Shown here: piece by piece, positions 1 through 64,000 of the stretch
Numbering within the stretch: position 1 is the stretch's first letter
How the letters are laid out: each line of letters starts with the position of its first letter
From: Dicentrarchus labrax
Taxonomy: Eukaryota
NCBI RefSeq assembly: GCF_905237075.1
Contig: NW_026136706.1
Coordinates: 24,783,935-24,847,934 of the forward strand
Direction: 5' to 3'
DNA length: 64,000 bases
Notes under the pieces: model-generated
Told to the model about the DNA's origin: nothing
The model's input: only the letters and a program-made list of their open reading frames with translations
Databases searched by the model: none
Made by a program: the position numbers and the translations under genes

Positions 1-137
1 ACTTCCAATTTTCCCTCCAAAGACATTAAAGAAAATTAAATAATTCACCTTGTTCATGTTCATGCTAACGCCCGCCATTACTACAGTTGCTGACTTCCCT
101 CTCTCTGCGTTCTACTACGAACGAGCCTCAATGTTCT

Positions 138-215
138 GTACAGTGGCTACTGCGCTGTGATTGGTCGAAAGTCACTGAACTGTGGCTACTGTGCTGTGAT
201 TGGTCGAAGGTTACT
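138..215. repeat. Tandem duplication of a ~37-bp unit carrying inverted CCAAT boxes (…ctgtgattggtcgaa… x2)
   Basis: Direct read. ATTGG motifs at about 160 and 197. Confidence 0.6.
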
Positions 216-591
216 GGTCTTTGTGCTGAATGAATTTAGCCCAAATGGGCAGTAAATCAAGGGGGCGTGTCACGACACCAGTCAATCAAAATTGAATGGA
301 AGCGTACGCTACTGTGCTTGGGCTGTAAGAAATAAGTCCATTCAAAGGAAAAACCCAGGATATATCATATATCCTTTTTTTCTGTCACTGTTTGGTGCTG
401 CTGCTGCTCTAGGTTCCACCAAAATTTAAAACAATATGTTCTAAGGTTTTTAATAATAGTTTTTCATCTTTATTGTAAAAGACGGGGGGCTTAGCCCTGA
501 TATGGAGAATCCAACCCAGACCTTATTGATTTATTACAATCTATCTATTGAGATTTTTTTTTTACGAATTTCAATATGAACACAATAATAT

Positions 592-596
<5 letters not shown>

Positions 597-650
<54 letters not shown>
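597..650. repeat. (CA)27 microsatellite in lectin A intron 4; on the gene strand it reads (TG)n starting 6 nt into the intron
   Basis: Direct read. Confidence 0.95.
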
Positions 651-653
<3 letters not shown>

Positions 654-656
654 TAC

Positions 657-798
657 CTGCTCTTCCTCACTTTTTATCACCGCTAGATCTGCTCCTCTGT
701 TTCTGCAGTCCTCTCTGGCTTTATCCCAGGTACCAGACTCAGTGGAGAAGAGATAACAGCGGTCCTTAAACATCTTCCATCCTTCAGAACAGTTTTCA
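657..798 (-). pseudogene. Lectin A exon 4 (CTLD part 1). It is 142 nt, against 143 nt in paralogs B and C, and a 1-nt deletion at the KTCPEGW codons breaks the frame when the canonical splice sites are used.
   Basis: Read from the reverse complement as gtgaaaac-tgttctgaagg, against gtgaaaacctgtcctgaagg in paralog B. With phase-1 entry from exon 3 this reaches a stop after about 33 codons. An alternative acceptor 17 nt downstream (ttctgaag|GATGG) restores the frame but deletes the first CTLD cysteine. Confidence 0.5.
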
Positions 799-1178
799 CT
801 GTAAGATAAACATACAGACACATTACAGACCAACAAGACTCATGTAAATATTTGTGAAGTTATCTCTGTAGATGTCATTTTCAATGAATGACCCTTCAAT
901 GCCCCTCAATATATGTTCATTTGGTTGGTGATTTTTCTGTCGATATAAGAGGATTTACTGTCACAATGTAGCGCTGTGCAGAGATAGAGGCCACAGTTGT
1001 GCCAGTGGTCCATCATAATATACTGTTTGATTTAGTTGTGATTAATGAAAGGTTACGTTTGAAAGCCTGAAACTGGTTTCTCATAAAATACATTAAAATA
1101 TCTTACCACAATGCAGGATGACTTAATCACTGGATTTCTGAGTAGCAAGTGAATCTAAGCACTTCATGCAAGGACTCA

Positions 1179-1355
1179 CCCAGTTTGGACTCTGAAGTCT
1201 TTCCAGCTCTTGAGTCATTTCAGTGATTCTGGCATTCAGCAGGTCTCTCTCTTCAGTCAGGGAACAGGACTTGTTGTCACTGGCCTGAAGACGCTCAGTC
1301 AGGTTGGCTTTGATAGAGGAGAGTTCTGCAGCTGAACGCTGAGCGGAGACATGGT
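1179..1355 (-). CDS. Lectin A exon 3: neck (…ANLTERLQASDNKSCSLTEERDLLNARITEMTQELERLQSPNW)
   Basis: The frame matches ORF 1123..1368(-). The exon is 177 nt, against 171 nt in paralog B. Confidence 0.7.
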
Positions 1356-1619
1356 CTGAAATAATCAAGAAACACTTCTCTGAAACACCAGATACCTACT
1401 GGAAGATCACAAACATAAATCAGTGTGGCTTTCAGCAGTAAAGTTATGCCACTAAAATTACAATGAAAATATTTCAGTCAGACAACTCACATTTGAAATG
1501 TTTATTACAGTACTATAGTCATTTAGATTTTGGCATCTGGGCTCCAACCTCATCATTCCCCACAGATATGTTTACATAGAAATATTGGGGAGTGATGAGC
1601 AAATACCTTATTCCTAGTC

Positions 1620-1855
1620 AGAGTCTACAGGTGGATGCTTGGGTGGTGGTGGGGCTTACAGAGCAGCAGCAGCAATACGGATGCAGGGCAACAGCGGCAT
1701 TGGCAGAGCAGAGGGAGAGCTGGGGAATTGTGCAGTTTAAATAGACCGCCAGATTGGAAGGGTGCGCTTGGTTAGTAATTATGGAGTGAGGCATGTCATG
1801 TGTGTATAGCAGTGCAGCTGGAGTTGACTGCCTGAACTAGCTGGCTTCATTCCAT
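1620..1855. repeat. Interspersed repeat, (CAG)n-containing, that ends …gactgcctgaactagct. A related copy lies at 9855-10205.
   Basis: An alignment of about 80 bp (…attatggagtgaggcatgtcatgtgtgtat…ttgactgcctgaactagct) plus flanking CAG/CTG runs. Confidence 0.5.
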
Positions 1856-2015
1856 ATTATGCTTTAAACAAACAAAATATAAATGAGAAAATCGAAAGTA
1901 AATCAAACAAAAATTTAAAAAAGTGACTGAAAAGTGAGTGATTTTCAGTGAAGAATTATCCTTCTATAATCACAATCCAGCCTGACTTTAATCTCTGGAT
2001 GTGATTTAGACTCAC

Positions 2016-2117
2016 AGTGGACACCGAGGCCGATGAGTCCAACCAGCAGGAGAACAGTGAGCAGACCCAGACAGAGAACAACAGATCCATGAAATCTCCT
2101 CTCTGAGCTCCTGGGAC
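2016..2117 (-). CDS. Lectin A exon 2: transmembrane segment (GPRSSERRFHGSVVLCLGLLTVLLLVGLIGLGVH)
   Basis: Codon positions were calibrated against ORF 1945..2307(-). Acceptor and GTGAGT donor are present. Confidence 0.7.
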
Positions 2118-2237
2118 CTGAACACAGAAAAGACCAGTGAATACAGTAAATCATACAACAGCAGTAATGACAGGTAATAATACACATTTCTGCAGAGCTC
2201 AGTCTGTCAGCCTCTCTGTCTGAATCATTATTCTTAC

Positions 2238-2307
2238 CTCTCTGATTCTGGGATGCTCTTAAGTCAGCACAGTCGTCATATTCATCAGTCACATAGATTT
2301 CCTCCAT
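2238..2307 (-). CDS. C-type lectin receptor paralog A (partial; the gene continues past the window start), exon 1: MEEIYVTDEYDDCADLRASQNQR
   Basis: The frame matches ORF 1945..2307(-). It is a mirror image of paralog B exon 1, forming a head-to-head inverted duplication. Confidence 0.65.
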
Positions 2308-3358
2308 CGCTCATAAGAGTGCCAAATGTTCTGCTGTGGGTCAGCTCTGCAGCACAAGCTACTCTTCACATTAATGATAAAACTGTAACTGGGTTCAGTT
2401 TTCCTTTATTTACAGGAAGTCACACCTCAAAAACATAGTTTCTGAGATAATCGCCTGTCATCTCACTTGAAACAGGAACAAGAACTAGACTATACTAGAA
2501 TGAATAAAATGTATACATAAATGTATCATCTTCATCACATCAAGTCCATGGACATGAGCTTTGTATTTGTAATCTTCCATCACCATGTTGAAAAAAGGAA
2601 GGTGGTTTCAGAAGACAGACCACTGATTCAGTGTTCCTGGATTGATGCGAGAAAATTCTTTGAATATAACAGTATTCTTTTGAGGATTGTGCCAAAACAG
2701 CTAAGAAATACTGTAATAACCTCATCAGTTCTCACTTCATTTTTCATTCTCTGACCTCAACCGAACTTTGTTGTCATGGCCACCGTCTTTCATTTACCAC
2801 AGTTAAGGCTAGGGTTAGTAGTAGTTGTAACTTGTTGTTGCATGAACTCGACCTCAGTCATAAATCTGTTGTTCAGTTATGTTAAATACAAACATTCAGT
2901 CTAAGAGTAAAAAAATAAGCAGCATTATGGTTCCCCCAAAACATCATTTCCTGATGCAGAGTAGTTGCAGAAGGCCAGAATTTGTAAAACATAAGATTGG
3001 TCATTAAGAAAAGAGTTTTATTACTTCTCATTTTATTGTTTGAATAGCATTTTATTTTATCTCACCACTGCTGTCAACTAAAGGACACACTTACAAAGAA
3101 ATAACATATTATATGTATATATTTAGATTTTTGTCTAAAGTGTACTACTAAATACTTTATTTTACTTACTTTATAATTTTCTTACACTTTGTTCGTTCCT
3201 GTTTCAAGTGATATGACGATTTCTCAGAAACTAGTTTGAGGTGTGACTTCCTGTAGATGAAGACAAACTGAACCCAGCTTCAGTTTTATCATTAATGTGA
3301 AGAGTAGCTTGTGCTGCAGAGCTGACCCACAGCAGAACATTTGGCATGCTTATGAGCG
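2308..3358. promoter_or_regulatory. Shared head-to-head intergenic region of lectin paralogs A and B. Proximal sequences of about 160 bp (2308-2470 and 3200-3358) are mirror images around a spacer of about 730 bp.
   Basis: The reverse complement of 2308-2470 aligns with 3200-3358. The divergent start codons sit at 2307 (-) and 3359 (+). Confidence 0.5.
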
Positions 3359-3428
3359 ATGGAGGAAATCTATGTGAATGTTAAATATGACGACTGTGCT
3401 GACTTAAGAGCATCCCAGAATCAGAGAG
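3359..3428 (+). CDS. C-type lectin receptor paralog B, exon 1: start codon and N-terminal cytoplasmic tail (MEEIYVNVKYDDCADLRASQNQR)
   Basis: ATG at 3359 has a good Kozak context (gcgATGG). The exon ends at a GTAAGA donor at 3429 and is homologous to exon 1 of paralogs A and C. An upstream out-of-frame ATG lies at 3354. Confidence 0.75.
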
Positions 3429-3548
3429 GTAAGAATAATGATTCAGACAGAGAGGCTGACAGACTGAGCTCTGCAGAAATGTGTATTATTACCTGTCATT
3501 AATGCTGTTGTATCATTTACTGTATTCACTGGTCTTTTCTGTGTTCAG

Positions 3549-3650
3549 GTCCCAAGAGCTCAGAGAGGAGATTTCATGGATCTGTTGTTCTCTGTCTGGG
3601 TCTGCTCACTGTTCTCCTGCTGGTTGGACTCATCGGCCTCAGTGTCCACT
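3549..3650 (+). CDS. Lectin B exon 2: transmembrane segment (GPKSSERRFHGSVVLCLGLLTVLLLVGLIGLSVH)
   Basis: Acceptor ttcag at 3544-3548 and donor GTGAGT at 3651. The exon encodes a hydrophobic stretch of about 23 aa, the signal-anchor typical of type II receptors. Phase is 1 at both ends. Confidence 0.8.
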
Positions 3651-3807
3651 GTGAGTCTAAATCACATTCAGAGATTAAAGTCAGGCTGGATTGTGATTAT
3701 AGGAGCATCATGTTTGTTCTATGTGTCCCTTTTTGCTTGTTCAGGATTTTTCTGATCTGTTTTATTTACTGTCTTGCTTCAATTTCCACAATTACATTTT
3801 GTTCCTT

Positions 3808-5128
3808 TTAACCCTCCTGTTATGTTCGGGTCAAACTGACACGAAGTTAAAAAAATCAAAAAAGAAAATAGTTAAAAGTATTTTTTCGGTATGCTTCTGC
3901 TTGGCTTAATAAGTGTAATCAACATATAAAATGAAAATTGATTATTTCACTTATTTGCAACCCCCCCTGCATGTTTATATTACATAAATACTGTTCGAGT
4001 CAATTTATCCCCGGTAGTCAAAGTGGAGGCTAAAAGGGGTCAGACACAAGTGTGTGCGTGTGTTTGTGCGATTGGGGTGAAATATGTCTCACAGTTGCAA
4101 AGAAACAAACAGTATATATGACACTTCTGAATAGAGATGGGATTTATGGCTCTTTGAAGGGATCCGGATCTTGAGGAGCTATTCCTTTCAAAGAGCCGTT
4201 CAAAAGGCTCATTTTTATATCTATTTATTTTTAAGAAGCTACCAGACTTGAAGGAAATATTATTTTGACAGATGTTACGCTTTGCTTTGCCGTTTGTTTC
4301 GTCCGAAAAGTGCATCCACATGCTGCTGCGCTTTCTTTGGCTCATTGTAGCTGCAGTATTGACACTCCGCACTCACCTGAAGGCAGTGCGCCACTGTGTC
4401 GGACAACTCAGATGACGTCATGCAAAATTTGCATATCAAATTAGCATCCATGTGTCTCAGTGGAGGAGCAAAGGAGGAGCTTGTGTGCGCATGCTGTATG
4501 CGTGACAGCGATTTCAAAAAAAAGAAAAACGAAATGCTCTCAACTGCGACTCGGTTCCCATCGTTCATGTTAAAGAGCTGTTCAATAGATTTGGTTCCCC
4601 TTTTAGCCTCCACTTTGACTACAGGGTCAAATTAAGCCAAGAAGAAGTTTCATACCGAAAAAATACTTTTAACAATTTTTAAAATATTTTGTATATTATA
4701 TTTTTTTAACTTTAAAGCGAGTCAATTTGACCCGAACAGAAGAGGTGTCTTATGTTAATTTATTAACATCACTCCATAAGAAAGAAAATTCAAAATGTAA
4801 AATAACATTTTTAAAAAAGTCATGTAAAACTATTGTATTTTATATGTAGGTCTTTCCAATGTACATTTAAAAAAGTTTTAACATGCATTTTATACGGAAA
4901 ACAAGTGAATTATCCTCATTAAACCATGATCTGTGAGAGGTAAAGAACATCATTGCACTAAATATTGAAATGGTTAGTATTGGAGTTAATAATGAGATAT
5001 AAACAGTGTTTATTGGGATATTTTAGTTTCTAACACTTTTGGATAATTAATTGGATAATTGCCCCAGGTCAAATTGACCCGGGAACATCATTGCTGTTCC
5101 TGAGAAACGAACATAACAGGAGGGTTAA
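3808..5128. mobile_element. piggyBac-like non-autonomous DNA transposon (about 1.3 kb) in intron 2 of lectin B. It has TTAA target duplications at 3808-3811 and 5125-5128 and perfect 17-bp TIRs CCCTCCTGTTATGTTCG…CGAACATAACAGGAGGG.
   Basis: The TTAA…TTAA flanks and the CCC…GGG termini are piggyBac-superfamily hallmarks. Internal GTCAAATTGACCC palindromic subterminal repeats are present and there is no intact transposase ORF. The homologous intron of paralog A is about 1 kb shorter. Confidence 0.6.
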
Positions 5129-5331
5129 GCAGTTGTGTTTCAGTATTTTGTAATTGCACACAAAAAAGCAAACACCCAAATCAAATTGAGTTTAGTGATT
5201 TCAGCATAATTCCAGCATTTATCCAATATCAACTAATTTAACAGGAGTATAATTTTCAAGACACAACAGCAGTGGCATGTTGTATCTGACAGCTACAGGT
5301 GTTTCAGAGAAGTGTCTGTTGTTTATTTCAG

Positions 5332-5502
5332 ACCATGTCTCCGCTCAGCGTTCAGCTGCAGAACTCTCCTCTATCAAAGCCAACCTGACTGAGCGTCTTC
5401 AGGCCATTGACAACAAGTCCTGTTCCCTGACTGAAGAGAGAGACCTGCTGAATGCCAGAATCACTGAAATGACTCAAGAGCTGGAAAGGCTGACTAGTTT
5501 GG
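5332..5502 (+). CDS. Lectin B exon 3: coiled-coil neck (…ANLTERLQAIDNKSCSLTEERDLLNARITEMTQELERLTSL)
   Basis: Acceptor tttcag before 5332 and donor GTGAGT at 5503. The frame matches ORF 5277..5549 and the sequence has heptad-like leucine spacing. Confidence 0.8.
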
Positions 5503-6418
5503 GTGAGTCCTTGTCTATAGAATCTACATTTACTTGTTGTCTAATCTAAAACATTTTTACTCAGAAATTCAGTGTTCACCCTGCAATGTGATTTAGTGGC
5601 CAGTTTCAGGTCAATATTCAATATCTCCTAAAAATAAAATATGATTATGGACCACTGTAAAACTGTGGCCTCTCTCTGTGCATGAAACTACATTGTAGAC
5701 AAGGACGAAGGCTCTCTCCTGTGTAAAATAAACACACAATAGGTTTGTGTCTGTTTGATTCAGATTCCCACCACACAGGTCAAAAGTTTAAAAATCAAGC
5801 AGAAAAATCTGAATTTGGAATCTCAAACTATCCAACAAGGATAGGAGTGTAGTTTGAGGAGCATTAAATGGTCACTGATGGAAGTTCAGGAGGTTCTGAG
5901 GGTAAGGAGCGATGAACTGATGGATGTGGAGGGGAGAAGGAAGAATATGATGTCACCTGTTAGGTTGGTCTGGGAGGACGTGCTGAAGGTGTGCAGAGGG
6001 AGACTCAGTGTGGGGATTCTGTCTCAGGCGTGTTTTCTACCAGAGCTGCTTACAGGCCCCAAGACGGTACCGAGAACGAGATGTGGGAGAGGTATGCACT
6101 GATTGAATAGGAAGGGATGAGGGGAAAGAGGCTGAAGGTATGTGGGTAGAGTTTAGCAGAGGGAGGGGTAGGGTAGGATGAGGTGAATGGAAGAAGGGAA
6201 AGAAAGGGAGGGTGGGTCCAGAAAACTGAAGCAAAGGAAGGAAGGAGTTGACCAGGTATAAGAAGGTTGCCAGGTGATAAGGAGTGGTTGAGGCGTGGCC
6301 CTGCTCCTGAACCTAAGTTATCTAATCACATTCATTTCACTGAAAAAGCTGATAACTTCACAAATACATTGACACAAGTCTTGTTGGTCTGTGATGTGTC
6401 TGTATGTTTATCTTACAG

Positions 6419-6561
6419 TGAAAACCTGTCCTGAAGGATGGAAGATGTTTAATAACACATGTTATCTCCTCTCCAATGAGTCTGGTACCTGGGATAAAGC
6501 CAGAGAGGACTGCAGAAACAGAGGAGCAGATCTGGTGGTGATAAACAGCGAGGAAGAGGAG
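6419..6561 (+). CDS. Lectin B exon 4: CTLD part 1 (VKTCPEGWKMFNNTCYLLSNESGTWDKAREDCRNRGADLVVINSEEEE)
   Basis: The long-form CTLD N-terminus carries the CPxGW…C…C…WxxAxxxC pattern. Acceptor cttacag at 6412-6418 and donor GTACAG at 6562, followed at once by an intronic (GT)n tract. Confidence 0.85.
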
Positions 6562-6564
6562 GTA

Positions 6565-6566
<2 letters not shown>

Positions 6567-6610
<44 letters not shown>
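6567..6610. repeat. (GT)22 microsatellite starting 6 nt into lectin B intron 4
   Basis: Direct read. The position is homologous to the (TG)n tract in paralog A. Confidence 0.95.
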
Positions 6611-6612
<2 letters not shown>

Positions 6613-6832
6613 AACCATGACACACGACGAAAAACCCCACAACAATTATTCTGTATCACTGTGGACAAGATGGAAAAACACATCAAGATGTCTTTCTGGA
6701 AACAGATATTACCCATCTATACAGGATTTAATGAAACCTGTTATTGTCTCTTCTTCTAAGTGATATTTAGAATGATTAGGTTACGATCATTATTGCATAA
6801 TAACATAATGTGGGTTTCTTTCTGTTGAACAG

Positions 6833-6936
6833 ACGTTTCTCTCCAAGTTCATACCCTACAATGCTTGGATTGGTTTGACTGACAGAGAGGAGGAAGGGAC
6901 CTGGAAATGGATAGATGGAACTCCACTGACTCTGAC
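6833..6936 (+). CDS. Lectin B exon 5: CTLD part 2 (TFLSKFIPYNAWIGLTDREEEGTWKWIDGTPLTLT)
   Basis: Contains the WIGLTD…EGxWxWxDGTP CTLD core. Acceptor gaacag before 6833 and donor GTAAGG at 6937. Confidence 0.8.
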
Positions 6937-7957
6937 GTAAGGCTTCACTTTGGTTGAATATCAATATTAACTTATACAACTATCATTTTATATTACTAGA
7001 ATGTATTCGATGATGTGCATTCATAATTAACCTCACTGTCTGACAGACTTCATTGGCTGAAACCAAATAATCAAACTAACTATTTAAGGCCACATGGGGG
7101 CAGAAGAACTCCACAATAAGTTGCTAATCTCAGATCCCTGACATATTTTCACCTTTTAACCATTTTATGGCACAAGTGATGGCAAATGGCCTATTTATAC
7201 ATCCAGGAGACAATAGTCCATCTCTGTTTGACTCTGTAGCTGTTTATTCACCTGTATCTTTATCTGACATTTGATGGTAGTGTACAGTGTGTTTATCAGA
7301 GCACAAATTTGGTTGAAAACAGCTGCCTGCTCATGGAAATGGAGCTGATGAAAGCCTTTTTACTTTTTTAACGTTTCTGTTCAAATCTCTTCTATTCAGC
7401 GCAGATGGACAATGCAAATAAAGTCAGGTATTAATACTATATGGAGGAGACAGACAGACAGCGATGCTGTCCTTCTGATAGTGTAAGACACGTCTATGTG
7501 TCTTTCGAGAGCAGTGCTTTCCAACCTGTGGGTCGCCAAAGCTTCACAGGGGTCGCAAGGCCTTCTTGATTTTAAGGTGTATCAGAGGTGTTCATTTCTG
7601 TGAAGAAAAGTAAATGTAAATTGTTAAGTACATTGTCTAACAGAACAATGGCAAAGCATCAGGGAAAGCACTGAATTTGTCAAGAAATCACACCATTGAG
7701 TCAGTTTGATTGTTAAAAATAAAAATAAAAAAACATAATACAGAGAGAGAATTGTATAAAAAAACAGAAATTTATTTGAATCACTTGTTTTACACAAACG
7801 TCTTGCAGTTACTGAGTTCATTATTTGGGTTAATTGTACAGTTTTGTATATAAAATGAAATATCCATGGCTGATGGGTCTTGGTGATGAAGTTGTTTAAG
7901 GACTGTGTTCATGTCGGAGATACAGTGTCATGATTCTGTCGTTCTCTATCCCAGTAG

Positions 7958-8108
7958 GTACTGGGGACTACATCAGCCTGATAATGGTGGTGGAGACCCA
8001 CTGTGGGGTGAAGAGGACTGTGCACATATCAGAACTGAGGTTTCCACTCACTGGAATGATCTGTCCTGTGAAGCTTCTCTGCGATGGATCTGTGAACAAA
8101 CAGCATAA
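7958..8108 (+). CDS. Lectin B exon 6: CTLD part 3 with QPD and WND motifs and stop codon (YWGLHQPDNGGGDPLWGEEDCAHIRTEVSTHWNDLSCEASLRWICEQTA*)
   Basis: QPD and WND are Ca2+/galactose-type carbohydrate-binding motifs, and a C…C disulfide pattern is present. TAA stop at 8106-8108. An alternative acceptor 3 nt upstream (7955) is equally possible. Confidence 0.8.
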
Positions 8109-9149
8109 CACTGCTGTATAAATTGTTCTTAAAATTGTAATCTATTATGTCAATCTAATACGTCAACTTGCATGTTTGTAAAAAATGTGTTTGAGTGTTT
8201 GACTGTGCTGAGCACAGTGCTATTGTATGTATTCAAACACCTTCAAATCACAGCTGTAGCTAAATATTGACGTGCAATATTGGAATGCCCCTATAGTAGT
8301 TAATGATTAAAAATGTCTTAACTGTATCTTTCCCTTTTTCTAATAACCAAAATAAAATATTAATAGTACATAATTTCAGATTATTTTGTTGGTGACCCTA
8401 TTCGAATCTGGCTACTTTTTTCGACTGAAAATGGAAGTTGGAGTAGTTTTCCTTGTGATCCAGCAGATAGCGCTGTACTATGAGGATGAGCAATGACATG
8501 CCCTATTGAGCTGTCAGTAAACTAGACTAGTAATGTAATGTTCCTGAATGGACAGTCACGACCCCAAAGCATTGGAGAAGCAGTGTGCTTCTGTCGACTA
8601 GGGACAAATCAGCTGTCCAACTCTACAACTCCAAATCCGCAAACTTGCTAACGTAGGCCGCCTCAGTGAGGCAGCAGAGCGGCGGCACCACAGACAACCT
8701 CGTCTGACTGCTATTGTTCAGCACACTCGGCTTCAGCGGGTTGCTTGATCACCATCACCAATAAGACAGCAACATTAATATGCAAGGATATGCAGCCCAT
8801 TGGTGTGGTAAGAGCGAATGTCTTATCCTATAGTCTTTATCTTATGCTTTCCTCAGCGGCACTTTCCATTTGTTCTGTGTTTTGAGATTATTTTTCCAAA
8901 TTCATTGAAACGAATTGTGTGTCATTTGAAATTTGTTCAAACCTGATTCGTAAGTGTTGGCCTTACAAGGCAGTGTGGCCAGCAGAGGTAGTAAGGAAGA
9001 GTGGGTTAGCAAGGTGGGGCTAATTTTTGCGGTCCAGTGTGTGGAATATAATATTCATTGGTATGTTTTCATTAGTGTATAATCATGAAAATAGTAGTTG
9101 TTGTGTTTTTGTTACTTTAGAATGAGTTGTTTTTATCTACAGATGCCTG

Positions 9150-9300
9150 CCATGTTTCTACTGTAGCCCAGAATGGACAAACCAAACACTGGCTGTAAAT
9201 GGGGCCTTCTGTGTTTTTCAGCCACCATCATTTCTCATACACACTTCACAGCCCTTTCTCATTCCCAGGTCATTAACTACAGACGCTGGCAGTGTTCAGT
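9150..9300. repeat. Interspersed repeat (…ctactgtagcccagaatggacaaaccaaacactggct…); a second copy lies at 61975-62105
   Basis: Direct alignment of the two regions. Confidence 0.6.
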
Positions 9301-10584
9301 TAGTTGCAATTTGCAACTTCACCACTAGATGCCACTAAATCTTACCCACTGGACCTTTCAGTGTGTCCATATCCAATTATTATCCAGGCTGATTCATACT
9401 GTCACAGACCGGCTGGGGGAAGGGGAAAAGAGGAGAGTACAACACATGAGTTTTTAACTAAATACTTATTTCACAAAAATATAAGGAAATAATGATAATA
9501 TAAAGTATGTCAATCAGTGCGTCAGTAGTGTTTGACGCGTTTGTATGAGTGACAGTGAAGTATAATGAATAAAGAAAATGAACACCAAGAAAAGTTAAAC
9601 CCAAACAACAAACCATATGCCCAGAAAGAGAGAGAGAAACTGACTGACTCCTCCAGCTTATAAAGCTGAGGAGCAGCAGGTGCTAATGCACTTCCTGCTT
9701 CCCTCCTAAAAGGGAAAGACAGCCCAAACAGGAAGTCAAGAGGGCTGTCACAATACAGTTGTGTTTTCACCAAATAAACTGACCATAAACATGATGAGAG
9801 TGCTGAGCTGATGACCTGTTTCTGGAAAAGAAATCCTTATTTTACATTACATTACCTTATTTATACCTTACATTACAGTCAGCTTGGAAAAACTTGTCTC
9901 TAGGGAAGTAGCGGTGTCCACCATGAGCTGGAAGCCTTCCTCGAGAGCTCCCCCCATGGCGCCCTCTTCTTCTGGAGGCTCTGTGTGCTGCTGCTGCTGC
10001 TGCTGACGTGTCTGCTGACGTGTCTGCTGTTTTTTTGGAGGAATCCTGTATTGTCTTTTTCTTCTGACACAACATGTAAGGTTGGTTGAGCGGTGAAGGT
10101 CAGTCCAAATGTATTTATTTCTAGTGATTATGGAGAGTGAGGTATGTCACATGTGTATGGAGGTGCGGCTCGAATTGACTGCCTGAACTAGCTCCATGTA
10201 TCAAAGCGAAAGAAAATCAACTCTGTTCTGGGCTAAGCCCCTTTTAAACTTGGGCCCCTGGCAGCCAACAATCCCTGTGGCCTGCTCGCCAACATCATCT
10301 GGCAAAAAGTATCCCCTGGGAGAACCCTCAACTCCTGTTTATATAGCCTGTGGCTCCTCCTACCCCAGGAAGTAATGATTAAGGAATCAATTAACTTATA
10401 GCACACATTTACCTGATAGCCAATAGATCATTTTAGAAGTCAACAGTGGAAAAAGTGTGACTGTAACAGTGACTGAGGTGGACAAGCACTCTATGTTGTG
10501 TCTTATTTAAGTTACAGGTCACGGGGCATCCCTGTGACACACTGCACTATCTATATATCAGTCTGTCTGTGTCTGACTGAACAT

Positions 10585-10650
10585 TCTTACCTGTCTGGTT
10601 TCTAAAGAGTCTTGAGTCAACAGGTTTGTCAATAGATTTCCTCCACTGAG
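10585..10650 (-). pseudogene. Relic exon 1 of a decayed fourth lectin copy. It is homologous to lectin C exon 1 with the GTAAGA donor, but the start ATG is mutated to GTG.
   Basis: The reverse complement aligns to 15395-15480. Intron-2-like repeat material lies at 9850-10200, and no TM or CTLD exons were found. Confidence 0.45.
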
Positions 10651-11381
10651 GATGTAAATGACTGAACTCATTCTTGGTGGTTTTTATGGTTTCCTTGAGG
10701 TTTATCTTTTGCAGAAGTAACAAGTGAAAAAAGTACCTGATGACTATTGTCTATTGCAACACTTAAAACAGGAACAGTTTGACAACAATGTAATGCTTTG
10801 TTAAATGATCTAGTACAGAAGTCAAAGGTCATTTTCAATTACATTCAATCAATTACAGAAGTCTACTGTATAAATCGTTATTTGTCATTAGGTTTTCTGG
10901 TGTGGACTGTGTAATGTCATAGTAATTACTTTGATTTCATTTAATTATGGGTTCATACTTTTTAGGTGAATTGACAAAAGCAGTGAATGTGACAGTAAAT
11001 GTCTTCCTCTATTCAATAACTGTGGAGGAAAGCATTGAGTCTGTTTATTATCCTTATCAGTGCATTCAGGGTCAAACATTATAGTTAATTAATTAACATT
11101 AGCTACAACACTTGGGGGAACATTAAGTTCCATTGCATACTGGATGGTAGTCATCAGCCATACATCTGTATATACATGCTAAAAATCCCATTTTGTTCCA
11201 AAATTGTCCAAGTTAAAAAATCCTAGTGAGATCTAAATTCCTGGTCTCCTTTCCTTTATAGTCCATGTTGATGTACATTATTTCTCTCTTTCTATTTACA
11301 CGTACAATGATGCAATTAAAGGCCTTTTGAGTAATCATAACTTACATAACAAAATTATTTATAAACATATTGTTTAAAACC

Positions 11382-11539
11382 TCAAGCCATTTTTTCACAG
11401 ATCCATTTCTGAGCATCCTCACACCGCCGATCATTCCAGTTTCCTTCAGTTTCCTTGCCAGCTATTACAATTGCACAGTCCTCTTCCCCCCACTTTGGAT
11501 CTCCAGCACCACTGTCAGGCTGCCCTCTCACCCAGTACC
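11382..11539 (-). CDS. Lectin C exon 6: CTLD part 3 with QPD/WND and stop (YWVRGQPDSGAGDPKWGEEDCAIVIAGKETEGNWNDRRCEDAQKWICEKMA*)
   Basis: Read from the reverse complement. The TGA stop is the reverse complement of 11382-11384. Acceptor cctag. Confidence 0.75.
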
Positions 11540-11856
11540 TAGGAGGTTATTGAGCAGGTGAATTTTTAACAGCATTTACGACTTCCCAAAAAATAAATGA
11601 TTGCAAGTTTAACATTTTCTGGTGTATTAATTTAAGTATTATTTTGTCTCCACCCACTGAAGTCAACCAGTGAGTTTTTCTGCATGTAGAGCAGCTACTT
11701 TAACATGAAAGGTTGAAAATTAAGTTCAGTCTGACTCTGATAACAGTTATGATACAGTCGTACACAAACAAATGTAGTAATGTACAGCAAGAGTTGTATA
11801 TGTGCCTATATTCAAATAAGGTGTAGAACATTTACTGAATTTACTGTATGCCTTAC

Positions 11857-11960
11857 GCCAGAGTCAGTGGAGTTCCATCAGTCCATTTCCAGGTGCCCTC
11901 ATTGTCTCTGTCAGTCAGACCAATCCAGGTGTCCTTCCTGATGTTTTTAGTGACAAACTC
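11857..11960 (-). CDS. Lectin C exon 5: CTLD part 2 (EFVTKNIRKDTWIGLTDRDNEGTWKWTDGTPLTLA)
   Basis: Read from the reverse complement. The exon is 104 nt, matching paralog B exon 5. Acceptor ttaacag and donor GTAAGG. Confidence 0.75.
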
Positions 11961-12394
11961 CTGTTAAAGGTAAAGGAAAGAAATCCCATCTTTAGTTTGA
12001 ACCTTATTATATATATATAATTATATTGATTAATTTCAATAAGATCCACTAACATTCACTATCACTATCTATGTCTACATTTGCATCATCTATACAGCTT
12101 GAAATGGACATAAAAGTTCATTCACACATATGTAGATGAGGCAAACTTCAACCTGAAGGAGGGGAAGGAATCTGATCTTCCAGACTGATATCTGTTCTCT
12201 TTTTATTCCAAGATTCAATGGATTCATCCATAGAAGTGAGGAAAATGACATTGCTCCCATTCAAATCAACCCAACGATGATTACAGATTATAAGAAAATG
12301 AAATATATTCTAATAAAAAAGTATGATGAAGAGTAGAAATCATAGTCAGTGGTGGAAGAATCTGCTGCATCTAAAAGGAAAAACTGCACACTAC

Positions 12395-12537
12395 CTGTTC
12401 TTCAGAACTGTCTATGATCACCAGATCTGCTCCTCTCTCTCTGCAGTCTTGTCTGCCTTCTTCCCAAGAATGAGAATTATTGGAGAAGAGATAACAGGTA
12501 CAACTGAACATCTTCCATCCTGCAGGGCAAGTTTTCT
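12395..12537 (-). CDS. Lectin C exon 4: CTLD part 1 (KKTCPAGWKMFSCTCYLFSNNSHSWEEGRQDCRERGADLVIIDSSEEQ)
   Basis: The frame matches ORF 12371..12562(-). The exon is 143 nt, the same length as paralog B exon 4. Donor GTAGTG. Confidence 0.8.
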
Positions 12538-13129
12538 CTGTAAAATGAACCAAACAAAACACAGTAAAGATCAGAAAAGACCCATGTTCTTCTATTTGAA
12601 AGGGTGAGATTAAATATATGTTCTGTGGATGACAATGTTTGTGTACACGGGCATTTATGATATAGTGAATAATGAATAAAAACAGGCCTTACCCAGAATG
12701 TAACAAAATAACTATTACAGCTTTATTAAAATGTCCCTTTGTTCCTAGTGCAGTTAATGTGCTTAATAGTGTGGACCTGATGTCACCAACTGGTTTGTGG
12801 AGTGCTGTTTTGAAGGATGTTTCTGAAACTATTTTTAGCAAGAAATTGATAATTATTTCATTATATTGATCAGCACTGCCTAGTTTGACAGTTTGATCTG
12901 AGTTTGGTGCGTTCAGCTGGACAGACTCACTGAGAATGAGCTGTCAATCACAAGGTAGCCACACTCTAAAGCGTACTCTGCTCTAACGTCTGTTTTACTC
13001 TTAATGGGACCATCATTTATTAAATTAACATCATTTTGCATTAAGAGGACATGAAACCAGCAACTGAGACCATAAATTAATTAGGAAACTGTTTACTGAG
13101 CTAATAAATCAAATGAGACTCCCTACTAC

Positions 13130-13285
13130 TGGACTCTTTTGCAACCTGTGGAGCTGCCCCCCTGCTGGCCATTACATAGAATGCAGGATACTTTGCGTTG
13201 GCTTCAAGTCACAGGCCTGCAAGCTCTGCCCTTTATATATACTGTCAATGCACTGACCATCGACTTCTCAGCAGCACTTATCATG
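13130..13285. repeat. Interspersed repeat (…ggagctgcc.cctgctggccat.aca.agaatgcagg…tactgtcaatg…); a second copy lies at 35095-35250 in a PARP4 intron
   Basis: Direct alignment of the two regions. Confidence 0.55.
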
Positions 13286-13911
13286 GCTACCATTATTATA
13301 GTTGTACATTCTAATAGTACTTTTAATTAACTTGAATGCTGTGTCTACTATGAATCAAATTTACCCTTGACATAGAATAAAGATCTAAACTGGACTCAGA
13401 TGACGCATGTTGTATATAAAATTGTCGCAAGCAAAAATAGTTACGCATATAAAGAAGATGCATTATTATTTGGAAGGATCACAATCTTATAAGGAAGTGA
13501 AACTCTTTAAAGTGGCCACATTTAAAACATTTGAAAACTCTGGGGTTTAACAAAAATAGATACTAATAACATCTTAAAGTGGAAAAGGTGCCTTATACAT
13601 AATCATTTGTGAATATACAGTCTACATAGTGTGATGACACAGGTTCATCACTAAACAGTCTGCATCCTGTGCCTTATTGAAGTGACAGCTATGAGCCTAT
13701 TTACTGTCTCATTTACAGTAAATTGTGCAATTTTACAACAGCAATGAGACCAAGAAGATGTTCAAATAAAGTTAATAGTTAAGTTTGGACAAGGTGATGT
13801 AAGTGTTAAACATATTCTCTGAATCGTGCTATTCTGTACTCGAGGCTGTGGTGAGTCCTGATCTCTATGTTGAGAGACAGCTGTGCAGAACCCACATAGG
13901 CAAACACTCAC

Positions 13912-14043
13912 TCTGTTTGGGCAATCTCTGAAGCCTGTCCACCTCTTTAGTCATTTCAGTGAGGCTGGCATTCAGCAGGTCTCTCTCTTCAGTCATGGAG
14001 GACAGCTTGTCATTGATGGAGAGTTCTGCAGATGAGTCATGGT
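13912..14043 (-). CDS. Lectin C exon 3: neck (YHDSSAELSINDKLSSMTEERDLLNASLTEMTKEVDRLQRLPKQ)
   Basis: The frame matches ORF 13865..14086(-). Acceptor tttcag and donor GTGAGT. The neck is shorter than in paralogs A and B. Confidence 0.75.
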
Positions 14044-15211
14044 CTGAAATAAATACATGTGTGTTTTTAGATACATGTTTCCTCATCTGAAAATACCTAA
14101 TTCATTCTGACTGAAGTTTCTATAACAATGTTCATAAATCACGTTTTCTGCTTATGCAATCTGTTAAATGTCAGCTTGCCTTCCCAGTGAAATGCAAGAC
14201 TCTGCCAACATCCTTCCCAGTTTTGACCAGATTTCTCTGACAATTTGAGCCCCTGTGGATCCCCACTATGGAGAACAATATGTCTCTGACTGTTACTGCT
14301 ACTTGCAAGCCATAGCTATAAAAAGAAACGGTGTATGGGTGTCACTGTGGACGGACACTGCCATCACATCATCTTGGGTCAACCAGATCAGGAATATCCA
14401 GCTTATCTGGATCTTTCTGGCCAAACTGGTTCAGGAAGACCACCATCTTAATGAAGCAGCAGGTCAGGATGAAGGACCTGCTTTTGTCTTTGTGAGAGAG
14501 TCTGTGGAGCAACTCTTTGAAGTTGTCTGTGGCAAAATTTTGCAACTCTGTTGCCATTATTTTATAATGCTCCTTTTTTAGTAACCTGGTGTCCAGCATA
14601 GGACTACAGTCAAGAGGTGAAAGCCACTATTGTGGAGTGTACTCCAACATGCAAATCAGCAAGCATGAACTCATTAACACTAGCATGGGCTTCAAATTCA
14701 TCCAGAAGTGGAGTTTTGGACGCGGTAAAAGTCCATATGGGTGTTTTCATGGACATCTTTATTGTGTTGCTGCAACTGTCCGCTCTGTTGATGTAAAAAA
14801 TGGTGACATTATTCTGGGATTTTCTTACTGGGACTCTATTGCTGCTCTATGAAAGGAAGATGCCAGGGGTGCCAAATGTGGCACAGTGGGACGAGACAAT
14901 TAAACAGTTTTTTGTTCATTTTTGCTGCTCTAGCTGCTTGAATGTGACTTTTTACCATGGGTGGAAAAATTCATGGTTCGTACAAAATATATTCTTATGA
15001 TGTCAGTGTTGCTTCTGTGATGCTTTTCAAAACAGACAAAGTGCTATAAAGACAATGAGTAAAGGAAAAATACATCACAGAAAAGCCAGGATGGCAAACA
15101 GACATTTTGGTAAAACAAGCAGCTTTAGAGCAGAACAAAGCTCCTAAATGCTCCAATGCTCCTAAAAAAACACAATTCAAACTGAAGTTAACTCATTAAA
15201 ACCAGACTCAC

Positions 15212-15313
15212 AGTGCACACTGAGGGCGATGAGTCCAACCAGCAGGAGAACAGTGAACAGCCCCAGACAGAGAACAACAGATCCATGAAATCTCCTCTCA
15301 GAGCTCGTGGGAC
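15212..15313 (-). CDS. Lectin C exon 2: transmembrane segment (GPTSSERRFHGSVVLCLGLFTVLLLVGLIALSVH)
   Basis: The frame matches ORF 15177..15383(-). The exon is bounded by an acceptor ag and a GTGAGT donor. Confidence 0.75.
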
Positions 15314-15412
15314 CTGAAAGATCAGTGAATACAGTCAAGTGTACAATATTAATAATGACAGATGATAATATGTATCTGTGCACAACCTCTCAGTCTGACT
15401 GAACGGTCTTAC

Positions 15413-15479
15413 CTGTCTGATTTGCTAAGGGTCTTGGGTCGACGGGTTTATATTCAACTTTGACATAGATTTCCTCCAT
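15413..15479 (-). CDS. C-type lectin receptor paralog C, exon 1: MEEIYVKVEYKPVDPRPLANQT
   Basis: Reverse-complement ATG at 15477-15479 and donor GTAAGA (rc at 15407-15412). An out-of-frame upstream ATG sits 5 nt upstream, as in paralogs A and B. Confidence 0.65.
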
Positions 15480-17298
15480 TGCTCATAAAGTCACCAACTA
15501 TTTCCTAGAGAGTCAGCTCTGCAGCACGGTTACAGCACAGCAGAACGATGATATAAGTCAACAATTTCTCTGCAACTTCTGAGGAAGTCACAAGTTTCAG
15601 AGGTGATAAAAATAGTTTGTACAACAATTAACCAACTGAAACTCGATTTCTTTTCACACGTGTAATGATAGTCACATGAACAGATACTGTACATAAGAGT
15701 GAAGTCCCTAGATACACTGTATACACTTTATTTTAAGCTTGCACTGTTGAAGAAGTTAGCTGAATTGGCGACTTCAAATGACCTCTAATGAGGAGAGAAT
15801 AAATAAATGTAACACCCCTCAGAGAGGAATGATTGAGTCGCTTTATTTTATATTAACATTCTCAAATTTAATTTACCCTAAAAATGATATGTAACCCTTT
15901 CAAACACCACTGCAACATGTATATTGGAAAAATTCAGCAAAGGACAAAAATATCACGTCTTATCAAGGTCTTGTGAGTTACCAGGTAAGACAAAACGCCA
16001 AGGTCGCACTAGTGTAACTAGCAAGGCTATTTTGGGAAATGCTCATTTGATTTCTTGCTTTGAGTTCAATGAGAATGAAACATTATTAAGGACTGGAAGC
16101 AACAGGGAAACCCCTTGTGTGAGCTCAGCACTTACCATTATCCAGCAGCGAGTTCTATCTTCAGAGACATTCATGTGATCCAACACGACGTCTTTAGTCA
16201 GCCCAGGAAAAAAGACACGTCTTCCCAGGGTGAAATCAACGTTCAAATTTTGTTGTCTTTTTGTCAAGTATTTCTATGGATTGACACAAAATTTGGTCCA
16301 AGATGCATCAACTTACTGACCCATGAGGTACAACCACACTGAGTTTACTGCTCCTGTAATGATCTCTTGAAGATGATGATTACAGTCTCACTGGAATATC
16401 AACTCCCACCATAACAAAGAACAACAAATGACCACCAATACACCAAGTCTCTTGTGTGTAATTCACTTTTTGTCAAAAACAGGTATTTCCTACACAAACC
16501 ACTGGTCATCAAAGTAAAGTAATGGATCAGTTGCTCTGTCAGCGACTCTATTAACTATTAACATCAGTCTTATTGTTGTCCCAACAATAAGTTCCTTGAG
16601 CTAAATCTTGTCAAAGGACATCTACTGCACACACAGTTCCTGGTATTTATTTTGCTTTTGGTAAGAACACATAATATAATCTTCTGTAATAACAGACCTG
16701 CCATTAGGTTTGCTAGTTATATCTTATTTGACAGGCATCAATACACATAATGTGAGATTGTTATTGCCCTCATTGTTACTTCAGGCTAACACTATCAGCA
16801 CTAAAACAGGCCAACTTAGTGACAATGACAGAAAGTAATTGTGTAAACTATCACCTTAAAACACATTCTTAATATCTAGGAAGAAAAAAAACCCAGCAGA
16901 GTGCAATTTATGCATTTATTCAAACTTTATTTTTAATGTTTGAATGGTGCTGATTAATCAAAAATGCTGATAAAGTTCTGTGTGAAAAGGCTGAAATAAA
17001 AAGCAGCAGTAGTAGTGAATAACTGAGGCATGTTGAACGCTGTGTTTTATCCTTGATGGGAGTGAATATTTGTTTCACACTTTGATCATGATGTTTTTTA
17101 GATGGCTAGGTTAACAAGTTCAACCAAACAAATGTATTATTAACAGCTTAGTTGTTTATGAGAGGAAAAACAGACAGTATTGGATTGGTGTCAGTATTGG
17201 CACGTATCGGTACTTTTTTCATGTCCGTCTGTATCAGACATGAAAAAGTGGCATTAAGCTGTCCCTGTTTTTCCATTCTATATTCATTCCCTGTAATT

Positions 17299-17325
17299 TA
17301 CTACTACTACTACTACTACTACTAC
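17299..17325. repeat. (TAC)9 microsatellite
   Basis: Direct read. Confidence 0.9.
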
Positions 17326-18324
17326 TATCATTGTATTTTTTTCAGTTTGATCTTATAACATACAATGAAGTAATAAAAGCTGGTTGTATATGTAAGTCAA
17401 GTTGTAGGCCTCACAGTGACACTGTCCCTGCCTTAAGCCTCTGTCATAGACACAAGTAAACTTAAAAAGAAAACCCAGTTACCCATATACATGGCGGAGA
17501 AATGAGCTTTCTCCAGGAGAAGTTTCGCTGGAGAAATCTCAAATACCTTACCCCGATTAAAGAAACTGTTTTGTATTTTACTTACTGCAGAATTGCAACT
17601 GTATCTTTGTTATTTAGTTACAACTGACCTTCCTAAGTTCTGCACATTTTGAAAGCTCGGTCAGCTTCTCCTTTCCTGTGCTTAGATATGCTTTGTGTTA
17701 GGCTTGTCTATGTTGAATAGACAACCACATTCTAAAGATGGTTAGAAGATAAAAGTGACGTTGTTGTGTTCTTTGTTTGAGAAAGGACCTTAAAGGAAGT
17801 GTAGTCCTCAACTTCTTTTATTTGAGAGAATAAGTAAACAACACAGCTGTGGGTCCGATCTGCTTCACTCGAAAGGTCCGCAGGATCAGGCACCAGGAGC
17901 ACAGTCTGCTCCCTCTTTTTTATGAGTTTGTTATTCTGGGTGTCATCCTTCCTGATTAGTACATGTGTCACTATCTTTATTGGTCCTTATTTTGGCAGAG
18001 GCGGTTTCTTTGTATAATTCTGCAATGACCACTGTCCACACTCTGCCCATCACCTCCCAGGCTGGAGGTACTAAAATGTAATCAAAAAGGACAAAGGGTG
18101 CGCTTACTTACAGTGGGTGCTTCACCAGCTTATTGATTATTTAATTTAATTTTGAGTGAATGACTAAGGCTCAGTGTGTTTCTCATTTAGAGACTATTCT
18201 AAAACCTGCAGGCAAAGGTCACCAAGATAATCAGGAAGGACCTGTGACTGTGTCAGCAGAATATTTCCCTACACAATGCCTGTTTTGTTTCCAACACCCA
18301 GTATAACAAACCCTCGTCACATGT

Positions 18325-18330
18325 TTTATT
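18325..18330 (-). terminator. parp4: Candidate PARP4 polyadenylation signal (AATAAA), about 440 nt after the stop. An alternative ATTAAA lies at 18656-18661.
   Basis: Hexamers seen in the reverse complement downstream of the stop codon. There is no EST support. Confidence 0.3.
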
Positions 18331-18339
18331 GTACAAATA

Positions 18340-18480
18340 TCTCACAACGTATATATAGTCATATATTAAGCTAACTAACTAGCTAGCTAGCTAAAAACTG
18401 GCCATCTAACTAGATGCTAGCTAATGACTGATGTACACTAGCTAGCAAGTAAGCTAGCGTTTTGCTAACATTAGCTAGCG
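18340..18480. repeat. Low-complexity block rich in TAGCTAGC / GCTAGC palindromes, inside the predicted PARP4 3' UTR
   Basis: There are more than 12 GCTAGC or CTAGCT motifs in 140 bp. Confidence 0.7.
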
Positions 18481-18767
18481 AACGTAAGAGGTGACAATAT
18501 ATGTCGCGTTTATCTTTTAGCTATCTTCAAAATGTGGTTGTCTTTCCAGCATAGACGAGCCTAGCACGTAGCGTATCTCAGCACAGGAAAGGTTCTGATC
18601 AATGGCTCAACTGCTATTGGAGTACAGAGTTAAAAGGGGCGGGGCTTAGGAAGGTTTAATTGAAGACACTGACAGTTCAAAGTACTTTACATTGGCCAAA
18701 GAAATGGGTCTACGTCTAAAAAGATAATCTCATCCCCTCACACCATCTTCTCCTCCAGCTGGCCCGC

Positions 18768-18975
18768 TTAGTGGACCAGTAACGGGGCAGCGGTCTTCTG
18801 CAGGTTCAGACCACTGAGAGGTGAGAAGGGAGGGAGGCCTTCGTAGCCCAGCAGCTGACGCGTGGAGGATTCCCAGCTCCGCCCAAACTCCAGCCGGCTG
18901 TAGACACATGGGTACTGCCGGTCGGCCCAGCAGACCCAGTCCACCGCTCTCTTCAGCTCCTCCCACCGCTCAGGC
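18768..18975 (-). CDS. parp4: PARP4 terminal exon (RPERWEELKRAVDWVCWADRQYPCVYSRLEFGRSWESSTRQLLGYEGLPPFSPLSGLNLQKTAAPLLVH*)
   Basis: Read from the reverse complement. The human C-terminus is …SEWVRRTEGQYPSICPRLELGNDWDSATKQLLGLQPISTVSPLHRVLHYSQG*. The TAA stop is the reverse complement of 18768-18770. Confidence 0.75.
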
Positions 18976-19287
18976 CTAGAAGAAAAAGTCAGTAGTTACC
19001 AAAAGAGGTAGCCGCTCTGGGAACAGTGACAGCTAAGTTTACAAAAATCATCCAGAGAAACAGACAATTTGGATTGATCAAATGCGGTGTTTTTGAATGA
19101 CATTTTAAATCTACTGTAGGTTGTAACCCACATGTGATTCTAACTGAACCTCAGGCTCAGAAAGATTTGCTTCATCAACATAAGAACACTTGTTTTTGTC
19201 CTCATGTGTCCTGGTTCGAACATTCCCACAAATACCAAAAAAGTGAACACGCCATCTTCATGTCGTTTCGTCTGGTTTTGGACAGAC

Positions 19288-19420
19288 CTGGTCTGAGAGG
19301 AGTCGTCCAGGCAGAAGAGGGTGCGCAGAAGTTTGCCTTCCTCAAGCCTTTTCACCCTCATCAGCTGCAGAACCAGAAGAGTCGCCACCAGCTTTAGGAT
19401 GTCTGCATGGGCCCTCGCAC
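19288..19420 (-). CDS. parp4: PARP4 exon 34 (GARAHADILKLVATLLVLQLMRVKRLEEGKLLRTLFCLDDSSQT)
   Basis: Codon positions were calibrated against ORF 19140..19487(-). The human equivalent is VKGRECLLDLIATMLVLQFIRTRLEKEGIVFKSLMKMDDASIS. Confidence 0.8.
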
Positions 19421-19871
19421 CTACAGCATACACACACACAGGGATCACAGTTATTACAGTACAGTACAACTGCAACGATTGGTCCATACGTGGTCATTTA
19501 CTAAATTAATCGCCAAATATTTTGATAATTGATTTTATGGAAGTCGATTTTAAAGGAATGCACACAAATTCTTCAGTTCAGTTTCTCAAATGGGAATATT
19601 TTCTGCTTTAATTAATCCTCTTTGACAGTAAAGTGAATATCTTTGTGTTGTGGACAAAACAAGAAGAAAAAAATTCTAGCCCTTGGACAACTAGTTGAGG
19701 ACTATGTACATAATACCTTATGGTACATTAACTTAAGTGAATGATGTTAACGGTTCTGTCCCCACTGTATATTCCCAATCTTACAGTCCCAGAAAGGTTG
19801 GTTCAAAATGGTCTGAAATGACAAAGATATTAAGACTCTGAAGGCCTGAAACTGATTTTAGGAGTTCTCAC

Positions 19872-19974
19872 CTAGAGAATGGATGCCCTTGCTTTTCAGG
19901 AACACGTTGGCAAAGAGATCTACATCGACGTTTATTAATTCTCCCAGCTCTGTGGTTAACTCCCAGTAGCCCTC
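19872..19974 (-). CDS. parp4: PARP4 exon 33 (EGYWELTTELGELINVDVDLFANVFLKSKGIHSL)
   Basis: Read from the reverse complement. The human equivalent is EDGFWKLTPELGLILNLNTNGLHSFLKQKGIQSLG. Acceptor ttgcag and donor GTGAGA. Confidence 0.75.
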
Positions 19975-20585
19975 CTGCAACACACAGATCAAAAGAAAAT
20001 TCAATTCCTATGCAAAGTGGCAGCAAAACATTAATGTCCAACTTCCCTCAGGACTGCCAGTATGAGCATGCATGTTATAGTAAAGGACAGCACAACCTTA
20101 AAATAAAACAAACAAGAAACAGTAGTGCAAGTTGTTTTGGACAACAGTATCCACTAAATCGGTAGTTCCCAACCTGGAGGACAGGACGCCCACGTGGGGT
20201 CACCAAAGCTTCATGTAGTTGGGATTTTAAGGGTTGTAAGAAAACTTCAAAAATACACACAGTAAGCCTATACCTCAGCTTTGTATTAATTTCTGTGAAA
20301 AAATGCAATTTCTGATGATCCGATATTTATTAAAGTTTAATTTTTCAAAATTTGTTTTTTTTATTTAAGATCTAAACTTTGAAGAACTGAACACAAGCTT
20401 TATTAACAGAGCCTCCACTCTGATAAACAACCAAACATCCAATAGAACAATGAGAAGAAAAGACTGAAAGAAGCCTTTAAGTACGTAGGATTGTTAAAAA
20501 AACAAACATAATATAGATGCTAAAGTTCCTACACTATCAGCAAAACTCATCTCTGTTGCAATACTCAAGGAAAACGGTTGGAAAC

Positions 20586-20693
20586 CACTGCACTGCACAT
20601 TCTATCTTGCCAGCAGGAACTGAGAAGGCTTAAATTAGGGAGTAGGCACGAGTAAACCAGCATACACAATATCAGGACCCTGGAGTTGCTACA
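20586..20693 (-). CDS. parp4: PARP4 exon 32 (CSNSRVLILCMLVYSCLLPNLSLLSSCWQDRMCSAV), tentative
   Basis: Same ORF frame as exon 31, after acceptor ttccag. The CWQD segment matches human IQHWQD. The donor gtttcc is weak, so this boundary is uncertain. Confidence 0.4.
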
Positions 20694-20786
20694 CTGGAAT
20701 GAAAAGAAGCTATTATTTGTGTTCTTAGTTTCATCTGTGCAAGTGCAGCATTCAAGCAGATCCAATGAAATTGTATCACATCTTAC

Positions 20787-20847
20787 TGAATGCTGCATCT
20801 GGAAGATCTTTGTCCATCTGAGCTTCAGTGCTTCAGAACGTGCTGTC
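20787..20847 (-). CDS. parp4: PARP4 exon 31 (ETARSEALKLRWTKIFQMQHS), tentative
   Basis: Acceptor gtttcag and donor GTAAGA. The phase matches both the 2-nt overhang of exon 30 and the frame of ORF 20565..20798(-). Similarity to human is weak in this divergent tail. Confidence 0.45.
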
Positions 20848-21153
20848 CTGAAACAACATGATCAAAACAGGACTCTCTAAGTGAATACTGGCAATATTAT
20901 ATATTATTATAAATACCCACACGTAACCACACACACACTTGAGCTGACTCTCTTTCTTCCACATGCATAGATACACATACACAAAATAACTTTCAATCCA
21001 CTAGTCAGTTAACATAGAGATAATGGATTCTGTTTTTCATTTTGTCAACCAAAGCTTGCAGCCATTTTAAATAAGCACAGCAACAATTGTCTTACAATAA
21101 TTATTATCAGGGTTGAAGGATATCTTAAAACAAGTAAAAGTTTTGGGACTTAC

Positions 21154-22040
21154 TCAAAGAGTGGATATTTTGCTGAACGCTGAGGTCGAGAGAACTCCAT
21201 TCGACCAAATAGAGCTCGGGTTCTCCTTTTAGTAGCTGTGATATCAGAGAATGATGATGCTTTGCTTGGACCAATCAGATTATCTGCAGACTTTGCAGAT
21301 GCACCGGAGAACATGGAAGTCCTTATTAACTGGTGCCTGGTAGGTTGAGAAGCTCCGAAGAGAGTGCCACAAGGAGCAGAAAAACCCTGAGCAACAATGG
21401 GAGCACCAATGGATGGAGGAGGAGGAGGACGAAGAGGAAGAGGAGGAGGTGAAGAAGGATCATATGAGAAAGACTGACCAACAATGGGAGAACCAATGGA
21501 TGGAAGAGGAGGAGGACGAGGAGGAGGTGAAGAAGGATCATATGAGAAAGACTGACCAACAATGGGAGCACCAATGGATGGAGGAGGAGGAGGAGGAGGA
21601 GGAGCATGTGGATGTTGAGAACGATCCATTGAGACAGCCTGAGCACCCATAGCCCACACATGTTTTTTAAATGAGTGCCGAGTAGCAGAGTGAGCAACAT
21701 AGAGAGGGAGAGGAGGAGGTTTGAAAAGATTAGATGGGACAGCTGGAGCACCAATGGAAGGTGGTGGAGGAGGAGGATGTGGAGAACTATCGATTGAGAG
21801 AGCCTGAGCACCCGTAGCACTAAGAGTAAGTGAGTGTTGCCGAATAGAGGACTGAGGAGGAGGTTGAGAAAGATTAGCTGGGACAGCTGGAGCACCAGAG
21901 GAAGGTGAAGAACGTCCGGATTTAAACACAAAACCACTTTGGCTAAAAGACAGTTCAGAGTCATGGCATAGGCTGGTTTCAGAGTGACACAGAGGAAGAG
22001 GAGAATCATAGATCATGTAGCACATGGACCAGGTCAAAAA
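21154..22040 (-). CDS. parp4: PARP4 exon 30: 887-nt proline-rich region with internal tandem repeats (…PPPPPSIGAPIVGQSFSYDPSSPPP…)
   Basis: Codon positions were calibrated against ORF 21150..22046(-). The apparent in-frame TAA is really part of a perfect GTAAGT donor (ttga|GTAAGT). The exon corresponds to the proline-rich tail of human PARP4. Confidence 0.7.
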
Positions 22041-22469
22041 CTGCAAAAGGAGAGATAAAAAGACAACGTTAAGTTAAAACTCCTCGCGTGCGCTTTTTAA
22101 ACACCACCACCAGTTCATTGTACTTAACACACAAAAATCAGTTTTTAGATTAATTCTACCAAGCAAACTTTTGAAGGGGCCTTTGTGAAGCACATGCAGG
22201 AGGAACATAGTCTTCATCAATGACTTTACACATGAACTCATTACAGATGAGTGGTGCAGTGTGCATTGTCCTGCTTAAAAATAATAGGTGTGATGCCACA
22301 CAAGGACGTGTGATGCTAATTTAGGACTGGTCAAGCTATTAAGTGTTATTTATTTGTTTATTTTTCCAGCTGTCCATGCATTCAAATGAGCAGCTTGAGC
22401 TAGAAATGCATTTGTTGTCCTTCCAAAAGAGCAAATATGCAGCTGTGGTTTGTGTGTGAAGGCACAAAC

Positions 22470-22769
22470 CTGATCCTGTACAAAACCCATGTCTGGCATC
22501 CCAAAATGAGAATCCTCAGAAAGATCGTCATCCGCGTCACTCCACTCATCTACCCCTTCTTCACATTCGTCGTCTGATTCTTCTTCTTCGCTCAACCAAT
22601 TCCCACAACCATCCACCATTGTCGCATCCCAGTCTATATATTCCTCATAGTCCATATATTCCTCTTCACTATCTTGAGGAGAAATCCAGCTGACGTACGG
22701 AAGGAAGTCCACATCTTCCTCTGCGATCAGCTTGGGGATGTCAGTGAAGCCCTCTGTTTCTTCTGAATC
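22470..22769 (-). CDS. parp4: PARP4 exon 29: acidic segment (DSEETEGFTDIPKLIAEEDVDFLPYVSWISPQDSEEEYMDYEEY…GFVQDQ)
   Basis: Codon positions were calibrated against ORF 22350..22712(-). The human equivalent is FPDIPKVSELIAKEDVDFLPYMSW. The exon is 300 nt in phase 0. Donor GTTTGT. Confidence 0.8.
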
Positions 22770-23318
22770 CTAAAACAAGGTAGATGAGTTTGTTTTATTT
22801 AGGAGCTGCAAGGTTTCAGTGAGTCTGTTTAGCAATTAGTATCATAGTTAATTAGCCCTGAAACAGGACCCTGCTAGTTCCCAGCAACGTCCCATTTGCC
22901 TTTTTTTCAGCAGGGCGGTCAAGTTATGGGTCATCTCAACCCATCATAAGCCTAACTGAGCTCACTCCTGATTCCTAACCGCCCTAACAAAGACTACGAG
23001 CATCAGCCAATCAGAGTCAGATTAGGGTGGGTCATGTGCACTGGGCTGCCAGTGGCCGCTGGCTGTTTTAGAGAGTTGACTTCTGGTAGTGTAATGTTAA
23101 CCAGGGCCAGCTAAATGTTAGCAATGTGTCAGCAAACAGTTAAACAGCATACAGGGTTAGTAGCACTCAGCTGTTGAAAAATAATAATATATATCTGATC
23201 AATACTTGATATCGGCCAACATGCAAAGATCACATATCTTTGATATACGGAATTGGTATCAGTGAGGAAAAATAGTATCAGAAAGTCTCTAGATAACATA
23301 AATGAACATTACACAAAC

Positions 23319-23414
23319 CCTTTCCTCGATGGCCACAAAGCTGGTGAACTGAGACAGGATGGAGAACTCTTTGCTCAACTCGACGATGAAGTTCTTCAGC
23401 TCTGCTTTCTTCCC
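23319..23414 (-). CDS. parp4: PARP4 exon 28 (GKKAELKNFIVELSKEFSILSQFTSFVAIEER)
   Basis: Read from the reverse complement. The human equivalent is …LKSLIIKLSKENSLITQFTSFVAVEKR. Donor GTTTGT. Confidence 0.75.
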
Positions 23415-23516
23415 CTGGAAAAGCAAAAATCCACGTTACATGCGTGGAGCTCAGACTGGATGTCTAAACCGAGGCAGGTTGCTTTTGGTCTCAATCAATG
23501 ACACATGCAAACACAC

Positions 23517-23597
23517 CTCATGTTCGGCTTCACTGTTGTCCAGGCTTCCGTCTTCATAATCCCTGATGAGGGCCCTTGCTGTGAGCTTGTGAAGAAA
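23517..23597 (-). CDS. parp4: PARP4 exon 27 (FLHKLTARALIRDYEDGSLDNSEAEHE)
   Basis: Codon positions were calibrated against ORF 23451..23660(-). HKLAARALIRDYEDG is identical to human. Confidence 0.8.
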
Positions 23598-23727
23598 CTG
23601 AACACACACATCAGTAAACATTATGATCCTCTTCTTCATCAAATCAACAAACAGATTCATGTTGTGACATTTAACATGTACAGCAGGTACTGCTGTTACT
23701 GGTGAGTATGAATGTGTGTGTTCTTAC

Positions 23728-23808
23728 TGTGCCCCTGGTCTTCTGCAGCTCACTGGTTGACACCATGGTTTTGAGCTCCTGGCCACACAGGTTTCCAAGG
23801 AGGGTGGC
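23728..23808 (-). CDS. parp4: PARP4 exon 26 (ATLLGNLCGQELKTMVSTSELQKTRGT)
   Basis: Read from the reverse complement. The human equivalent is ATLCALIQEKEFRTMVSTTELQKTTGT. Donor GTAAGA. Confidence 0.75.
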
Positions 23809-24370
23809 CTGTATGAAGTTTAATCATTTGAGTCAATATGCCAATATTTAATGCTTTATACTTTTAAATCTTAAGATTTAGAAGCAAACAACTTTTTACT
23901 TTGTATTTGCTGTGCTATGTTACAAAAAGCTCCATACCAAATGCAAAAACTTGTAACACCTCTTACACTGGAACTATATCAGTTATTGTTGTCTGTACTG
24001 TTGCGTGTCATTTATTCTAGTTTGAACTGTGATCAGTAGCGGTTTTTGGGAAGGGGCGAAGTGGGCAGCCGCCCAGGGCAGCATTTTTTCATGACATATG
24101 GGGGGACGGCATGAGCACTTAAAAAAAATAAAAATCCTCTGCGCCGTGAAGTGGTTTTCTATTATCTATCTGTTCTATAATATCACTGTGTGGGGAATTG
24201 GCGCCCCTGCTTGCTGAGAAGCTGCCATGCACAGAAGCTGTGTGAGAAGGGGGAGGGGGGCAGGGAACAGTTCACCTCTGGGTCTCCCTCATGGAACGGG
24301 GAAAGTCAGTCACACCTCGACTTTCTTCCAAATAACGCACATTATATTCATTATATAATAAATACAGGCC

Positions 24371-25749
24371 TATAGTTCTATGGAGTTAGATTTGTGTCTT
24401 TATTACATGCGAGAAAATAAATGACCTGAGAGAAGAAAAAAATTTTCAGAGAAAAAAAAATCACACTGATAGCAAAAAATAATAATTTTTGAGACTAAAA
24501 AAAGTTGAAAGAAAGTATTTTCTCATAGAACATAAAAAATTTAAAATTATTTCTGAGAAAAAAAATCTCTTTTAAAAATATATTTTTTGCTATCAGTGTG
24601 AAAACATTTTCTCCCAAAAAAATGTGTTTCTCTCAAAACGTTTTCCTCTCTCTCTCAAAACCTAAGTCTTTGCTCCGATGCAGTTTCTTGCTCTGTGTCA
24701 GGATTTTGCTCTCACTGTGAAAATAATGTCATGGGCGGGGCCACGTTCCTATTGGCCAGTCGGGTGAGAATCATCTTGGGAGTCGAACTGAATCACTACA
24801 CCATCGTCGATTCACCGGCATAGACGCGCTGCCTTAGTTGAGCGCGGAGACTCCAATGTTTGGGTAAGATGATGACACACACAACTCGATGGGCAGCTAG
24901 CTGAGCAAGTTAATCAAAATCATTCCCATCATAGGAACGACTGTGTAGCCCCAACAGGTTAGAGAGTAACAGATCAGAGGTATTAAAGGATGTTTAACTG
25001 GTTAGAGAGTAACAGATCAGAGGTATTAAAGGATGTTTAACTGGTTAGAGAGTAACAGATCAGAGGTATTAAAGGATGTTTAACAGGTTAGAGAGTAACA
25101 GATCAGAGGTATTAAAGGATGTTTAACTGGTTAGTAATGTGGAGTTCAGCTCAGCTAACATCACTGAAGATTAAACATTAAACAGGCTATCCTAAATGGA
25201 AGCTAGTTTGCCATTACTGATGTGTTTGTCAGATTGTCATGGACAAAGAATAGCACTCATATTCATGAACGTGTATTATATTATTAGCATGCAAATCACT
25301 AGTAAAGCTAATCGCTATTTAGCCATCATGCTAGGTAAACTTGCAAACTCACCTGGTTTATACTCTTTTTAAATCAAATGCCAAATGAATATGTTGATTT
25401 AGATAGTTTCACTCCTTATTAGTGAGTAGTGAGCTAGTTTCTACCCCAAAAAGAATTTTGAGAGAGATTTTTTTTTAATTGTAAAAGATTTTTGTTTTAA
25501 TTGTAAAAAATTCAAATTTATATTTTTTTATGTTCTATGAGAAAATACTTTCTCTCAAAACTTTTTTTAGTCTCAAATATTATTATTTTTTGCTATTGGT
25601 ATGAAAACTTCTCTCAAATATTTTTTTTCTCTCATAAAATGCTTTTTTTCTATCAGTGTGATAACTTTCTCTCTCAAACATTTTTGTTTCTCTCAGATTA
25701 TTTATTTTCTTGCACGTAATAAAGACACAAATCTAACTCCATATAGTTC
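24371..25749. mobile_element. Foldback-type DNA transposon in a PARP4 intron. It is flanked by an 8-bp direct repeat TATAGTTC (24371-24378 and 25742-25749) and has inverted arms of about 300 bp (24379-24700 and 25440-25741) with internal TTCTCTCAAA subrepeats. The centre holds a 43-bp minisatellite; a hAT-like assignment is tentative.
   Basis: The arms are reverse complements of each other. The 8-bp target-site duplication is consistent with a hAT-like element. No transposase is encoded. Confidence 0.5.
24958..25131. repeat. 43-bp minisatellite x4 (GGTTAGAGAGTAACAGATCAGAGGTATTAAAGGATGTTTAACT)
   Basis: Four near-perfect tandem copies lie inside the foldback element. Confidence 0.85.
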
Positions 25750-26244
25750 CTTTGTTTTTCTGAGTTGTGTGAAATGGCTAACAAAAATAGGTAATACAAA
25801 ACGATGTGTTCACCAAGGTTCTCTAAGTTCTGATAACTTATACTGTCATATTTTGTGCAGAACTGTGTTCATTGTCTTTTGGCAATGTTGGAGGTGGAGA
25901 TTGTGCACCTTAAAATGTGTTTCCTGTTCCAAGTGCAGTAGTTCAATCCAATCGGGCGCTCGAAGGGGGTCTCATATATATATATATATACACATACTAT
26001 TGGTCAAAGAAAACTAGCAATCTGTAATGTAAATTTGAGGTCTTGGAAACTGGGATGAGCATTTTCACTAGTTTCTGATATTTTACAGATTAAAAAATTA
26101 AATCAAAAAAATAGACGAGCAATGGGAAGAAAGACCAATGGATTAATGATTAAAAAAATAACTATTAGCTGCACAGACTCACAAAAACATAAAGCAACAG
26201 TGCAGCTGAAAATTACTTTGCAATCATGTACATAAACTGCGTAC

Positions 26245-26415
26245 CTGAGTGCAGTGTGGCACAAAGCCGTAAACCAGGGTGTGACAGTCATTGAACAGAG
26301 CATGGAGCTGCTTGGGGGCTTGCACTGGAGGGGGGGCGGTCGGGTTGAACTGCTGCCACTTCACTGACACTGAACTGCAGCCAGGGGACGCCATACGCTT
26401 CACCTGACACGCCAC
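26245..26415 (-). CDS. parp4: PARP4 exon 25 (VACQVKRMASPGCSSVSVKWQQFNPTAPPPVQAPKQLHALFNDCHTLVYGFVPHCTQ)
   Basis: Codon positions were calibrated against ORF 26224..26484(-). SVSVKWQQ and LVYGF-PHCTQ are identical to human. Confidence 0.8.
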
Positions 26416-27389
26416 CTGCGGCCAAAACAGACAAAACATAGACAACAGATGAATGATATGACAGTGTTTAAGTGTATTTGTCACATAGAGATAATAAAGA
26501 TTCCCTTGGGAAATGTTTCAAGTCTTGCATTTTCCTGGATGAACTTTGCCAGCCAGTGTGACAACATAAAGATGCTTGCATGTTTCCATGGAGACAAAAA
26601 TTACTACAAACAAAGTAGGTAAGAACAAAAACAGACTAAACATGAATAGCTATGTATTTGGTCGTCTCTTTTCATCATCTTTTTATTGATCCTTTCAAAT
26701 AAAACTCCCAGAGTTGGGCATAAAACTCATAATGAAGTGAGACAACCTTACACCCCCATCCCTCATCGCCCACCCGTTTTGGTTATCTAGAATAAACTTA
26801 AGGCACAATGTTATAGCTAAGTTATAGCTATTTCCATGAAACCTGGTGTTATTTTCTGTGTGAAGAGTGGAGTTAGAATGCATGTCATACTATGTTATTT
26901 GGGTGTTATGAAAGTATGTCAAAAAGGTTCCTCGGGTCTTATAAAATTTGTTCTCACTGACTAAGAAGCGTGACATCTCCAATTTAAGGCAGAACATTAT
27001 GTCTCAAAGACACTGACTAAGTGTGGGCGGGGCAGCATCCTATCCAATTTGAACAAGACTGCGCCAAGAGTGAAGCAAAGGCAACCATGCAGTGCTCTGC
27101 GGAGGTCAGATGAGGGCTGTCTCCATCAGCAACACCAAACAGAGCTAAGAGGGAGCCTGGTTCTAAATTCTGCTTTAATATGTTGGATGGGTATTCTCTC
27201 TTGAATTCTTGTAAGGGCACAGCCAGTACATGTGGACAAGGGTAGCATTGTTGTCAAGGGGGGAAATGAAAACCACAAATTGTCACCAATCCTAAAAGCA
27301 GTTTAATGCTACTAATTGACACAATAATCGATGGCAGAAACATAAACTCCCAATATAATGCGTGATTAATTAAAGGTAGGCAGGCTCAC

Positions 27390-27489
27390 CTTCTCAACCC
27401 AGTTGTGTTTGGTTTTTGTGTCGAAGAATTCATAGGCTCCACCCCCTGCCTGAGCCAGGGCTCTCAGCATGTGCCGATTGGCTGTTGGG
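27390..27489 (-). CDS. parp4: PARP4 exon 24 (SPTANRHMLRALAQAGGGAYEFFDTKTKHNWVEK)
   Basis: Read from the reverse complement. The human equivalent is STANRHVLRILSQCGAGVFEYFNAKSKHSWRKQ. Donor GTGAGC. Confidence 0.75.
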
Positions 27490-27688
27490 CTGAAATGACG
27501 AATAAAAATAAATACAAAATAATTCTGCAATGAGAAGTAAGTAACTAACTGTGATGAGCATGGTAACTATTACTGTAAAAAAAATTGCAAAATAGAAATT
27601 CTTAACATTTTTCATAATTTGGGTGTTGGAGTGTGCCTTTAGCTGAGGAAATCAAAAGTCAATATCCCCCCCCCAAACCCATTCAGAC

Positions 27689-27876
27689 CTGAGGCCGCAG
27701 GTGAAGAGGCGGCTGTGCTGAGCGTTGTCTCTGAGCAGCTGCAAGGTGAACTCTGTGTTCTGGATGTGGCCGTCCGAGAGCAGCAGCAGGTTCCTGACTC
27801 CGCGGGACGGAGGCAGCAGGCTGAGAGCGCGCAGTGGCCGCCACAGCTCGGTGCTGCCCCCTACTGGAGGGTTGCG
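27689..27876 (-). CDS. parp4: PARP4 exon 23: VWA (RNPPVGGSTELWRPLRALSLLPPSRGVRNLLLLSDGHIQNTEFTLQLLRDNAQHSRLFTCGL)
   Basis: Codon positions were calibrated against ORF 27652..27900(-). The human equivalent is …RNILLVSDGHLQDESLTLQLVKRSRPHTRLFACGIG. Confidence 0.8.
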
Positions 27877-28723
27877 CTGATGGGGGGGGGAGAGGGTCAT
27901 GACTAAAGTTACATGGCCTCTACAATTATTATTGCTTTTAAACTAGCTTTTGGATGAACTGCCCACTCATACTGGGAGTGAAATTATGTTTACTAATAAA
28001 AAATATTTAATTTTTAAAATCTAATTTAGCATTCTTCCATATGTTGAAGAAATGAATCTTACATTGACAAGTCATTTTCATCATTGTTTCCTGTTTGTTA
28101 TTTAATAATTATGAAATGTGCTAATACACATATATAGTGATTTCATGGCTGCAAGCTCAGGTAGAAGTCATTTCAAACATTATTAACAGTATATCAACCA
28201 CAGTCTGACACTTCATGAAGATATTGAACTTTAGTATTTGGTTTGACCACCACTAACGGCCACTTGAGGGAAGACAATCTCCACAAGGCCCCACATTAAG
28301 ATGCCCAACTTGACAGCAGAAATAAGCATGTTTACACCCAGGTACAAAAAACCATTTCGGTCTCTGTACTTACATACCTCATTCACAACGACTATACAGG
28401 GTTTAACATATTAAACTCACCCATTTAAATTATATTAAAGCTTAAATAATTAAAGGCATGGCCACTTTGAGTGACAGGTGGGTGTTGTTACAGGTAGCTG
28501 GTTTCAGTAACCAGGCTTCATTCAGCCGGCCTCAGCTCCACCCACACTCCATATATTTGCCCATTTTGGATGAGAACTGACAAGATGGCAAAGAATATCT
28601 AAAGTCTATGGATTATTTATATTAATCAACAGAAATAATCACAGAAAACAAAGAATTTACAGAACAAATTTCCTTCAAAACCAGTTCCAGGTTGTTCTAC
28701 AGTATGAAAGAATCATAACTCAC

Positions 28724-28794
28724 CTTGATGAAGCTCTCGGCTGCCTGTTGAGCTTCAGCAAGCGGCTGTGCTGTCAGGAAAGCTTCTGTGTGAT
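28724..28794 (-). CDS. parp4: PARP4 exon 22 (DHTEAFLTAQPLAEAQQAAESFIK)
   Basis: Read from the reverse complement. Acceptor tgtcag and donor GTGAGT. The phase is consistent with the flanking exons (71 nt). Confidence 0.55.
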
Positions 28795-28999
28795 CTGACA
28801 GGCAAAAACACAGTAAAAGTGAGGAAAATGTCATACTGTAGTTATTTGTTACTTTTGCAAATATTCAGCAAGACGATAATAATTGAACAGGTAGAAACTA
28901 TGTAGTTCATTAAGAGGAAACTTTCATGAAACGAAAGTTGACTTCACATGTCTGTCTCTGTCTTTTTTATCTTATCTCACTACATACACAAAGACTGAC

Positions 29000-29189
29000 C
29001 TGTGCCAAAGAAAATGACATTGAGTCTGAGGTTGAGGTCGAGGGTTTTTAGGACCTGTAGGGCGATTCTCTGGGCCATGCGCAGAGACTCTCCCTTCATG
29101 GACTCAGACGTGTCGATCAACAGGACAACTTCGTCGGATGCTGAACTGGAGCTGGCGACAAAGTCTGGATAGAACACCAACATGCAGGC
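29000..29189 (-). CDS. parp4: PARP4 exon 21: VWA domain start with MIDAS motif DTSESM (ACMLVFYPDFVASSSSASDEVVLLIDTSESMKGESLRMAQRIALQVLKTLDLNLRLNVIFFGT)
   Basis: Codon positions were calibrated against ORF 28980..29183(-). Donor GTCAGT. Confidence 0.8.
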
Positions 29190-29246
29190 CTAGAGTGGGA
29201 GAGATGGTTAGAAAAAAGCCAGAGTGAGAGAGAGCGGACAACACAT

Positions 29247-29270
29247 AGACAGACAGACAGACAGACAGAC
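29247..29270. repeat. (AGAC)6 microsatellite; it reads (GTCT)n on the PARP4 strand and starts exactly at the exon 20 donor
   Basis: Direct read. Confidence 0.9.
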
Positions 29271-29408
29271 CTGGCTGTCCTTGTCAGGGTGTTTCTCCAC
29301 CCACATCCTGGGCAGGTGGACATCAGACAGAGTGATTGACAGCTGGAAACCTTCTGGACCCATGACCTTTCCTGGAAGCACGCTCACCACTGCCTTACAG
29401 TCTGTTCT
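29271..29408 (-). CDS. parp4: PARP4 exon 20 (RTDCKAVVSVLPGKVMGPEGFQLSITLSDVHLPRMWVEKHPDKDSQ)
   Basis: Codon positions were calibrated against ORF 29208..29447(-). LPRMWVEKHP is identical to human. The donor is followed directly by a (TGTC)n tract. Confidence 0.8.
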
Positions 29409-29844
29409 CTGTGGATCACAGGCAGAAAAGAGAAAAAGGATAAACACGATTCAATTCACTTCTATTGTGTTTATGAAATCATATAAGAGAGCAAGAGGAC
29501 AAGGTTTGCAATTAATCATCACTTTTCATTTATAGATTAATCAAACAGACATACATTTAATGACTCAACTTTTTAGTATGAAACAACATCAAAAGTAATG
29601 ACAAATCTGCATCATGGAATCCCATAACTCAATCTAATAACATAATAATAACAACTAATTCTCCACTGATAGATTTAATTTCAGCACTTAGTTGTGAGGC
29701 AGACAGTTGAAATCCACTGAAATACATTTACACATACATTTTGCCTAGACCTTCTTGTGTAGGATTCCTACACAGAGACAAAAGAAATAACTAACCATAA
29801 CCATAAATTATATGATTAATAAAATGTGAAAACACCCAAATTAC

Positions 29845-29926
29845 CTTCATCTTGACTTTGTGCGTGGTGCACTTCAGGCTGCTGATCTCATACGGCATCT
29901 CAATCGACATATCCAGGGTGAACTCT
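29845..29926 (-). CDS. parp4: PARP4 exon 19 (REFTLDMSIEMPYEISSLKCTTHKVKMK)
   Basis: Codon positions were calibrated against ORF 29791..29979(-). MSIEMPY is identical to human. Confidence 0.75.
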
Positions 29927-30129
29927 CTGAGGCACAGTACAAGTATTGAACACAGCCTGCTGCTGCACGCATTTAACACAAGTAGGACAACACACTATAT
30001 CTATCCAAATGTTCCACTTGATGAATGACAACTGATTAACAAAACTGTCATTGATTACTTATTTGTGGAACTAGTCAGGAAGTGATTCACCACACTAAAG
30101 ATGGAGTCAGATTTCTTATCATTGCTCAC

Positions 30130-30176
30130 CTTGTGCTTTCTGCCTCCTCAGTCACACACACCTTCTCCACAGTGAC
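30130..30176 (-). CDS. parp4: PARP4 exon 18 (VTVEKVCVTEEAEST; human TVEKICIKEIGTKQS)
   Basis: Read from the reverse complement. Acceptor cgacag and donor GTGAGC. Phase is 0 at the start and 2 at the end. Confidence 0.6.
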
Positions 30177-30499
30177 CTGTCGAGTAACGGAAGATGAAGA
30201 AAAACCTTAACAGTAATTTTACTTTCAATGCCGAGCCCCTCACATACAATGAGATCCAGTATCCTTGCCCTTCCTCTAAACTCCGTACAATCTAGCACTA
30301 GCCAAAACAGAAAGACATAAGCCTGAAGCAGCAAAACAAACCAATAAAAAAACAAAAACAAACCAGCAACACTTAGTTTTATTTCTCCAGTGATGAATGT
30401 AGAATAGCAGATTTTGCTCTCTGATTTTCTACTTCCTGTTGTGCCTGTTTTTAATACTTTGAGGTTGGATTGTTAGATAGGCCTCGTGTCCGGTCTTAC

Positions 30500-30664
30500 T
30501 TGTGTGGTCTGGTTGAGCGCTGCACTCTCCTGCCACGGAGCCACACTCCCAGGCAGGGAGAAGAGAATACTCCCGTCCCTGACAATCAGCTCAGACACAA
30601 AGGTAACTTTAATGAGGACAGTGGCGCCGGGAGGCAGATTGCCCACGCTGATGGTGAACACATC
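30500..30664 (-). CDS. parp4: PARP4 exon 17: VIT domain (DVFTISVGNLPPGATVLIKVTFVSELIVRDGSILFSLPGSVAPWQESAALNQTTQ)
   Basis: Codon positions were calibrated against ORF 30473..30679(-). Donor GTAAGA. Confidence 0.8.
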
Positions 30665-30946
30665 CTGCAGTGAGCACATAAATCACATCACATATATTAT
30701 CATTACATTATCGAGGACAGTCCTGTGTTTCTATGTATAAAAACACTCCGGAAGCAGCGGCTCCCACTTTGCAACGCTGTACTTTTATGTATCCATTTAA
30801 TGAGTTCATGAAGTTTATGAGATGCTGTGAAAAGAAGCTAGAAAATATTCAGATATACTGACTGATCAGTCTAATATTTCAGAATCAGAGATTGCCGGGC
30901 TTATCGTGATGATATGTGTTTGGGTTAGTGCAGAGGGTGGACATAC

Positions 30947-31033
30947 GGGGGCGTCCTGGTCCATGAGGTAGGCTCCATGGCCTCTCTCAATAGCCTGCTT
31001 GTACTCCTTGCGAGCCTTCTCTTTCTCCTTCAC
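30947..31033 (-). CDS. parp4: PARP4 exon 16 (VKEKEKARKEYKQAIERGHGAYLMDQDAP)
   Basis: Read from the reverse complement. GHGAYLM is conserved. Donor GTATGT. Confidence 0.75.
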
Positions 31034-31287
31034 CTGACATCCAAACAGACACGAAACACAAGGTTACATTGTTTTTAATAATAATCCATCATGAGTGATG
31101 TACTCATGGGTGAGGTTTGCTGCCTGCCATTATACAATAACCTGAAAATGTATTCACTGAACAGTCAGTTAGAAAAAAGCATTTGCTAGAAATAATATCG
31201 TAAAGAAATAAGACAGTAGATATTAAAGACATACAGTAATTGGGGGGAAACTAAAAATCTGTGATAAGAAAAGTTGAGTCAGGTTAC

Positions 31288-31419
31288 CTGTCCCACCACA
31301 TGTTTCCCATTGATGAAAGCTTCAAATCCACACACTGCTGCAGAATCATCCAACGGGAAGACATACTTTGCCTCAATGGGGACAGAGCTCAGATTGGTGT
31401 ATTTCTGGAAAATGATGAC
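31288..31419 (-). CDS. parp4: PARP4 exon 15: VIT domain N-terminus (VIIFQKYTNLSSVPIEAKYVFPLDDSAAVCGFEAFINGKHVVGQ)
   Basis: Read from the reverse complement. The stretch is nearly identical to human VIVFQTYTNKSHVPIEAKYIFPLDDKAAVCGFEAFINGKHIVGE. Donor GTAACC. Confidence 0.8.
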
Positions 31420-31534
31420 CTAAAAGAGGATCGAGGACAGACACATACTGTTAAAAAAGAAATTGAATGGATTTTAGGAAGCTGAAATCAAATCAACCAG
31501 CAGATCACAGAGCTGTTATCACAGCAAAGAGAAC

Positions 31535-31677
31535 CTGAGAGAGCAGATCCATCAGTTTGCACTTCACGTGTACGGCCTGCAGAGGGAGCTGCTGACCCGA
31601 GCTGTCCAACAGACCAGCCGTCACATCCTCCAGTGGGTTTTTAATACTTTCAACCCCGTTGTCCTCCGAACCGAGCC
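31535..31677 (-). CDS. parp4: PARP4 exon 14 (GLGSEDNGVESIKNPLEDVTAGLLDSSGQQLPLQAVHVKCKLMDLLSQ)
   Basis: Codon positions were calibrated against ORF 31505..31759(-). The 3' splice site is tgtgtgtag|GG, directly preceded by a (TG)~40 tract. Confidence 0.7.

Positions 31678-31678
<1 letters not shown>

Positions 31679-31760
<82 letters not shown>
31679..31760. repeat. (CA)~40 microsatellite; it reads (TG)n on the PARP4 strand and abuts the 3' splice site of exon 14
   Basis: Direct read. Confidence 0.95.
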
Positions 31761-31761
<1 letters not shown>

Positions 31762-33028
31762 GAATATGCTAACTTCAAGGTATTTAATGAATGTGAAAAT
31801 AAAACCAGAGTCTGTATTACTCAAGTAATTCTCACTGATAAAAAAATAATATTGCCATGAAAATGTTTTTTTAAGTGACCTCAAGACTCAAAACACTACC
31901 TGAACCGTCAGTACATTGTATTCCATTACTACTCTGGGTCTTAACACACTTTCATAGTTTTTATGTATTTATGTATGTTGTGTTAATTACAGGATGTATG
32001 TATTCTTTAGCCTCCATGTTTCAAAGCAGGGTCACACAAGCGCACAATTAACACAATCGCTACCGGTGGCAGAGCAAATACATCGTGTGGAGTTCAACTT
32101 TTTCATCTTGTCACTTGCATGAGTTTGCATGTGACCGTGCCCTTATACTGTATAAAGCAGTCACGCATGGAATCAGCAAAGTTTATCATCTTGTATTGAT
32201 CCACATCCTTTAAGACCTCTGCTTTATATACATTACAACATTTTGCACTCATTCTACCAAAGATTCTCTAGAACAGACAGGAGCAGTACAAGCTATGCCA
32301 CAGAATTAAAACAGAAAAAAATCTACTCCACGTATATTATAAACCTTTAAACTCGAGGAAAATGGTTGAGAAATGTAAACATTATAGTTTATTTCCCACA
32401 TCAGAGTGAGCGTGGGTCCAGTTTTGGACGGACTCAGAACCTGCTGTTAGTCTGCTAAAGGGGAGGGGCAGCGGCTAAACTGTGACACAGATACAGGAAA
32501 TGACTCTTGAGTGAACTGTCCTCTTTATAAATCATCTCTGCTTCTACATGGAAATGTGATGATTACAATGACTTGCAGTGATGTCATGGTGAAGACACAA
32601 CGACATCTGCTGATGATAAGTCAACTGCAAAATGTGTTTAAAAATATGGGACTGCCCCAAGGAAGAATCTGCAATGCCTTCAAAATGTGTTGGCAAAATC
32701 AGTGCAGAAACATGTCTTGTTTGCACTTAATTTGTACATTTCAGGGGTTCACTGTGCCATATTAGGTCTGGCACATCCAGGCTTAGATATATTTTTAGCC
32801 ACAGATAGCCAAACCTTGATCCTTTCAAATGTTATAACACAATATAGATTCTGTGTCCACTCGTCCAATCAGAACTGTCCTCTCATCAGAATTTTCATGT
32901 ATGTTATCCTTAACTGCAAAGAAAACATGACAACCGGCACAAACAATGTGGTGTGTAACAATATCCGATCTTAATGTTATTTACACTGATAACTCTTAGC
33001 AGATATTTTGCAGGTATCCACTGCTCAC

Positions 33029-33170
33029 CTTGGTCAGAGGAGGGCAGACACGGCTCAGCTGAGGTGGTGATGGCAGGGCTGAACTCCTTCAGCTCGTCTC
33101 CCTCGATACTGAACTGAACCACATACTTCAGTTTCACCTGGTCAGGGCTGTACACCACATACTCATCATC
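33029..33170 (-). CDS. parp4: PARP4 exon 13 (DDEYVVYSPDQVKLKYVVQFSIEGDELKEFSPAITTSAEPCLPSSDQ)
   Basis: Codon positions were calibrated against ORF 32910..33158(-). The human equivalent is DDEFVVYKTNQVKMKYIIKFSMPGD. Donor GTGAGC. Confidence 0.8.
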
Positions 33171-33532
33171 CTAGAACATATGGTTATACTTGTTAGAGTG
33201 CACACAGAGGATACTTACACACAAGACAGTTTTTACAAGCAGTCTTTAGTAACTTAGATATGAAAACAAATCAGTAAAGCCATTCATTGTTCATTTCACT
33301 CAGCATGTTAAATTTGTTCTGATGAACTACATTATATTAACAATAATAGCCTATAGTAGACATATTGGTATTGTGTATATATAATTATAACCACTGATTT
33401 GCAGGTGATCCGAATCAGAATTGAAAATCTTTACGCGTGTCCCATGTTAGGAATGAGAGTCAGACTCAGTTGAGGGGTAAATGCATCTGTGTATTTGTCT
33501 TTCTATCTACACTGACACACAAACACTCCCAC

Positions 33533-33716
33533 CTCAAACTCAGAGTGAGCGTTAGGGGTGCGGCGGACCCCGTGCACACTGTGGTGTCCCTCAGGAGCCT
33601 GGGTCAGAGTAGTGTCTCTCTTGCGGAGGTCCCTGCACCGTCCCAACGCCACATCACTCACCAACAGCAACCGAGAGCCGTCCGTCGCACTGGGCCTGGA
33701 GTACTTCAGACTGGTG
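33533..33716 (-). CDS. parp4: PARP4 exon 12 (TSLKYSRPSATDGSRLLLVSDVALGRCRDLRKRDTTLTQAPEGHHSVHGVRRTPNAHSEFE)
   Basis: Codon positions were calibrated against ORF 33503..33751(-). It matches human TSIKYSHPGETDGTRLLLICDVALGKCMDL…APPGYDSVHGV. Confidence 0.8.
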
Positions 33717-33975
33717 CTGTGGATGGAAAACATGAGCAAACAAAGGAACAAAAAGACAGAAACAAAAGATGACTGTGTTTTTGCTATCTGAAACTATCTT
33801 TCTTAAAATGTATTTGACTTTGCTTATTATGTCCTAAGGCAATAAAACATTACATTAATCAAGTTAGGAAGAGTTAACTGATGCTTTATTTTTTTATGGA
33901 AGGTGGTGTTATTTGTCAAACCAAATAGACAACTTGTATGGAACACAACTTGTCAATTTGATATTTTCTACTAAC

Positions 33976-34074
33976 CTAACAGCATCACTGAAGTAGATTC
34001 CACTGCCCAGATTACCAACGTCCGTTCTCTCTATCCCATGATGCTCCACTCCAACACGGGGCAGCAGTAGACCA
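33976..34074 (-). CDS. parp4: PARP4 exon 11 (RGLLLPRVGVEHHGIERTDVGNLGSGIYFSDAVS)
   Basis: Codon positions were calibrated against ORF 33909..34160(-). TDVGNLGSGIYFSD is identical to human. Donor GTTAGT. Confidence 0.75.
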
Positions 34075-34509
34075 CTAAAGACAGTGAGACAATACTGAGT
34101 TACAAAATAAAACTCAGAAAGAGATTTCTGAATTGTATAGTAGAAGATGTAGACCTGCACTGTACTGTTCCTGTCAGGCTATCTGCATTACTATAACATC
34201 ACATCACTATGTAAGGTACTCATACATAGATAGAAGATAGTATGTAAAATAGGGATTGATATTGATGAACTTGTTGAATACATAAAACTGTCACTACCAC
34301 GACTAGTTAAAATGGGAAGCTCTTCTTCAGTGCCATCCCACTGTGTGTTTGAGGCAGAAAAATAGGTCATTTTTTACAATATGAATATTAATTCCGAAAA
34401 TATGTAAACAATTTAAATAGTGTTAGTTGAATGACAATATAGTTATATTTTATACTGTAAATTACTTTTATTATACACAATTCAAGTATATGTGTGCATG
34501 TGATCTCAC

Positions 34510-34641
34510 CGAGACAGGATTCCCACAAAGTTTCTGGGGTAGGAGGAATGGAGGAGGGGCTTAACGTTCCCGAGATCACTCTTAAAGGTCTGAAGCTCCA
34601 CACCTCTGTTGACACGCAGGACCTGTTGGATCTGCACCTTG
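34510..34641 (-). CDS. parp4: PARP4 exon 10 (SKVQIQQVLRVNRGVELQTFKSDLGNVKPLLHSSYPRNFVGILS)
   Basis: Read from the reverse complement. The human equivalent is …VDVLQIFRVGRVNETTEFLSKLGNVRPLLHGSPVQNIVGILC. Donor GTGAGA. Confidence 0.7.
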
Positions 34642-34888
34642 CTGCAAAGCACAGAAATATGGGCACTGACGTTTAAAACGCACAGAAAACATTGTCACTT
34701 TGAGTTAACAGATTCCAAGCTGAACAAGCTTTAATGTAGATTTACTCCTTTCAGTTGTTATATAGTAATCGTCTGTACTTTTGATGATTGTGTGACGATG
34801 ATTGTGCCACAAATAATAAGTGGCGTGCATTCATATCTGCAGCAGGATTTTGTAAACAGACGTGTGTGTTTCGGAGGTGGTAGGCTAC

Positions 34889-35040
34889 CTGTTCTGCAGC
34901 AAAGCATTCACAGCCTGAAACTCGGAGCTGCTGGGGGGAACAGTCTCAATGCTGCACCTCAGAGCGCGGTACTTCCCCACACAAGACGGCGCCGGGCTTC
35001 TCAGGGTCATCTCACTCACGTTTAGAACATCTCTGATTAA
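34889..35040 (-). CDS. parp4: PARP4 exon 9: start of the PARP catalytic region (LIRDVLNVSEMTLRSPAPSCVGKYRALRCSIETVPPSSSEFQAVNALLQN)
   Basis: Read from the reverse complement. The KYRALRC motif is identical to human. Donor GTAGCC. Confidence 0.7.
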
Positions 35041-36036
35041 CTTAGAATAAATCAAAGAGAGAAGTCAGGTCATTTTGCTGAAATGCATTAGATGCAACAT
35101 ACCAGCCATGGAGCTGCCCTCCGCTGGCCACTAGACAGAATGCAGGTTTAAGGCATTTCCATATAAGCTTCACTTCACATACCTGAAAGCTCTGCCCACT
35201 TATATGTACTGTCAATGATTTGAATCTTATCTAAACTGCCAACCCTTAGTGTGTCTTTGAGAGTATTTATCAGTGTTTATCAAACACACCATTCTGAATT
35301 TACAGTGCTGCTTCAAAGTATGTAAACCTCCTGAGCATTTGGGAGTTTTCTTGTTTTTGCTCCAATTATTTCTTTATCTAATAACCTGTATTTCTTTTAT
35401 GAAATAACAGATGCATGTTTATCAGTTCCATATACTTTTTGAAGGAAATCAAGCATGTAGTGAAAAGACTAATATAAAAATAACTGGCAAAAGTTAGTGA
35501 ATACTGACCTGCATTGCACTGGTTTGATCAATTTTAATCAGAGCTGCCCAATCTCTTCCCTAAACATATCTCATTTCATTGGTTCATTCAGCCAACAACT
35601 TTGTGCCACCTGATATTTACATGCTGGTTTCAAGCTATCCAGCCCAGGGTTTACTAACTTTTGCCTCTACAAAAGTTTACAAAAAATATTGTTATATTAG
35701 TCTTTTCACTACACATTTCATTTCCTTACGTTAAAAGTATATGGAATTGATAAACAAACACCAGAAAACAACGAAGCACAGAAAGACTGATTTGGACATT
35801 GGTTACCTTGGTAACAGTCTAAAAGTTTTAAAGCATTCGGTTCAGCCTGAACGGCGGTTTCACTGTCATCCACAGTTTGATTCAATTTTGTCACAGCGTG
35901 AACACACCACAGCCTCAAAACCTGCTTAGATTTTCCACATCTATCATGTATGCACATGGCAGACCTTTCTGTATGTGTGTATCTGTCTTAGTGCGTGCAT
36001 CCATGTGTTTGTGCAGGGGTGTATGTTCTGTGTTAC

Positions 36037-36204
36037 CTGACAGAGGTCCAGTTTCTCAGAGATGAGCTTGGAAGAAGGAGGTAAGTGGGGCTGTGTGAGC
36101 GGCAGCAGGGTGTAAACCTCATCCAGGAGAAGCATCACCTCAGAATGATTTGACTCCCTCAGCTTCCTCTGAGCCTGAAGCAACAAGCCCTCCACCCTGG
36201 TCAC
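36037..36204 (-). CDS. parp4: PARP4 exon 8 (VTRVEGLLLQAQRKLRESNHSEVMLLLDEVYTLLPLTQPHLPPSSKLISEKLDLCQ)
   Basis: Codon positions were calibrated against ORF 35944..36204(-). The exon ends …ADLCQ, as in human. Donor GTAACA. Confidence 0.8.
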
Positions 36205-36343
36205 CTACACACACACACAAAAGGCATGGAGCAAAAGTGTTACTCTAATGAGATTCATGACATTCATTAGACAGACTCTCCCGGAAGGTGAATGTAGTCT
36301 GAGAGGAGACTGAACACAGAACAACGCGCAGAGAAAACCTTAC

Positions 36344-36481
36344 ATCATTTAGGCTGAGCTTGTCGACTGGAACTCTGAGGATGTTGCTGAGGCAACCCAG
36401 GGCCTCAGTCCACAGCATCTCCACAAATACGCCTACTTCCTGTGATAAGCTTCCTGTGTTCAGCTTCTCCTCGAGCAGCAG
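36344..36481 (-). CDS. parp4: PARP4 exon 7 (LLLEEKLNTGSLSQEVGVFVEMLWTEALGCLSNILRVPVDKLSLND; human ALLLEEVMNSSTLSQEVSDLVEMIWAEALGHLEHMLLKPVNRISLND)
   Basis: Codon positions were calibrated against ORF 36245..36496(-). Donor GTAAGG. Confidence 0.8.
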
Positions 36482-37158
36482 CTGCCAGTCAGACAAGGCA
36501 CATGTAAATCAGCTCATTAGATTCAGCTACACACATGAGATTCAGATATCATAATAACACAAAGTCTAGCACATTATCCCGCTAACTGAGATACTTTAAT
36601 GCGTTTTACTGCGAGACATACCACTCTCAGGACCACTGACATTCTGGTATATAATAATGGGTTGCTTTTAAAGATGGTTATCCATTATGTGACGCTTATT
36701 GGCCCACCACAACATACCACAATGTCAATATACTGGAGTTAGTCACAGATATGTAAACCTCTAGATAATGATGTAGTGTATTATAATATTACAATATTAC
36801 AATTTGTATTTATATATTAACACATTATATAATGTATCATTATTAACCTTAAATATATTTTATTAATGCGTCATATTAACAGGACATTTGGTGAATTTTA
36901 TATTGACAAACCATATCACTCTGAAAAGACCCACCACGTGTTTAATGTTGTAACTGTAACTTAAGATGTTATGTATATATCATAGACAAGCCTAGCACAT
37001 AGCATATAAGTACAGGAAAGGAGAAAGTTGACCGAGGTTCCGACTGCACCTGCCTCAACTGTTATCGGAGCCAAAACGGGGCAGGATTTAGGAAGCTTTA
37101 TTTTTCTTGCTTTGGATAAAGACTTTCAGCAAAATATGTGTGTGCAGTTGAGCCAGAC

Positions 37159-37317
37159 CTGCTGGAGGGGGGCAGAGCCCAGGTCCTGGGCCCGTGGAGG
37201 GATGTTGCTCCGCAGCTGCAGACCGGAAGCCTGCAGGGTTTCTCTAAGGGCCTTGTACACCTCCAGAGCTTCCTCTGAGTTGGACGGAAACACCAGCATA
37301 TCCCTCACCGCCGCTGT
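37159..37317 (-). CDS. parp4: PARP4 exon 6 (TAAVRDMLVFPSNSEEALEVYKALRETLQASGLQLRSNIPPRAQDLGSAPLQQ)
   Basis: Codon positions were calibrated against ORF 37126..37308(-). The exon is 159 nt in phase 0. Confidence 0.75.
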
Positions 37318-37756
37318 CTGTTAGCACAAACACAGGTATCTGTTTATGTACAAGTTTTTCTATTGCTTAAGTGTAACCTGAGTCCCACATTTTGATAGCT
37401 GTTATTCAGATGGGGCTAAAAAGTGACAACTCTCACTTGAGAACAACATTTTTAAAATAAAACTGTTCACATTGGTTTAACACTACAAATAACTTCCTAC
37501 TTCTGTTTGATTCTACTGCATACTACAATAGACAGCATGTTTAAACAGGATTATTATACACAGGTCACAGGGCAAGAAGTTCAAACTAACCAATAACAAT
37601 ATGACAGACATTGTATGACACTAACAGTGGTGACTTATTGTTTTATTTTCAATATCAATCTTACAAAAATGATCACATTGCATCACAATCAGTACAGCAT
37701 GTCAGCTCACAGGTGACCCCAATGTGATCAGCAGCAATATACAATAGACTTCATAC

Positions 37757-37861
37757 CTTGGCGAACACATCGTCCTTCCAGTACCGGACCACACGGTACT
37801 GCCATTCTTTGTCCCCTTTGGAACTCTGCAGCTCCAGCACACACCAAGTGTTGCTTTTTAT
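37757..37861 (-). CDS. parp4: PARP4 exon 5 (IKSNTWCVLELQSSKGDKEWQYRVVRYWKDDVFAK)
   Basis: Same ORF frame as exon 4. Acceptor ctcaag and donor GTATGA. Confidence 0.75.
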
Positions 37862-37948
37862 CTTGAGAGAAATGTATATATTATTAAAAATAGTAATTGC
37901 AGTACTTTTGTAATAGCAATAAGCTAAAAAAAAAAAGTGCAGCTTTAC

Positions 37949-38027
37949 CTTTTCAAAGATTGAATACTTGGCCACTTGAAAATGATCCGGATACGTTGGA
38001 AGGTTGGAATCAGTTCCAGTATAAATC
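37949..38027 (-). CDS. parp4: PARP4 exon 4 (IYTGTDSNLPTYPDHFQVAKYSIFEK; human …LPQDFEVAKYNTLEK)
   Basis: Codon positions were calibrated against ORF 37751..38098(-). Donor GTAAAG. Confidence 0.75.
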
Positions 38028-38580
38028 CTGTGAAGTTTAAAAAAAATATCAATTATATTATTTTTGTGTGTGAGGTAGTTTGTGTTTTGAGAATACATTT
38101 TCCTGCAGAAATGTTCATGAAAACAAATGTTGACTCCACTGAACTGTGTCTTTTGAGCTGTAAATTAAACTATATGACTGTACTGTGATGAAACACATCA
38201 ATGCCGGTGTTAAAAGTGACATTCTTAGCAATTTTATAAAACTCGGCATTTTGTGGGTTGATAATTGCTCAACACACCATAGACTGTTTTAAATCACCTT
38301 GTACCCCAATGCTGACATAGAGTTGACCGTAACTTATTTACATCATGACAGAAAAGAGTGTTAACGCCCTCTAATCAGAGCAGGTGCATTTCTGTTGTCA
38401 GTCTGTCAATCACTCCGGTTGGTGTTGAGGCCACGCCCCCTAAAGTCACTGTCCTTTGCAGGCCTCTGCATTATTTCATTATCATATCATATCATTCATC
38501 CCGAATCCACCAGTGTTAATATAACACACTACTGAGTATGTCCAGGCTAACATAAGGATGGTTCTTGTTCACACCTGAAC

Positions 38581-38701
38581 CTTTCCAGGACGTTTCCGCT
38601 CTTCACCGGACTGTGTGCCTCATGAGTCTGCCTGACAGAGTCCACAGGCTTGGCTGGGCCTTTGGACAGCTCAACTGCTTTGCTTTGTGGTACTTTGGAC
38701 A
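38581..38701 (-). CDS. parp4: PARP4 exon 3 ([41 protein letters not shown])
   Basis: Codon positions were calibrated against ORF 38547..38741(-). Phase is 1 at the start and 2 at the end. Confidence 0.7.
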
Positions 38702-39594
38702 CTACAAAAGACAAGACAGAACATTTACACATAATGGACACACCTTATGTCACATGTTCTGCAGTACATGCATTAGGGCAGGTATGTGATTAAACCTGAC
38801 TACACAAAGCAGGCTATGTAAGCAAGGTGATACAATTCACAGAGGGCTCATTACACAACACTGCTGCATGTTAGAATCAGCTCTACACAAAATCTGAATG
38901 TGTATGTGCAAACACACCCTTGACCAGACCTAAGGACTATGCAGTTAAACCTGCTGACTGCGGCTAAATTAATCAGAATGTCCATATGTCAATGCTGAAA
39001 CAGAAGTGGGAGGACAGACTATTGAACCAGAAAAAAAGAAAAATATGACTTGTGTCTGTGTGAAGTGCAAATAAAGGAAATAAGAGGGATCATGAGTCAT
39101 TACGTTGGAACTAGGTGGAGTCCTGGTTCCCATGTTTCTGACCGAGACAGTACTGTACCTACAACGGGAATTTTACACTCCCAAACAGTGCATAAACCTT
39201 CTCTCTGCAATTCAGTTTTAAAGTTAAATACATAAACATAAATGATGTGCATTTACAAATATCAAAGATGAGTGATGCTGTGGCCTTCACCATCATCATC
39301 CTTTAGTTTGCTGCTACATGATCGTCCAACAGGGAATAAACAGGGTTTCTGCAGATTCAAGTTAAAGATCCCCTCCAGTGTTAAGACTGCAAAACAGTAT
39401 CATTTCCACATTAAAATCCTCTCCCCCTTCTCCCTCATTAAACCTTCCACAATCTCTGAATATGTAAGTGTTGATTTCTAAAGTTTTCCTGCTGGACACA
39501 AGATGTCTCCTACTTCACTGTAAAGTCCATTCTCAGTGGATGTGCACTGGTGGCTTCAAGTTTCTACATCACACTGTACAAGTTGCATACTGGA

Positions 39595-39755
39595 CTAGGA
39601 CTGACTTCCTAACTATTTGTGATGGCACAAACCATGCTGGTAGGCCCCACCCCCTTAAAATCATATTGTCAATGAGCACACTTTCAGCAGATGAATGTGA
39701 AAACATCCCTCTAGTGTCAAACTCTGCACAGACATATTTGTTACAGTGTATGATA
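39595..39755. repeat. Dispersed repeat copy in the PARP4 intron between coding exons 2 and 3; an inverted copy lies at 49325-49460
   Basis: The reverse complement of 49325-49460 aligns here (…cactttcagcagatgaatgtgaaaacatccctctagtgtcaaactctgcacag…). Confidence 0.7.
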
Positions 39756-39944
39756 TACATATATGTGTCACTTAAACATGATCAGTTCAAATGTTTCCTA
39801 AAGACAAGTTAAAAAGCTAGATTCAATTTATGAAAGTAACATTGACTTCATAATCCAAACTAGTTTTCCAATGTAAGGCCTAAAATTCAGATTGTTGAAT
39901 TGACAACAGTGTTTTTTCCGAATGACTGCTTATATGGATAATAC

Positions 39945-40164
39945 CTTGCTGTGAGTGTGTACTCAGTGAGGAGGGAGGACGAGGAGGTGAAAAAGCAAAG
40001 GGAGAGGAAGTATCCAGCGTGTACTCATCCACAGGCAGAAGAACTCCTCTTTCCAGACAGCTGTACACATAATCCACTCCGACCACCGGCGTTTGGTATT
40101 TCTGGATGCTACGCAGCCTGTTGCTGCTCAGATTGGACACATCACTGGTCACTATCAGAGAGCA
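39945..40164 (-). CDS. parp4: PARP4 exon 2: BRCT C-terminus (CSLIVTSDVSNLSSNRLRSIQKYQTPVVGVDYVYSCLERGVLLPVDEYTL…)
   Basis: Codon positions were calibrated against ORF 39880..40152(-). The BRCT W/Y-x-x-x-C motif is present. Donor GTATTA. Confidence 0.75.
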
Positions 40165-40373
40165 CTGTGGGAAATGTAGGCAGAAATCAGAGAGAAAGTT
40201 GTGCTTTTTTTTTGTTACTGCATATGAACATATCCAACTGGCTGAAGTGCCCTAGAAGCAGACAACATGCAACCTGCATCTACACTGACCCTATTGGAGA
40301 AAGATATTCAGTTTTTAGTCCTTAACCACCCCGATATCTCCACCTACAGCGCAGAATGATCACATCCTCTTAC

Positions 40374-40499
40374 CTGTTTATTGACCACAAAGCAAATGTT
40401 GCCTCCATTCTCTGTTATTGCTGACTTCAGCTTCTTCTTCTCCTTGAAGAGCAAATTTTTCAGCTCCAAAAGCACAGAGCAGTTCTCAAACACAGCCAT
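40374..40499 (-). CDS. parp4: PARP4 (vault PARP) coding exon 1: MAVFENCSVLLELKNLLFKEKKKLKSAITENGGNICFVVNKQ, the BRCT N-terminus. This matches human MVMGIFANCIFCLKVKYLPQQQKKKLQTDIKENGGKFSFSLNPQ.
   Basis: Codon positions were calibrated against ORF 40344..40634(-). ATG at 40499, acceptor cag at 40502-40504, donor GTAAGA. Confidence 0.8.
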
Positions 40500-41020
40500 G
40501 CCTGCAAGGAGAGGAGGACACACCAAAGTTATTATAAGCTGGGCTGAGTTAGAAAATACAGTAGAGGGAATACAATGATGATAAAGTGACAGCTGTGAGA
40601 TATGAGTTTGTTTTTCTTGTTTGTTTTTTTTCAAAGAAAGTAATGTGTAATTCTATTCTACAGGAACTTCAGGCATAAGTTCACAGCAGGATGCATGAGA
40701 GTTACAGTACAGGGCTTTTACACCACCTTCCCAAGGCCTGCAGATGTGCCCATTATCTCCTAATGCTAGATAATTGGCCTGTCACCAGCCGCCATACACA
40801 AATGTAGTTAAATAAAAAATGCAATAATAAGAGCAGAATATAAGCCATAGAAAATAAAATAAAGAAATGAAATAAAATTGAATTAAAAAGACATCACATA
40901 AAAGCAAGTCTACAACAAAGGCCTTAAAGAAGTGGTTTCATTATACTATGTAATTAAACCAATGAAATGTCATGTTTTTTTTATATCTCGTCAGCTCCAG
41001 AGATCACGGTATGTAGAATG

Positions 41021-41037
41021 ACACACCCACACACCCA

Positions 41038-41090
<53 letters not shown>
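41021..41090. repeat. (CA)n / CACCCA compound microsatellite in the long first intron of PARP4 (between the putative 5' leader and coding exon 1)
   Basis: Direct read. Confidence 0.9.
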
Positions 41091-41092
<2 letters not shown>

Positions 41093-41515
41093 CCGCCCAC
41101 GTAAAAAGCTGATTTCTGGGAAACAAATGCGGAAGCAAATCGCCAAAACTAGGCTGTAAAACTGTGCAATAACAGGCCACACTGAGACTCTACACCGCTA
41201 CTGCATTAACATAAACAGCATTAAGTTACTTTACATGGCTGAGAACCGGCGTTATATTGGGCAAATATCGGCTAGGAGAGAAATAAAGACACAAAACAAT
41301 AAGAATTGATCAATTAACAAAGTAAGCGAAGGGAAGGTGTCCCGTAATGTCCAGTAAAGTGTATGACATGCTTTACGTTAGGTTAGCTCTCTGTGACATT
41401 TCACAAACAAACGTAACGTAACTTATTAAGTTAGAAGAGACATGGCGTCATCTCGCTAACGTTAAATTCGGATTAAATGAATACATAAATAATAAATAAA
41501 TAAACTGAGGTTTAC

Positions 41516-41690
41516 TTTGCTGTAAACATGCAGGTGGTTCTTCTGCGGTTGTTGTCAGAAAGCAGCTGCAGGTTGATGTTAGTTCCTGAAGAAGAGAAGA
41601 ATACAGCCCTGTGTGTCCCTGCTGTGTGTCTGAGGTTAGCACAACGCTAGCAGCTTCATCTTCCGGTGTGTCTGTGTTTTCACAATAAAG
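41516..41690 (-). other. parp4: Putative PARP4 5' leader (non-coding first exon). It holds a 64-codon upstream ORF and a CCGGAAG ETS-type motif, with a caaa|GTAAAC donor near 41515.
   Basis: The first coding exon (40374-40501) begins with a splice acceptor 2 nt before the ATG. The nearest upstream donor-bearing segment is this region. The transcription start site is not determinable from sequence. Confidence 0.3.
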
Positions 41691-42374
41691 GTTGTGGCGT
41701 TAAAGAGAAAATCCTTCTGTTGAGAAGCTGCATCTGTTTGATAAAAGGTAACATGTGTGACAAACAGCATTATAAAGAAGTGTAGTGGACCCCAAAAAAT
41801 GTCAATCATCAGAATTTTCATATTTTTCTTCTGTGAAAATTAAAATCGTGATTGCAAAAAAATATTTCCACTAATAGTGAATCATATTGCAAATGCCAGT
41901 ATCTTTCAAAATAATCGCAATATGCAGTATATATATATATATTTTTACCATATCATACAGCCCTAGAGTCAAATTAAATCCCAATACTGTCTATGGACCC
42001 CAGTATGCAGAAATTCAAATACACTGGGCAAAAAAATACCATTGACAACACAATAACAAATAAAACATTTAAACTGCATGTTTTTTGCCCCAAACTGCAT
42101 GAGATTAGCATAAAGTGGGCATGCCTGTAAAGGGGAGACTTGTGGGTACCATCTACCGTCAATGGTGGGTACCCATAAAACCCACTTTCATTCTTGTCAA
42201 AGGTCCCCAGACCTTTAAAAAAAAGGCCTACAGAGATAAAGAGAGAGAGAGCCTAAAGAGTTCCCATTCCCAATATTGAAACCATGTCATACTAGGCAGG
42301 CAATGACAAAGATAGTGATGTTGCTCAACAAATCAGACTTATTTTTATTTTTTTTTCCCAACTGAGGCCCCTTT

Positions 42375-42690
42375 TCTGTCTGGCTTTTAATTTGAAAGAA
42401 AATCCACAAGACTGGAGTAGTCTCAGTGTAGGTTATTGGAACTTGACAGAGTCTCTCTTCCTGGTTCAAAGCAAACAGAATGTGCAGTTCTCCTCATGGA
42501 CTGCTCTGTTTACAGCACAGCCACAGAGCCATGCTGCCCTCCTCTGGATGAAGAGTTGTACTACAAACAAAAACTGTGTGGGGACCTGAATTATCTGGGC
42601 AAACTTAACTGCATTTGGAACCCAGCCAGTGTCTGAGCTAGAACAAATATCCAAGGGGGGCAGAAGGCTTATAGCGGGGCGGGGGGCAAA
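42375..42690. repeat. Copy 1 of a ~310-bp dispersed repeat. Copy 2 is at 44660-44990 and a partial third copy is at 45343-45380.
   Basis: Near-identical sequence (…ggttattggaacttgacagagtctctcttcctggttcaaagcaaacagaatgtgcag…ccaaggggggcagaaggcttatagcgggg) lies in direct orientation about 2.3 kb apart. Confidence 0.7.
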
Positions 42691-42757
42691 ATATTAGCCG
42701 GATTGGAAAATGACCAAACTACATTTAAATTACAGAATTACACAAATGTAGACTGCA

Positions 42758-42759
<2 letters not shown>

Positions 42760-42839
<80 letters not shown>
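42760..42839. repeat. (TG)~39 microsatellite
   Basis: Direct read. Confidence 0.95.
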
Positions 42840-42841
<2 letters not shown>

Positions 42842-43199
42842 AACGACTTGAGGAACCATCTGTTTAAAAAATCTAGTAGAAGGTGATGTTCAGTTGACTC
42901 TTTAGGAAGGAGAGTTTTGTTCAAGCAAGATTTATAGAAAATGCATGGCAATTAAGACATAGAGCACTGTATCCAACATAATTATTCCATTTAATCAATC
43001 AATTAATCATAGTGTACTCATAGTGTGTAATACATGGAGGGATTAATTAAATGGTTAAATTAGGCTTTCTGCTCAGAATTGTATGTAAATATGACCTATT
43101 TCCACTCAGTATCTTTCACAGATCACTGTTCCTGTAAGGAAAAACAGGGCCAACATCAGTTTTATACTCTGATGTGAAAAAGATGTATTTCTTTGCCCA

Positions 43200-44260
43200 T
43201 TCTGCACAGGCCTTAAACAGAGAGATGTGGAGCCAGATGGAGGCTCGAATGAAAGAAAAAGGAGGACAAGCTGAGGGCCACAGCTAGAACCATGGTCCAG
43301 AACCAGAGAGAGCTCTGGTAAAATGAGAGACAGCAGCTGCTGGAAGAAAAGAAGACCGTGCAGAAGAAGCTGTCAGGAGAGCATGAGAAGGCAGAAGAGG
43401 AGATCAGAAAGAGAGATGAGCAGATTCATCAGAGCCTCCATGCTCTTTAAGAAGAAGCAGCGAGGACGAGAGCCTCTCTCTTGATGAATGAAAAGAATCC
43501 AGCGAGGTCAAAAGCATGGAAGAAAAGCGGCTAGCGAAAGTCAGCCAGCTTAAGGAACTCCTCGTAGAGAAAGATAAAGAGATCAGCAGGGCCAATGAAA
43601 AGAAGAAGAACTCGTACGGACGCCCAGAGAGCAGACATACGAGCTGGCAGACAGAGAGAAGACCCACCAGAAGGAGCTCTCTGACAGAGGTCAGAGCTAC
43701 AGGGAGGAGCTCTCTGACAAAGAAGAGCACTTCCTCTCTTAGAAAGAAACATCCTTCCAGACAGGAGCTCTCAGGAGATCCGAGCCCAGCAGTGGCAGAG
43801 AGAGGAGACAGAGCTGGAAGAGATGCTGCAGGCGCTGGTCCACCAAAAGATCCTGAGGCACAAGGAGGCAGAGAGGAGAGAGGAGCTCCACCACCTCGCA
43901 GACGCAAACATCTGGCTTCACGTATGCTGCCTCAGCTCATCTTTTGGATTCTAACAGCTCATTTCAGAAGAATTCAGAGCTCTGGAAGAGAACTAAAAAC
44001 AGGCTGTCTTTCTCTTTTCAGGAGCAACAGGAGGAGAAGAAGAGCCTCTGGAGCTGGAATCTGCTCTCTTAAAAAGAAACCTCTTCACCCCTCTATCCCT
44101 AACCCTAAACCCTAATTCCCTTCCTGATGGTGGTTGTGTATTTATTTATTATTTTTCTACTCTTACTGTTTTTTATACTGTTTTTTTCTCTATCCACTTT
44201 GCTGCTGCAACATTGGAATTTCCCCGTTGTCGGACAAATAAAGGAATATCTTATCTTATC
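43200..44260 (+). pseudogene. Frameshifted coiled-coil gene fragment (K/E/R-rich, ELSDKEEH… repeats) ending in CCCTAA x3 and AATAAA; probably a processed pseudogene or repeat-borne fragment
   Basis: Charged heptad-like ORFs run in all three plus-strand frames with stops and shifts. The longest is ORF 43516..44115. The segment is flanked by 310-bp direct repeats. Confidence 0.35.
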
Positions 44261-44659
44261 TTATCCGTCAGCTTAGCAGAGTTAGTTTTTTATTTTATAT
44301 AATGTTTACATGGAAAACAGCTTTAAAACTAATTGGGTAAAATTCCTTAAAGTATTTTTACTGATCTAACAGCAGAGTCACAGCGTTATATTGTAAACAT
44401 GAATGTAGTCAGTAAACCTGAAATTTCCTTGACAAGAGTTCAGAGTGAACAATGAGTAACTGCCCTTTTGTTCTTTTGAGATTAAAGTTCCTTATAATGA
44501 CAAAGAAGGAATTCCGGTCAGATAATTAATTCAACTATAGATAGTGATGATACTGATTCTCACATTCTTTCTGTCTGGATTTTAAATTGAAGGAAAATCC
44601 ACAAGACTGGAGCAGTCAACAAATCAGACTTATTTTGAAATTTGTTCCAACTGAGGACC

Positions 44660-44990
44660 CTTTCTTTCTGTCTGGCTTTTAATTTGAAAGAACATTCTGA
44701 AGACTGCAAGTAGTCTCAGTGTCGGTTATTGGAATTTGACAGAGTCTCTCTTCCTGGTTCAAAGCAAACAGAATGTGCAGTTCTCCTCATGGACTGCTCT
44801 GTTTATGTTTACAGCACAGCCACAGAGCCATGCTGCCCTCCTCTGGATGAAGAGTTGTACTACAAATAAAAACTGTGTGGGAACCTGAATTATCTGGGCA
44901 AACTTAACTGCATTTGGAACCCAGCCAGTGTCTGAGCTAGAACAAATATCCAAGGGGGGCAGAAGGCTTATAGCGGGGGACCAAATTACT
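44660..44990. repeat. Copy 2 of the ~310-bp dispersed repeat
   Basis: Aligns to 42375-42690. Confidence 0.7.
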
Positions 44991-47916
44991 GGCAAGTGGA
45001 GACATAGTCATGCACAGTGAAATCACCTTCTTCTGTGTTATATTCTTCCATGCTTGTAACTGCTGCTATTCATTCTTTTTTTAACCATCAAATAAAAGAT
45101 GAAGCCAGCACCAGTGTAAAGTGTACTGGTTTAGTCTTCAAAGGGCCAATACAACCCCGGAAATGCAGTTTTCCATTCCAGAAAGTGATTACAGCCTCCT
45201 ACCTTTAGTAGTTTGTGTTCTGCCACAAAATGATTTGATTTCACTTGTGAGTTATTTTTTGAAGGTTAGAGCTCACCCATTTTCTACTTTTGGAAATACC
45301 TTTAAAGTGGAGAATTCGGGGCTGAATATTCATCAAATGTAGATAGTGATGTTTCTCAACAAATCAGAATTATTTTCATTCATTCATAAATGCTTAGAAA
45401 AAGACAACCACGGTGCTGAGAGAATCCGACTGCCGTTTACTATGTGACGACGGACGTTCATGATGCGTGTCTGCTGTGGTAGAACAACAAAGATGGACTA
45501 CAAAAAGCGCATTTTAGATACTTAGCACTTGCACTCTTACCGTGTTGTTTCATGTAAGCTTTATTGATCAACCCAGTGAACAATAGGACTTCATTGGCCT
45601 GGTTGGAAAATGAAAATGAATTAAATTAAAATAAAAAAGGGAATACAAAAGTCATACAAACCTACTACTGAACATAATATTTTGCACATCTTCATTTAAA
45701 GAATAATAATAGTCTTTGACTTGCAGTACTTGTTTCACTTATCCTGTGTTCATTGTTATGCACCAATATAACGAGGTAAATTCCTGTATGTGGAAACGTA
45801 CTTAATGTACACTCATTCTGAATCTGATCATTCTTAAGGTTCAGCATCTGAGAGTGAAGAACAATTCAAATATTTAAATGATATTCCTAAAGGCTGCAAA
45901 TGAGGAATATGTTACGCTACGGTGTATAAACTTCAGTTTGATCATTTTAATATAATAATATTTATACACAAAGATCGTTTGTATTTGAGAACAGGTGGCT
46001 TTTCCGCAAGGAATTGTGGGACGGCATTATCTCCTTCAAGTATCCCTATGCTAAAGGAGATAATAAAGGAAGCATTGAAGCTCCTTTCCTCAGCATTTAG
46101 AGAATTCCAACAGCTCTTAACACTCACATACTTCTGGGCCCTTTCACTCAGTTAGAAACCGTCCTGATCAAAAATACTACTGGACCAGACCCCAGAGCTA
46201 CAGGAAGGAGCTCTCTAAAAAACAACAAACAACAAAAAGAGTGTGGAAACCTGGCCTTGTTTACCATAATACAGCCTCACACTAACACAGATACATAAAT
46301 GTAGGTGCAATGTTGCAAAACTAATCATACTGGGGATAGTTTTAAAGTGCAGGTGAAACTGGAATAAGAGAGCTGTTAGCGTTTCACACATATTTACGCA
46401 TTTCCTGTATAAAACAGGCAGTCAGGGAAGGACCTGTTGCCGTAGCCAAAAGCGCTGTGTGTTACGTCCCCCCAGTCCAGCATCTCTAGCGGACCCATTA
46501 GCTGGCTCTGTCGGACTGGGAGCTCCAGTAGAATTTTTTTTTTTTTTCATTTTTTGGGTCTACATTGCTAAATAGGGGTATAATATGACAGAGGATGCAA
46601 TCTTTAAAGGGTTCAAATTACATTTTTCATTTCACCTGGACTATAAACAATTGAAAGATACAAAATTAAAAGCATAGAATACCCATTGTTAATATAGTAA
46701 AACCAACAATACAAATGTAATTAAAAAAAAAACATGAAGGAAAATTAAACATGCTAAAATAAATGATACATTTCTGGAAACATTTGTGGAACGTTGTACA
46801 CTTTCAACCTCATTTTCGCTACATAGCACATACCGGTAGTTCTGTACCGTAGATAGTGTAATTTCCACCTTGCATGAAATGGGGGACACACTATAAAAAG
46901 TAGAAGCAGGTTCACTTTTGACTAATATCATGAAGAAACCAGTGAATAATAAGCCGGTATTGGCGCTACTGCTCTGTCCAGCTGCAATTTGCTGCAAGAA
47001 GAAGGTGACACGGTAAAATGTTGTGATTGTCATTTACACTAAGTGTGCAATGGCCCTGCTCGATTTGAGACAATACTACTACACTGCCGAAATTAAGTAA
47101 GTACTAAGTGTGCATTGTGTACTACATAGAAGTGTACTAACAGACGTATCCAAATTGAGACACAGCATCTTTCTCTCTTTACCACACAAGCCCCATTCTG
47201 TTAGTGAACGGCAGCTACATTAGCAATTAGCTGAGGCAGAGCAGCTGGAGGTCATCAGCGGGAAAACGGCCAGATGTTCATAATGTTGTGGCTGATCTGT
47301 GTTTTTTAAGTTTTCATCAGGTGATTCTGATGGAGAAAGAAGGAGGTTGTGGCGTGATTGCATTTGGTGTCCGGGCCTATGAGTAAAACAGGTTATTTTG
47401 ACAGTGCTACATTGTTTTTTTGTGTGCAATGTTTACTCAGTTGTGCAGGATCCTAACAGTATTGCACAAACGCTAGAGGTCAAAATGATGCCTAGAGCAA
47501 GCCCAATTGCCCATTTCTAACACAATCACCGTTCAGTCCCAAGTGCATTTGTCAGGTTGAGTCAGTTAGTTGCACTGACTGAGCTGTGAAGCACAACAAA
47601 CTGAAGCCGCCGTGTACAACATTCACATCCTAATACAGCAGGACCGCAGGACATGATTTGGCCGAGATATTTAACACCACTACCAGCTTGGCAAATACTG
47701 ATGGTGTGAGCTGTGGAGGACGTGGGAGCAGTTGTGTCCAAGAAAATTTCTGGATGACAAATTGGACAATAACTGTTATATGCATCATGCTGGGAAGGAA
47801 ACACAACGATTGACAGACAGAACAGCAGGACGCAAGTTCATCACAATCGGAGCTTCCTCTCATCCTGTGATTGCTAAAAGCTGAACAACGGAATGAAATC
47901 AACGCTGAATGCTACA

Positions 47917-47933
47917 CACTCTCTCTCTCTCTC

Positions 47934-47968
<35 letters not shown>
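47917..47968. repeat. (CT)9(CA)~17 compound microsatellite
   Basis: Direct read. Confidence 0.9.
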
Positions 47969-47971
<3 letters not shown>

Positions 47972-49324
47972 CATCCCAGTGGGGATTTTCACAGCTGCCA
48001 TCTCTGCCTGCCAGGACTTGCATCATCAGGTACCAGAAACCTCCAAAGCTTTTGAAAAGCCTCAAAGAGATGAGAGAATCACTGATAAACCTGAGAATAT
48101 TCTGAATCCCCCACAAACTGAAGGATAAAGCATAGTGTGTGAAATTATTATATTCCCAGTATTAGTATTGTGCGCTTAGATAAATCTTCCTAAATCAAAA
48201 GAAAATATATTTTCTTTAGACAGTCTGGGGATATTTTCCTACATATAGATTCAATCTCTGCACGCCTTTGCCTAACAGCAGCTACCTTTCATGTCTGCCT
48301 TAGCATCTTGTGGCAAACTTTCCAGCCGCTGCAGACAGCACCTTATCTGAGTCACAGAGTGTTTAATTGGAGTATTACTACAGAGAGAGCCGATTGCAGA
48401 TCGGCTTTGATACCCCTCCCCCCTGCAACCCGACATCTAGACTGTCTTTGAGTAGCCTTGCAGTAGTGGTGCCACAGTGAGTGAGTCAGCTTTTATTCAG
48501 AGCGAGGGCTGAACAGAGTTATGAGTCAGCTTTCTCATTACTGTACAGCCCCCTTTGAGTCTGTAGAGCAGTTATCTGCATGTATTTACTGAAGGCAGGA
48601 AGGAACGTTGTCACAACATATTGTCCACTTGTAATATATTACGCACCTAATATCTTAGCTGTGTAGTGTTTGCCATGTTGTACTGAGCTACAGTGATAAA
48701 CCAGCTGGGATTGATTCAGGACTCACTGAACCAGATGGAGAGCACACATGACACCCATTTTACAAACTTTACAGTGGCTGCCTATCAGTTTTTGTATTGC
48801 TGTTTAAATTGCTTGACCAGTTTATGAACCATTACATAGTCTTGAACCAGTCTGATATGAAGTATAAACCAGGGGCTTGTTTCATAAAAGCGATTTACAA
48901 GTCTTGTTTCACAAATGATTGCCACTCGCAAATCATGGGGAAATTTGCAAGCTCTTCAGCTCTCTTGCATGCTCATCACGAATACAGAATTTGTTCTGAA
49001 CAGTAAAGCGTGTTAAAATGAATGCAAAAACAAGAATTTATCTCATACTGCAGATTGGAGGTTGCAAATTTGAGTGAAACGGGCTCCAGGTCCTCTCATA
49101 ACAAACCTCTCAGTTGTTCCAAAACGCATGAGGAAAAGGTTTGAAGGGCTTTTAGTTTTTGTGCGTCGAGCCATTAGAACGGCCTGCCCTGAGGATCTGT
49201 GAGCAGCACAAAGCCCTGATATCTATGAAGATACATTCAAAATCTACCTCCAATAACTAATTTCTTTTCTTCTTTTAAAGTCCCCCTCCAGTCAAGAAGC
49301 TGTTGTTCTTCTTGTTCCTACAGT

Positions 49325-49460
49325 ATGATGTTTGAATGCTGTCTGTGCAGAGTTTGACACTAGAGGGATGTTTTCACATTCATCTGCTGAAAGTGGAAAG
49401 TTTCTCTGTGCTCATTGAAAATCAGATTTTAAGGGGCGGGGCCTACCAGCAGGATTTGTG
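49325..49460. repeat. Inverted copy of the 39595-39755 repeat
   Basis: Reverse-complement alignment. Confidence 0.7.
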
Positions 49461-52400
49461 ACATCACACAGCAGGAAAACTTTGAACACAAAAAATAACA
49501 AAATGTGCATATTTGTATATATATATCGGCAGATTCTGGGTTTGGCAATAAGGTAGAAGGAGTAGATGTCCCTACAAGATTGTAATGTGGAAATTACCCT
49601 TTCTTTGAAGTCTTTTCTGTAGATATGTCTTTATACATGCCTGGAGGGGGTAGTATTAGTCAGTGTATTGGGATACTCATCTGCATTAGTCGCCAATAGT
49701 TTTACAGATAACATTCTCTTATTAGTAGCTTATCAGTCAAAACCTCTATGAGAAATGAAGTTTGATTGATTGAGCTAATTCTGTTGTTTACCTCAGAAGT
49801 ATAAAAATGGAGGAGCAGTGACTGTAGTTACTCCAACATCATAAGAGGACAAAGCTCTGAGCCTTCCAACTGGACTTCCTGGATTCAAATGCATCTTTTC
49901 GTCAGTACACACAGCGACCTGCCCACTCCTGAATTTGACATTGTGCCTACTTGTCACAGAGTACTGCAGTGCCCAAAGCTGCCAGGAGGAGGAGCTCTGG
50001 CTCCTACAGTATAGGCACCAAAGCGCTCAGACCACAGACACAGTAGATGGTGGTTAGTATGAGGATTTCATCCCAGTCACATTCCGTCTTTTGGGAGCAA
50101 CACATGGTCAAAATTTCCCTGAATAGTCATCCCCTCACACACCAGACAGTTGTCCTCCTGATTGATTCCATTCATACAAAAAAGTAAGGCCCATTAAAGC
50201 TCCTCCCCCCTCATCCATCCTTTCCTCCTCCTTCTGCATCCTCTTTTTATACATCCTGTGTTCCCTGCCACCTGTCTACTCTCTTCCACTCCACTGATGT
50301 TATTTACTCCACTGACTCTTATTATTGTACAGTATGTCACATCAGCTGGATTGGAAGGAAGAATTCCCTCCATCTTTCTCAGTTTCTCCTCCTCACCCTC
50401 CTCTTGTGGCTCAGTTAAGCTTGAATGAAAGAGCGGGGGGGGGATACTGTAGCAGCAGTCTGAGGTTAATGTCACACGACTGAAAATCTATGACGCCTGC
50501 GGTGGCCTGCAGGGTGGTGGATGACAGCAACTGCCCAAATATCAATGCAAGACACATACATATACCAGTGGAAGAGCAATTTGAGGAACAGTGTGCATCA
50601 GGATACCTGACCATTTTATGAGTACACCTCCCAAAATAAACACTTACAATTTCCCTAAAAACAAAAAAACAGGTCCCCTTAGAGCCGGGTTATCTCTTTG
50701 CTTTTCAGGCACAGACTAAATTATGCCAAAAAATTGGCAACAGATTCTTTGTCCGATTTTAGATCAATATTTCTTTGTTTAATTTGCTTACATGCAGGCT
50801 GTTCTGTATTCGATTAGTTGTACAGCGCATTTAAAAAAACAATTCTTAAAGGAAAATGCTCTTTTAACCCTTTAATATTCCAGTCATGTACGCCTCTTAA
50901 ACAATGTATGCCAAAAAATATGCAAAGACGTTATTTCTTTGTATTTTTAAAACTTTACCAGTGATTTGGGTGAAACTGCTGCTGTTAGCCAATGGAACAG
51001 GGCTCAGCAGCGTCCCAGTGAACACAACCTCAGAGACAGTACTCCGCGGTACTGAGGTGATTTATGGAGTTTGTTTGTTGCTAAAAGAAGCTAACTGCAG
51101 CTAACGGCAATGTTAGATGAATAGCACTCTGATGTCCGTTGATAGAACATGGCCTATTCAGCTGAATGAAACAGCAAAAGGTGTTGCAGATATTGTTTTA
51201 GTATCACCGAAACTGACGTGTCTTATTAGCGTGACTACTGGACTGCAGGAATTTGCAGCTGAGCTAGCACGACTCTGTGACACATTCTCAGGCAGAGTGG
51301 TGCTTTGAGCTAAATGTTAACAGCCCCATGCTAACATGCTCACAATGACATTTACTGATGGGTTGTTTGTGAATGAGTCGGCTCCTTTAAGTGAATGATT
51401 GGATCCTGCTCCCATCTGAGAGACAATGTCTTTTTCTTTTTTTTATAAATGAATAAAAGACAAAATAATAGGATGGAATAATATATCCGTTCAATACAAT
51501 CCAGAAACATTTCATTTTGGTAATAACAGTAAGATCCAAGCATGGTGAGACATTTGTATGTTGTGCCGGTCTGCAACCTAATTTGATTATGTTTGTTTGT
51601 GCTCAAATGAAAGATAAGTAATGTAATAAACCATGTTTAATCACACAACCACAAACTGTTGTTCCAGCATAGGAGGACTGTTTGATCTCTGGGACTCTTG
51701 GATATAAAGGAACTGCCATACTGAAGTCTGTTGTGCGACTGCCCTCCCCTACCCCCTGCAGCAAATGTTTGCCCCAGGGCCCACCTAACAGATTTATCCT
51801 GCCATGATCCATACAGACATATATAGAAAGACAAACAGGCCTTCTGTTTATTTCTGCTTTCTCCTGGCCTGCAGCAGATTGCTTTGCACAGTGCAATGAT
51901 CATAACAGTCAGCATTAATATTTTTGTGCTTGCTCTGCTCCCAGAGAGAAAGAGACAGAAGAGGTGGTGCAACTAGAGGGAAACCTTTTATGTTTTGAAG
52001 CAGGGGGTCGTTGTGGAAGCTGGAAATAAATGCTGCAGTTTCAGTTTAAATCCTTGACATCCATTTCCATTTTCCAAGTGCTGAATGGGAACGGACACAG
52101 TGTCCGGTTAAGATAGATGATATAAACCGATACATGCAGATTCTCACAAATTCAAACTCTATGAAGCAGAAGAGCACAGAATCGGAAAGAAGGCAGTCCC
52201 CTCCAGGAAGATGCAAAATTGCGATTGCAACAAATTCAACCAGTCCCTGTGAATTCTGCGCAACCTCGCAATTTTGTCCAATCACTGCGACTTTTCCACA
52301 AATTTTACCAATCTTTGTAGTTTCCCATGAGTTTCACCAATCATGGCAGTCCCCCATGCAAAACACCAAGCCATTTTATTCTCACCGGAACAAACTGACT

Positions 52401-55400
52401 TTGATTTTGTTTGCAATTTTCACTTTTTCCAGCATTTTCAATGCAAAAATTGCCTAAAAACATTGCAATAGGCTTCAACAATCTTGCAAAATCCTGGAGA
52501 GACTGAAAAGGCACACATGTCATTGTGAGTGTTTGGTTTTGTGTATATATGGACAATTTTATTTTATCTTCATTTGCCAAAGCAGAGTCTGCAAACTGCA
52601 GTCCAAGTTTATTGTCTCTGTTGTGAGTCCACTATGAGGTCTGCTTTTTGTGATATAAATTTCTCCTTGTTCTTGACTTCAAGCGAGCTGCATCCCATGG
52701 AGAACTTAGAATATTAAGTCCAAACTTTTCAGAAGCTGTGACCTCTTTTAACGAATTCTCATGAATTGGAGATCACTGGGAATTATAAATGGAAACGGCT
52801 TTGCTGTCAATAGCGTGCTTCATTCACGGATTCGCTCATGACTGAGCCACTGAATTACTTGAAAAATGACTTCATTTCTTGAGCTGCCATAAGCTTTCTG
52901 GCTGTTTCACATCATTTTCCCTCGTTATGTACATATATTGATAGTTTGCCTAAAATTGTAGATCCTGTTTCCCGCAAAGGTATGACATTGGATATTCTTC
53001 TGTTGTCTTGACCTGATGTGCATTCAGGAGGAACCTAGCACTATTTATTAGCAAATGTTTCAAGTTCTCATCTTTCAACAATGGCTGTGCATATCATTAC
53101 CAATTCAACACAAGTTCATAGATGGCCCACTTTTCCCTCCATTTTTTTTCCTTTTTAGAACAAATTGTTGAGTGGCAGCAATTTAGATCTTTTGTGTAGG
53201 AAATCATTCAGATATGTAAGAATAAATAGTATTAAGAACTGAGTGGTTAGCGTTTGACCACAAAGAATATAACTGCGTGAACCTCTGGAGCATGCCGAGT
53301 TTAAACATAAAAAAAATGCTTGGCACAAATGACTTTAAAAAAGCAGCATGTTGCAGATTACTTAAGCAACTCTTTGTTGAAATGCTGGCATTCAACTAAC
53401 CTTCCTCCACCTCTTGCTCAGAGTGAAATAAAAGGAATGTGTACGTGACTGCAGAGCTGAAATCAAGGTTGTTGTTTATGACTGAAAGGGGTTTGACTTG
53501 GAAACAGAACATGTTAACAGACAATGAGCTTCCTTATTAGAAAACAGAAAACTATCCGACGCCCATTGCAGTTCTGCATCATGGAGCACTAATGGAGGCA
53601 CTGCAGATAAAATTCAGGTACAGGTGTGAACACCTCATGAGAATGACGTATAACAAATGTATTTTAGAGATTCCTAGTCAGACAAAAATCCAACAGGCAG
53701 TGAAATGTGACTCTTCCTGCCAAACAGTATTAAATTGGCTCATTTTGTCTTTGCTTTCACTCGCTTGCCAGGTTTCTGATAACATATTCAATATAAAGCT
53801 GGCAGCAAATTAATGGCTCCTGACATAATAAACAGAACTCGATACCGTTTGCTTAGCCTGTGGGTGTGAAACCAATTCACTTCATAAATGTTGGCAATAG
53901 GCATCCAATTAATTTACTCCCTGTCAATATCTGTAGTTAACATGGAACAACAGGAAGCAGGACTACAACAAGTATTTACACATTTCTTATGTCAGACCAA
54001 AAAATAAGATAAGAAGTGCACAAACATTTTTCTATTTATTAATTTATTAATTTAAATATATTGTTTTTCTGTCCAGCTTTGCTTCAGTTCATGCAGAAGT
54101 TGTTAATTACAAGCAACAGAATCAGAACCATGATTGAAGTAATATAAGATGAAATTAAACAGTGATACCTGTGGGAAAATGTGGCTGTGCAGCAGAATAA
54201 GAAGCACTAGAAATAAACATTAGAAATAATTTCCAAGTATTAAAGTAAGGCTAAGGCTGTAAATACGTGTGAATTATACACAGGGTGAGTTTTTTTTTCG
54301 TCTGGTTTTGGTTCTGACAGAAGCTTGAAGCCTGGTGAGATGGATTCTCGCACGCTCTTGCGAGTCCAGCTGCTTATGGTAAGGTTATGGTAAATGATTA
54401 CACGCAAGGACAGAGCCGATGTGCCTCATGAACAGGGAATCCCAAAAAATGATTCATCTAGAATTGATAGTTTCACAGTGAGGGCTCAGCTGGAGACATG
54501 GGTGACTAGCGTAGTAGTTGTATAAGTGCAGTGGTGTTAACGTCATTTTAAGGGGGTAAAGATGTAATGTTTGAGGTTAATAAATTAATACATTGATTGG
54601 TTTTGTACATCAAAATAACATGAATTACCTAATTGCAGCAAACTCACCTATGTAGATAATTGAGTTTACTATTTTATATGCATTACATGGCCACAGACAC
54701 AAAAAGCTGAAATGAAGGTGGCCATGATAATGGTGCTCAACATCCCATTGGCATTTCTAATCACCTAAGGGCTGCATACATTTGTGTCGTCACAATGAGA
54801 GAGAATTCACTGACCGGCAAACTGTGGAGGTGTGATTCAACGATTGCTCGACATGGGGCCGACATCAGGGACCAGCTGAAGCTCTGCAGAGGCCGTATTT
54901 AGCTAAATGAAAGGTGATGGAAGGGCACAATATCCCACGGGCCAACTGTGTGGCCCTTGCAGCTGATAATGCTAGTGTGATTCTGGGAATCAGGACTTCC
55001 TGGAGGGTCCTGGATCAAAAATCCATTCATCTGCATTCTTGGCTGTTGCTGCCACATTGTGCACAATAACGCAAACGCTGTTTGCTTGCTTTACTCCGAG
55101 GTAATGGCTTGACAGTCACAGCTGCATTCTCCATTTGCAATGCTTACATTTTACATTAAGTCAAATTATAAAAAGTAACTACGTTTTTTTCTCACCCTCC
55201 AGATGTCAGCCTTTAATGTTAAAGATTTCTGTATTGATCTTGTTTGGATATCCAGCGTCAAGAAGAAGAATACGCTTTTCTTGATGAAAAAATATTCTCA
55301 CCTTACACAATGATTCTGAAATTGTTTGAAGGGCCACTCTAAAATACTTATTTTGTTCTTTTGTTCTACTCTGTATTTTGCATGTTTTGTGACACTATGA

Positions 55401-55894
55401 GTACATGGAGGCACAGCATTTGAGCAGTTTGGATCTGGCTGTCAACCGCATACTCTACAAGACCCTGACAAGCTATTTCAGTCCCACTAGTTTGTATTTC
55501 TATTTTAATTATGAAAAATATAATGAAAAATGCATAAACAAAAATTTCTCTACTTACTATTTAATTAGGAACTTTTTGTCTTTTACAAGAAAAAGCAAGC
55601 CAGGTGTTTGTGGAACTTTATCAGGGTCCATTGACGGAGGGTCATCTCCTCTTCTACTAATCTGCTGTTCTAGAGACACCCATGCTCTTATGGTCAGGTG
55701 CATGACTTAACTGTTTCAGTTATTGTATTGGTTATGTCAAGTATAATTAATTAATGCATTACTGTTTATGGATGGGGGTAGGGAATTTCCCCTGCAATGA
55801 TTTAAGGTGGCTCAATACCATGGTATGCAGTATTATTGCCATTTTTGTTGTTTCTGCAAATTGCTTTTTTACAAATGGATTCAGTTCAATTTCA

Positions 55895-56115
55895 TTTGTA
55901 TAGTGCCAATTTATAACAGAAGTTATCTCAGGACACTTTTCAAATGGAGCAGGTCTAGACCGCACTCCTTATAACATTATTTACAGAGACCCAGCAGTTC
56001 CCACCATGAGCAAGCACTTGGCGACGGCAGCAAGGCAGAAACCTCGAGCAGACCACGTCTCTAGGTGGGTGGCCGTCTGCCTCGACCGGTTGGGGTGTTT
56101 GATGTTTCATCTCAG
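55895..56115. repeat. Copy of an interspersed element common in teleost assemblies (…gcagaaacctcgagcagaccacgtctctaggtgggtggccgtctgcctcgaccggttggggtg…)
   Basis: Recognised from memory of a frequently seen fish repeat consensus. This is not database-verified. Confidence 0.4.
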
Positions 56116-59100
56116 TACCTGCTTGTTCTAATCACCTCGTCCTGTCTCCTGTGTCTGTGATCTGTTAACTGCCGACATTTAGCCAAATAAAGTCACCAGT
56201 AAGTTAATATTCTGAAAGTCTGATCCGAAAGCTGATGTCAACGTTTTTGAAGCCTGTAGCTTTTTTGTAGTTTAGGTGTTGATTTTCAGGATCAGGAAAA
56301 AACAACTACTGATTTTAATATATTATACGACCATTTAATGATAACTGATCTACAGATAGATAGTGTAGGCAAAATGGTGCAAGGGTGAGAAATAGTCTTT
56401 TATCTTTTTTGCCTTTCACACCTCCAACTTGGTATTGGACTGACAACAAAAGCCACACTGACAAGGCTGTATGGAGCTGGTGAGATTCCCTCGGGTGATG
56501 TCACCAAATTCTACAAGGTAGAAAGAGGCTTCCTGCTAGGGCCTACAGAATATGCACTGAAGAAGCTACCGCTGAATGAACTCCCTGCTGCCACATGCTG
56601 AGTTTGTGGACTTCAGGCAGAGACAAAACTTGCATGTGGATGATGTGCTCTACTTACTGAACTCTTATCTTCACGTTATCATGTTCAGGTTGCTTTATTT
56701 GTACCCGTAGGTAGATTTGAAAGGCATCCATCATAACACACATTTACACAGAAGAGAGACAATAGATAAACATGTAACACGTACTGAAGGCGACAATAAC
56801 CAGGACTTAAAATAAGAATAAAAAACACTCAAATAGATAACCACTACAAGAACACTGAAACGTGTTCATCTGAGTGATTGCTGCTGGAACAGTTATTTTA
56901 ATACTTCATTTAAACAATGTGAGATGTTAAATAAAGACAAAGTGTGATTTTGATATAGGCTTCACCAGCAGCCGTGATGGGTGAGAAAAGACTGCTCTCT
57001 GGGGTGTTAAATAGGGAGATTATACTATTGAAACAAGTTCTTTGTTTCTGTTTAGAAAAAGAATTGGTTATAGTTTTATGGAGGTTTTATTTCCAGAATT
57101 CAATCATCAAACAGAGAAACAAACTTCTGAATTTTTTTTTTTCAATTCTAACTAATGCTGTTGCAGTTTTCTTTTCCCAAATACAAACACTCTTCCTTTT
57201 GAATACCCAAGGGACCAGGACAGGATTGCAGATGCTGGAAGAACACTTGACTACGCGGAATAGCAGAGTAACCACTAAAGAACAGGTCCCGTGGACAGCT
57301 TGTTCTATGCCTACCTCACTTTAATGTAGATACAGACCGAGTCTTCTCAACAACTGGTCTGAACTATTGACAGTTTATAATTAGTGGACAGAGCTTCCAG
57401 GTCTGTGAAGTAAAGCCAGAGCGTAAGTGTCTTGTACGTGCATTCATTCTAATGACCAGCAGTGAACTGGAACAGAACTTGTTCCATGTTGGTGGAAAAG
57501 CAGTACCAGTGGGCCACGCCATTCACATGAAGTTGCCTTTCAAGCCAACTGGGCCAGCCACTCTAGTTTGAGCAGATATGTGTCAATAGAAGGCCGGGTC
57601 CTGCCACGGCCACACCACATCCCACTGCTCTTTGCTTAGGTCATGATAGACTTCAAGGACGCCTTAAAGAAGCATTAAGTCAGACAATGCTGTGGAAGGT
57701 TTCAGATATAACTAGTAACTATATGTAAGACTAGTGGAGCTATAAAGTAAGGATGACAGCTGGACTACTGAGTGGACCATGGCATTCAGATGAAACAGCC
57801 TAATAAAGCTAGTGAGGCCAACAACAGCAACAGTTTAGTGGATAAAATACATATTTATGGACTGGTTAAGTCACAGAGCATCAGCTGTGCTTGTCATAAG
57901 AGCAGGAGTTAAAGGCAGCTTAAAGGTAAGTTACGTCAGCCTTCCATCGAAATGTTCACTTAACATTTGGCACATTTTACTGCCTGTTGATAACTGCTAA
58001 TTGTATTTTCTGGATATTTAAATATTTTTTAGCTGATATTTTGTTGGATTTGGGATATTATAGGCTTAGATTAATTAAACATTAAACTTAACATTAAACA
58101 TCAAATAAGAGTGTGGCAGTTGGATAGAAGTCTCAACCAAGTCAACATCTTAGAAGCCATGTTTTCAGTTTGAGGAAATCAGACATTTCTTTTTATGTCT
58201 TTCCTTTTTTTTTTTCTTGACAGCCTTCTTCCCTTTTTTACACTGACCTCCTGACTGACTGACTGAATGCAGACTTTAAGACTTCAGCTGTTTAGTAGAT
58301 TTCTGTTTCCTTTCAAGACTAACAGCCCATGAAGCAAAAGCCTCAGAAAGATGTCCTATAAGGTGACTTTCCTTCGATGTTTTTTTGCCAGATACTGGCA
58401 GTGAAAGTCAGTCACTTTCACTGGTGCTGCCTCCCTGAAATCTAATTTCATGCAGCTCTCACCATGCACTATCCTCTGGTTACGCTTCTGATCTAATATC
58501 TCAGCCGTTAGATTGATTTACGTTGCTACAGCTTCTATTTGGAATGCTTCTTTGTTAATGTAACCGTCTTTTAATGGAATAACTGAACTTACATGCTTTT
58601 TACATTCATGTTGTAGGCCATTTGGGCTTGGACCGTATTACATACCACTGTACTGCACCAACACACAGCCAGGAGATATTCTTTAAAAGTCAATTTTAAG
58701 AATATCTTTGACAGGAGAGAATCTGAAACTGACTGGACTTTGTTTCAACCGCTTGTTGTTTTGTTTGATTCCAGAAAATTACTTAAAGGTCCAGTGTGTA
58801 ACATTTAATTAGCTTACAGCTAATTGGCTCCACCGTGTCAGAACCCACTTATAGGGTCAACCCTGTTTACTGGAAATTACGTTCATATACTTACTTTGCA
58901 ACTGAAAATACTTTGCAACAATACACTCAGCTCAGAATTTGATACAATTCACAATGCTAGGTTCACAATATGATTTTTTTTTTTTTACGATTTGTTTCAT
59001 AAAATGAGATTGAAGGCAAAAAATGTTTTTTTCTCTACACATATTTTTGCACATTATTTTTCAAATCAAATTAAATAATCCTTTTTTTATTTCTGAGTGA

Positions 59101-62100
59101 AGGTATAAACTGCAAGTGCAAAACAATGCATAATTCCTTTTCTTTGTAAAAGTAAGAGCGAAACTATAACCATGTCAACTATGGAAAACAGCCTCATGAC
59201 TCCTATCTTCTTACCTTTTTCATTGTCTGACTTAGGGAAGCCAAAAAGCTGCCACACCGCAGAGTCTTCATGTGTGGCACCGTGTCTTTACATCTTGATA
59301 CAGCTGCTGACGCAAGTGAGAGAGCAAATACATCTGGAATGATAATAGAATTTTGTCTAAATATATACATTTTTTTTTATCAACCTAAAGAAGTGTTGTT
59401 AATTAACAAATCTTCCAAATCTCAAAATGTTTATATATATGATATTAATATATGAGTAAAATGTTCACTGACACTTTTGTATTTGTTGTAGTAACTAAAG
59501 CCTCCTTACATTATATGTCTGAGCAACCACAACCCTTGGTTAAGGTTAGGTAGAGGTCATGATTTTTAGATTAATTCAGTGATTTGAAGCACAAGACAGA
59601 TGTGTTAATTAAAATTGACCAGAAACCACAATCCTATAATTCAGGTACCAATTACATTTCCCTGCCAAACGTACTTGGCAAAACAAATTAGTATATAAAT
59701 GTAATTTCTATAGGAGGTCCCAGTAACTGCTTCCAAAGATCCAGCTTCTATTTGGCAAAATACAGCCATAAGAAATCTGGCAGTTGGTCTCTCCGCCAAC
59801 AAAACGAGTTATAGCAATTCATATTCAATATGTGAATTCAATATAGGATTCAGTTTTGAAATATGCTATTGAACCACAACCTAAGCCTTGAAAGCATATT
59901 CTCTTGCATTTCCTGTTGCATTAACCAAAACAGCACTATGAGTTCAGAGAGGCCAAGAGGAACACGAAGCAGCTTCATACAGCACAGTATCCTATTTTTC
60001 CCCTGTCCCTCCATTAACGACACACCACTTTTCAATTTAGCCCGCACTGTGCCCGAAATAAAAGCATTTCAGGGGACTGATCGATATCCATTGATTGCTA
60101 CAAGATATTTAGTTCATCTATCCTCTTAACTCAGGCTGAAATAAAAGCAGCACTCTGGACCAAGTTGTGTTTTTGTTCTTTCACAACTCAGGCTGTACAA
60201 ACAGACCCTAAGAAATAACCCAGTGGTTTGGTGTGAAATCTGCCCAGTGATTCAGTTCAGCCAAATCAATTTAGTCTGGATTTCTTTGTAAAACACATTA
60301 GAGCACTTTGATTTTTTTTTTTTTCTGTCTTTCAAACCAAATTCTCTGCAGACTCTATGTCCCTCCTCTTTGATGAAAAGCATTCTCATTCAGACTAAAT
60401 ATAGAAGACAGGTTTAGTTCAGCCTCATGGTGCCCTCAAATATCATGAATTTAAAGTACACTTTGGATGGGTGGATTTCAGAAAGGTAACAAGAATTCTT
60501 GGACATTTTCTTGGCTCTGGTTTTCTACAACTGTGATCATGAGGTAACCCCTATCATGTGAGCCCAGTCTAAGACTAAGCCAAAAACCTTCATTTCTGCT
60601 TTCACACCTTTAGTTTGGTTCACTCTTTCTGAAGCTTAGGAGAAAAAAAAGATGCATTGTTGTTGTTAGTTGTAGTCCATTTTGTGTTTACTCAGTCTTG
60701 TTACAAATGAACCAAAAGGAACAAACATAGTCTTTACAGACTGAGAAGTAATTCATTCATCATCTGTATTCTTATTCGGCACTTGTGCTTTTTGGGTTTA
60801 TTTGTTCTCTCTGGTCATCACAAAGAGCTCACTAAGAAATTAAGTATAATCAAAATGGGAAAATAAGGAAAATCCCATGAGATCACACAATTAGCAGATG
60901 GATTTAATAGTAGTTTATTATTGGAATTCATGCTAAAATCACTTATCCACTATCACAGTCTTGTGGCTGGCCTGCTCTGTTTTTCACACCACAAACGAAC
61001 CCAGCCAGTATCAATCAAACTATATGGACAAATGCCACAGAGTGCAGCTGAAGCCTACCACACAGGTTAGGTGTGAAAGCAAACTAGAGCTACCGAAATG
61101 AGCTAAAAGGTTAGCTTTCTCCTTCTCTTTGGACTCCCCCTAGTGTGTCCCACAGCCTTATAGGTCAGCCCGGTGAACAGTGAGTGCTATTCATCATCGG
61201 AGTGGACCCTATTAGGCCCTTATAGACAGCCCTGATGTGGTGTTAATAGCAAATTCCAAGGTCAATAATGGCCAAACAGAACAGTAATTCCTTACCTATA
61301 TTTTGTATAAATAGCAATGAGAGCTGAGGTCATAAGAAATATATTACACCAAGTGCATTACATGGTCAGCAAATGGGGGATTAAACTAAACCACATTAGA
61401 AATGTGTTATTTTCAGCAACTCAGCCTCAAAGAAGAGTCCTGTCCTTTTTATATATCAGCCTTTACAGCAAGCAGACACTCTCAGGCTCATGAGATGCAC
61501 AAGAGATAAATCCAGCATGGAGAGTGCTGTTCAGCATTCCCTGATCTTTTCCTTCTTCATAAGCTCTAAAAAGAAAGATCTAAAAGAAGAAATACTGCAC
61601 TCATCTGCGACCCCCTCACCTACCGAGTATACTTTCTTTAAACAGCCCTCCTACATACCTCCACAAAAAACCTTTTTATCCTGCGGCGATGGATGTGTAC
61701 GTATCTACTATGCTGACGCTTTTAGCAGAAAGGCTTTCTTGGACAGCTGCAGGCACCCATGTTTTTTGTATATGTGTCTGTGTTAACTTGTGTACTGTAT
61801 CTGAAGAGACTATGAAGTACTTGTCAGAGTGAAAAATCATTGATTATATTTCATGTCATTCACTGCTGATAGTGAATAACAGATAAAGTCAAAAGATGAA
61901 CTACCATATTCACTGTAGTTTAGCCTTTATGTTTTTGTTTCCTTACAATGAGTTCTTTTTATCTCTAGACGCTGCATCACATTGATGGAGGCCGCCATGT
62001 TGAACTGCCATTTTTCTACAGTAGCCCAGAACGGACAAACCAAACACAGGCTCTAGATAGGGCTGTTTACGTTTTTGTGCATTTTGCAGCCCCCATAGTT

Positions 62101-64000
62101 TGGCGCTGGGAAGGGGAGGTGAAGCAAGTAAGTTTTAATCTGCAACTGCACCGCTAGATAAAATCCTACACACTGGACCTTTGGGCTGAATGCTAACCTT
62201 CTCACAGTGACAATGCTAGTGTGCTGATGCTAGACAGCTGTATGTTCATCATCTTAGATCAGTGTGTTAACATTGCATCGCAACATCGCTAATTTGCGCT
62301 GCACAAAGTGCAAATGAGGCTCATGGGAATGTCACTTTTATGCAGGTGTTTGGTTGTATAGGAAATTTACATTTTGACCTGATGATGGTGCTAGGTAAAG
62401 TCGTCAAAGTAATTACAGTTCATCTTGGGGACATGAATGTGTGTACCAAAAGTCATGGCAATCCACCCATCTGATATTTGATACTTTTTAGTACAAACCA
62501 CTATTATGAACCTCACTGTGTCTAAAAGTCAGGGGAAGTCATCTGGGAACCATGAATGCCTGCACAAAATTTTGTGACAATTCAGCCAGTAGATGTTTAG
62601 ATATAGTATTCCAATGGGTGAGTGGAAAGTTTGACCTGCTTGGTGGCATTGGAAGAAAAGTCAGGAGATCACAACAGTCATTAGGATCCATTACTTGGGC
62701 TCAATTGAGATCTGTGCCAAATTTTAAGGCCATCCATCCAAGTAGGTGTCACATTTCTGTTAGCGTGGCTAAAAATGTATATATTTAATAACACTTAAAT
62801 AAACAAAATAATAAACTGTGTTCTTTACTGTATTTAATGTATTTGATTATACTTTGGATTCATCAGTATAATTTGTACTCTCAGGCATTGTAAGGCAATG
62901 CTATCCTAGAAATGTATTTTCTACAATGTCTTACAAGATGTGTTGGTGGGGGTTTACATTGTCTGTCTTTCTTTACCAAATCCACAATATACACAGTATA
63001 TAAATGAAACCTTTCCAAACTCTGGCTTTGTTGTCTTTTCAAAGTGAACCATATGAGGCTAAATTCCCTGACTAAACACAATCAGTTTGTCTTCTTCCAG
63101 TGTTATCAAAGTGTTACAAACTGATTTGGGAGCAGTGAATCCCCAGGGTCTCTGTGTGCAGACGCTGTTCTTTCTAAAACTTTGATTTGCCTTTACAGCA
63201 AATATTACCTACAAATCTCACGTAACTCTCTGCAGAGGAATTCCTCCAGTTGATTGCTTTTAATTCTTTTACAAAAGGTTTGAGGCAATTTTAATAAAGT
63301 GTGACTAAACCCTTTCCAGTGGGATTTTACCTCCAAAGCTTTGTTTCAGCAGAAGCATTGCAAGATAGAATAAAGACGGCGAAAAGCACTTTGATAGTGT
63401 TCTTCTAGGCTCATGAAAGGTACACTGTAAAACATTTCAAGCTGGTTCAACTTTGAGTTCCCTTGGCGCATTAAAAACAAGAGTAACCTCAACATGAAGG
63501 CAACCTTTGTTTCAACTCCAAAAGCACAGGAAAAAAGTTCTGACTCCTGTACAATTCCAGTCATGCTTGGTGTACAGTTTGTTTACTCAGATGCTCAGGT
63601 TTATACTTTTAGGCCCACAAGTACCTGATCTTGTGTCTTTTATTTGTTCTTTTAGATCAGGCAATTTAAGACTTTTACTTTTCAGCGATTCTCCAAATTC
63701 TGCTCTGTGTCTTTCTGCCCTGTGCATATCTACACCAGTGATTCTGTTTCAACCCATCCTGCTTATTCTGGTTATGTCTTTTCCATAATTCAGTGACTTC
63801 CCGTTTTGCATGTGGAAACTGTAAGCAAAGAGAATCTGAGCTCAAAGGTCTAATTACTACACGTAGCTCAAGCGAGACAGTCCTCAAAAGACAAAAACAG
63901 TATTTGTTGCATGTTCAAAACCCTAATATGCCTTCTGTTTGTGTTAACTTGTGAAGGATCATGAACAGTATGAAGTGTGTTGAAGAAAAGTAGGAGGTTG

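Follow-up and report, generated by a model that had tools for sequence, protein, structure and literature searches.

The PARP4-adjacent C-type lectin locus of Dicentrarchus labrax: two intact group II receptor genes, one partial inverted copy and a relic of exon 1

Fugu DC-SIGN-F1 to F8 constitute a teleost-specific, tandem-expanded "DC-SIGN subgroup" of group II lectins (Zelensky & Gready 2004, PMC514892), and the CRDs encoded at the Dicentrarchus labrax (seabass) locus described here belong to these expanded teleost lectins, known from Fugu since 2004. In both fishes, lineage-expanded tandem clusters encode single-CRD membrane proteins of type II that lack a clear tetrapod orthologue, and the Ca2+/sugar-binding residues are kept in most members. 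The likeness is drawn at the level of the group, and, unlike the Fugu subgroup, the seabass locus also includes an inverted copy that is partial and a relic of exon 1. The Mincle-like and CD209-like receptors studied in other fishes have the same overall architecture as the two intact seabass genes, here called B and C. Lates calcarifer homologs are 60–63% identical to B, and the Fugu Mincle structure 9kpl matches B at 41% identity, but Fugu Mincle carries EPN, unlike the QPD of B and C. Largemouth bass MsDC-SIGN carries EPN (PMC11084180), and a barramundi Mincle-like protein is mentioned, as a citation within PMC11929736, as having a QPD variant.

Among human receptors, CD209 (DC-SIGN) resembles B and C in being a type II, group II receptor with 43% CRD identity and a comparable structural match, but it has EPN in place of QPD. 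The neck of DC-SIGN is long and made of tandem repeats, whereas that of B was modeled by AF2 as a single helix of ~55 residues. Both seabass proteins are named "CD209 antigen-like protein E" in RefSeq; orthology with CD209/DC-SIGN, as this name would imply, was rejected on the QPD motif and the single-helix neck, and the name is an automated label. Human ASGR1 and CLEC10A (PDB: 5jpv, 6py1) share with B and C the QPD and WND motifs, the glutamate of EDC, the disulfides of the long form and the length of the QPD-to-EDC loop, but they differ in sequence, in the residue after QPD, in clade and in genomic location, as set out below.

The window analyzed is a 64-kb stretch of D. labrax DNA. Lectin exons are spread throughout positions 1–15,480, and tblastn found none elsewhere in the 64 kb. 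This region comprises two intact lectin genes (B and C), a partial, frame-broken copy (A) and a relic (D) (Table 1). It is very probably part of a lineage-expanded teleost group II "CD209/CLEC4-like" C-type lectin receptor cluster adjoining PARP4; that degree of confidence refers to the explanation as a whole, with B and C as receptors, A as a partial inverted copy and D as a dead relic.

Table 1. Features of the seabass lectin locus (window positions; arms and blocks refer to the A/B inverted repeat)
Feature	Position	Strand	Details	Basis
Gene B, six-exon type II C-type lectin receptor	3359..8108	+	246 aa; spliced product = XP_051259620.1	
Gene B exons 1–3 (GT-AG)	3359-3428 tail, 3549-3650 TM, 5332-5502 neck	+		Spliced product vs RefSeq
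Gene B CRD exons (GT-AG)	6419-6561, 6833-6936, 7958-8108	+		Spliced product vs RefSeq
Gene C, intact six-exon paralog	11382..15479	-	234 aa; spliced product = XP_051259630.1	
Gene C exons	15479-15413, 15313-15212, 14043-13912, 12537-12395, 11960-11857, 11538-11382	-		Spliced product vs RefSeq
Copy A, partial frame-broken inverted copy	657..2307	-	Exons 1-4 only	Homology to B, splice-site reading
Copy A exons	2307-2238, 2117-2016, 1355-1180, 798-657	-		Homology to B
Conserved promoter element, B	3242..3254	+	TGTGACTTCCTGT; GGAAGT core on opposite strand; 117 nt upstream of B ATG	
Promoter element, A copy	2412..2424	-	TGTGACTTCCTGT; 117 nt upstream of A ATG	
Promoter element, C	15580..15592	-	TGTGACTTCCTCA; 113 nt upstream of C ATG	
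Copy D, exon-1 relic	10589..10648	-	Closest to C exon 1; ATG to GTG, internal deletion, stop codon	
Copy D, second piece, intron-like	10122..10193	-	72 nt; 83% identical to A intron 2 (1773-1842)	
Collinear blocks	1955-2479 and 3195-3711; 1169-1389 and 5298-5513; 959-1021 and 5639-5701; 608-864 and 6351-6610	inverted		Sequence comparison
Left arm	608..2479			Inverted-repeat search
Right arm	3195..6610			Inverted-repeat search
Spacer between arms	2480..3194		715 bp, unique, AT-rich	No match elsewhere in window
(CA)n microsatellite	596..651		Outer end of left arm; begins 6 nt past A's exon-4 donor	
(GT)n microsatellite	6567..6610		Outer end of right arm, in B intron 4	

The spliced products of B and C match RefSeq models exactly, so the remark, in an earlier reading made from the sequence only, that such fish clusters are poorly annotated does not apply here. 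That reading had also proposed three paralogs with a common six-exon plan and phase pattern. B and C both have this plan, with each CRD encoded by exons 4–6, and their exon lengths give the same phases, 1,1,1,0,2; A has exons 1–4 only and lacks the plan. A CRD on three exons with these phases is the mammalian group II pattern. The assembled proteins were scored against the Pfam Lectin_C profile HMM (PF00059; gathering cut-off, 22.6 bits), and a CTLD was matched above the cut-off in both (B, E=1.5e-24, 87.2 bits; C, E=9.2e-24, 84.7 bits). In the AF2 model of B (mean pLDDT 79.6), a disordered tail (residues 1–30) is followed by a helix (33–113) and a confident CTLD (117–246). Together with the hydrophobic TM stretch VVLCLGLLTVLLLVGLIGLSV, the model gives B the group II, type II plan that had been predicted: an N-terminal tail, a single TM segment, a helical neck and one C-terminal CRD. 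B and C each encode one transmembrane helix, and their helical necks span ~40–55 residues.

The short cytoplasmic tails start MEEIY-x-(N/K)-V, with YVNV in B and YVKV in C. YVNV is a Grb2-type pYxN motif, and the acidic EEIY resembles the hemITAM of CLEC9A. Among 73 family homologs, the tail tyrosine (Y5) is present in 71 and N7 in 70, and in the CRD, WND is found in all 73 and QPD in 63. We suggest that B and C are oligomeric cell-surface receptors and that the conserved tyrosine of the tail probably mediates their internalization or signaling. Mincle couples to FcR-gamma through a charged (Arg) TM residue; the TM core of B is free of charged residues, with two Arg just before it (SERRFHGS), and coupling of the Mincle/Dectin-2 type was rejected for this protein.

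Copy A differs from B in the length of exon 3 (176 nt versus 171) and exon 4 (142 nt versus 143), and, with the conserved splice sites, the first codon to be read in exon 4 is therefore TGA. In the 656 nt at positions 1–656, to the left of exon 4, tblastn and sequence comparison found no exon 5 or 6; these exons are presumably absent further left as well. It is improbable, although conceivable, that A is a complete and functional third gene, with these exons past the left window edge and its frame kept by non-homologous splice sites. Each of exons 1–4 does hold an open reading frame and GT-AG sites, the left flank is outside the sequence examined and could hold exons 5 and 6, and 16 cryptic donor/acceptor pairs give A an open frame, 1 of which keeps the first CRD cysteine. 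The frame is restored only by weak cryptic sites such as donor 1163 with acceptor 798, however, whereas with the conserved sites, which are strong (donor GTGAGT, acceptor TTACAG), TGA follows at once. Homology to B ends in intron 4 at the (CA)n tract, and no exon 5 lies within the 656 nt, although intron 4 spans only 271 nt in B and 434 nt in C. The exon 3–4 peptides were found in no database protein among 5.8 billion sequences (best match, 92%), and a RefSeq isoform joins the exon-1 peptide of A to exons 3–6 of another gene.

Read as a partial, frame-broken copy, A nevertheless retains an intact promoter and exon 1. The sequences upstream of the A and B start codons are alike at 94.5% over 164–172 nt, and the divergent transcription of A and B may be co-regulated, as had been proposed. 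The exon-1 peptide of A, MEEIYVTDEYDDCADLRASQNQR, is identical to the sole segment that separates isoform X2, the RefSeq isoform mentioned above, from X1 of the neighboring RefSeq "CD209 antigen-like protein C" (XP_051259625-27). This paralog, called Z here, is probably located left of the window. The promoter and exon 1 of A apparently provide Z with an alternative first exon, as judged by peptide identity with a computational isoform, and an identical exon 1 may be present at some other place. A tentative joint reading, which we think rather unlikely, is that the left arm of the inverted repeat donated a copy of the B promoter and exon 1 to Z and that the MEEIY-x-N-V tail is a signaling or endocytic motif undescribed for mammalian Gal-type lectins. 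If true, mirrored promoters bearing a PU-box would drive two receptors that differ in their CRDs, and the nearly invariant tail would mark the teleost family.

In the CRD alignment, B and C both carry QPD...EEDC...WND and the six cysteines of the long form, and the residues of Ca2+ site 2 are kept. The sequence-only reading had described QPD rather than EPN across the paralogs, which is correct for B and C; the sugar-binding motif of A is unreadable. It had predicted Gal/GalNAc specificity like that of the ASGPR and MGL families; the likeness to these families extends only to the QPD motif and the length of the QPD-to-EDC loop, which is as long as that of ASGR1 and CLEC10A and 6 residues longer than that of DC-SIGN. 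In ASGR1 and MGL, a Trp right after QPD (QPDDW), part of an extended loop rich in Gly, stacks on galactose; B and C have Gly at this position (QPDNG and QPDSG, respectively), and their Trp is found 6 residues later, in ...DPLWGEEDC. Because the sugar-stacking Trp is out of its usual place, galactose-type binding by B and C is plausible rather than proven. Mixed Man/Gal inhibition is common among fish lectins whatever the motif (PMC11084180). The probable ligands of B and C, bound via Ca2+ site 2, are glycans of the galactose type or a broader set from microbes and host.

The stronger proposal that mammalian ASGPR/MGL, the hepatic or macrophage receptors for Gal/GalNAc clearance, have their functional orthologs in B and C has a poor chance of being correct. 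QPD, WND and the loop length are compatible with it, as is the tail tyrosine, which ASGR1 and MGL also carry at residue 5, and one seabass paralog is auto-named "hepatic lectin-like." Against this, neither closer sequence nor shared synteny was found: CRD identity is 41% to ASGR1 and CLEC10A compared with 43% to DC-SIGN, the QPDDW tryptophan is missing, and the neighboring gene is PARP4, which we take not to be a neighbor of the human ASGR1/2-CLEC10A cluster. Foldseek and phmmer placed B among group II CRDs with equally good matches to Mincle, MGL, SRCL, ASGR and DC-SIGN, and PDB scores were about equal for CLEC4F, DC-SIGNR, Mincle, ASGR2 and MGL. The fish sequences form their own clade in a neighbor-joining tree without bootstrap values. 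Fugu, moreover, has a separate single ASGR-family orthologue outside the expanded subgroup (PMC514892).

Three further percomorph fishes resemble seabass in having the lectin cluster next to PARP4. Seabass, Chaetodon and Enoplosus have the order lectin(+), lectin(-), PARP4(-) in common; in Enoplosus, a third gene in head-to-head orientation and an inverted piece with exons 5–6 are present as well. Gene number and orientation beside PARP4 vary among the fishes compared, and in the same tree, again without bootstrap values, B, Z and two further paralogs (P0002 and P0004) form a seabass-only clade. The fourth, decayed copy that had been proposed was confirmed as D, a dead exon-1 relic with an intron-like piece. 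The relic, the variation on the PARP4 side and the tree bear out the expectation of rapid evolution, by birth and death of genes.

Self-comparison of the window delimited the two arms of a head-to-head inverted repeat far above chance, with core arms (1955–2431 and 3235–3711) of 477 nt at 96% identity. Four collinear blocks of 80–94% identity were found in inverted orientation; insertions in introns 2 and 3 make the right arm the longer one, and a 1.3-kb insertion flanked by TTAA, along with other intron content, sets the two arms apart. A palindromic duplication of A and B had been proposed, and the collinear arms do include the proximal promoters, but the left arm stops in intron 4 with its frame broken, so a complete gene is not present in both arms. 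Identity between the arms is ~95% overall (range 91–98%), with several indels, and the average divergence of ~5% is patchy, from 1.8% in intron 1 and exon 2 to 8.2% around exon 4 (Fisher p=0.003). Copy A may have arisen by partial inverted duplication or by gene conversion within the seabass-specific clade of B, P0002, P0004 and Z; the copied tract would run from the promoter through intron 4, with the outer break at the (CA)n tract, and exons 3–4 would have lost their frame since. Palindromic artefacts are known in long-read assemblies, but a chimeric read or collapsed haplotype is extremely improbable here because the arms are imperfect, differ in insertions and other intron content and are separated by a unique spacer, substitutions in A exon 4 are common to a third paralog (P0005), and comparable head-to-head genes and fragments occur in Enoplosus.

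The locus is unremarkable among the fast-evolving lectin gene clusters of fishes, and "CD209-like" and "ASGPR-like" are labels that carry no orthology. The conserved tail motif, displaced loop Trp and conserved PU-box would not surprise a specialist, and the use of the finding is mainly practical. The gene count at the locus is corrected: two genes are intact, one copy is partial with a broken frame, and one is a relic. Simple, testable handles are provided by the tail motif for signaling, the displaced loop Trp for ligand specificity and the PU-box for cell-type expression. With PARP4 as an anchor, this innate-immune lectin cluster, which evolves fast, can be compared among percomorph fishes, one of them an important aquaculture species.

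Lectin exons were confined to positions 654–15,479 when the assembled B protein was searched against the whole 64-kb window by tblastn, and the same search returned no further lectin exon between 16 and 64 kb. The spliced product of B is XP_051259620.1 (100% identity) and that of C matches XP_051259630.1 exactly; RefSeq names both "CD209 antigen-like protein E" [Dicentrarchus labrax], and our exon models agree with those of RefSeq. The six-exon plan proposed for B and C in the sequence-only reading was therefore correct, as was the 246-amino-acid length of B, but the genes cannot be called poorly annotated. All introns of both genes are GT-AG, with phases 1,1,1,0,2. The exon-6 acceptor of B (7950–7960) is a tandem CAG/TAG (NAGNAG) site. 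Its CAG lies at 7955; the RefSeq model splices at the distal TAG, 3 nt downstream, to give 246 aa, and use of the proximal CAG would add one Arg.

Coordinates of the lectin genes, gene copies, repeat blocks and sequence elements (window positions unless a locus is named)
Feature	Position	Strand	Remark
B exons 1–6	3359-3428, 3549-3650, 5332-5502, 6419-6561, 6833-6936, 7958-8108	+	246 aa, matches RefSeq
C exons 1–6	15479-15413, 15313-15212, 14043-13912, 12537-12395, 11960-11857, 11538-11382	-	234 aa
Conserved tail start of B	3359-3382	+	YVNV
D exon-1 relic	10648-10589	-	nearest to C exon 1
Second piece of D	10122-10193	-	83% match to A intron 2
A/B blastn block	1955-2479 with 3195-3711		94.5%
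A/B blastn block	1169-1389 with 5298-5513		93%
A/B blastn block	959-1021 with 5639-5701		80%
A/B blastn block	608-864 with 6351-6610		92%
TGT(G/A)ACTTCCT sites	2412-2424, 3242-3254, 15580-15592		also in L001, L002 and L003 promoters
Enoplosus inverted fragment (CRD exons 5-6 only)	L003 (Enoplosus armatus locus) 18561-19068	+	between two head-to-head lectin genes

The products of B and C belong to the C-type lectin receptors, as first proposed, and match Pfam Lectin_C (PF00059) at E ~1e-24, well over the cut-off. An AlphaFold2 model of B based on a 73-sequence alignment (mean pLDDT 79.6) consists of a disordered tail (residues 1-30), a single long helix spanning the TM and neck (33-113) and a confident CTLD (117-246). 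Foldseek against the PDB matched this model to Mincle, MGL, SRCL, ASGR1/2, CLEC4F, DC-SIGN(R), CD23 and langerin, all at 29-41% identity with E values between 1e-13 and 1e-11, and phmmer against PDB sequences gave an equally flat ranking. The CRDs of B and C were aligned with those of human ASGR1, CLEC10A and DC-SIGN, for which the human sequences were exact PDB matches. Both carry QPD and WND, the motifs recognized earlier, together with the EEDC glutamates and six cysteines. In architecture, B and C are type II, Ca2+-site-2-competent, long-form CRD receptors, and they would probably oligomerise via the helical neck.

Kinship to the ASGPR/MGL group had been overstated. The B CRD is 41% identical to ASGR1, 41% to CLEC10A and 43% to DC-SIGN. 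In B and C the QPD-to-EDC loop is as long as in ASGR1/MGL, whereas it is 6 residues shorter in DC-SIGN; however, ASGR1/MGL have a Trp right after QPD (QPDDW) where B and C have Gly, and the Trp of B and C sits 6 residues further on (DPLWGEEDC). Orthology of B and C to ASGPR/MGL and to CD209 was rejected because the distances are equal, the Trp is absent, the motif differs and synteny speaks against it. Of the 73 percomorph homologs, 63 have QPD, 6 have EPN and all have WND. B and C probably bind Gal-type ligands because QPD favors the 3-OH/4-OH arrangement of galactose, a general rule that both PMC7080814 and PMC11084180 restate. Their sugar specificity is nevertheless uncertain, since the stacking Trp is displaced and mixed Man/Gal inhibition is frequent among fish CRDs (PMC11084180). 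According to a report cited in PMC11929736, barramundi has a "Mincle-like" receptor with QPD. Identity to B is 60-63% for the Lates homologs.

The cytoplasmic tail begins M-E-E-I-Y-x-N-V, with Y5 conserved in 71 and N7 in 70 of the 73 percomorph homologs (alignment A3); C has Lys at position 7 (YVKV). We take the YxNV motif, YVNV in B, to fit a YxxPhi signal for endocytosis as well as a pYxN motif of the Grb2 type, and the acidic EEIY presumably resembles the CLEC9A hemITAM. A literature search for ITIM/illr-type fish lectins gave no useful match, and the motif terms are absent from a tongue sole CD209 paper.

The head-to-head inversion of A and B, the former a frame-broken copy, is real. Its core arms (1955-2431 and 3235-3711) are 96% complementary over 477 nt, and the four blastn blocks of the repeat are collinear, confirming the inverted arrangement described before. 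The arms both include 164-172 nt upstream of the ATG, and between them lies a unique 715-bp spacer (2480-3194) with no counterpart in the rest of the window. An assembly artefact could be rejected as the source of the repeat: substitutions, indels and insertions distinguish the two arms, and the spacer between them is unique. Much of the difference in arm length is accounted for by a 1.3-kb element in intron 2 of B (3808-5128), which is missing from intron 2 of A; it has perfect terminal inverted repeats (CCCTCCTGTTATGTTCG...) and TTAA on both sides, a piggyBac-like signature, and a second TIR-bounded element (4010-4626; 30-nt TIRs, 97% identical) is nested within it.

The palindrome is incomplete. 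Homology between A and B stops exactly at a (CA)n/(GT)n tract (596-651 in A and 6567-6610 in B) that begins 6 nt past the exon-4 donor in both arms, and the 595 nt beyond the tract of A hold nothing resembling exon 5. A search of 1-660 for exons 5-6 of A (tblastn, blastn, six-frame translation) was also negative. The duplication break may lie in or at the microsatellite. Intron 4 of C has no (CA)n tract.

Rather than being one of three six-exon paralogs, A holds exons 1-4 only and its frame is broken. Exon 3 is 176 nt in A and 171 nt in B, and exon 4 is 142 and 143 nt, respectively; with these lengths and the conserved strong splice sites, exon 4 of A begins with TGA. Only weak cryptic splice-site pairs restore the frame. 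Differences between A and B amount to 22 of 456 aligned non-coding positions (4.8%) and 24 of 485 aligned exon positions (4.9%), but they are patchily distributed: divergence is 1.8% in intron 1 and exon 2 versus 8.2% in exon 4 and its upstream intron flank (Fisher p=0.003). Nine of the 11 differing codons in exon 4 are non-synonymous, and seven of the residues in which A departs from B (K, D, R, F, T, A, Q) also occur in Z, the seabass "CD209 antigen-like protein C" (XP_051259625-27). The patchy divergence and the residues shared with Z suggest mosaic ancestry or gene conversion among paralogs, not one clean duplication followed by independent drift.

A second link to Z lies in exon 1. When the conceptual exon 1-4 product of A was used as the query against 5.8 billion proteins, its exon 3-4 peptides were found in none; the best matches were isoform X2 of Z (P0005, 92%) and B (87%). 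The exon-1 peptide of A (MEEIYVTDEYDDCADLRASQNQR) is identical to the sole segment that separates X2 from isoform X1 (P0125), and beyond this segment X2 and A diverge in exons 3-4. Z would have an exon 1 of its own (MEEIYANVKHDNF...). The simplest reading of these sequences is that Z would lie on the - strand immediately to the left of the window, with the promoter and exon 1 of A annotated as its alternative 5' end. B and Z are 91% identical in the tail/TM/neck half and 70% in the CRD, and among the seabass paralogs the former half is consistently the more conserved. In Z, QPS replaces QPD, both N-terminal long-form cysteines are lost (KTYPEGW..., DRSYLF), and the loop is shorter and has no Trp; Z is unlikely to be a canonical sugar binder.

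D proved to be a decayed fourth copy, as had been proposed. In its exon-1 relic the ATG has become GTG, and there is an internal deletion and an in-frame stop, with the donor site kept; no other exon remnants were detected. Of 10 lectin promoters from four species, 9, including those of A, B and C, have a conserved TGT(G/A)ACTTCCT element (GGAAGT core, PU-box/ETS-like) at 80-120 nt upstream of the ATG, which would fit an ETS/PU.1-type factor driving lectin expression.

Other sequences in the window include an interspersed repeat found between B and C (9101-9358) and at the far end (61927-62182), with 77-87% identity. Intron 2 of C contains a coding-like 76-aa ORF (MLDTRLLKKEHYKIMATELQNFATDNFKELLHRLSHKD...; 14369-14599, - strand) with neighboring short ORFs; a Pfam scan gave no significant match, and these may be a transposon or retrocopy remnant. 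On the - strand, a long ORF rich in proline, with repeats of a SIGAPIVGQSFSYDPSSPPP unit (21153-22073), is adjacent to a very acidic ORF (22353-22769). Neither matched Pfam, and the two may belong to the PARP4-like gene described below as 3' exons or be a separate gene. Long ORFs at 21150-22046, 22350-22712, 39951-40325 and 43516-44115 had no significant match in a Pfam scan.

On the - strand, ~34178-27369 contains exons for a PARP catalytic domain, then a VIT and then a VWA domain, the architecture of PARP4, so the neighbor of the cluster is a PARP4-like gene. Synteny was compared in three other percomorphs (Chaetodon auriga, Enoplosus armatus and Trachinotus anak), and the lectin-PARP4 adjacency is common to all of them and seabass. 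Chaetodon has lectin(+), lectin(-), PARP4(-), like seabass, and the 10 kb upstream of its B orthologue contain no lectin exon. Enoplosus, with the locus read in the opposite orientation, is arranged like Chaetodon and has in addition a third gene that stands head-to-head with its B orthologue. The exon-5 peptide of the Enoplosus inverted fragment is identical to that of the adjacent B orthologue; this fragment is a second, independent partial inverted copy in the same relative position as seabass A. The lectins adjoining PARP4 in Trachinotus are in tandem. In a neighbor-joining CRD tree without bootstrap, B, Z and two further seabass paralogs (P0002 and P0004) fall together in a clade of seabass sequences only, C sits with the PARP4-proximal genes of the other species, and all fish sequences are apart from human ASGR1/CLEC10A.

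The seabass cluster matches the pattern of Fugu's group II "DC-SIGN subgroup", which is tandemly expanded and has no tetrapod orthologues (PMC514892), and it is likewise in line with a report of high polymorphism in Lates CD209E (PMC11346364). Because the genes are already in RefSeq and clusters of this kind have been described since 2004, we regard the locus as ordinary, with a few small testable details.

Follow-up and report, generated by a model that had tools for sequence, protein, structure and literature searches.

The window analysed here, i.e., the whole stretch of 64,000 nucleotides of sea bass (Dicentrarchus labrax) DNA, contains three CD209-like lectin genes, designated A, B, and C. 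Lectin A (about 718–2479) is inverted and lies head-to-head with lectin B, with the two about 94% identical in their exons and adjacent intron. Lectin C is more distant (11.4–15.5 kb). In other percomorphs the lectin cluster neighbours PARP4. For lectin B an exon model was built by hand, consisting of 3359–3428, 3549–3650, 5332–5502, 6419–6561, 6833–6936, and 7958–8108, all with GT/AG borders, and its spliced product of 246 aa matches ‘CD209 antigen-like protein E [Dicentrarchus labrax]’ (P0001) with 100% identity. The feature of interest is found in intron 2 of this gene, with the transmembrane exon on one side and the neck exon on the other, and this C-type lectin retains an intact coding sequence.

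Within that intron, TTAA plus CCCTCCTGTTATGTTCG is found at 3808–3828 and its perfect reverse complement at 5108–5128 (repeat finder; 21 of 21 positions including the TTAA, 100% complementary). As read along the forward strand the left flank is ...cctttTAA followed by CCCTCCTGTTATGTTCG, and on the right CGAACATAACAGGAGGG is followed by TTAAgcag. Between the TTAAs the element is 1,313 bp long (3812–5124). The perfect 17-bp terminal inverted repeats (TIRs), each flanked by TTAA, on which the initial annotation was built can indeed be read directly from the DNA. The features of the locus are as follows, given with their strand, where they have one, and with what they rest upon.

3651–5331, plus strand: intron 2 of the host gene, CD209-like lectin B, GT...AG intact (exon 2 is 3549–3650, exon 3 is 5332–5502).
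3808–3811: left TTAA target-site duplication (direct reading), within lectin intron that is alignable to paralog A through the TTAA.
3812–3828, plus strand: left-end (LE) terminal inverted repeat CCCTCCTGTTATGTTCG, i.e., the transposon tip, complementary to 5108–5124 at 17 of 17 positions.
3828–3842, plus strand: LE internal palindromic repeat GGGTCAAACTGACAC, element bp 17–31, abutting the tip and with TGAC at bp 26 (mismatch search and end alignment).
3843–4039, plus strand: left arm, AT-rich (34% GC over 3812–4039), with an extra motif copy, TGTTCGAGTCAATTTATCCC, at 3993–4012 (inverted-repeat pairs, blastn).
4040–4131: core segment that joins the left arm to the hAT-like terminus, partly TG-rich, for which neither the rest of the window nor the fetched percomorph loci contain a match.
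4132–4239, plus strand: hAT-like terminal segment, with terminus TAGAGATGGG at 4132 and a small hairpin, 4148–4162 / 4183–4197 (Logan contig match).
4217–4339, minus strand: decayed BED zinc-finger coding remnant inside the open reading frame (ORF) 4040–4372(-), its first Cys changed to Arg and its His pair lost (HMMER).
4373–4596: GC-richer core, with TGACGTCA and then the palindrome ATGCAAAATTTGCAT at about 4415–4440, upstream of the BED ATG in minus orientation (direct reading).
4597–4754, minus strand: inverted, diverged copy of the left arm, in blocks of 76–97% identity (repeat finder, blastn).
4755–4758: internal TTAA adjoining the decayed pseudo-end (end alignment).
4759–5065: AT-rich right region (29% GC over 4753–5124), with no recognisable content and no homologue in a six-frame protein search.
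5066–5080, minus strand: right-end (RE) internal palindromic repeat, GGGTCAATTTGACCT as read from the right tip, element bp 45–59, with TGAC at bp 54.
5081–5107, minus strand: RE 27-nt spacer, with the tip bases ATGTTC duplicated at 5083–5088 (end alignment).
5108–5124, minus strand: right-end terminal inverted repeat, CGAACATAACAGGAGGG on the plus strand (direct reading, repeat finder, mismatch search).
5125–5128: right TTAA target-site duplication (direct reading).

The tips are specific to this feature, at least as can be judged within the window. Allowing up to three mismatches, the 17-mer TIR is found at two sites in the 64 kb, both of them the element's own tips, versus 0.06 sites expected. 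TTAA-tip sites lying 60–8000 bp apart were also scanned, in all combinations within the 64-kb window, i.e., as 57 × 66 pairs of the form TTAA-C[CAT][CAT] / [GAT][GAT]G-TTAA, and complementary ends are seen in one pair only, 3808/5128.

Internal to the tips are palindromic repeats. Multiple such subrepeats had been described at the outset, and their concentration within the element stands, but the motif GTCAAATTGACCC is exact in just one place in the 64-kb window, 5068–5080, with the other copies being variants, that is, with one to two mismatches at 3828–3842, 4626–4638, and 4719–4733 and in weaker form at 3996–4011. At up to two mismatches there are eight strand-hits versus 2.06 expected in the window, and seven of the eight fall within the element. 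The palindromic motif is, that is, strongly enriched inside the element.

The arrangement of these repeats differs between the two ends. At the left end a tip of 16/17 bp is followed directly, from bp 17, by the palindrome GGGTCAAACTGAC. At the right end an identical tip is followed by a 27-nt spacer and only then, from bp 45, by the palindrome. The shift in palindrome position from LE to RE is 28 bp, and bp 37–57 of the RE repeat bp 11–29 of the LE, with a 2-nt indel.

The piggyBac element of the moth Trichoplusia ni (IFP2; LE35/RE63) provides the comparison of most relevance. There the TIR is 13 bp long, and the internal repeat, 19 bp and palindrome-like, comes 3 bp farther in on the LE and 31 bp farther in on the RE (PMC5381638); it therefore begins at bp 17 and bp 45, respectively. 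The T. ni transposase core binds the first 16 bp, corresponding to bp 1–16 of the sea bass LE tip, and a dimer of C-terminal cysteine-rich domains (CRDs) binds bp 17–33; RE bp 34–63 nearly repeat LE bp 7–35, and in cells the moth element needs an asymmetric LE/RE pair (PMC7351741). The sea bass element and T. ni piggyBac have in common the TTAA duplication, tips of about 16 bp that read CCCT...AGGG, a palindromic repeat that starts at bp 17 on the LE and, following a spacer, at bp 45 on the RE, a 28-bp shift, and a right end that contains part of the left end a second time. The RE63 sequence employed for this comparison agrees with the published description of the RE; in the end alignment made with it, T. 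ni RE bp 34–63 and LE bp 7–35 differ by a 1-nt indel. The repeat core AAATTGAC is shared as well, reading GTCAAATTGAC in sea bass versus GTAAAATTGAC in T. ni, which match at 10 of 11 positions.

There are differences. TGAC is at bp 27 (LE) and 55 (RE) in T. ni versus 26 and 54 in sea bass, and the sea bass palindrome is 15 bp long and 1 bp closer to the tip, versus 19 bp in T. ni. The tips themselves share little past bp 1–4 (ATG/ATA, and TC at about bp 11–16). The sea bass element, unlike T. ni piggyBac, lacks a transposase gene, its interior is unrelated, and its host is a fish rather than a moth. Judged from the alignment of the ends, the sea bass element nonetheless reproduces the asymmetric left/right plan of T. 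ni piggyBac, and it is this end architecture which constitutes the strongest new evidence for a piggyBac assignment. It also fixes the orientation of the element, that is, the window-left end is its left (5') end.

The feature is very probably a non-autonomous DNA transposon of the piggyBac superfamily, 1,313 bp in length, that inserted at a TTAA in lectin intron 2 and thereby duplicated that TTAA. A piggyBac-like, TTAA-flanked, non-autonomous element in lectin B intron 2 had been proposed from the start, and tips, end plan, and exon model all agree with that proposal. TIRs of piggyBac elements are 12–19 bp long with C as first base (PMC5381638), and CCCTC belongs to the four common 5' motifs of these TIRs, being seen among tetraodontiform fishes (Mola, Takifugu) in TIRs of 15–17 bp, along with TTAA (PMC10813416). 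The sea bass element has the 4-bp TTAA duplication (3808–3811 and 5125–5128) and a short, C-initial TIR, which is 17 bp, perfect, and starts CCCTCC, giving tips of CCC...GGG; positions 5–6 of that TIR (CC) fall outside of the loose consensus C[C/A/T][C/A/T][T/G/A][T/A/G][T/G/A] given in PMC5381638. It also has asymmetric subterminal repeats of the IFP2 type (bp 17–31 of the LE, bp 45–59 of the RE, 28-bp shift), a character that is not superfamily-wide, with piggyBat lacking it.

No transposase ORF was found in the element, as had been claimed initially, that is, there is no ORF of more than 118 codons and no piggyBac transposase domain (ORF scan plus Pfam). Nor does the 64-kb window contain an autonomous relative with these ends, i.e., one encoding a DDD piggyBac transposase (DDE_Tnp_1_7 plus CRD). 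Pfam detects no significant family in the element's ORFs, and Rfam finds no match over the whole 64-kb window.

Other copies of the element were sought as well. The element is known from one copy, the D. labrax DNA examined being the 64-kb window, and no second copy was found there by TIR mismatch search or blastn. In about 100 kb of orthologous lectin-cluster DNA from Chaetodon, Trachinotus, Enoplosus, and Siniperca, neither the element nor a TIR-like site nor the palindrome is found; the comparison with orthologous introns that the initial annotation had called for comes out, in these four percomorphs, as absence of the element. In collections that hold no fish DNA, the 17-mer TIR has 19 matches among JGI metagenomes, without TTAA and without common downstream sequence, and occurs at nine loci (10 hits) among GTDB genomes, all of them bacterial records. 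A 695-aa concatenation of stop-free six-frame segments from the arms and right region yields no match even at E<=10, and exact look-up of 10 element ORFs in the protein collection yields none. A literature search returned no paper containing the TIR string and none linking piggyBac to sea bass specifically.

The interior of the element is composite. GC content is 42.5% over 4040–4596 versus about 30% for the arms, and it is in this richer core that traces of a different superfamily are found. The hAT superfamily has an inverted pair of termini of the form YARNG, an 8-bp target-site duplication, and a BED-finger transposase. Positions 4132–4239 match positions 71–190 of an otherwise unrelated 5.7-kb Logan contig (L029, from run ERR4790880) with 79% identity over 120 aligned columns; that contig was reached via P0131, a relative of ORF 4040–4372(-). 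Both copies, that of the window and that of the contig, end at ...CCCATCTCTA and are divergent past that point, and this common stop therefore indicates that 4132 is a hAT-type terminus (TAGAGATGGG), one which fits the YARNG pattern. Neither a partner hAT terminus nor an 8-bp duplication was found in the window. That this piece could be a complete nested insertion was considered and rejected given those two absences, and it is viewed instead as a fragment.

Short ORFs on both strands, between 4040 and 4613, had been taken simply as element-internal. They are present, but not all of them are meaningless. ORF 4040–4372(-) has 12 matches in an exhaustive HMMER search, with zf-BED found in eight of the nine that were checked (several of them multi-copy) and no Pfam match in the ninth, and two of the eight zf-BED carriers possess a hAT dimerisation domain too. 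The remnant and a BED finger share 51% identity over 41 aa, and their alignment, KRSSMWMHFSDETNGKAKRNIC / KRSSVWNHFPDNENGKAKCGYC, shows the first cysteine substituted and the histidines gone. This ORF, that is, includes a decayed BED finger, one that Pfam did not pick up and that came to light only by HMMER. The adjacent 4373–4596 may represent a former hAT 5' region. ORF 4275–4613(-) has no homologue by protein search.

To the right of this core is the inverted copy of the left arm, from which about 95 nt of the left arm (3910–4004), including a further copy of the motif, are missing. The inverted copy terminates in what may be described as an LE-type ‘pseudo-end’ (4745->4705), now decayed; its palindrome adjoins the tip directly, but CCCT has been lost (as aligned to LE bp 5–40). 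The internal TTAA at 4755–4758 may be an old target site. A dead left-type end within the element suggests that the family arose from, or instead absorbed, a symmetric left/left foldback. In that case present mobility would rest on the outer right end. The interior, inverted copy and hAT fragment included, would appear to be filler or rearrangement acquired during the history of the family. In a computed RNA fold of the element (>1000 nt; made without a shuffle control) the tips and arms pair.

Elements described as MITEs in the strict sense are usually shorter than about 800 bp, homogeneous, and present in high copy number. The initial annotation's use of ‘MITE’ was loose, as this non-autonomous element, at 1,313 bp and with a pseudo-end as well as a hAT fragment inside, is composite and not a MITE of the typical kind.

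Paralog A provides a possible means of dating the insertion. As had been asserted, the A-side intron lacks the element, with no trace of it found in A by blastn. High identity between A and B ends 50 nt into the intron and is back 35 nt before exon 3, with the intron cores between aligning weakly. The left flanks nevertheless can be aligned, with a score of 27 versus 16.5 +/- 2.6 for 300 shuffles (maximum 26), and this alignment passes through TTAA plus 3 nt more, GCA, ending at that point because A there carries a different repeat, one also found at 10122–10193. At the aligned position the A site is TTTAAAGCA, with TTAA uninterrupted, and the reconstructed B site is TTTTAAGCA.

An insertion that occurred after the A/B duplication, which is what had been claimed, is thus a plausible reading of the empty TTAA in A, although the core alignment is weak. 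Excision of piggyBac elements restores TTAA exactly, that is, leaves no footprint, and for that reason an A that never received the element and an A that has lost it are inseparable. Gene conversion between A and B, furthermore, blurs any clock. The perfect TIRs and target-site duplications together comprise 42 bp with zero changes, where about 1.2 would be expected at the A/B divergence (about 2.75% per lineage); this is weak evidence of youth and does not show recent mobility. The placing of the insertion after the A/B duplication is, as a date, correspondingly weak.

Various alternatives to a single piggyBac-type insertion can be considered. Two eukaryotic superfamilies duplicate TTAA, piggyBac and Kolobok, and the TTAA duplication seen here would fit with a Kolobok (T2-type) MITE, Kolobok elements being reported in chordates and correlating with genome size in fish. 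Kolobok termini, however, are 5'-RR...YY-3', with AG or AGGRR in Xenopus (PMC6004289, PMC9587614), versus 5'-CC...GG-3' here, and the element's ends follow instead the LE/RE plan of piggyBac. Kolobok membership is excluded because of those CCC...GGG termini, and we give it very little weight. A 4-bp target-site duplication is a character also of the Sola superfamily. A similarly slight chance is that there is no transposon at all, with the ends representing a local inverted duplication or chance inverted repeat in a fast-evolving intron. That just a single copy is seen and that the intron cores of A and B align poorly would agree with such a view. A perfect 21-bp inverted repeat is expected by chance, however, only about 7e-5 times per window (~3.2e8 position pairs × 4^-21; within 5 kb), each arm of the repeat stops precisely at a TTAA, the tips are CCC/GGG, and the subterminal motifs are at piggyBac positions.

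The composite interior gives rise to two further explanations. The BED remnant is the only protein-like remnant inside of the element, and with the hAT-like terminus at 4132 it could be taken to mean that the element is basically of the hAT family. But a single terminus, with neither a partner TIR nor an 8-bp duplication, and a piece which spans at most about 4132–4596, far inside the TTAA/CCC boundaries, point instead to cargo or filler, and the chance that the element as a whole is a hAT is close to negligible. Alternatively, two events might have occurred, such that an older, symmetric LE/LE foldback MITE (3812–4754, with TTAA at 3808 and 4755) lies beside a separate, right-end-bearing remnant (4759–5124), the whole never having been one moving unit. 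This is improbable, but it does account for the LE-type pseudo-end (4745->4705) with its adjoining TTAA (4755–4758), and the 76–97% arm identity does show that the internal duplication is old. At 4759, however, there is no left end to go with the right-hand piece, and the left TTAA is within genuine lectin intron, so extra deletions would be needed. The pseudo-end, furthermore, is without its CCCT tip, in contrast to outer tips that are perfect and that form the LE/RE pair piggyBac needs in cells. Two events at the locus are consequently the less parsimonious origin, and one non-autonomous piggyBac-superfamily insertion, with a composite interior, is the reading retained.

Known piggyBac-superfamily elements include those of other percomorphs, e.g., PiggyBac-1_Mmol, PiggyBac-2_Tbim, PiggyBac-1_Toce, and PiggyBac-2_Trub (PMC10813416). 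As in sea bass, these have TTAA target-site duplications and TIRs of 15–17 bp, with CCCTC as the first 5 TIR nucleotides, and their hosts are related fish. They are mostly defective and about 2 kb long but keep partial transposase ORFs, whereas the sea bass element has none (PMC10813416). The piggyBat element of Myotis lucifugus is likewise a vertebrate piggyBac-superfamily element with a TTAA target. Its ends, however, carry GCGGGA motifs, with a palindrome of another kind present at the left end alone and read by a structurally different CRD (PMC11707139), and with piggyBat ends thus organised differently, the sea bass element follows the moth design rather than the bat design. Kolobok and T2-MITEs (Xenopus Xmix, etc.) share TTAA-specific duplication and have abundant MITE derivatives, but with termini of AG/AGGRR versus CC...GG (PMC6004289, PMC9587614). 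TxpB, of Xenopus, is mentioned in PMC6004289. Non-autonomous piggyBac elements occur in other hosts as well. The human MER85/MER75 and the Xenopus TxpB-associated piggyBac MITEs are short and non-coding, have piggyBac-type TIRs and TTAA, and are mobilised in trans; these are shorter and high-copy, versus 1.3 kb and composite for the sea bass element.

Lacking a transposase, the element can move only with one of the piggyBac family that is encoded at some other place in the genome. On the model of T. ni piggyBac, the core domains of that transposase would bind the 16–17-bp tips, a dimer of its C-terminal cysteine-rich domains would bind the palindrome GGGTCAAATTGACCC, and the asymmetry in palindrome position, bp 17 on the left versus bp 45 on the right, would let a left/right pair synapse. 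Positions 3812–5124 presumably would be mobilised as one unit, with excision then leaving a single TTAA. At each end the tip, the internal repeat, and the TTAA are intact, and with tips and internal repeats so retained, as an asymmetric LE/RE pair, the element would by that same analogy be formally mobilisable. A bolder reading is that European sea bass carries a piggyBac lineage of the moth (IFP2) type that is active now or was so recently, one whose transposase has a pB-type cysteine-rich domain that reads GGGTCAAATTGACCC and for which this element is a still-mobilisable passenger. That reading we consider unlikely.

The element is, in itself, an ordinary intronic transposon, that is, a genomic parasite of a familiar sort and no new type of system, and as a single intronic insertion it matters little, with the lectin coding sequence intact and nothing suggesting a function. 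Of modest value is that the asymmetric end plan structurally worked out for moth piggyBac is cleanly present also in a fish element. The element shows, too, how non-autonomous elements accrete foreign pieces, e.g., a hAT BED-finger fragment. Its 60-bp ends represent a precise handle for finding the sea bass family along with any active transposase, and, if the insertion is polymorphic, then it could serve as a marker for dating or tracing the head-to-head lectin duplication and sea bass lineages. Should an active lineage in fact exist, then it would provide a piggyBac system native to a vertebrate that could be used as a tool, and the bp-17/bp-45 geometry common to moth and fish would imply either deep conservation of transpososome layout or instead horizontal transfer.

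Two CD209-like C-type lectin genes, lectins A and B, are found as inverted, head-to-head duplicates, spanning window positions 718-2479 (-) and 3195-6500 (+), respectively. Their start codons, at 2307 and 3359, are separated by approximately 1 kb, with lectin A extending past the window start. Across exons and adjacent intron the two genes are ~94% identical. That identity falls abruptly within intron 2, and it is because of this sharp drop that gene conversion between lectins A and B is suggested, as based on sequence comparison, to have been confined to exons.

It is also intron 2 of lectin B which holds, at a TTAA, the 1,313-bp piggyBac-type non-autonomous element (3812-5124). Lectin A intron 2 has, within its core, a repeat of its own (1773-1842), one which matches 10122-10193 at 83% over 72 aligned columns, and which sits just past the position aligning with the lectin B insertion site. 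The location of this repeat, that is, just beyond the aligned site, argues that the two introns have been remodelled independently of each other.

Associated with lectin B are two short features:

4415-4440: perfect CRE palindrome TGACGTCA, followed directly by octamer-containing palindrome ATGCAAAATTTGCAT
6563-6612: (TG)n microsatellite, directly after the lectin B exon 4 donor

In minus orientation, the paired palindromes lie ~80 bp upstream of the ATG of a decayed BED-finger open reading frame (4040-4372, minus strand), and they look like a former promoter that was brought into the lectin intron. Window 4132-4372 holds as well a hAT-like terminal segment, together with part of this decayed frame, the latter being found in the window copy. 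As the terminal segment is common to the window and to positions 71-190 of a 5.7-kb Logan contig (run ERR4790880; 79% identity), a hAT family would appear to occur in at least two fish data sets.

Elsewhere in the window are the following:

21153-22073 (-): 307-codon proline-rich open frame with repeated PPPPPSIGAPIV units
24379-25743: structure of 1.36 kb whose inverted arms are long but imperfect (135 nt at 81%, and more blocks besides)
35416-35756: compact foldback (341 bp) in which inverted repeats are nested
41042-41090 and 42760-42840: long (CA)n and (TG)n arrays, ~1.7 kb apart

The open frame, for which there was no Pfam match, could represent an exon belonging to a proline-rich gene. 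The 1.36-kb structure contains A/T-rich internal repeats and probably is a further DNA-transposon remnant. The foldback, with repeats of 24 nt at 96%, 41 nt at 88%, and 32 nt at 78%, is MITE-like. The (CA)n and (TG)n arrays represent a trivial inverted repeat.

PARP4 adjoins the CD209-like lectin cluster in three other fish, Chaetodon auriga, Trachinotus anak, and Enoplosus armatus, and in each the lectin genes are paired, in tandem or inverted, as they are in sea bass. Since both this adjacency and this pairing recur among these species, the arrangement of the lectin cluster, judging from these loci, would be older than sea bass.

Follow-up and report, generated by a model that had tools for sequence, protein, structure and literature searches.

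The question raised by 42375–44990 of the window (the whole stretch of 64,000 nucleotides that was analysed) is how a coiled-coil reading frame ending in a telomere-like tract came to lie between two direct repeats. PARP4 was confirmed as the neighbour; it is encoded on the minus strand, and its coding sequence starts with exons at ~39.9–40.65 kb. The region is probably a lineage-specific, DNA-level rearrangement upstream of PARP4, in which a non-coding block (R) was duplicated and a 5'-truncated, non-processed, dead gene copy came to stand between the two copies. The intervening block, X, measures ~1.8 kb (~42690–44536). The features were located as follows.

42310–42685, no strand: R1, first copy of the duplicated non-coding block (strong match 42325–42685; repeat searches)
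42760–42839, no strand: (GT)40 microsatellite (TRF), in the place predicted for exon 1 of the parent gene and the upstream part of its intron 1
43083–43209, plus strand: what is left of intron 1 at its 3' end, the acceptor (..tgcacag) being conserved; aligned to Thunnus L001 10327–10440 and to L002
43210–43921, plus strand: pseudo-exon 2, 712 nt against 864 nt in tuna (protein and DNA comparison)
43922–44021, plus strand: retained intron 2, GT..AG, 100 nt, matched in alignment by the introns of Thunnus and L002
44022–44072, plus strand: exon 3 (EQQEEKKSLWSWNLLS), stop codon TAA at 44070–44072
44073–44265, plus strand: 3'UTR with CCCTAA x3 (44097–44115), AATAAA (44237–44242) and (CTTAT)3 (44250–44264)
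44266–44536, no strand: stretch from the poly(A) signal to R2, unmatched in every fish locus compared
44537–44984, no strand: R2, second copy of the block (strong match 44616–44984; repeat searches)
45341–45380, no strand: third copy, limited to 40 nt from the beginning of the block (repeat searches)

The relatives of the coiled-coil reading frame were identified via a profile search, which returned 19 proteins, and the named ones were all from percomorph (spiny-rayed) fishes. No precomputed Pfam domain was present in any of the 19. A Pfam scan of eight family members gave only sub-threshold coiled-coil noise, and the stitched peptide of the window copy gave nothing above threshold. The automatic names of the members were 'golgin subfamily A member 6-like protein 22' in Thunnus albacares and Scomber, 'trichohyalin-like' in Scatophagus and 'probable DNA double-strand break repair Rad50 ATPase' in Enoplosus. 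These names and 'vicilin-like' are labels placed over one uncharacterised fish family, and the literature found under the automatic protein name was unrelated work only (zebrafish immunostimulants; copy-number variation in cave tetra). The parent gene in tuna consists of a tiny exon 1 located ~410 nt upstream of an 864-nt exon 2, an intron of ~92 nt and a 66-nt exon 3.

By the alignments, 43210–44072 corresponds colinearly to a member of this small gene family and is a decayed copy. The stitched peptide matched the 317-aa Thunnus protein P0001 at 30% identity over 95% of its length (BLASTP, pairwise E of 1e-16), and all tblastn matches of family members to the window better than E 0.01 fell inside 43207–44087. 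The family and the window copy shared colinear homology across exon 2, intron 2 and exon 3, a C-rich array after the stop codon, and the motifs KVSQL.ELL.EK..EISRAN.K, REELS, QW..E...LEE.LQA and the C-terminal KS.WSW. The window copy differed from the family in that it lacked exon 1, was interrupted and had an exon 2 shorter by 152 nt than that of tuna. The homologous frame in pseudo-exon 2 switched at least four times through frameshifts, and in-frame stops occurred at 43319, 43448 and 43740. A search of 40.0–46.5 kb with four orthologous exon-1 sequences detected no exon 1. The 199-aa open reading frame at 43516..44115 and the peptide quoted in the earlier note (EEMLQALVHQKILRHKEAERREE) were both confirmed, and the suggestion of a frameshifted fragment of a coiled-coil gene was borne out, the parent family having been found by protein comparison. 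The copy is a non-processed pseudogene of the family and not a working member, and as a protein it would have no role. No second family copy was found in the window. A match of 46186–46225 to 43685–43724 was considered as one and set aside, being short, isolated and without support at the protein level.

The note's further proposal, a processed pseudogene, did not hold. The copy is not processed because it kept the intron-1 acceptor together with ~125 nt of intron 1, the 100-nt GT..AG intron 2, and exon 3 with its stop codon. The splice sites and the intron sequence of the window copy aligned with Thunnus L001 and with L002, and the predicted protein P0002 read into the same intron 2 (VCCLSSSF). 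A LINE-made retrocopy of an mRNA or pre-mRNA, with (CTTAT)3 as a LINE-type tail and CCCTAA derived from telomerase or a telomere, would agree with the 5' truncation and with a short tandem repeat within 8 nt of AATAAA. AATAAA at 44237 and (CTTAT)3 were both present as the earlier note had described. However, the copy still contained intron 2 as well as the last part of intron 1, no A-run forming a poly(A) tail followed 44242, and the CCCTAA tract is accounted for by homologous arrays in the 3'UTRs of relatives. The target-site duplication usual in retrotransposition is far shorter than ~360 nt. No short one (about 5–20 bp) was seen at the pseudogene; the flanking duplication was ~360 nt and started 270 nt further on, which left 270 nt of additional DNA before R2. 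The probability of a retrocopy was hence judged to be very slight.

The telomere-like tract was present at 44097–44115 (CCCTAACCCTAAACCCTAA), where 19 nt hold three CCCTAA hexamers, one of them set off by an extra A, and it begins 24 nt after the stop codon. A telomeric 18-mer searched with up to 3 mismatches was found only here in the window, with 0.01 occurrences expected by chance. Long C-rich tandem arrays occupied the matching position in the Thunnus and Enoplosus relatives, comprising (CCCTCA/CCCTTA)n and a ~21-nt unit that contains CCCTAAA (CCCCCCTCTCTTTACCCTAAA); homologous arrays were located in L001 (11527–11739) and L003. Because relatives carry C-rich arrays at the same position, the tract is, on positional homology, most probably a local remnant of the C-rich 3'UTR repeat inherited by the family and not telomeric. 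A telomeric origin is unnecessary and unlikely, and the description of the tract as an interstitial telomeric repeat gives way to its place at the site of a C-rich array in the 3'UTRs of other fishes. It resembles a short interstitial telomeric sequence in its row of three hexamers, one spaced by the extra A. It is unlike one in being a 19-nt tract within a 3'UTR, the positional homologue of non-telomeric arrays, with no telomere-like block nearby; the check for other TTAGGG or CCCTAA clusters, as the earlier note had advised, found none in the 64 kb.

The bracketing repeats were compared by BLASTN, which aligned 42325–42679 with 44616–44978 in direct orientation at 92.9% identity over 365 columns. 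Direct repeats flanking the segment were hence present as reported, with a length of ~360 nt and not 310. The cores in the repeat search were 173 nt at 99% and 97 nt at 98%, with a spacing of 2293–2299 nt. AGATAGTGATG preceded the repeat in both copies (at 42310 and 44537); the repeat span ran from AGATAGTGATG and TCAACAAATC at its start to CTTATAGCGGGG at its end, and the flanks differed. A weak extension of R1 to ~42727 is possible. Relative to R1, R2 was preceded by a 66-nt insertion, and an extra 50-nt internal copy was contained within R2 at 44568–44617. The third partial copy reported near 45343 was real, located at 45341–45380, only 40 nt long and 92.5% identical to 42310–42349. A test for more ancient repeat units, run on the sequence left of each of the three starts of R, gave no significant similarity.

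The global alignment of R1 and R2 held 339 matches, 20 mismatches and 4 gap events. The divergence was uneven, at ~10% over the first 100 nt versus ~1.5% over the remainder; the last ~265 nt differed by just 4 substitutions and one 6-nt indel. One simple duplication does not predict such unevenness. The near identity and closeness of the copies would suit an assembly artefact, that is, a false duplication of R from a heterozygous insertion or a repeat-rich stretch. This reading was considered very unlikely: the 20 substitutions, 4 indels and 66-nt insertion exceed a typical allelic difference, no N gaps occurred in the window, and the PARP4 exons adjacent to R–X–R were intact.

The ancestral state of the site was explored through the PARP4 region of other fishes. 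Sixteen colinear blocks joined 36.0–54.0 kb of the window to Notothenia coriiceps locus L006. At the protein level, PARP4 reached 84% identity at most in the N-terminus (Notothenia) and 90% in a short VWA stretch (Characodon); ten open reading frames of the window had no exact counterpart among the proteins searched. R1 and R2 both mapped to a single Notothenia segment, L006 8259–8447: R1 42370–42572 was 76% identical to 8447–8259 (syntenic), and R2 44665–44871 was 72% identical to 8444–8259. R was conserved to the same degree as the PARP4 exons, and one 27-mer was identical in Notothenia. No coiled-coil family gene was found by tblastn in the region upstream of PARP4 in L006. In Xenoophorus the R core had one weak match, located upstream of PARP4 and oriented as expected. 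The duplication was hence polarised by two outgroups, Notothenia (good) and Xenoophorus (weak); Dissostichus locus L007 ended just short of R and lay outside the comparison. Because Notothenia has a single R and no coiled-coil gene, R appears to have been duplicated in the lineage of the window. An early impression that R1 was the original copy was dropped, since 7 of the core sites compared with Notothenia agreed with R2 and 4 with R1. The Notothenia sequence from R to the next conserved block had no detectable similarity to X or to the DNA after R2, and therefore gives no pointer to the original right-hand flank of R.

The R1 and R2 cores differ by ~1.5% in the last 265 nt and each is 72–76% identical to Notothenia; because of this difference, the duplication of R is, by the alignments, much younger than the split from Notothenia. 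Gene conversion could make R1 and R2 seem younger than their true age. If R–X–R were ancestral, Notothenia and Xenoophorus would have lost X when the direct repeats recombined, and a solo R would remain. Direct-repeat recombination is a common way to delete intervening DNA, and only two outgroups were compared. However, sustained gene conversion would be needed to hold the R1 and R2 cores at ~98.5% identity to each other against 72–76% to Notothenia R. Moreover, the family members of Thunnus, Enoplosus, Larimichthys and Collichthys had no called PARP4 gene within 10 kb, and their loci lacked R; compared with the PARP4 region of the window, they gave one 157-nt dispersed match only (L001). An ancestral R–X–R arrangement is quite improbable.

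The single orthologous copy of R also bears on its identity as a mobile element. Neither the 64 kb of the window nor the ~172 kb compared from other fish loci contained a further copy of R, and the R 27-mer had 0 matches in a metagenome scan. In 40.5–47 kb, ARAGORN detected no tRNA, and Rfam gave nothing above noise, with a spurious SCARNA7 match on the (GT)n tract. A SINE was rejected on these negative scans and on the one copy at the Notothenia orthologous site; the earlier note's opposing outcome, a common SINE and no parent gene, was not observed. RNA folding of the R core was unremarkable (z = 0.2 on the plus strand and −1.9 on the minus strand). An LTR-type or other terminal-repeat retroelement (an LTR pair, or TRIM- or LARD-like), or a composite mobile element with a captured gene fragment, would explain why ~360-nt direct repeats bracket ~1.8 kb of unrelated DNA, and few-hundred-bp direct repeats around an internal region are the likeness that the locus bears to LTR retrotransposons, solo LTRs and TRIMs. 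The locus is unlike them in that the hallmarks examined were absent and the repeat had a single orthologous copy in another species. By eye, no TG..CA termini, short target-site duplication, primer-binding site or polypurine tract lay beside the repeats. The interior consisted of a microsatellite and a host-gene fragment with its intron unspliced and the gene in sense orientation, the stitched peptide was without a Pfam match, and R at the Notothenia site showed species-level divergence. The solo-LTR-like, LTR-pair and composite-element proposals were therefore abandoned, with scarcely any probability left to them, since R is conserved and single-copy upstream of PARP4 in Notothenia.

The architecture of the locus points to a duplication plus insertion at the DNA level as the likeliest cause. 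An ancestral single-copy R would have given rise to two direct copies ~2.3 kb apart when a genomic gene fragment was copied into the site and ~360–450 bp of target DNA were duplicated, after the split from the notothenioid lineage. This may have proceeded via replication template switching, which would give a tandem duplication and a templated insertion at its junction, or alternatively via widely staggered breaks followed by fill-in repair. The 50-nt patch (44568) and the 40-nt copy (45341) could derive from the same or later switching. The sequence at 44266–44536 is presumably 3' flank that was copied along with the gene fragment. We infer the copying event itself, the donor locus of X being unlocated. 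The first route, tandem duplication with a templated junction insertion, would correspond to complex FoSTeS/MMBIR-type replication-based rearrangement. The likeness, which is one of architecture only, lies in the order of duplicated target, foreign block and duplicated target, in the 50-nt and 40-nt patches, and in the clustering of differences near one junction.

Disablement of the pseudogene probably preceded the duplication of R. A two-step history, in which the dead fragment X was inserted beside R long ago and R was later copied to its other side, is possible although somewhat doubtful. Either a ~2.3-kb tandem duplication of R and X with subsequent loss of the second X, or a local template switch, would produce it. 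It would fit the contrast between a heavily disabled pseudogene and R1 and R2 cores only ~1.5% apart, and the 50-nt and 40-nt patches indicate more than one small event at the site. However, no trace of a second X was present after R2, and the copying of an already dead fragment gives the same contrast in one step. Furthermore, the window copy was no farther from the family (67–76% nucleotide identity over longer matches) than its members were from each other (69–73%).

The preferred reading, a DNA-level duplication with insertion, makes the locus comparable to duplicated, non-processed pseudogenes, with which it shares introns, exon boundaries, flanking non-genic DNA, 5' truncation, frameshifts and premature stops. 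It is unlike most of them in the ~360-bp target duplication that brackets the insertion. The locus is best annotated as a non-processed pseudogene from a still unnamed coiled-coil family of percomorphs, which is marked by a characteristic C-rich 3'UTR array; the locus would be mislabelled as a telomere relic, an LTR element or a retrocopy. The significance beyond annotation is little. It would be an unlikely outcome that R is a cis-regulatory element of PARP4 or a neighbour and that its duplication, along with a gene fragment that stands head-to-head and brings a poly(A) signal, changed regulation in this lineage; it is likewise unlikely, as a separate matter, that the locus is a clean natural example of a ~360–450-bp 'target duplication' made by DNA-level spread of a fast-evolving gene family restricted to one lineage. 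The duplication in one lineage of a conserved non-coding block upstream of PARP4 is a possible small case for the study of rearrangement mechanism or regulatory evolution.

The 42.3–45.4 kb region was an ordinary non-processed pseudogene within a lineage-specific local duplication. The base composition of the window (GC 39.8%, CpG observed/expected 0.33) was that of vertebrate DNA, and its source was a percomorph fish. It contained no Ns, one of the results by which a mis-assembly was disfavoured. The BRCT, PARP, VIT and VWA exons of PARP4 were recognised by homology and also by aligning nucleotides with the PARP4 loci of notothenioids and goodeids. As PARP4 occupied the minus strand up to about 40.65 kb, the region was intergenic and immediately preceded the 5′ end of that gene. 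The relevant features were as follows.

About 21.1–40.65 kb, minus strand: PARP4 (homology and nucleotide alignment)
42325–42679: R1, first copy of the non-coding block R
43083–43209, plus strand: intron 1 remnant of the coiled-coil gene copy, ~125 nt with acceptor, kept
43210–43921, plus strand: exon 2, kept
43922–44021, plus strand: intron 2, 100 nt, GT..AG, aligned base for base with the tuna intron
Stop at 44070, plus strand: exon 3, with the family C-terminal KS.WSW motif
44616–44978: R2, second copy of R
45341–45380: third copy of R, first 40 nt only

The earlier note had read the sequence between R1 and R2 as a frameshifted fragment of a coiled-coil protein gene, and this reading held; the 199-aa ORF and the peptide it quoted were present. 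The peptide stitched over the three plus frames matched P0001 colinearly across 95% of the query (pairwise E 1e-16); P0001 is a Thunnus albacares protein of 317 aa that bears the automatic name 'golgin subfamily A member 6-like protein 22'. A second match was a marine metagenome protein that was scombrid-like. A profile search gave 19 relatives, the named ones from Thunnus, Scomber, Scatophagus, Enoplosus, Larimichthys, Collichthys and Pampus, whose automatic names bore no relation to one another. None of the 19 had a precomputed Pfam domain, and a Pfam scan of eight family members gave sub-threshold coiled-coil noise only. The nucleotide identity between the window copy and the members was 67–76% for the longer matches, and that among the members was 69–73%. 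The window copy was thus about as distant from the members as they were from each other, indicating that the family is simply fast-evolving. The called neighbours within 10 kb differed among the species, being a smoothelin-like gene in Thunnus, a chitin-synthase-type glycosyltransferase in two sciaenids and nothing in Enoplosus; no PARP4 was called within that distance in any of them. The metagenome locus was fish DNA (Tara Oceans contig ERR599336 k127_1302047, 2.1 kb) with 91.5% identity to the Thunnus albacares locus, and the protein called from it ran through intron 2 (..LQVCCLSSSF). In the 541-aa Scatophagus argus member, the window fragments matched both aa 15–100 and aa 216–295, and the entire coiled-coil unit appears to be duplicated internally, in tandem, in this protein.

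In the Thunnus gene, exon 1 was tiny, with 8 codons, and exon 2 measured 864 nt; an intron of ~92 nt and a last exon of 66 nt followed. Exon 2 of the window copy was 152 nt shorter than that of tuna, its homologous frame shifted at least four times, and stops in this frame occurred at 43319, 43448 and 43740. Exon 1 was not found anywhere in 40.0–46.5 kb, and a (GT)40 tract occupied the place where it was expected. The copy was dead. The retention of the intron 1 acceptor with ~125 nt of that intron, and of intron 2, indicated a genomic copy. The pseudogene of the earlier note was therefore not a processed one, and LINE-mediated retroposition was disfavoured on the same evidence. The AATAAA described previously was confirmed at 44237–44242 and was the poly(A) signal of the pseudogene, and the (CTTAT)3, likewise confirmed (44250–44264), was a small microsatellite beside it.

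The CCCTAA tract was located at 44097–44115, beginning 24 nt past the stop codon. It was the sole telomere-like cluster within the 64-kb window, where 0.01 was expected by chance. Thunnus carried a ~210-bp (CTCACC/CCCTCA/CCCTTA)n array at the same position (L001, the Thunnus locus, 11527–11739). Enoplosus, one of the nearer relatives among those found (38% identical in aa sequence across 72% of the query), carried a long array there with a ~21-nt unit, CCCCCCTCTCTTTACCCTAAA, in which CCCTAA occurred four times within the first 330 nt; the ACCCCTCTATCCCTAACCCTAAACCC of the window was recognisably the same kind of unit. Because these arrays shared the post-stop position, the tract may be taken as an inherited, shrunken remnant of a family-typical 3′UTR repeat, and the proposed interstitial telomeric origin is not needed and is unlikely.

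The direct repeats reported near 42375–42690 and 44660–44990 were real but extended differently, R1 and R2 being 92.9% identical over 365 columns (BLASTN). Their cores (173 nt at 99%, 97 nt at 98%) were spaced by 2293–2299 nt. The global alignment contained 339 matches, 20 mismatches and 4 gap events, and the divergence was uneven: the first ~100 nt held 10 substitutions and 3 indels, whereas the last ~265 nt held 4 substitutions and one 6-nt indel. AGATAGTGATG preceded R1 (at 42310) and R2 (at 44537), followed in R2 by a 66-nt insertion with an extra 50-nt copy (44568–44617) of R positions 42373–42422. The third partial copy, placed earlier at 45343, was present but short. No further R copies were found in the window or in the other fish loci compared.

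The Notothenia coriiceps PARP4 locus was colinear with window 36.0–54.0 kb in 16 blocks. R1 (42370–42572, 76%) and R2 (44665–44871, 72%) both matched a single Notothenia segment, 8259–8447, flanked by homologues of window 41493–41696 and 47475–49251; the 27-mer ATGCTGCCCTCCTCTGGATGAAGAGTT in R was identical in both species. In Xenoophorus, a single site 2.5 kb upstream of PARP4 was matched weakly, and in the orientation expected, by both R1 and Notothenia R (E values of 1e-3 and 9e-5). No coiled-coil family gene was found by tblastn in the Notothenia, Dissostichus and Xenoophorus PARP4 loci. The single Notothenia segment, the lack of further copies and the lack of element hallmarks indicate that R is probably a conserved non-coding block that was ancestrally present once upstream of PARP4 and was duplicated in the lineage of the window. 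The solo-LTR or LTR-pair reading was not supported for R, and an LTR-type element was disfavoured, by this one-site mapping and by inspection by eye, in which no TG..CA ends, target-site duplication, primer-binding site or polypurine tract were seen. A SINE was likewise improbable, as R had neither a tRNA-like head nor an Rfam match. An ancestral arrangement of two R copies around a family gene, collapsed in the outgroups, was also disfavoured.

The R1 and R2 cores differed by ~1.5%, whereas each differed from Notothenia R by 24–28%; hence, the duplication was far more recent than the divergence of the two species. The layout comprised a target copy, ~1.8 kb of foreign genomic DNA and a target copy, with stray patches of 50 and 40 nt and with differences between the copies clustered near one end. 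Replication-based duplication with templated insertion would fit this pattern, as would fill-in repair of widely staggered breaks. The many disabling lesions of the pseudogene contrasted with the young R pair. Probably, the pseudogene was already dead when copied, or a two-step history applied in which its arrival preceded the duplication of R. This age argument could be blurred if R1 and R2 had undergone gene conversion.

The blocks at 47475–49251, 51753–52195 and 53424–53956 had 68–84% identity to the region upstream of Notothenia PARP4, lacked a long ORF and were better conserved than some PARP4 exons; they represent either conserved sequence that is non-coding or a non-coding transcript that lacks annotation. 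The (CA)n at 41021–41090 and the (GT)40 at 42760–42839 formed an 80-nt inverted pair, 91–96% complementary and 1.66 kb apart, flanking an R1-containing stretch immediately upstream of PARP4. The last-PARP4-exon ORF (21150–22046, minus strand) was proline-rich, with three near-identical repeats of PPPPPSIGAPIVGQSFSYDPSSPPP. Two C-type-lectin-like exon ORFs (534–836, minus strand; 6391–6759, plus strand; motif ..CPEGWKMF..CYL.S.ESGTWDKAREDCRNRGADL..) each ran directly into a (GT/CA)n tract, and with a coiled-coil 'neck' ORF at 5277–5549 they resemble tandem copies, or fragments, of CD209/CLEC4-like genes. Short matches to unrelated fish loci (73–91%), listed below, were probably dispersed repeat fragments.

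19499–19655: matches L001 388–551
55879–55955: matches L001 12688–12608, reversed
51296–51350: matches L004 6611–6665 and L005 6545–6599
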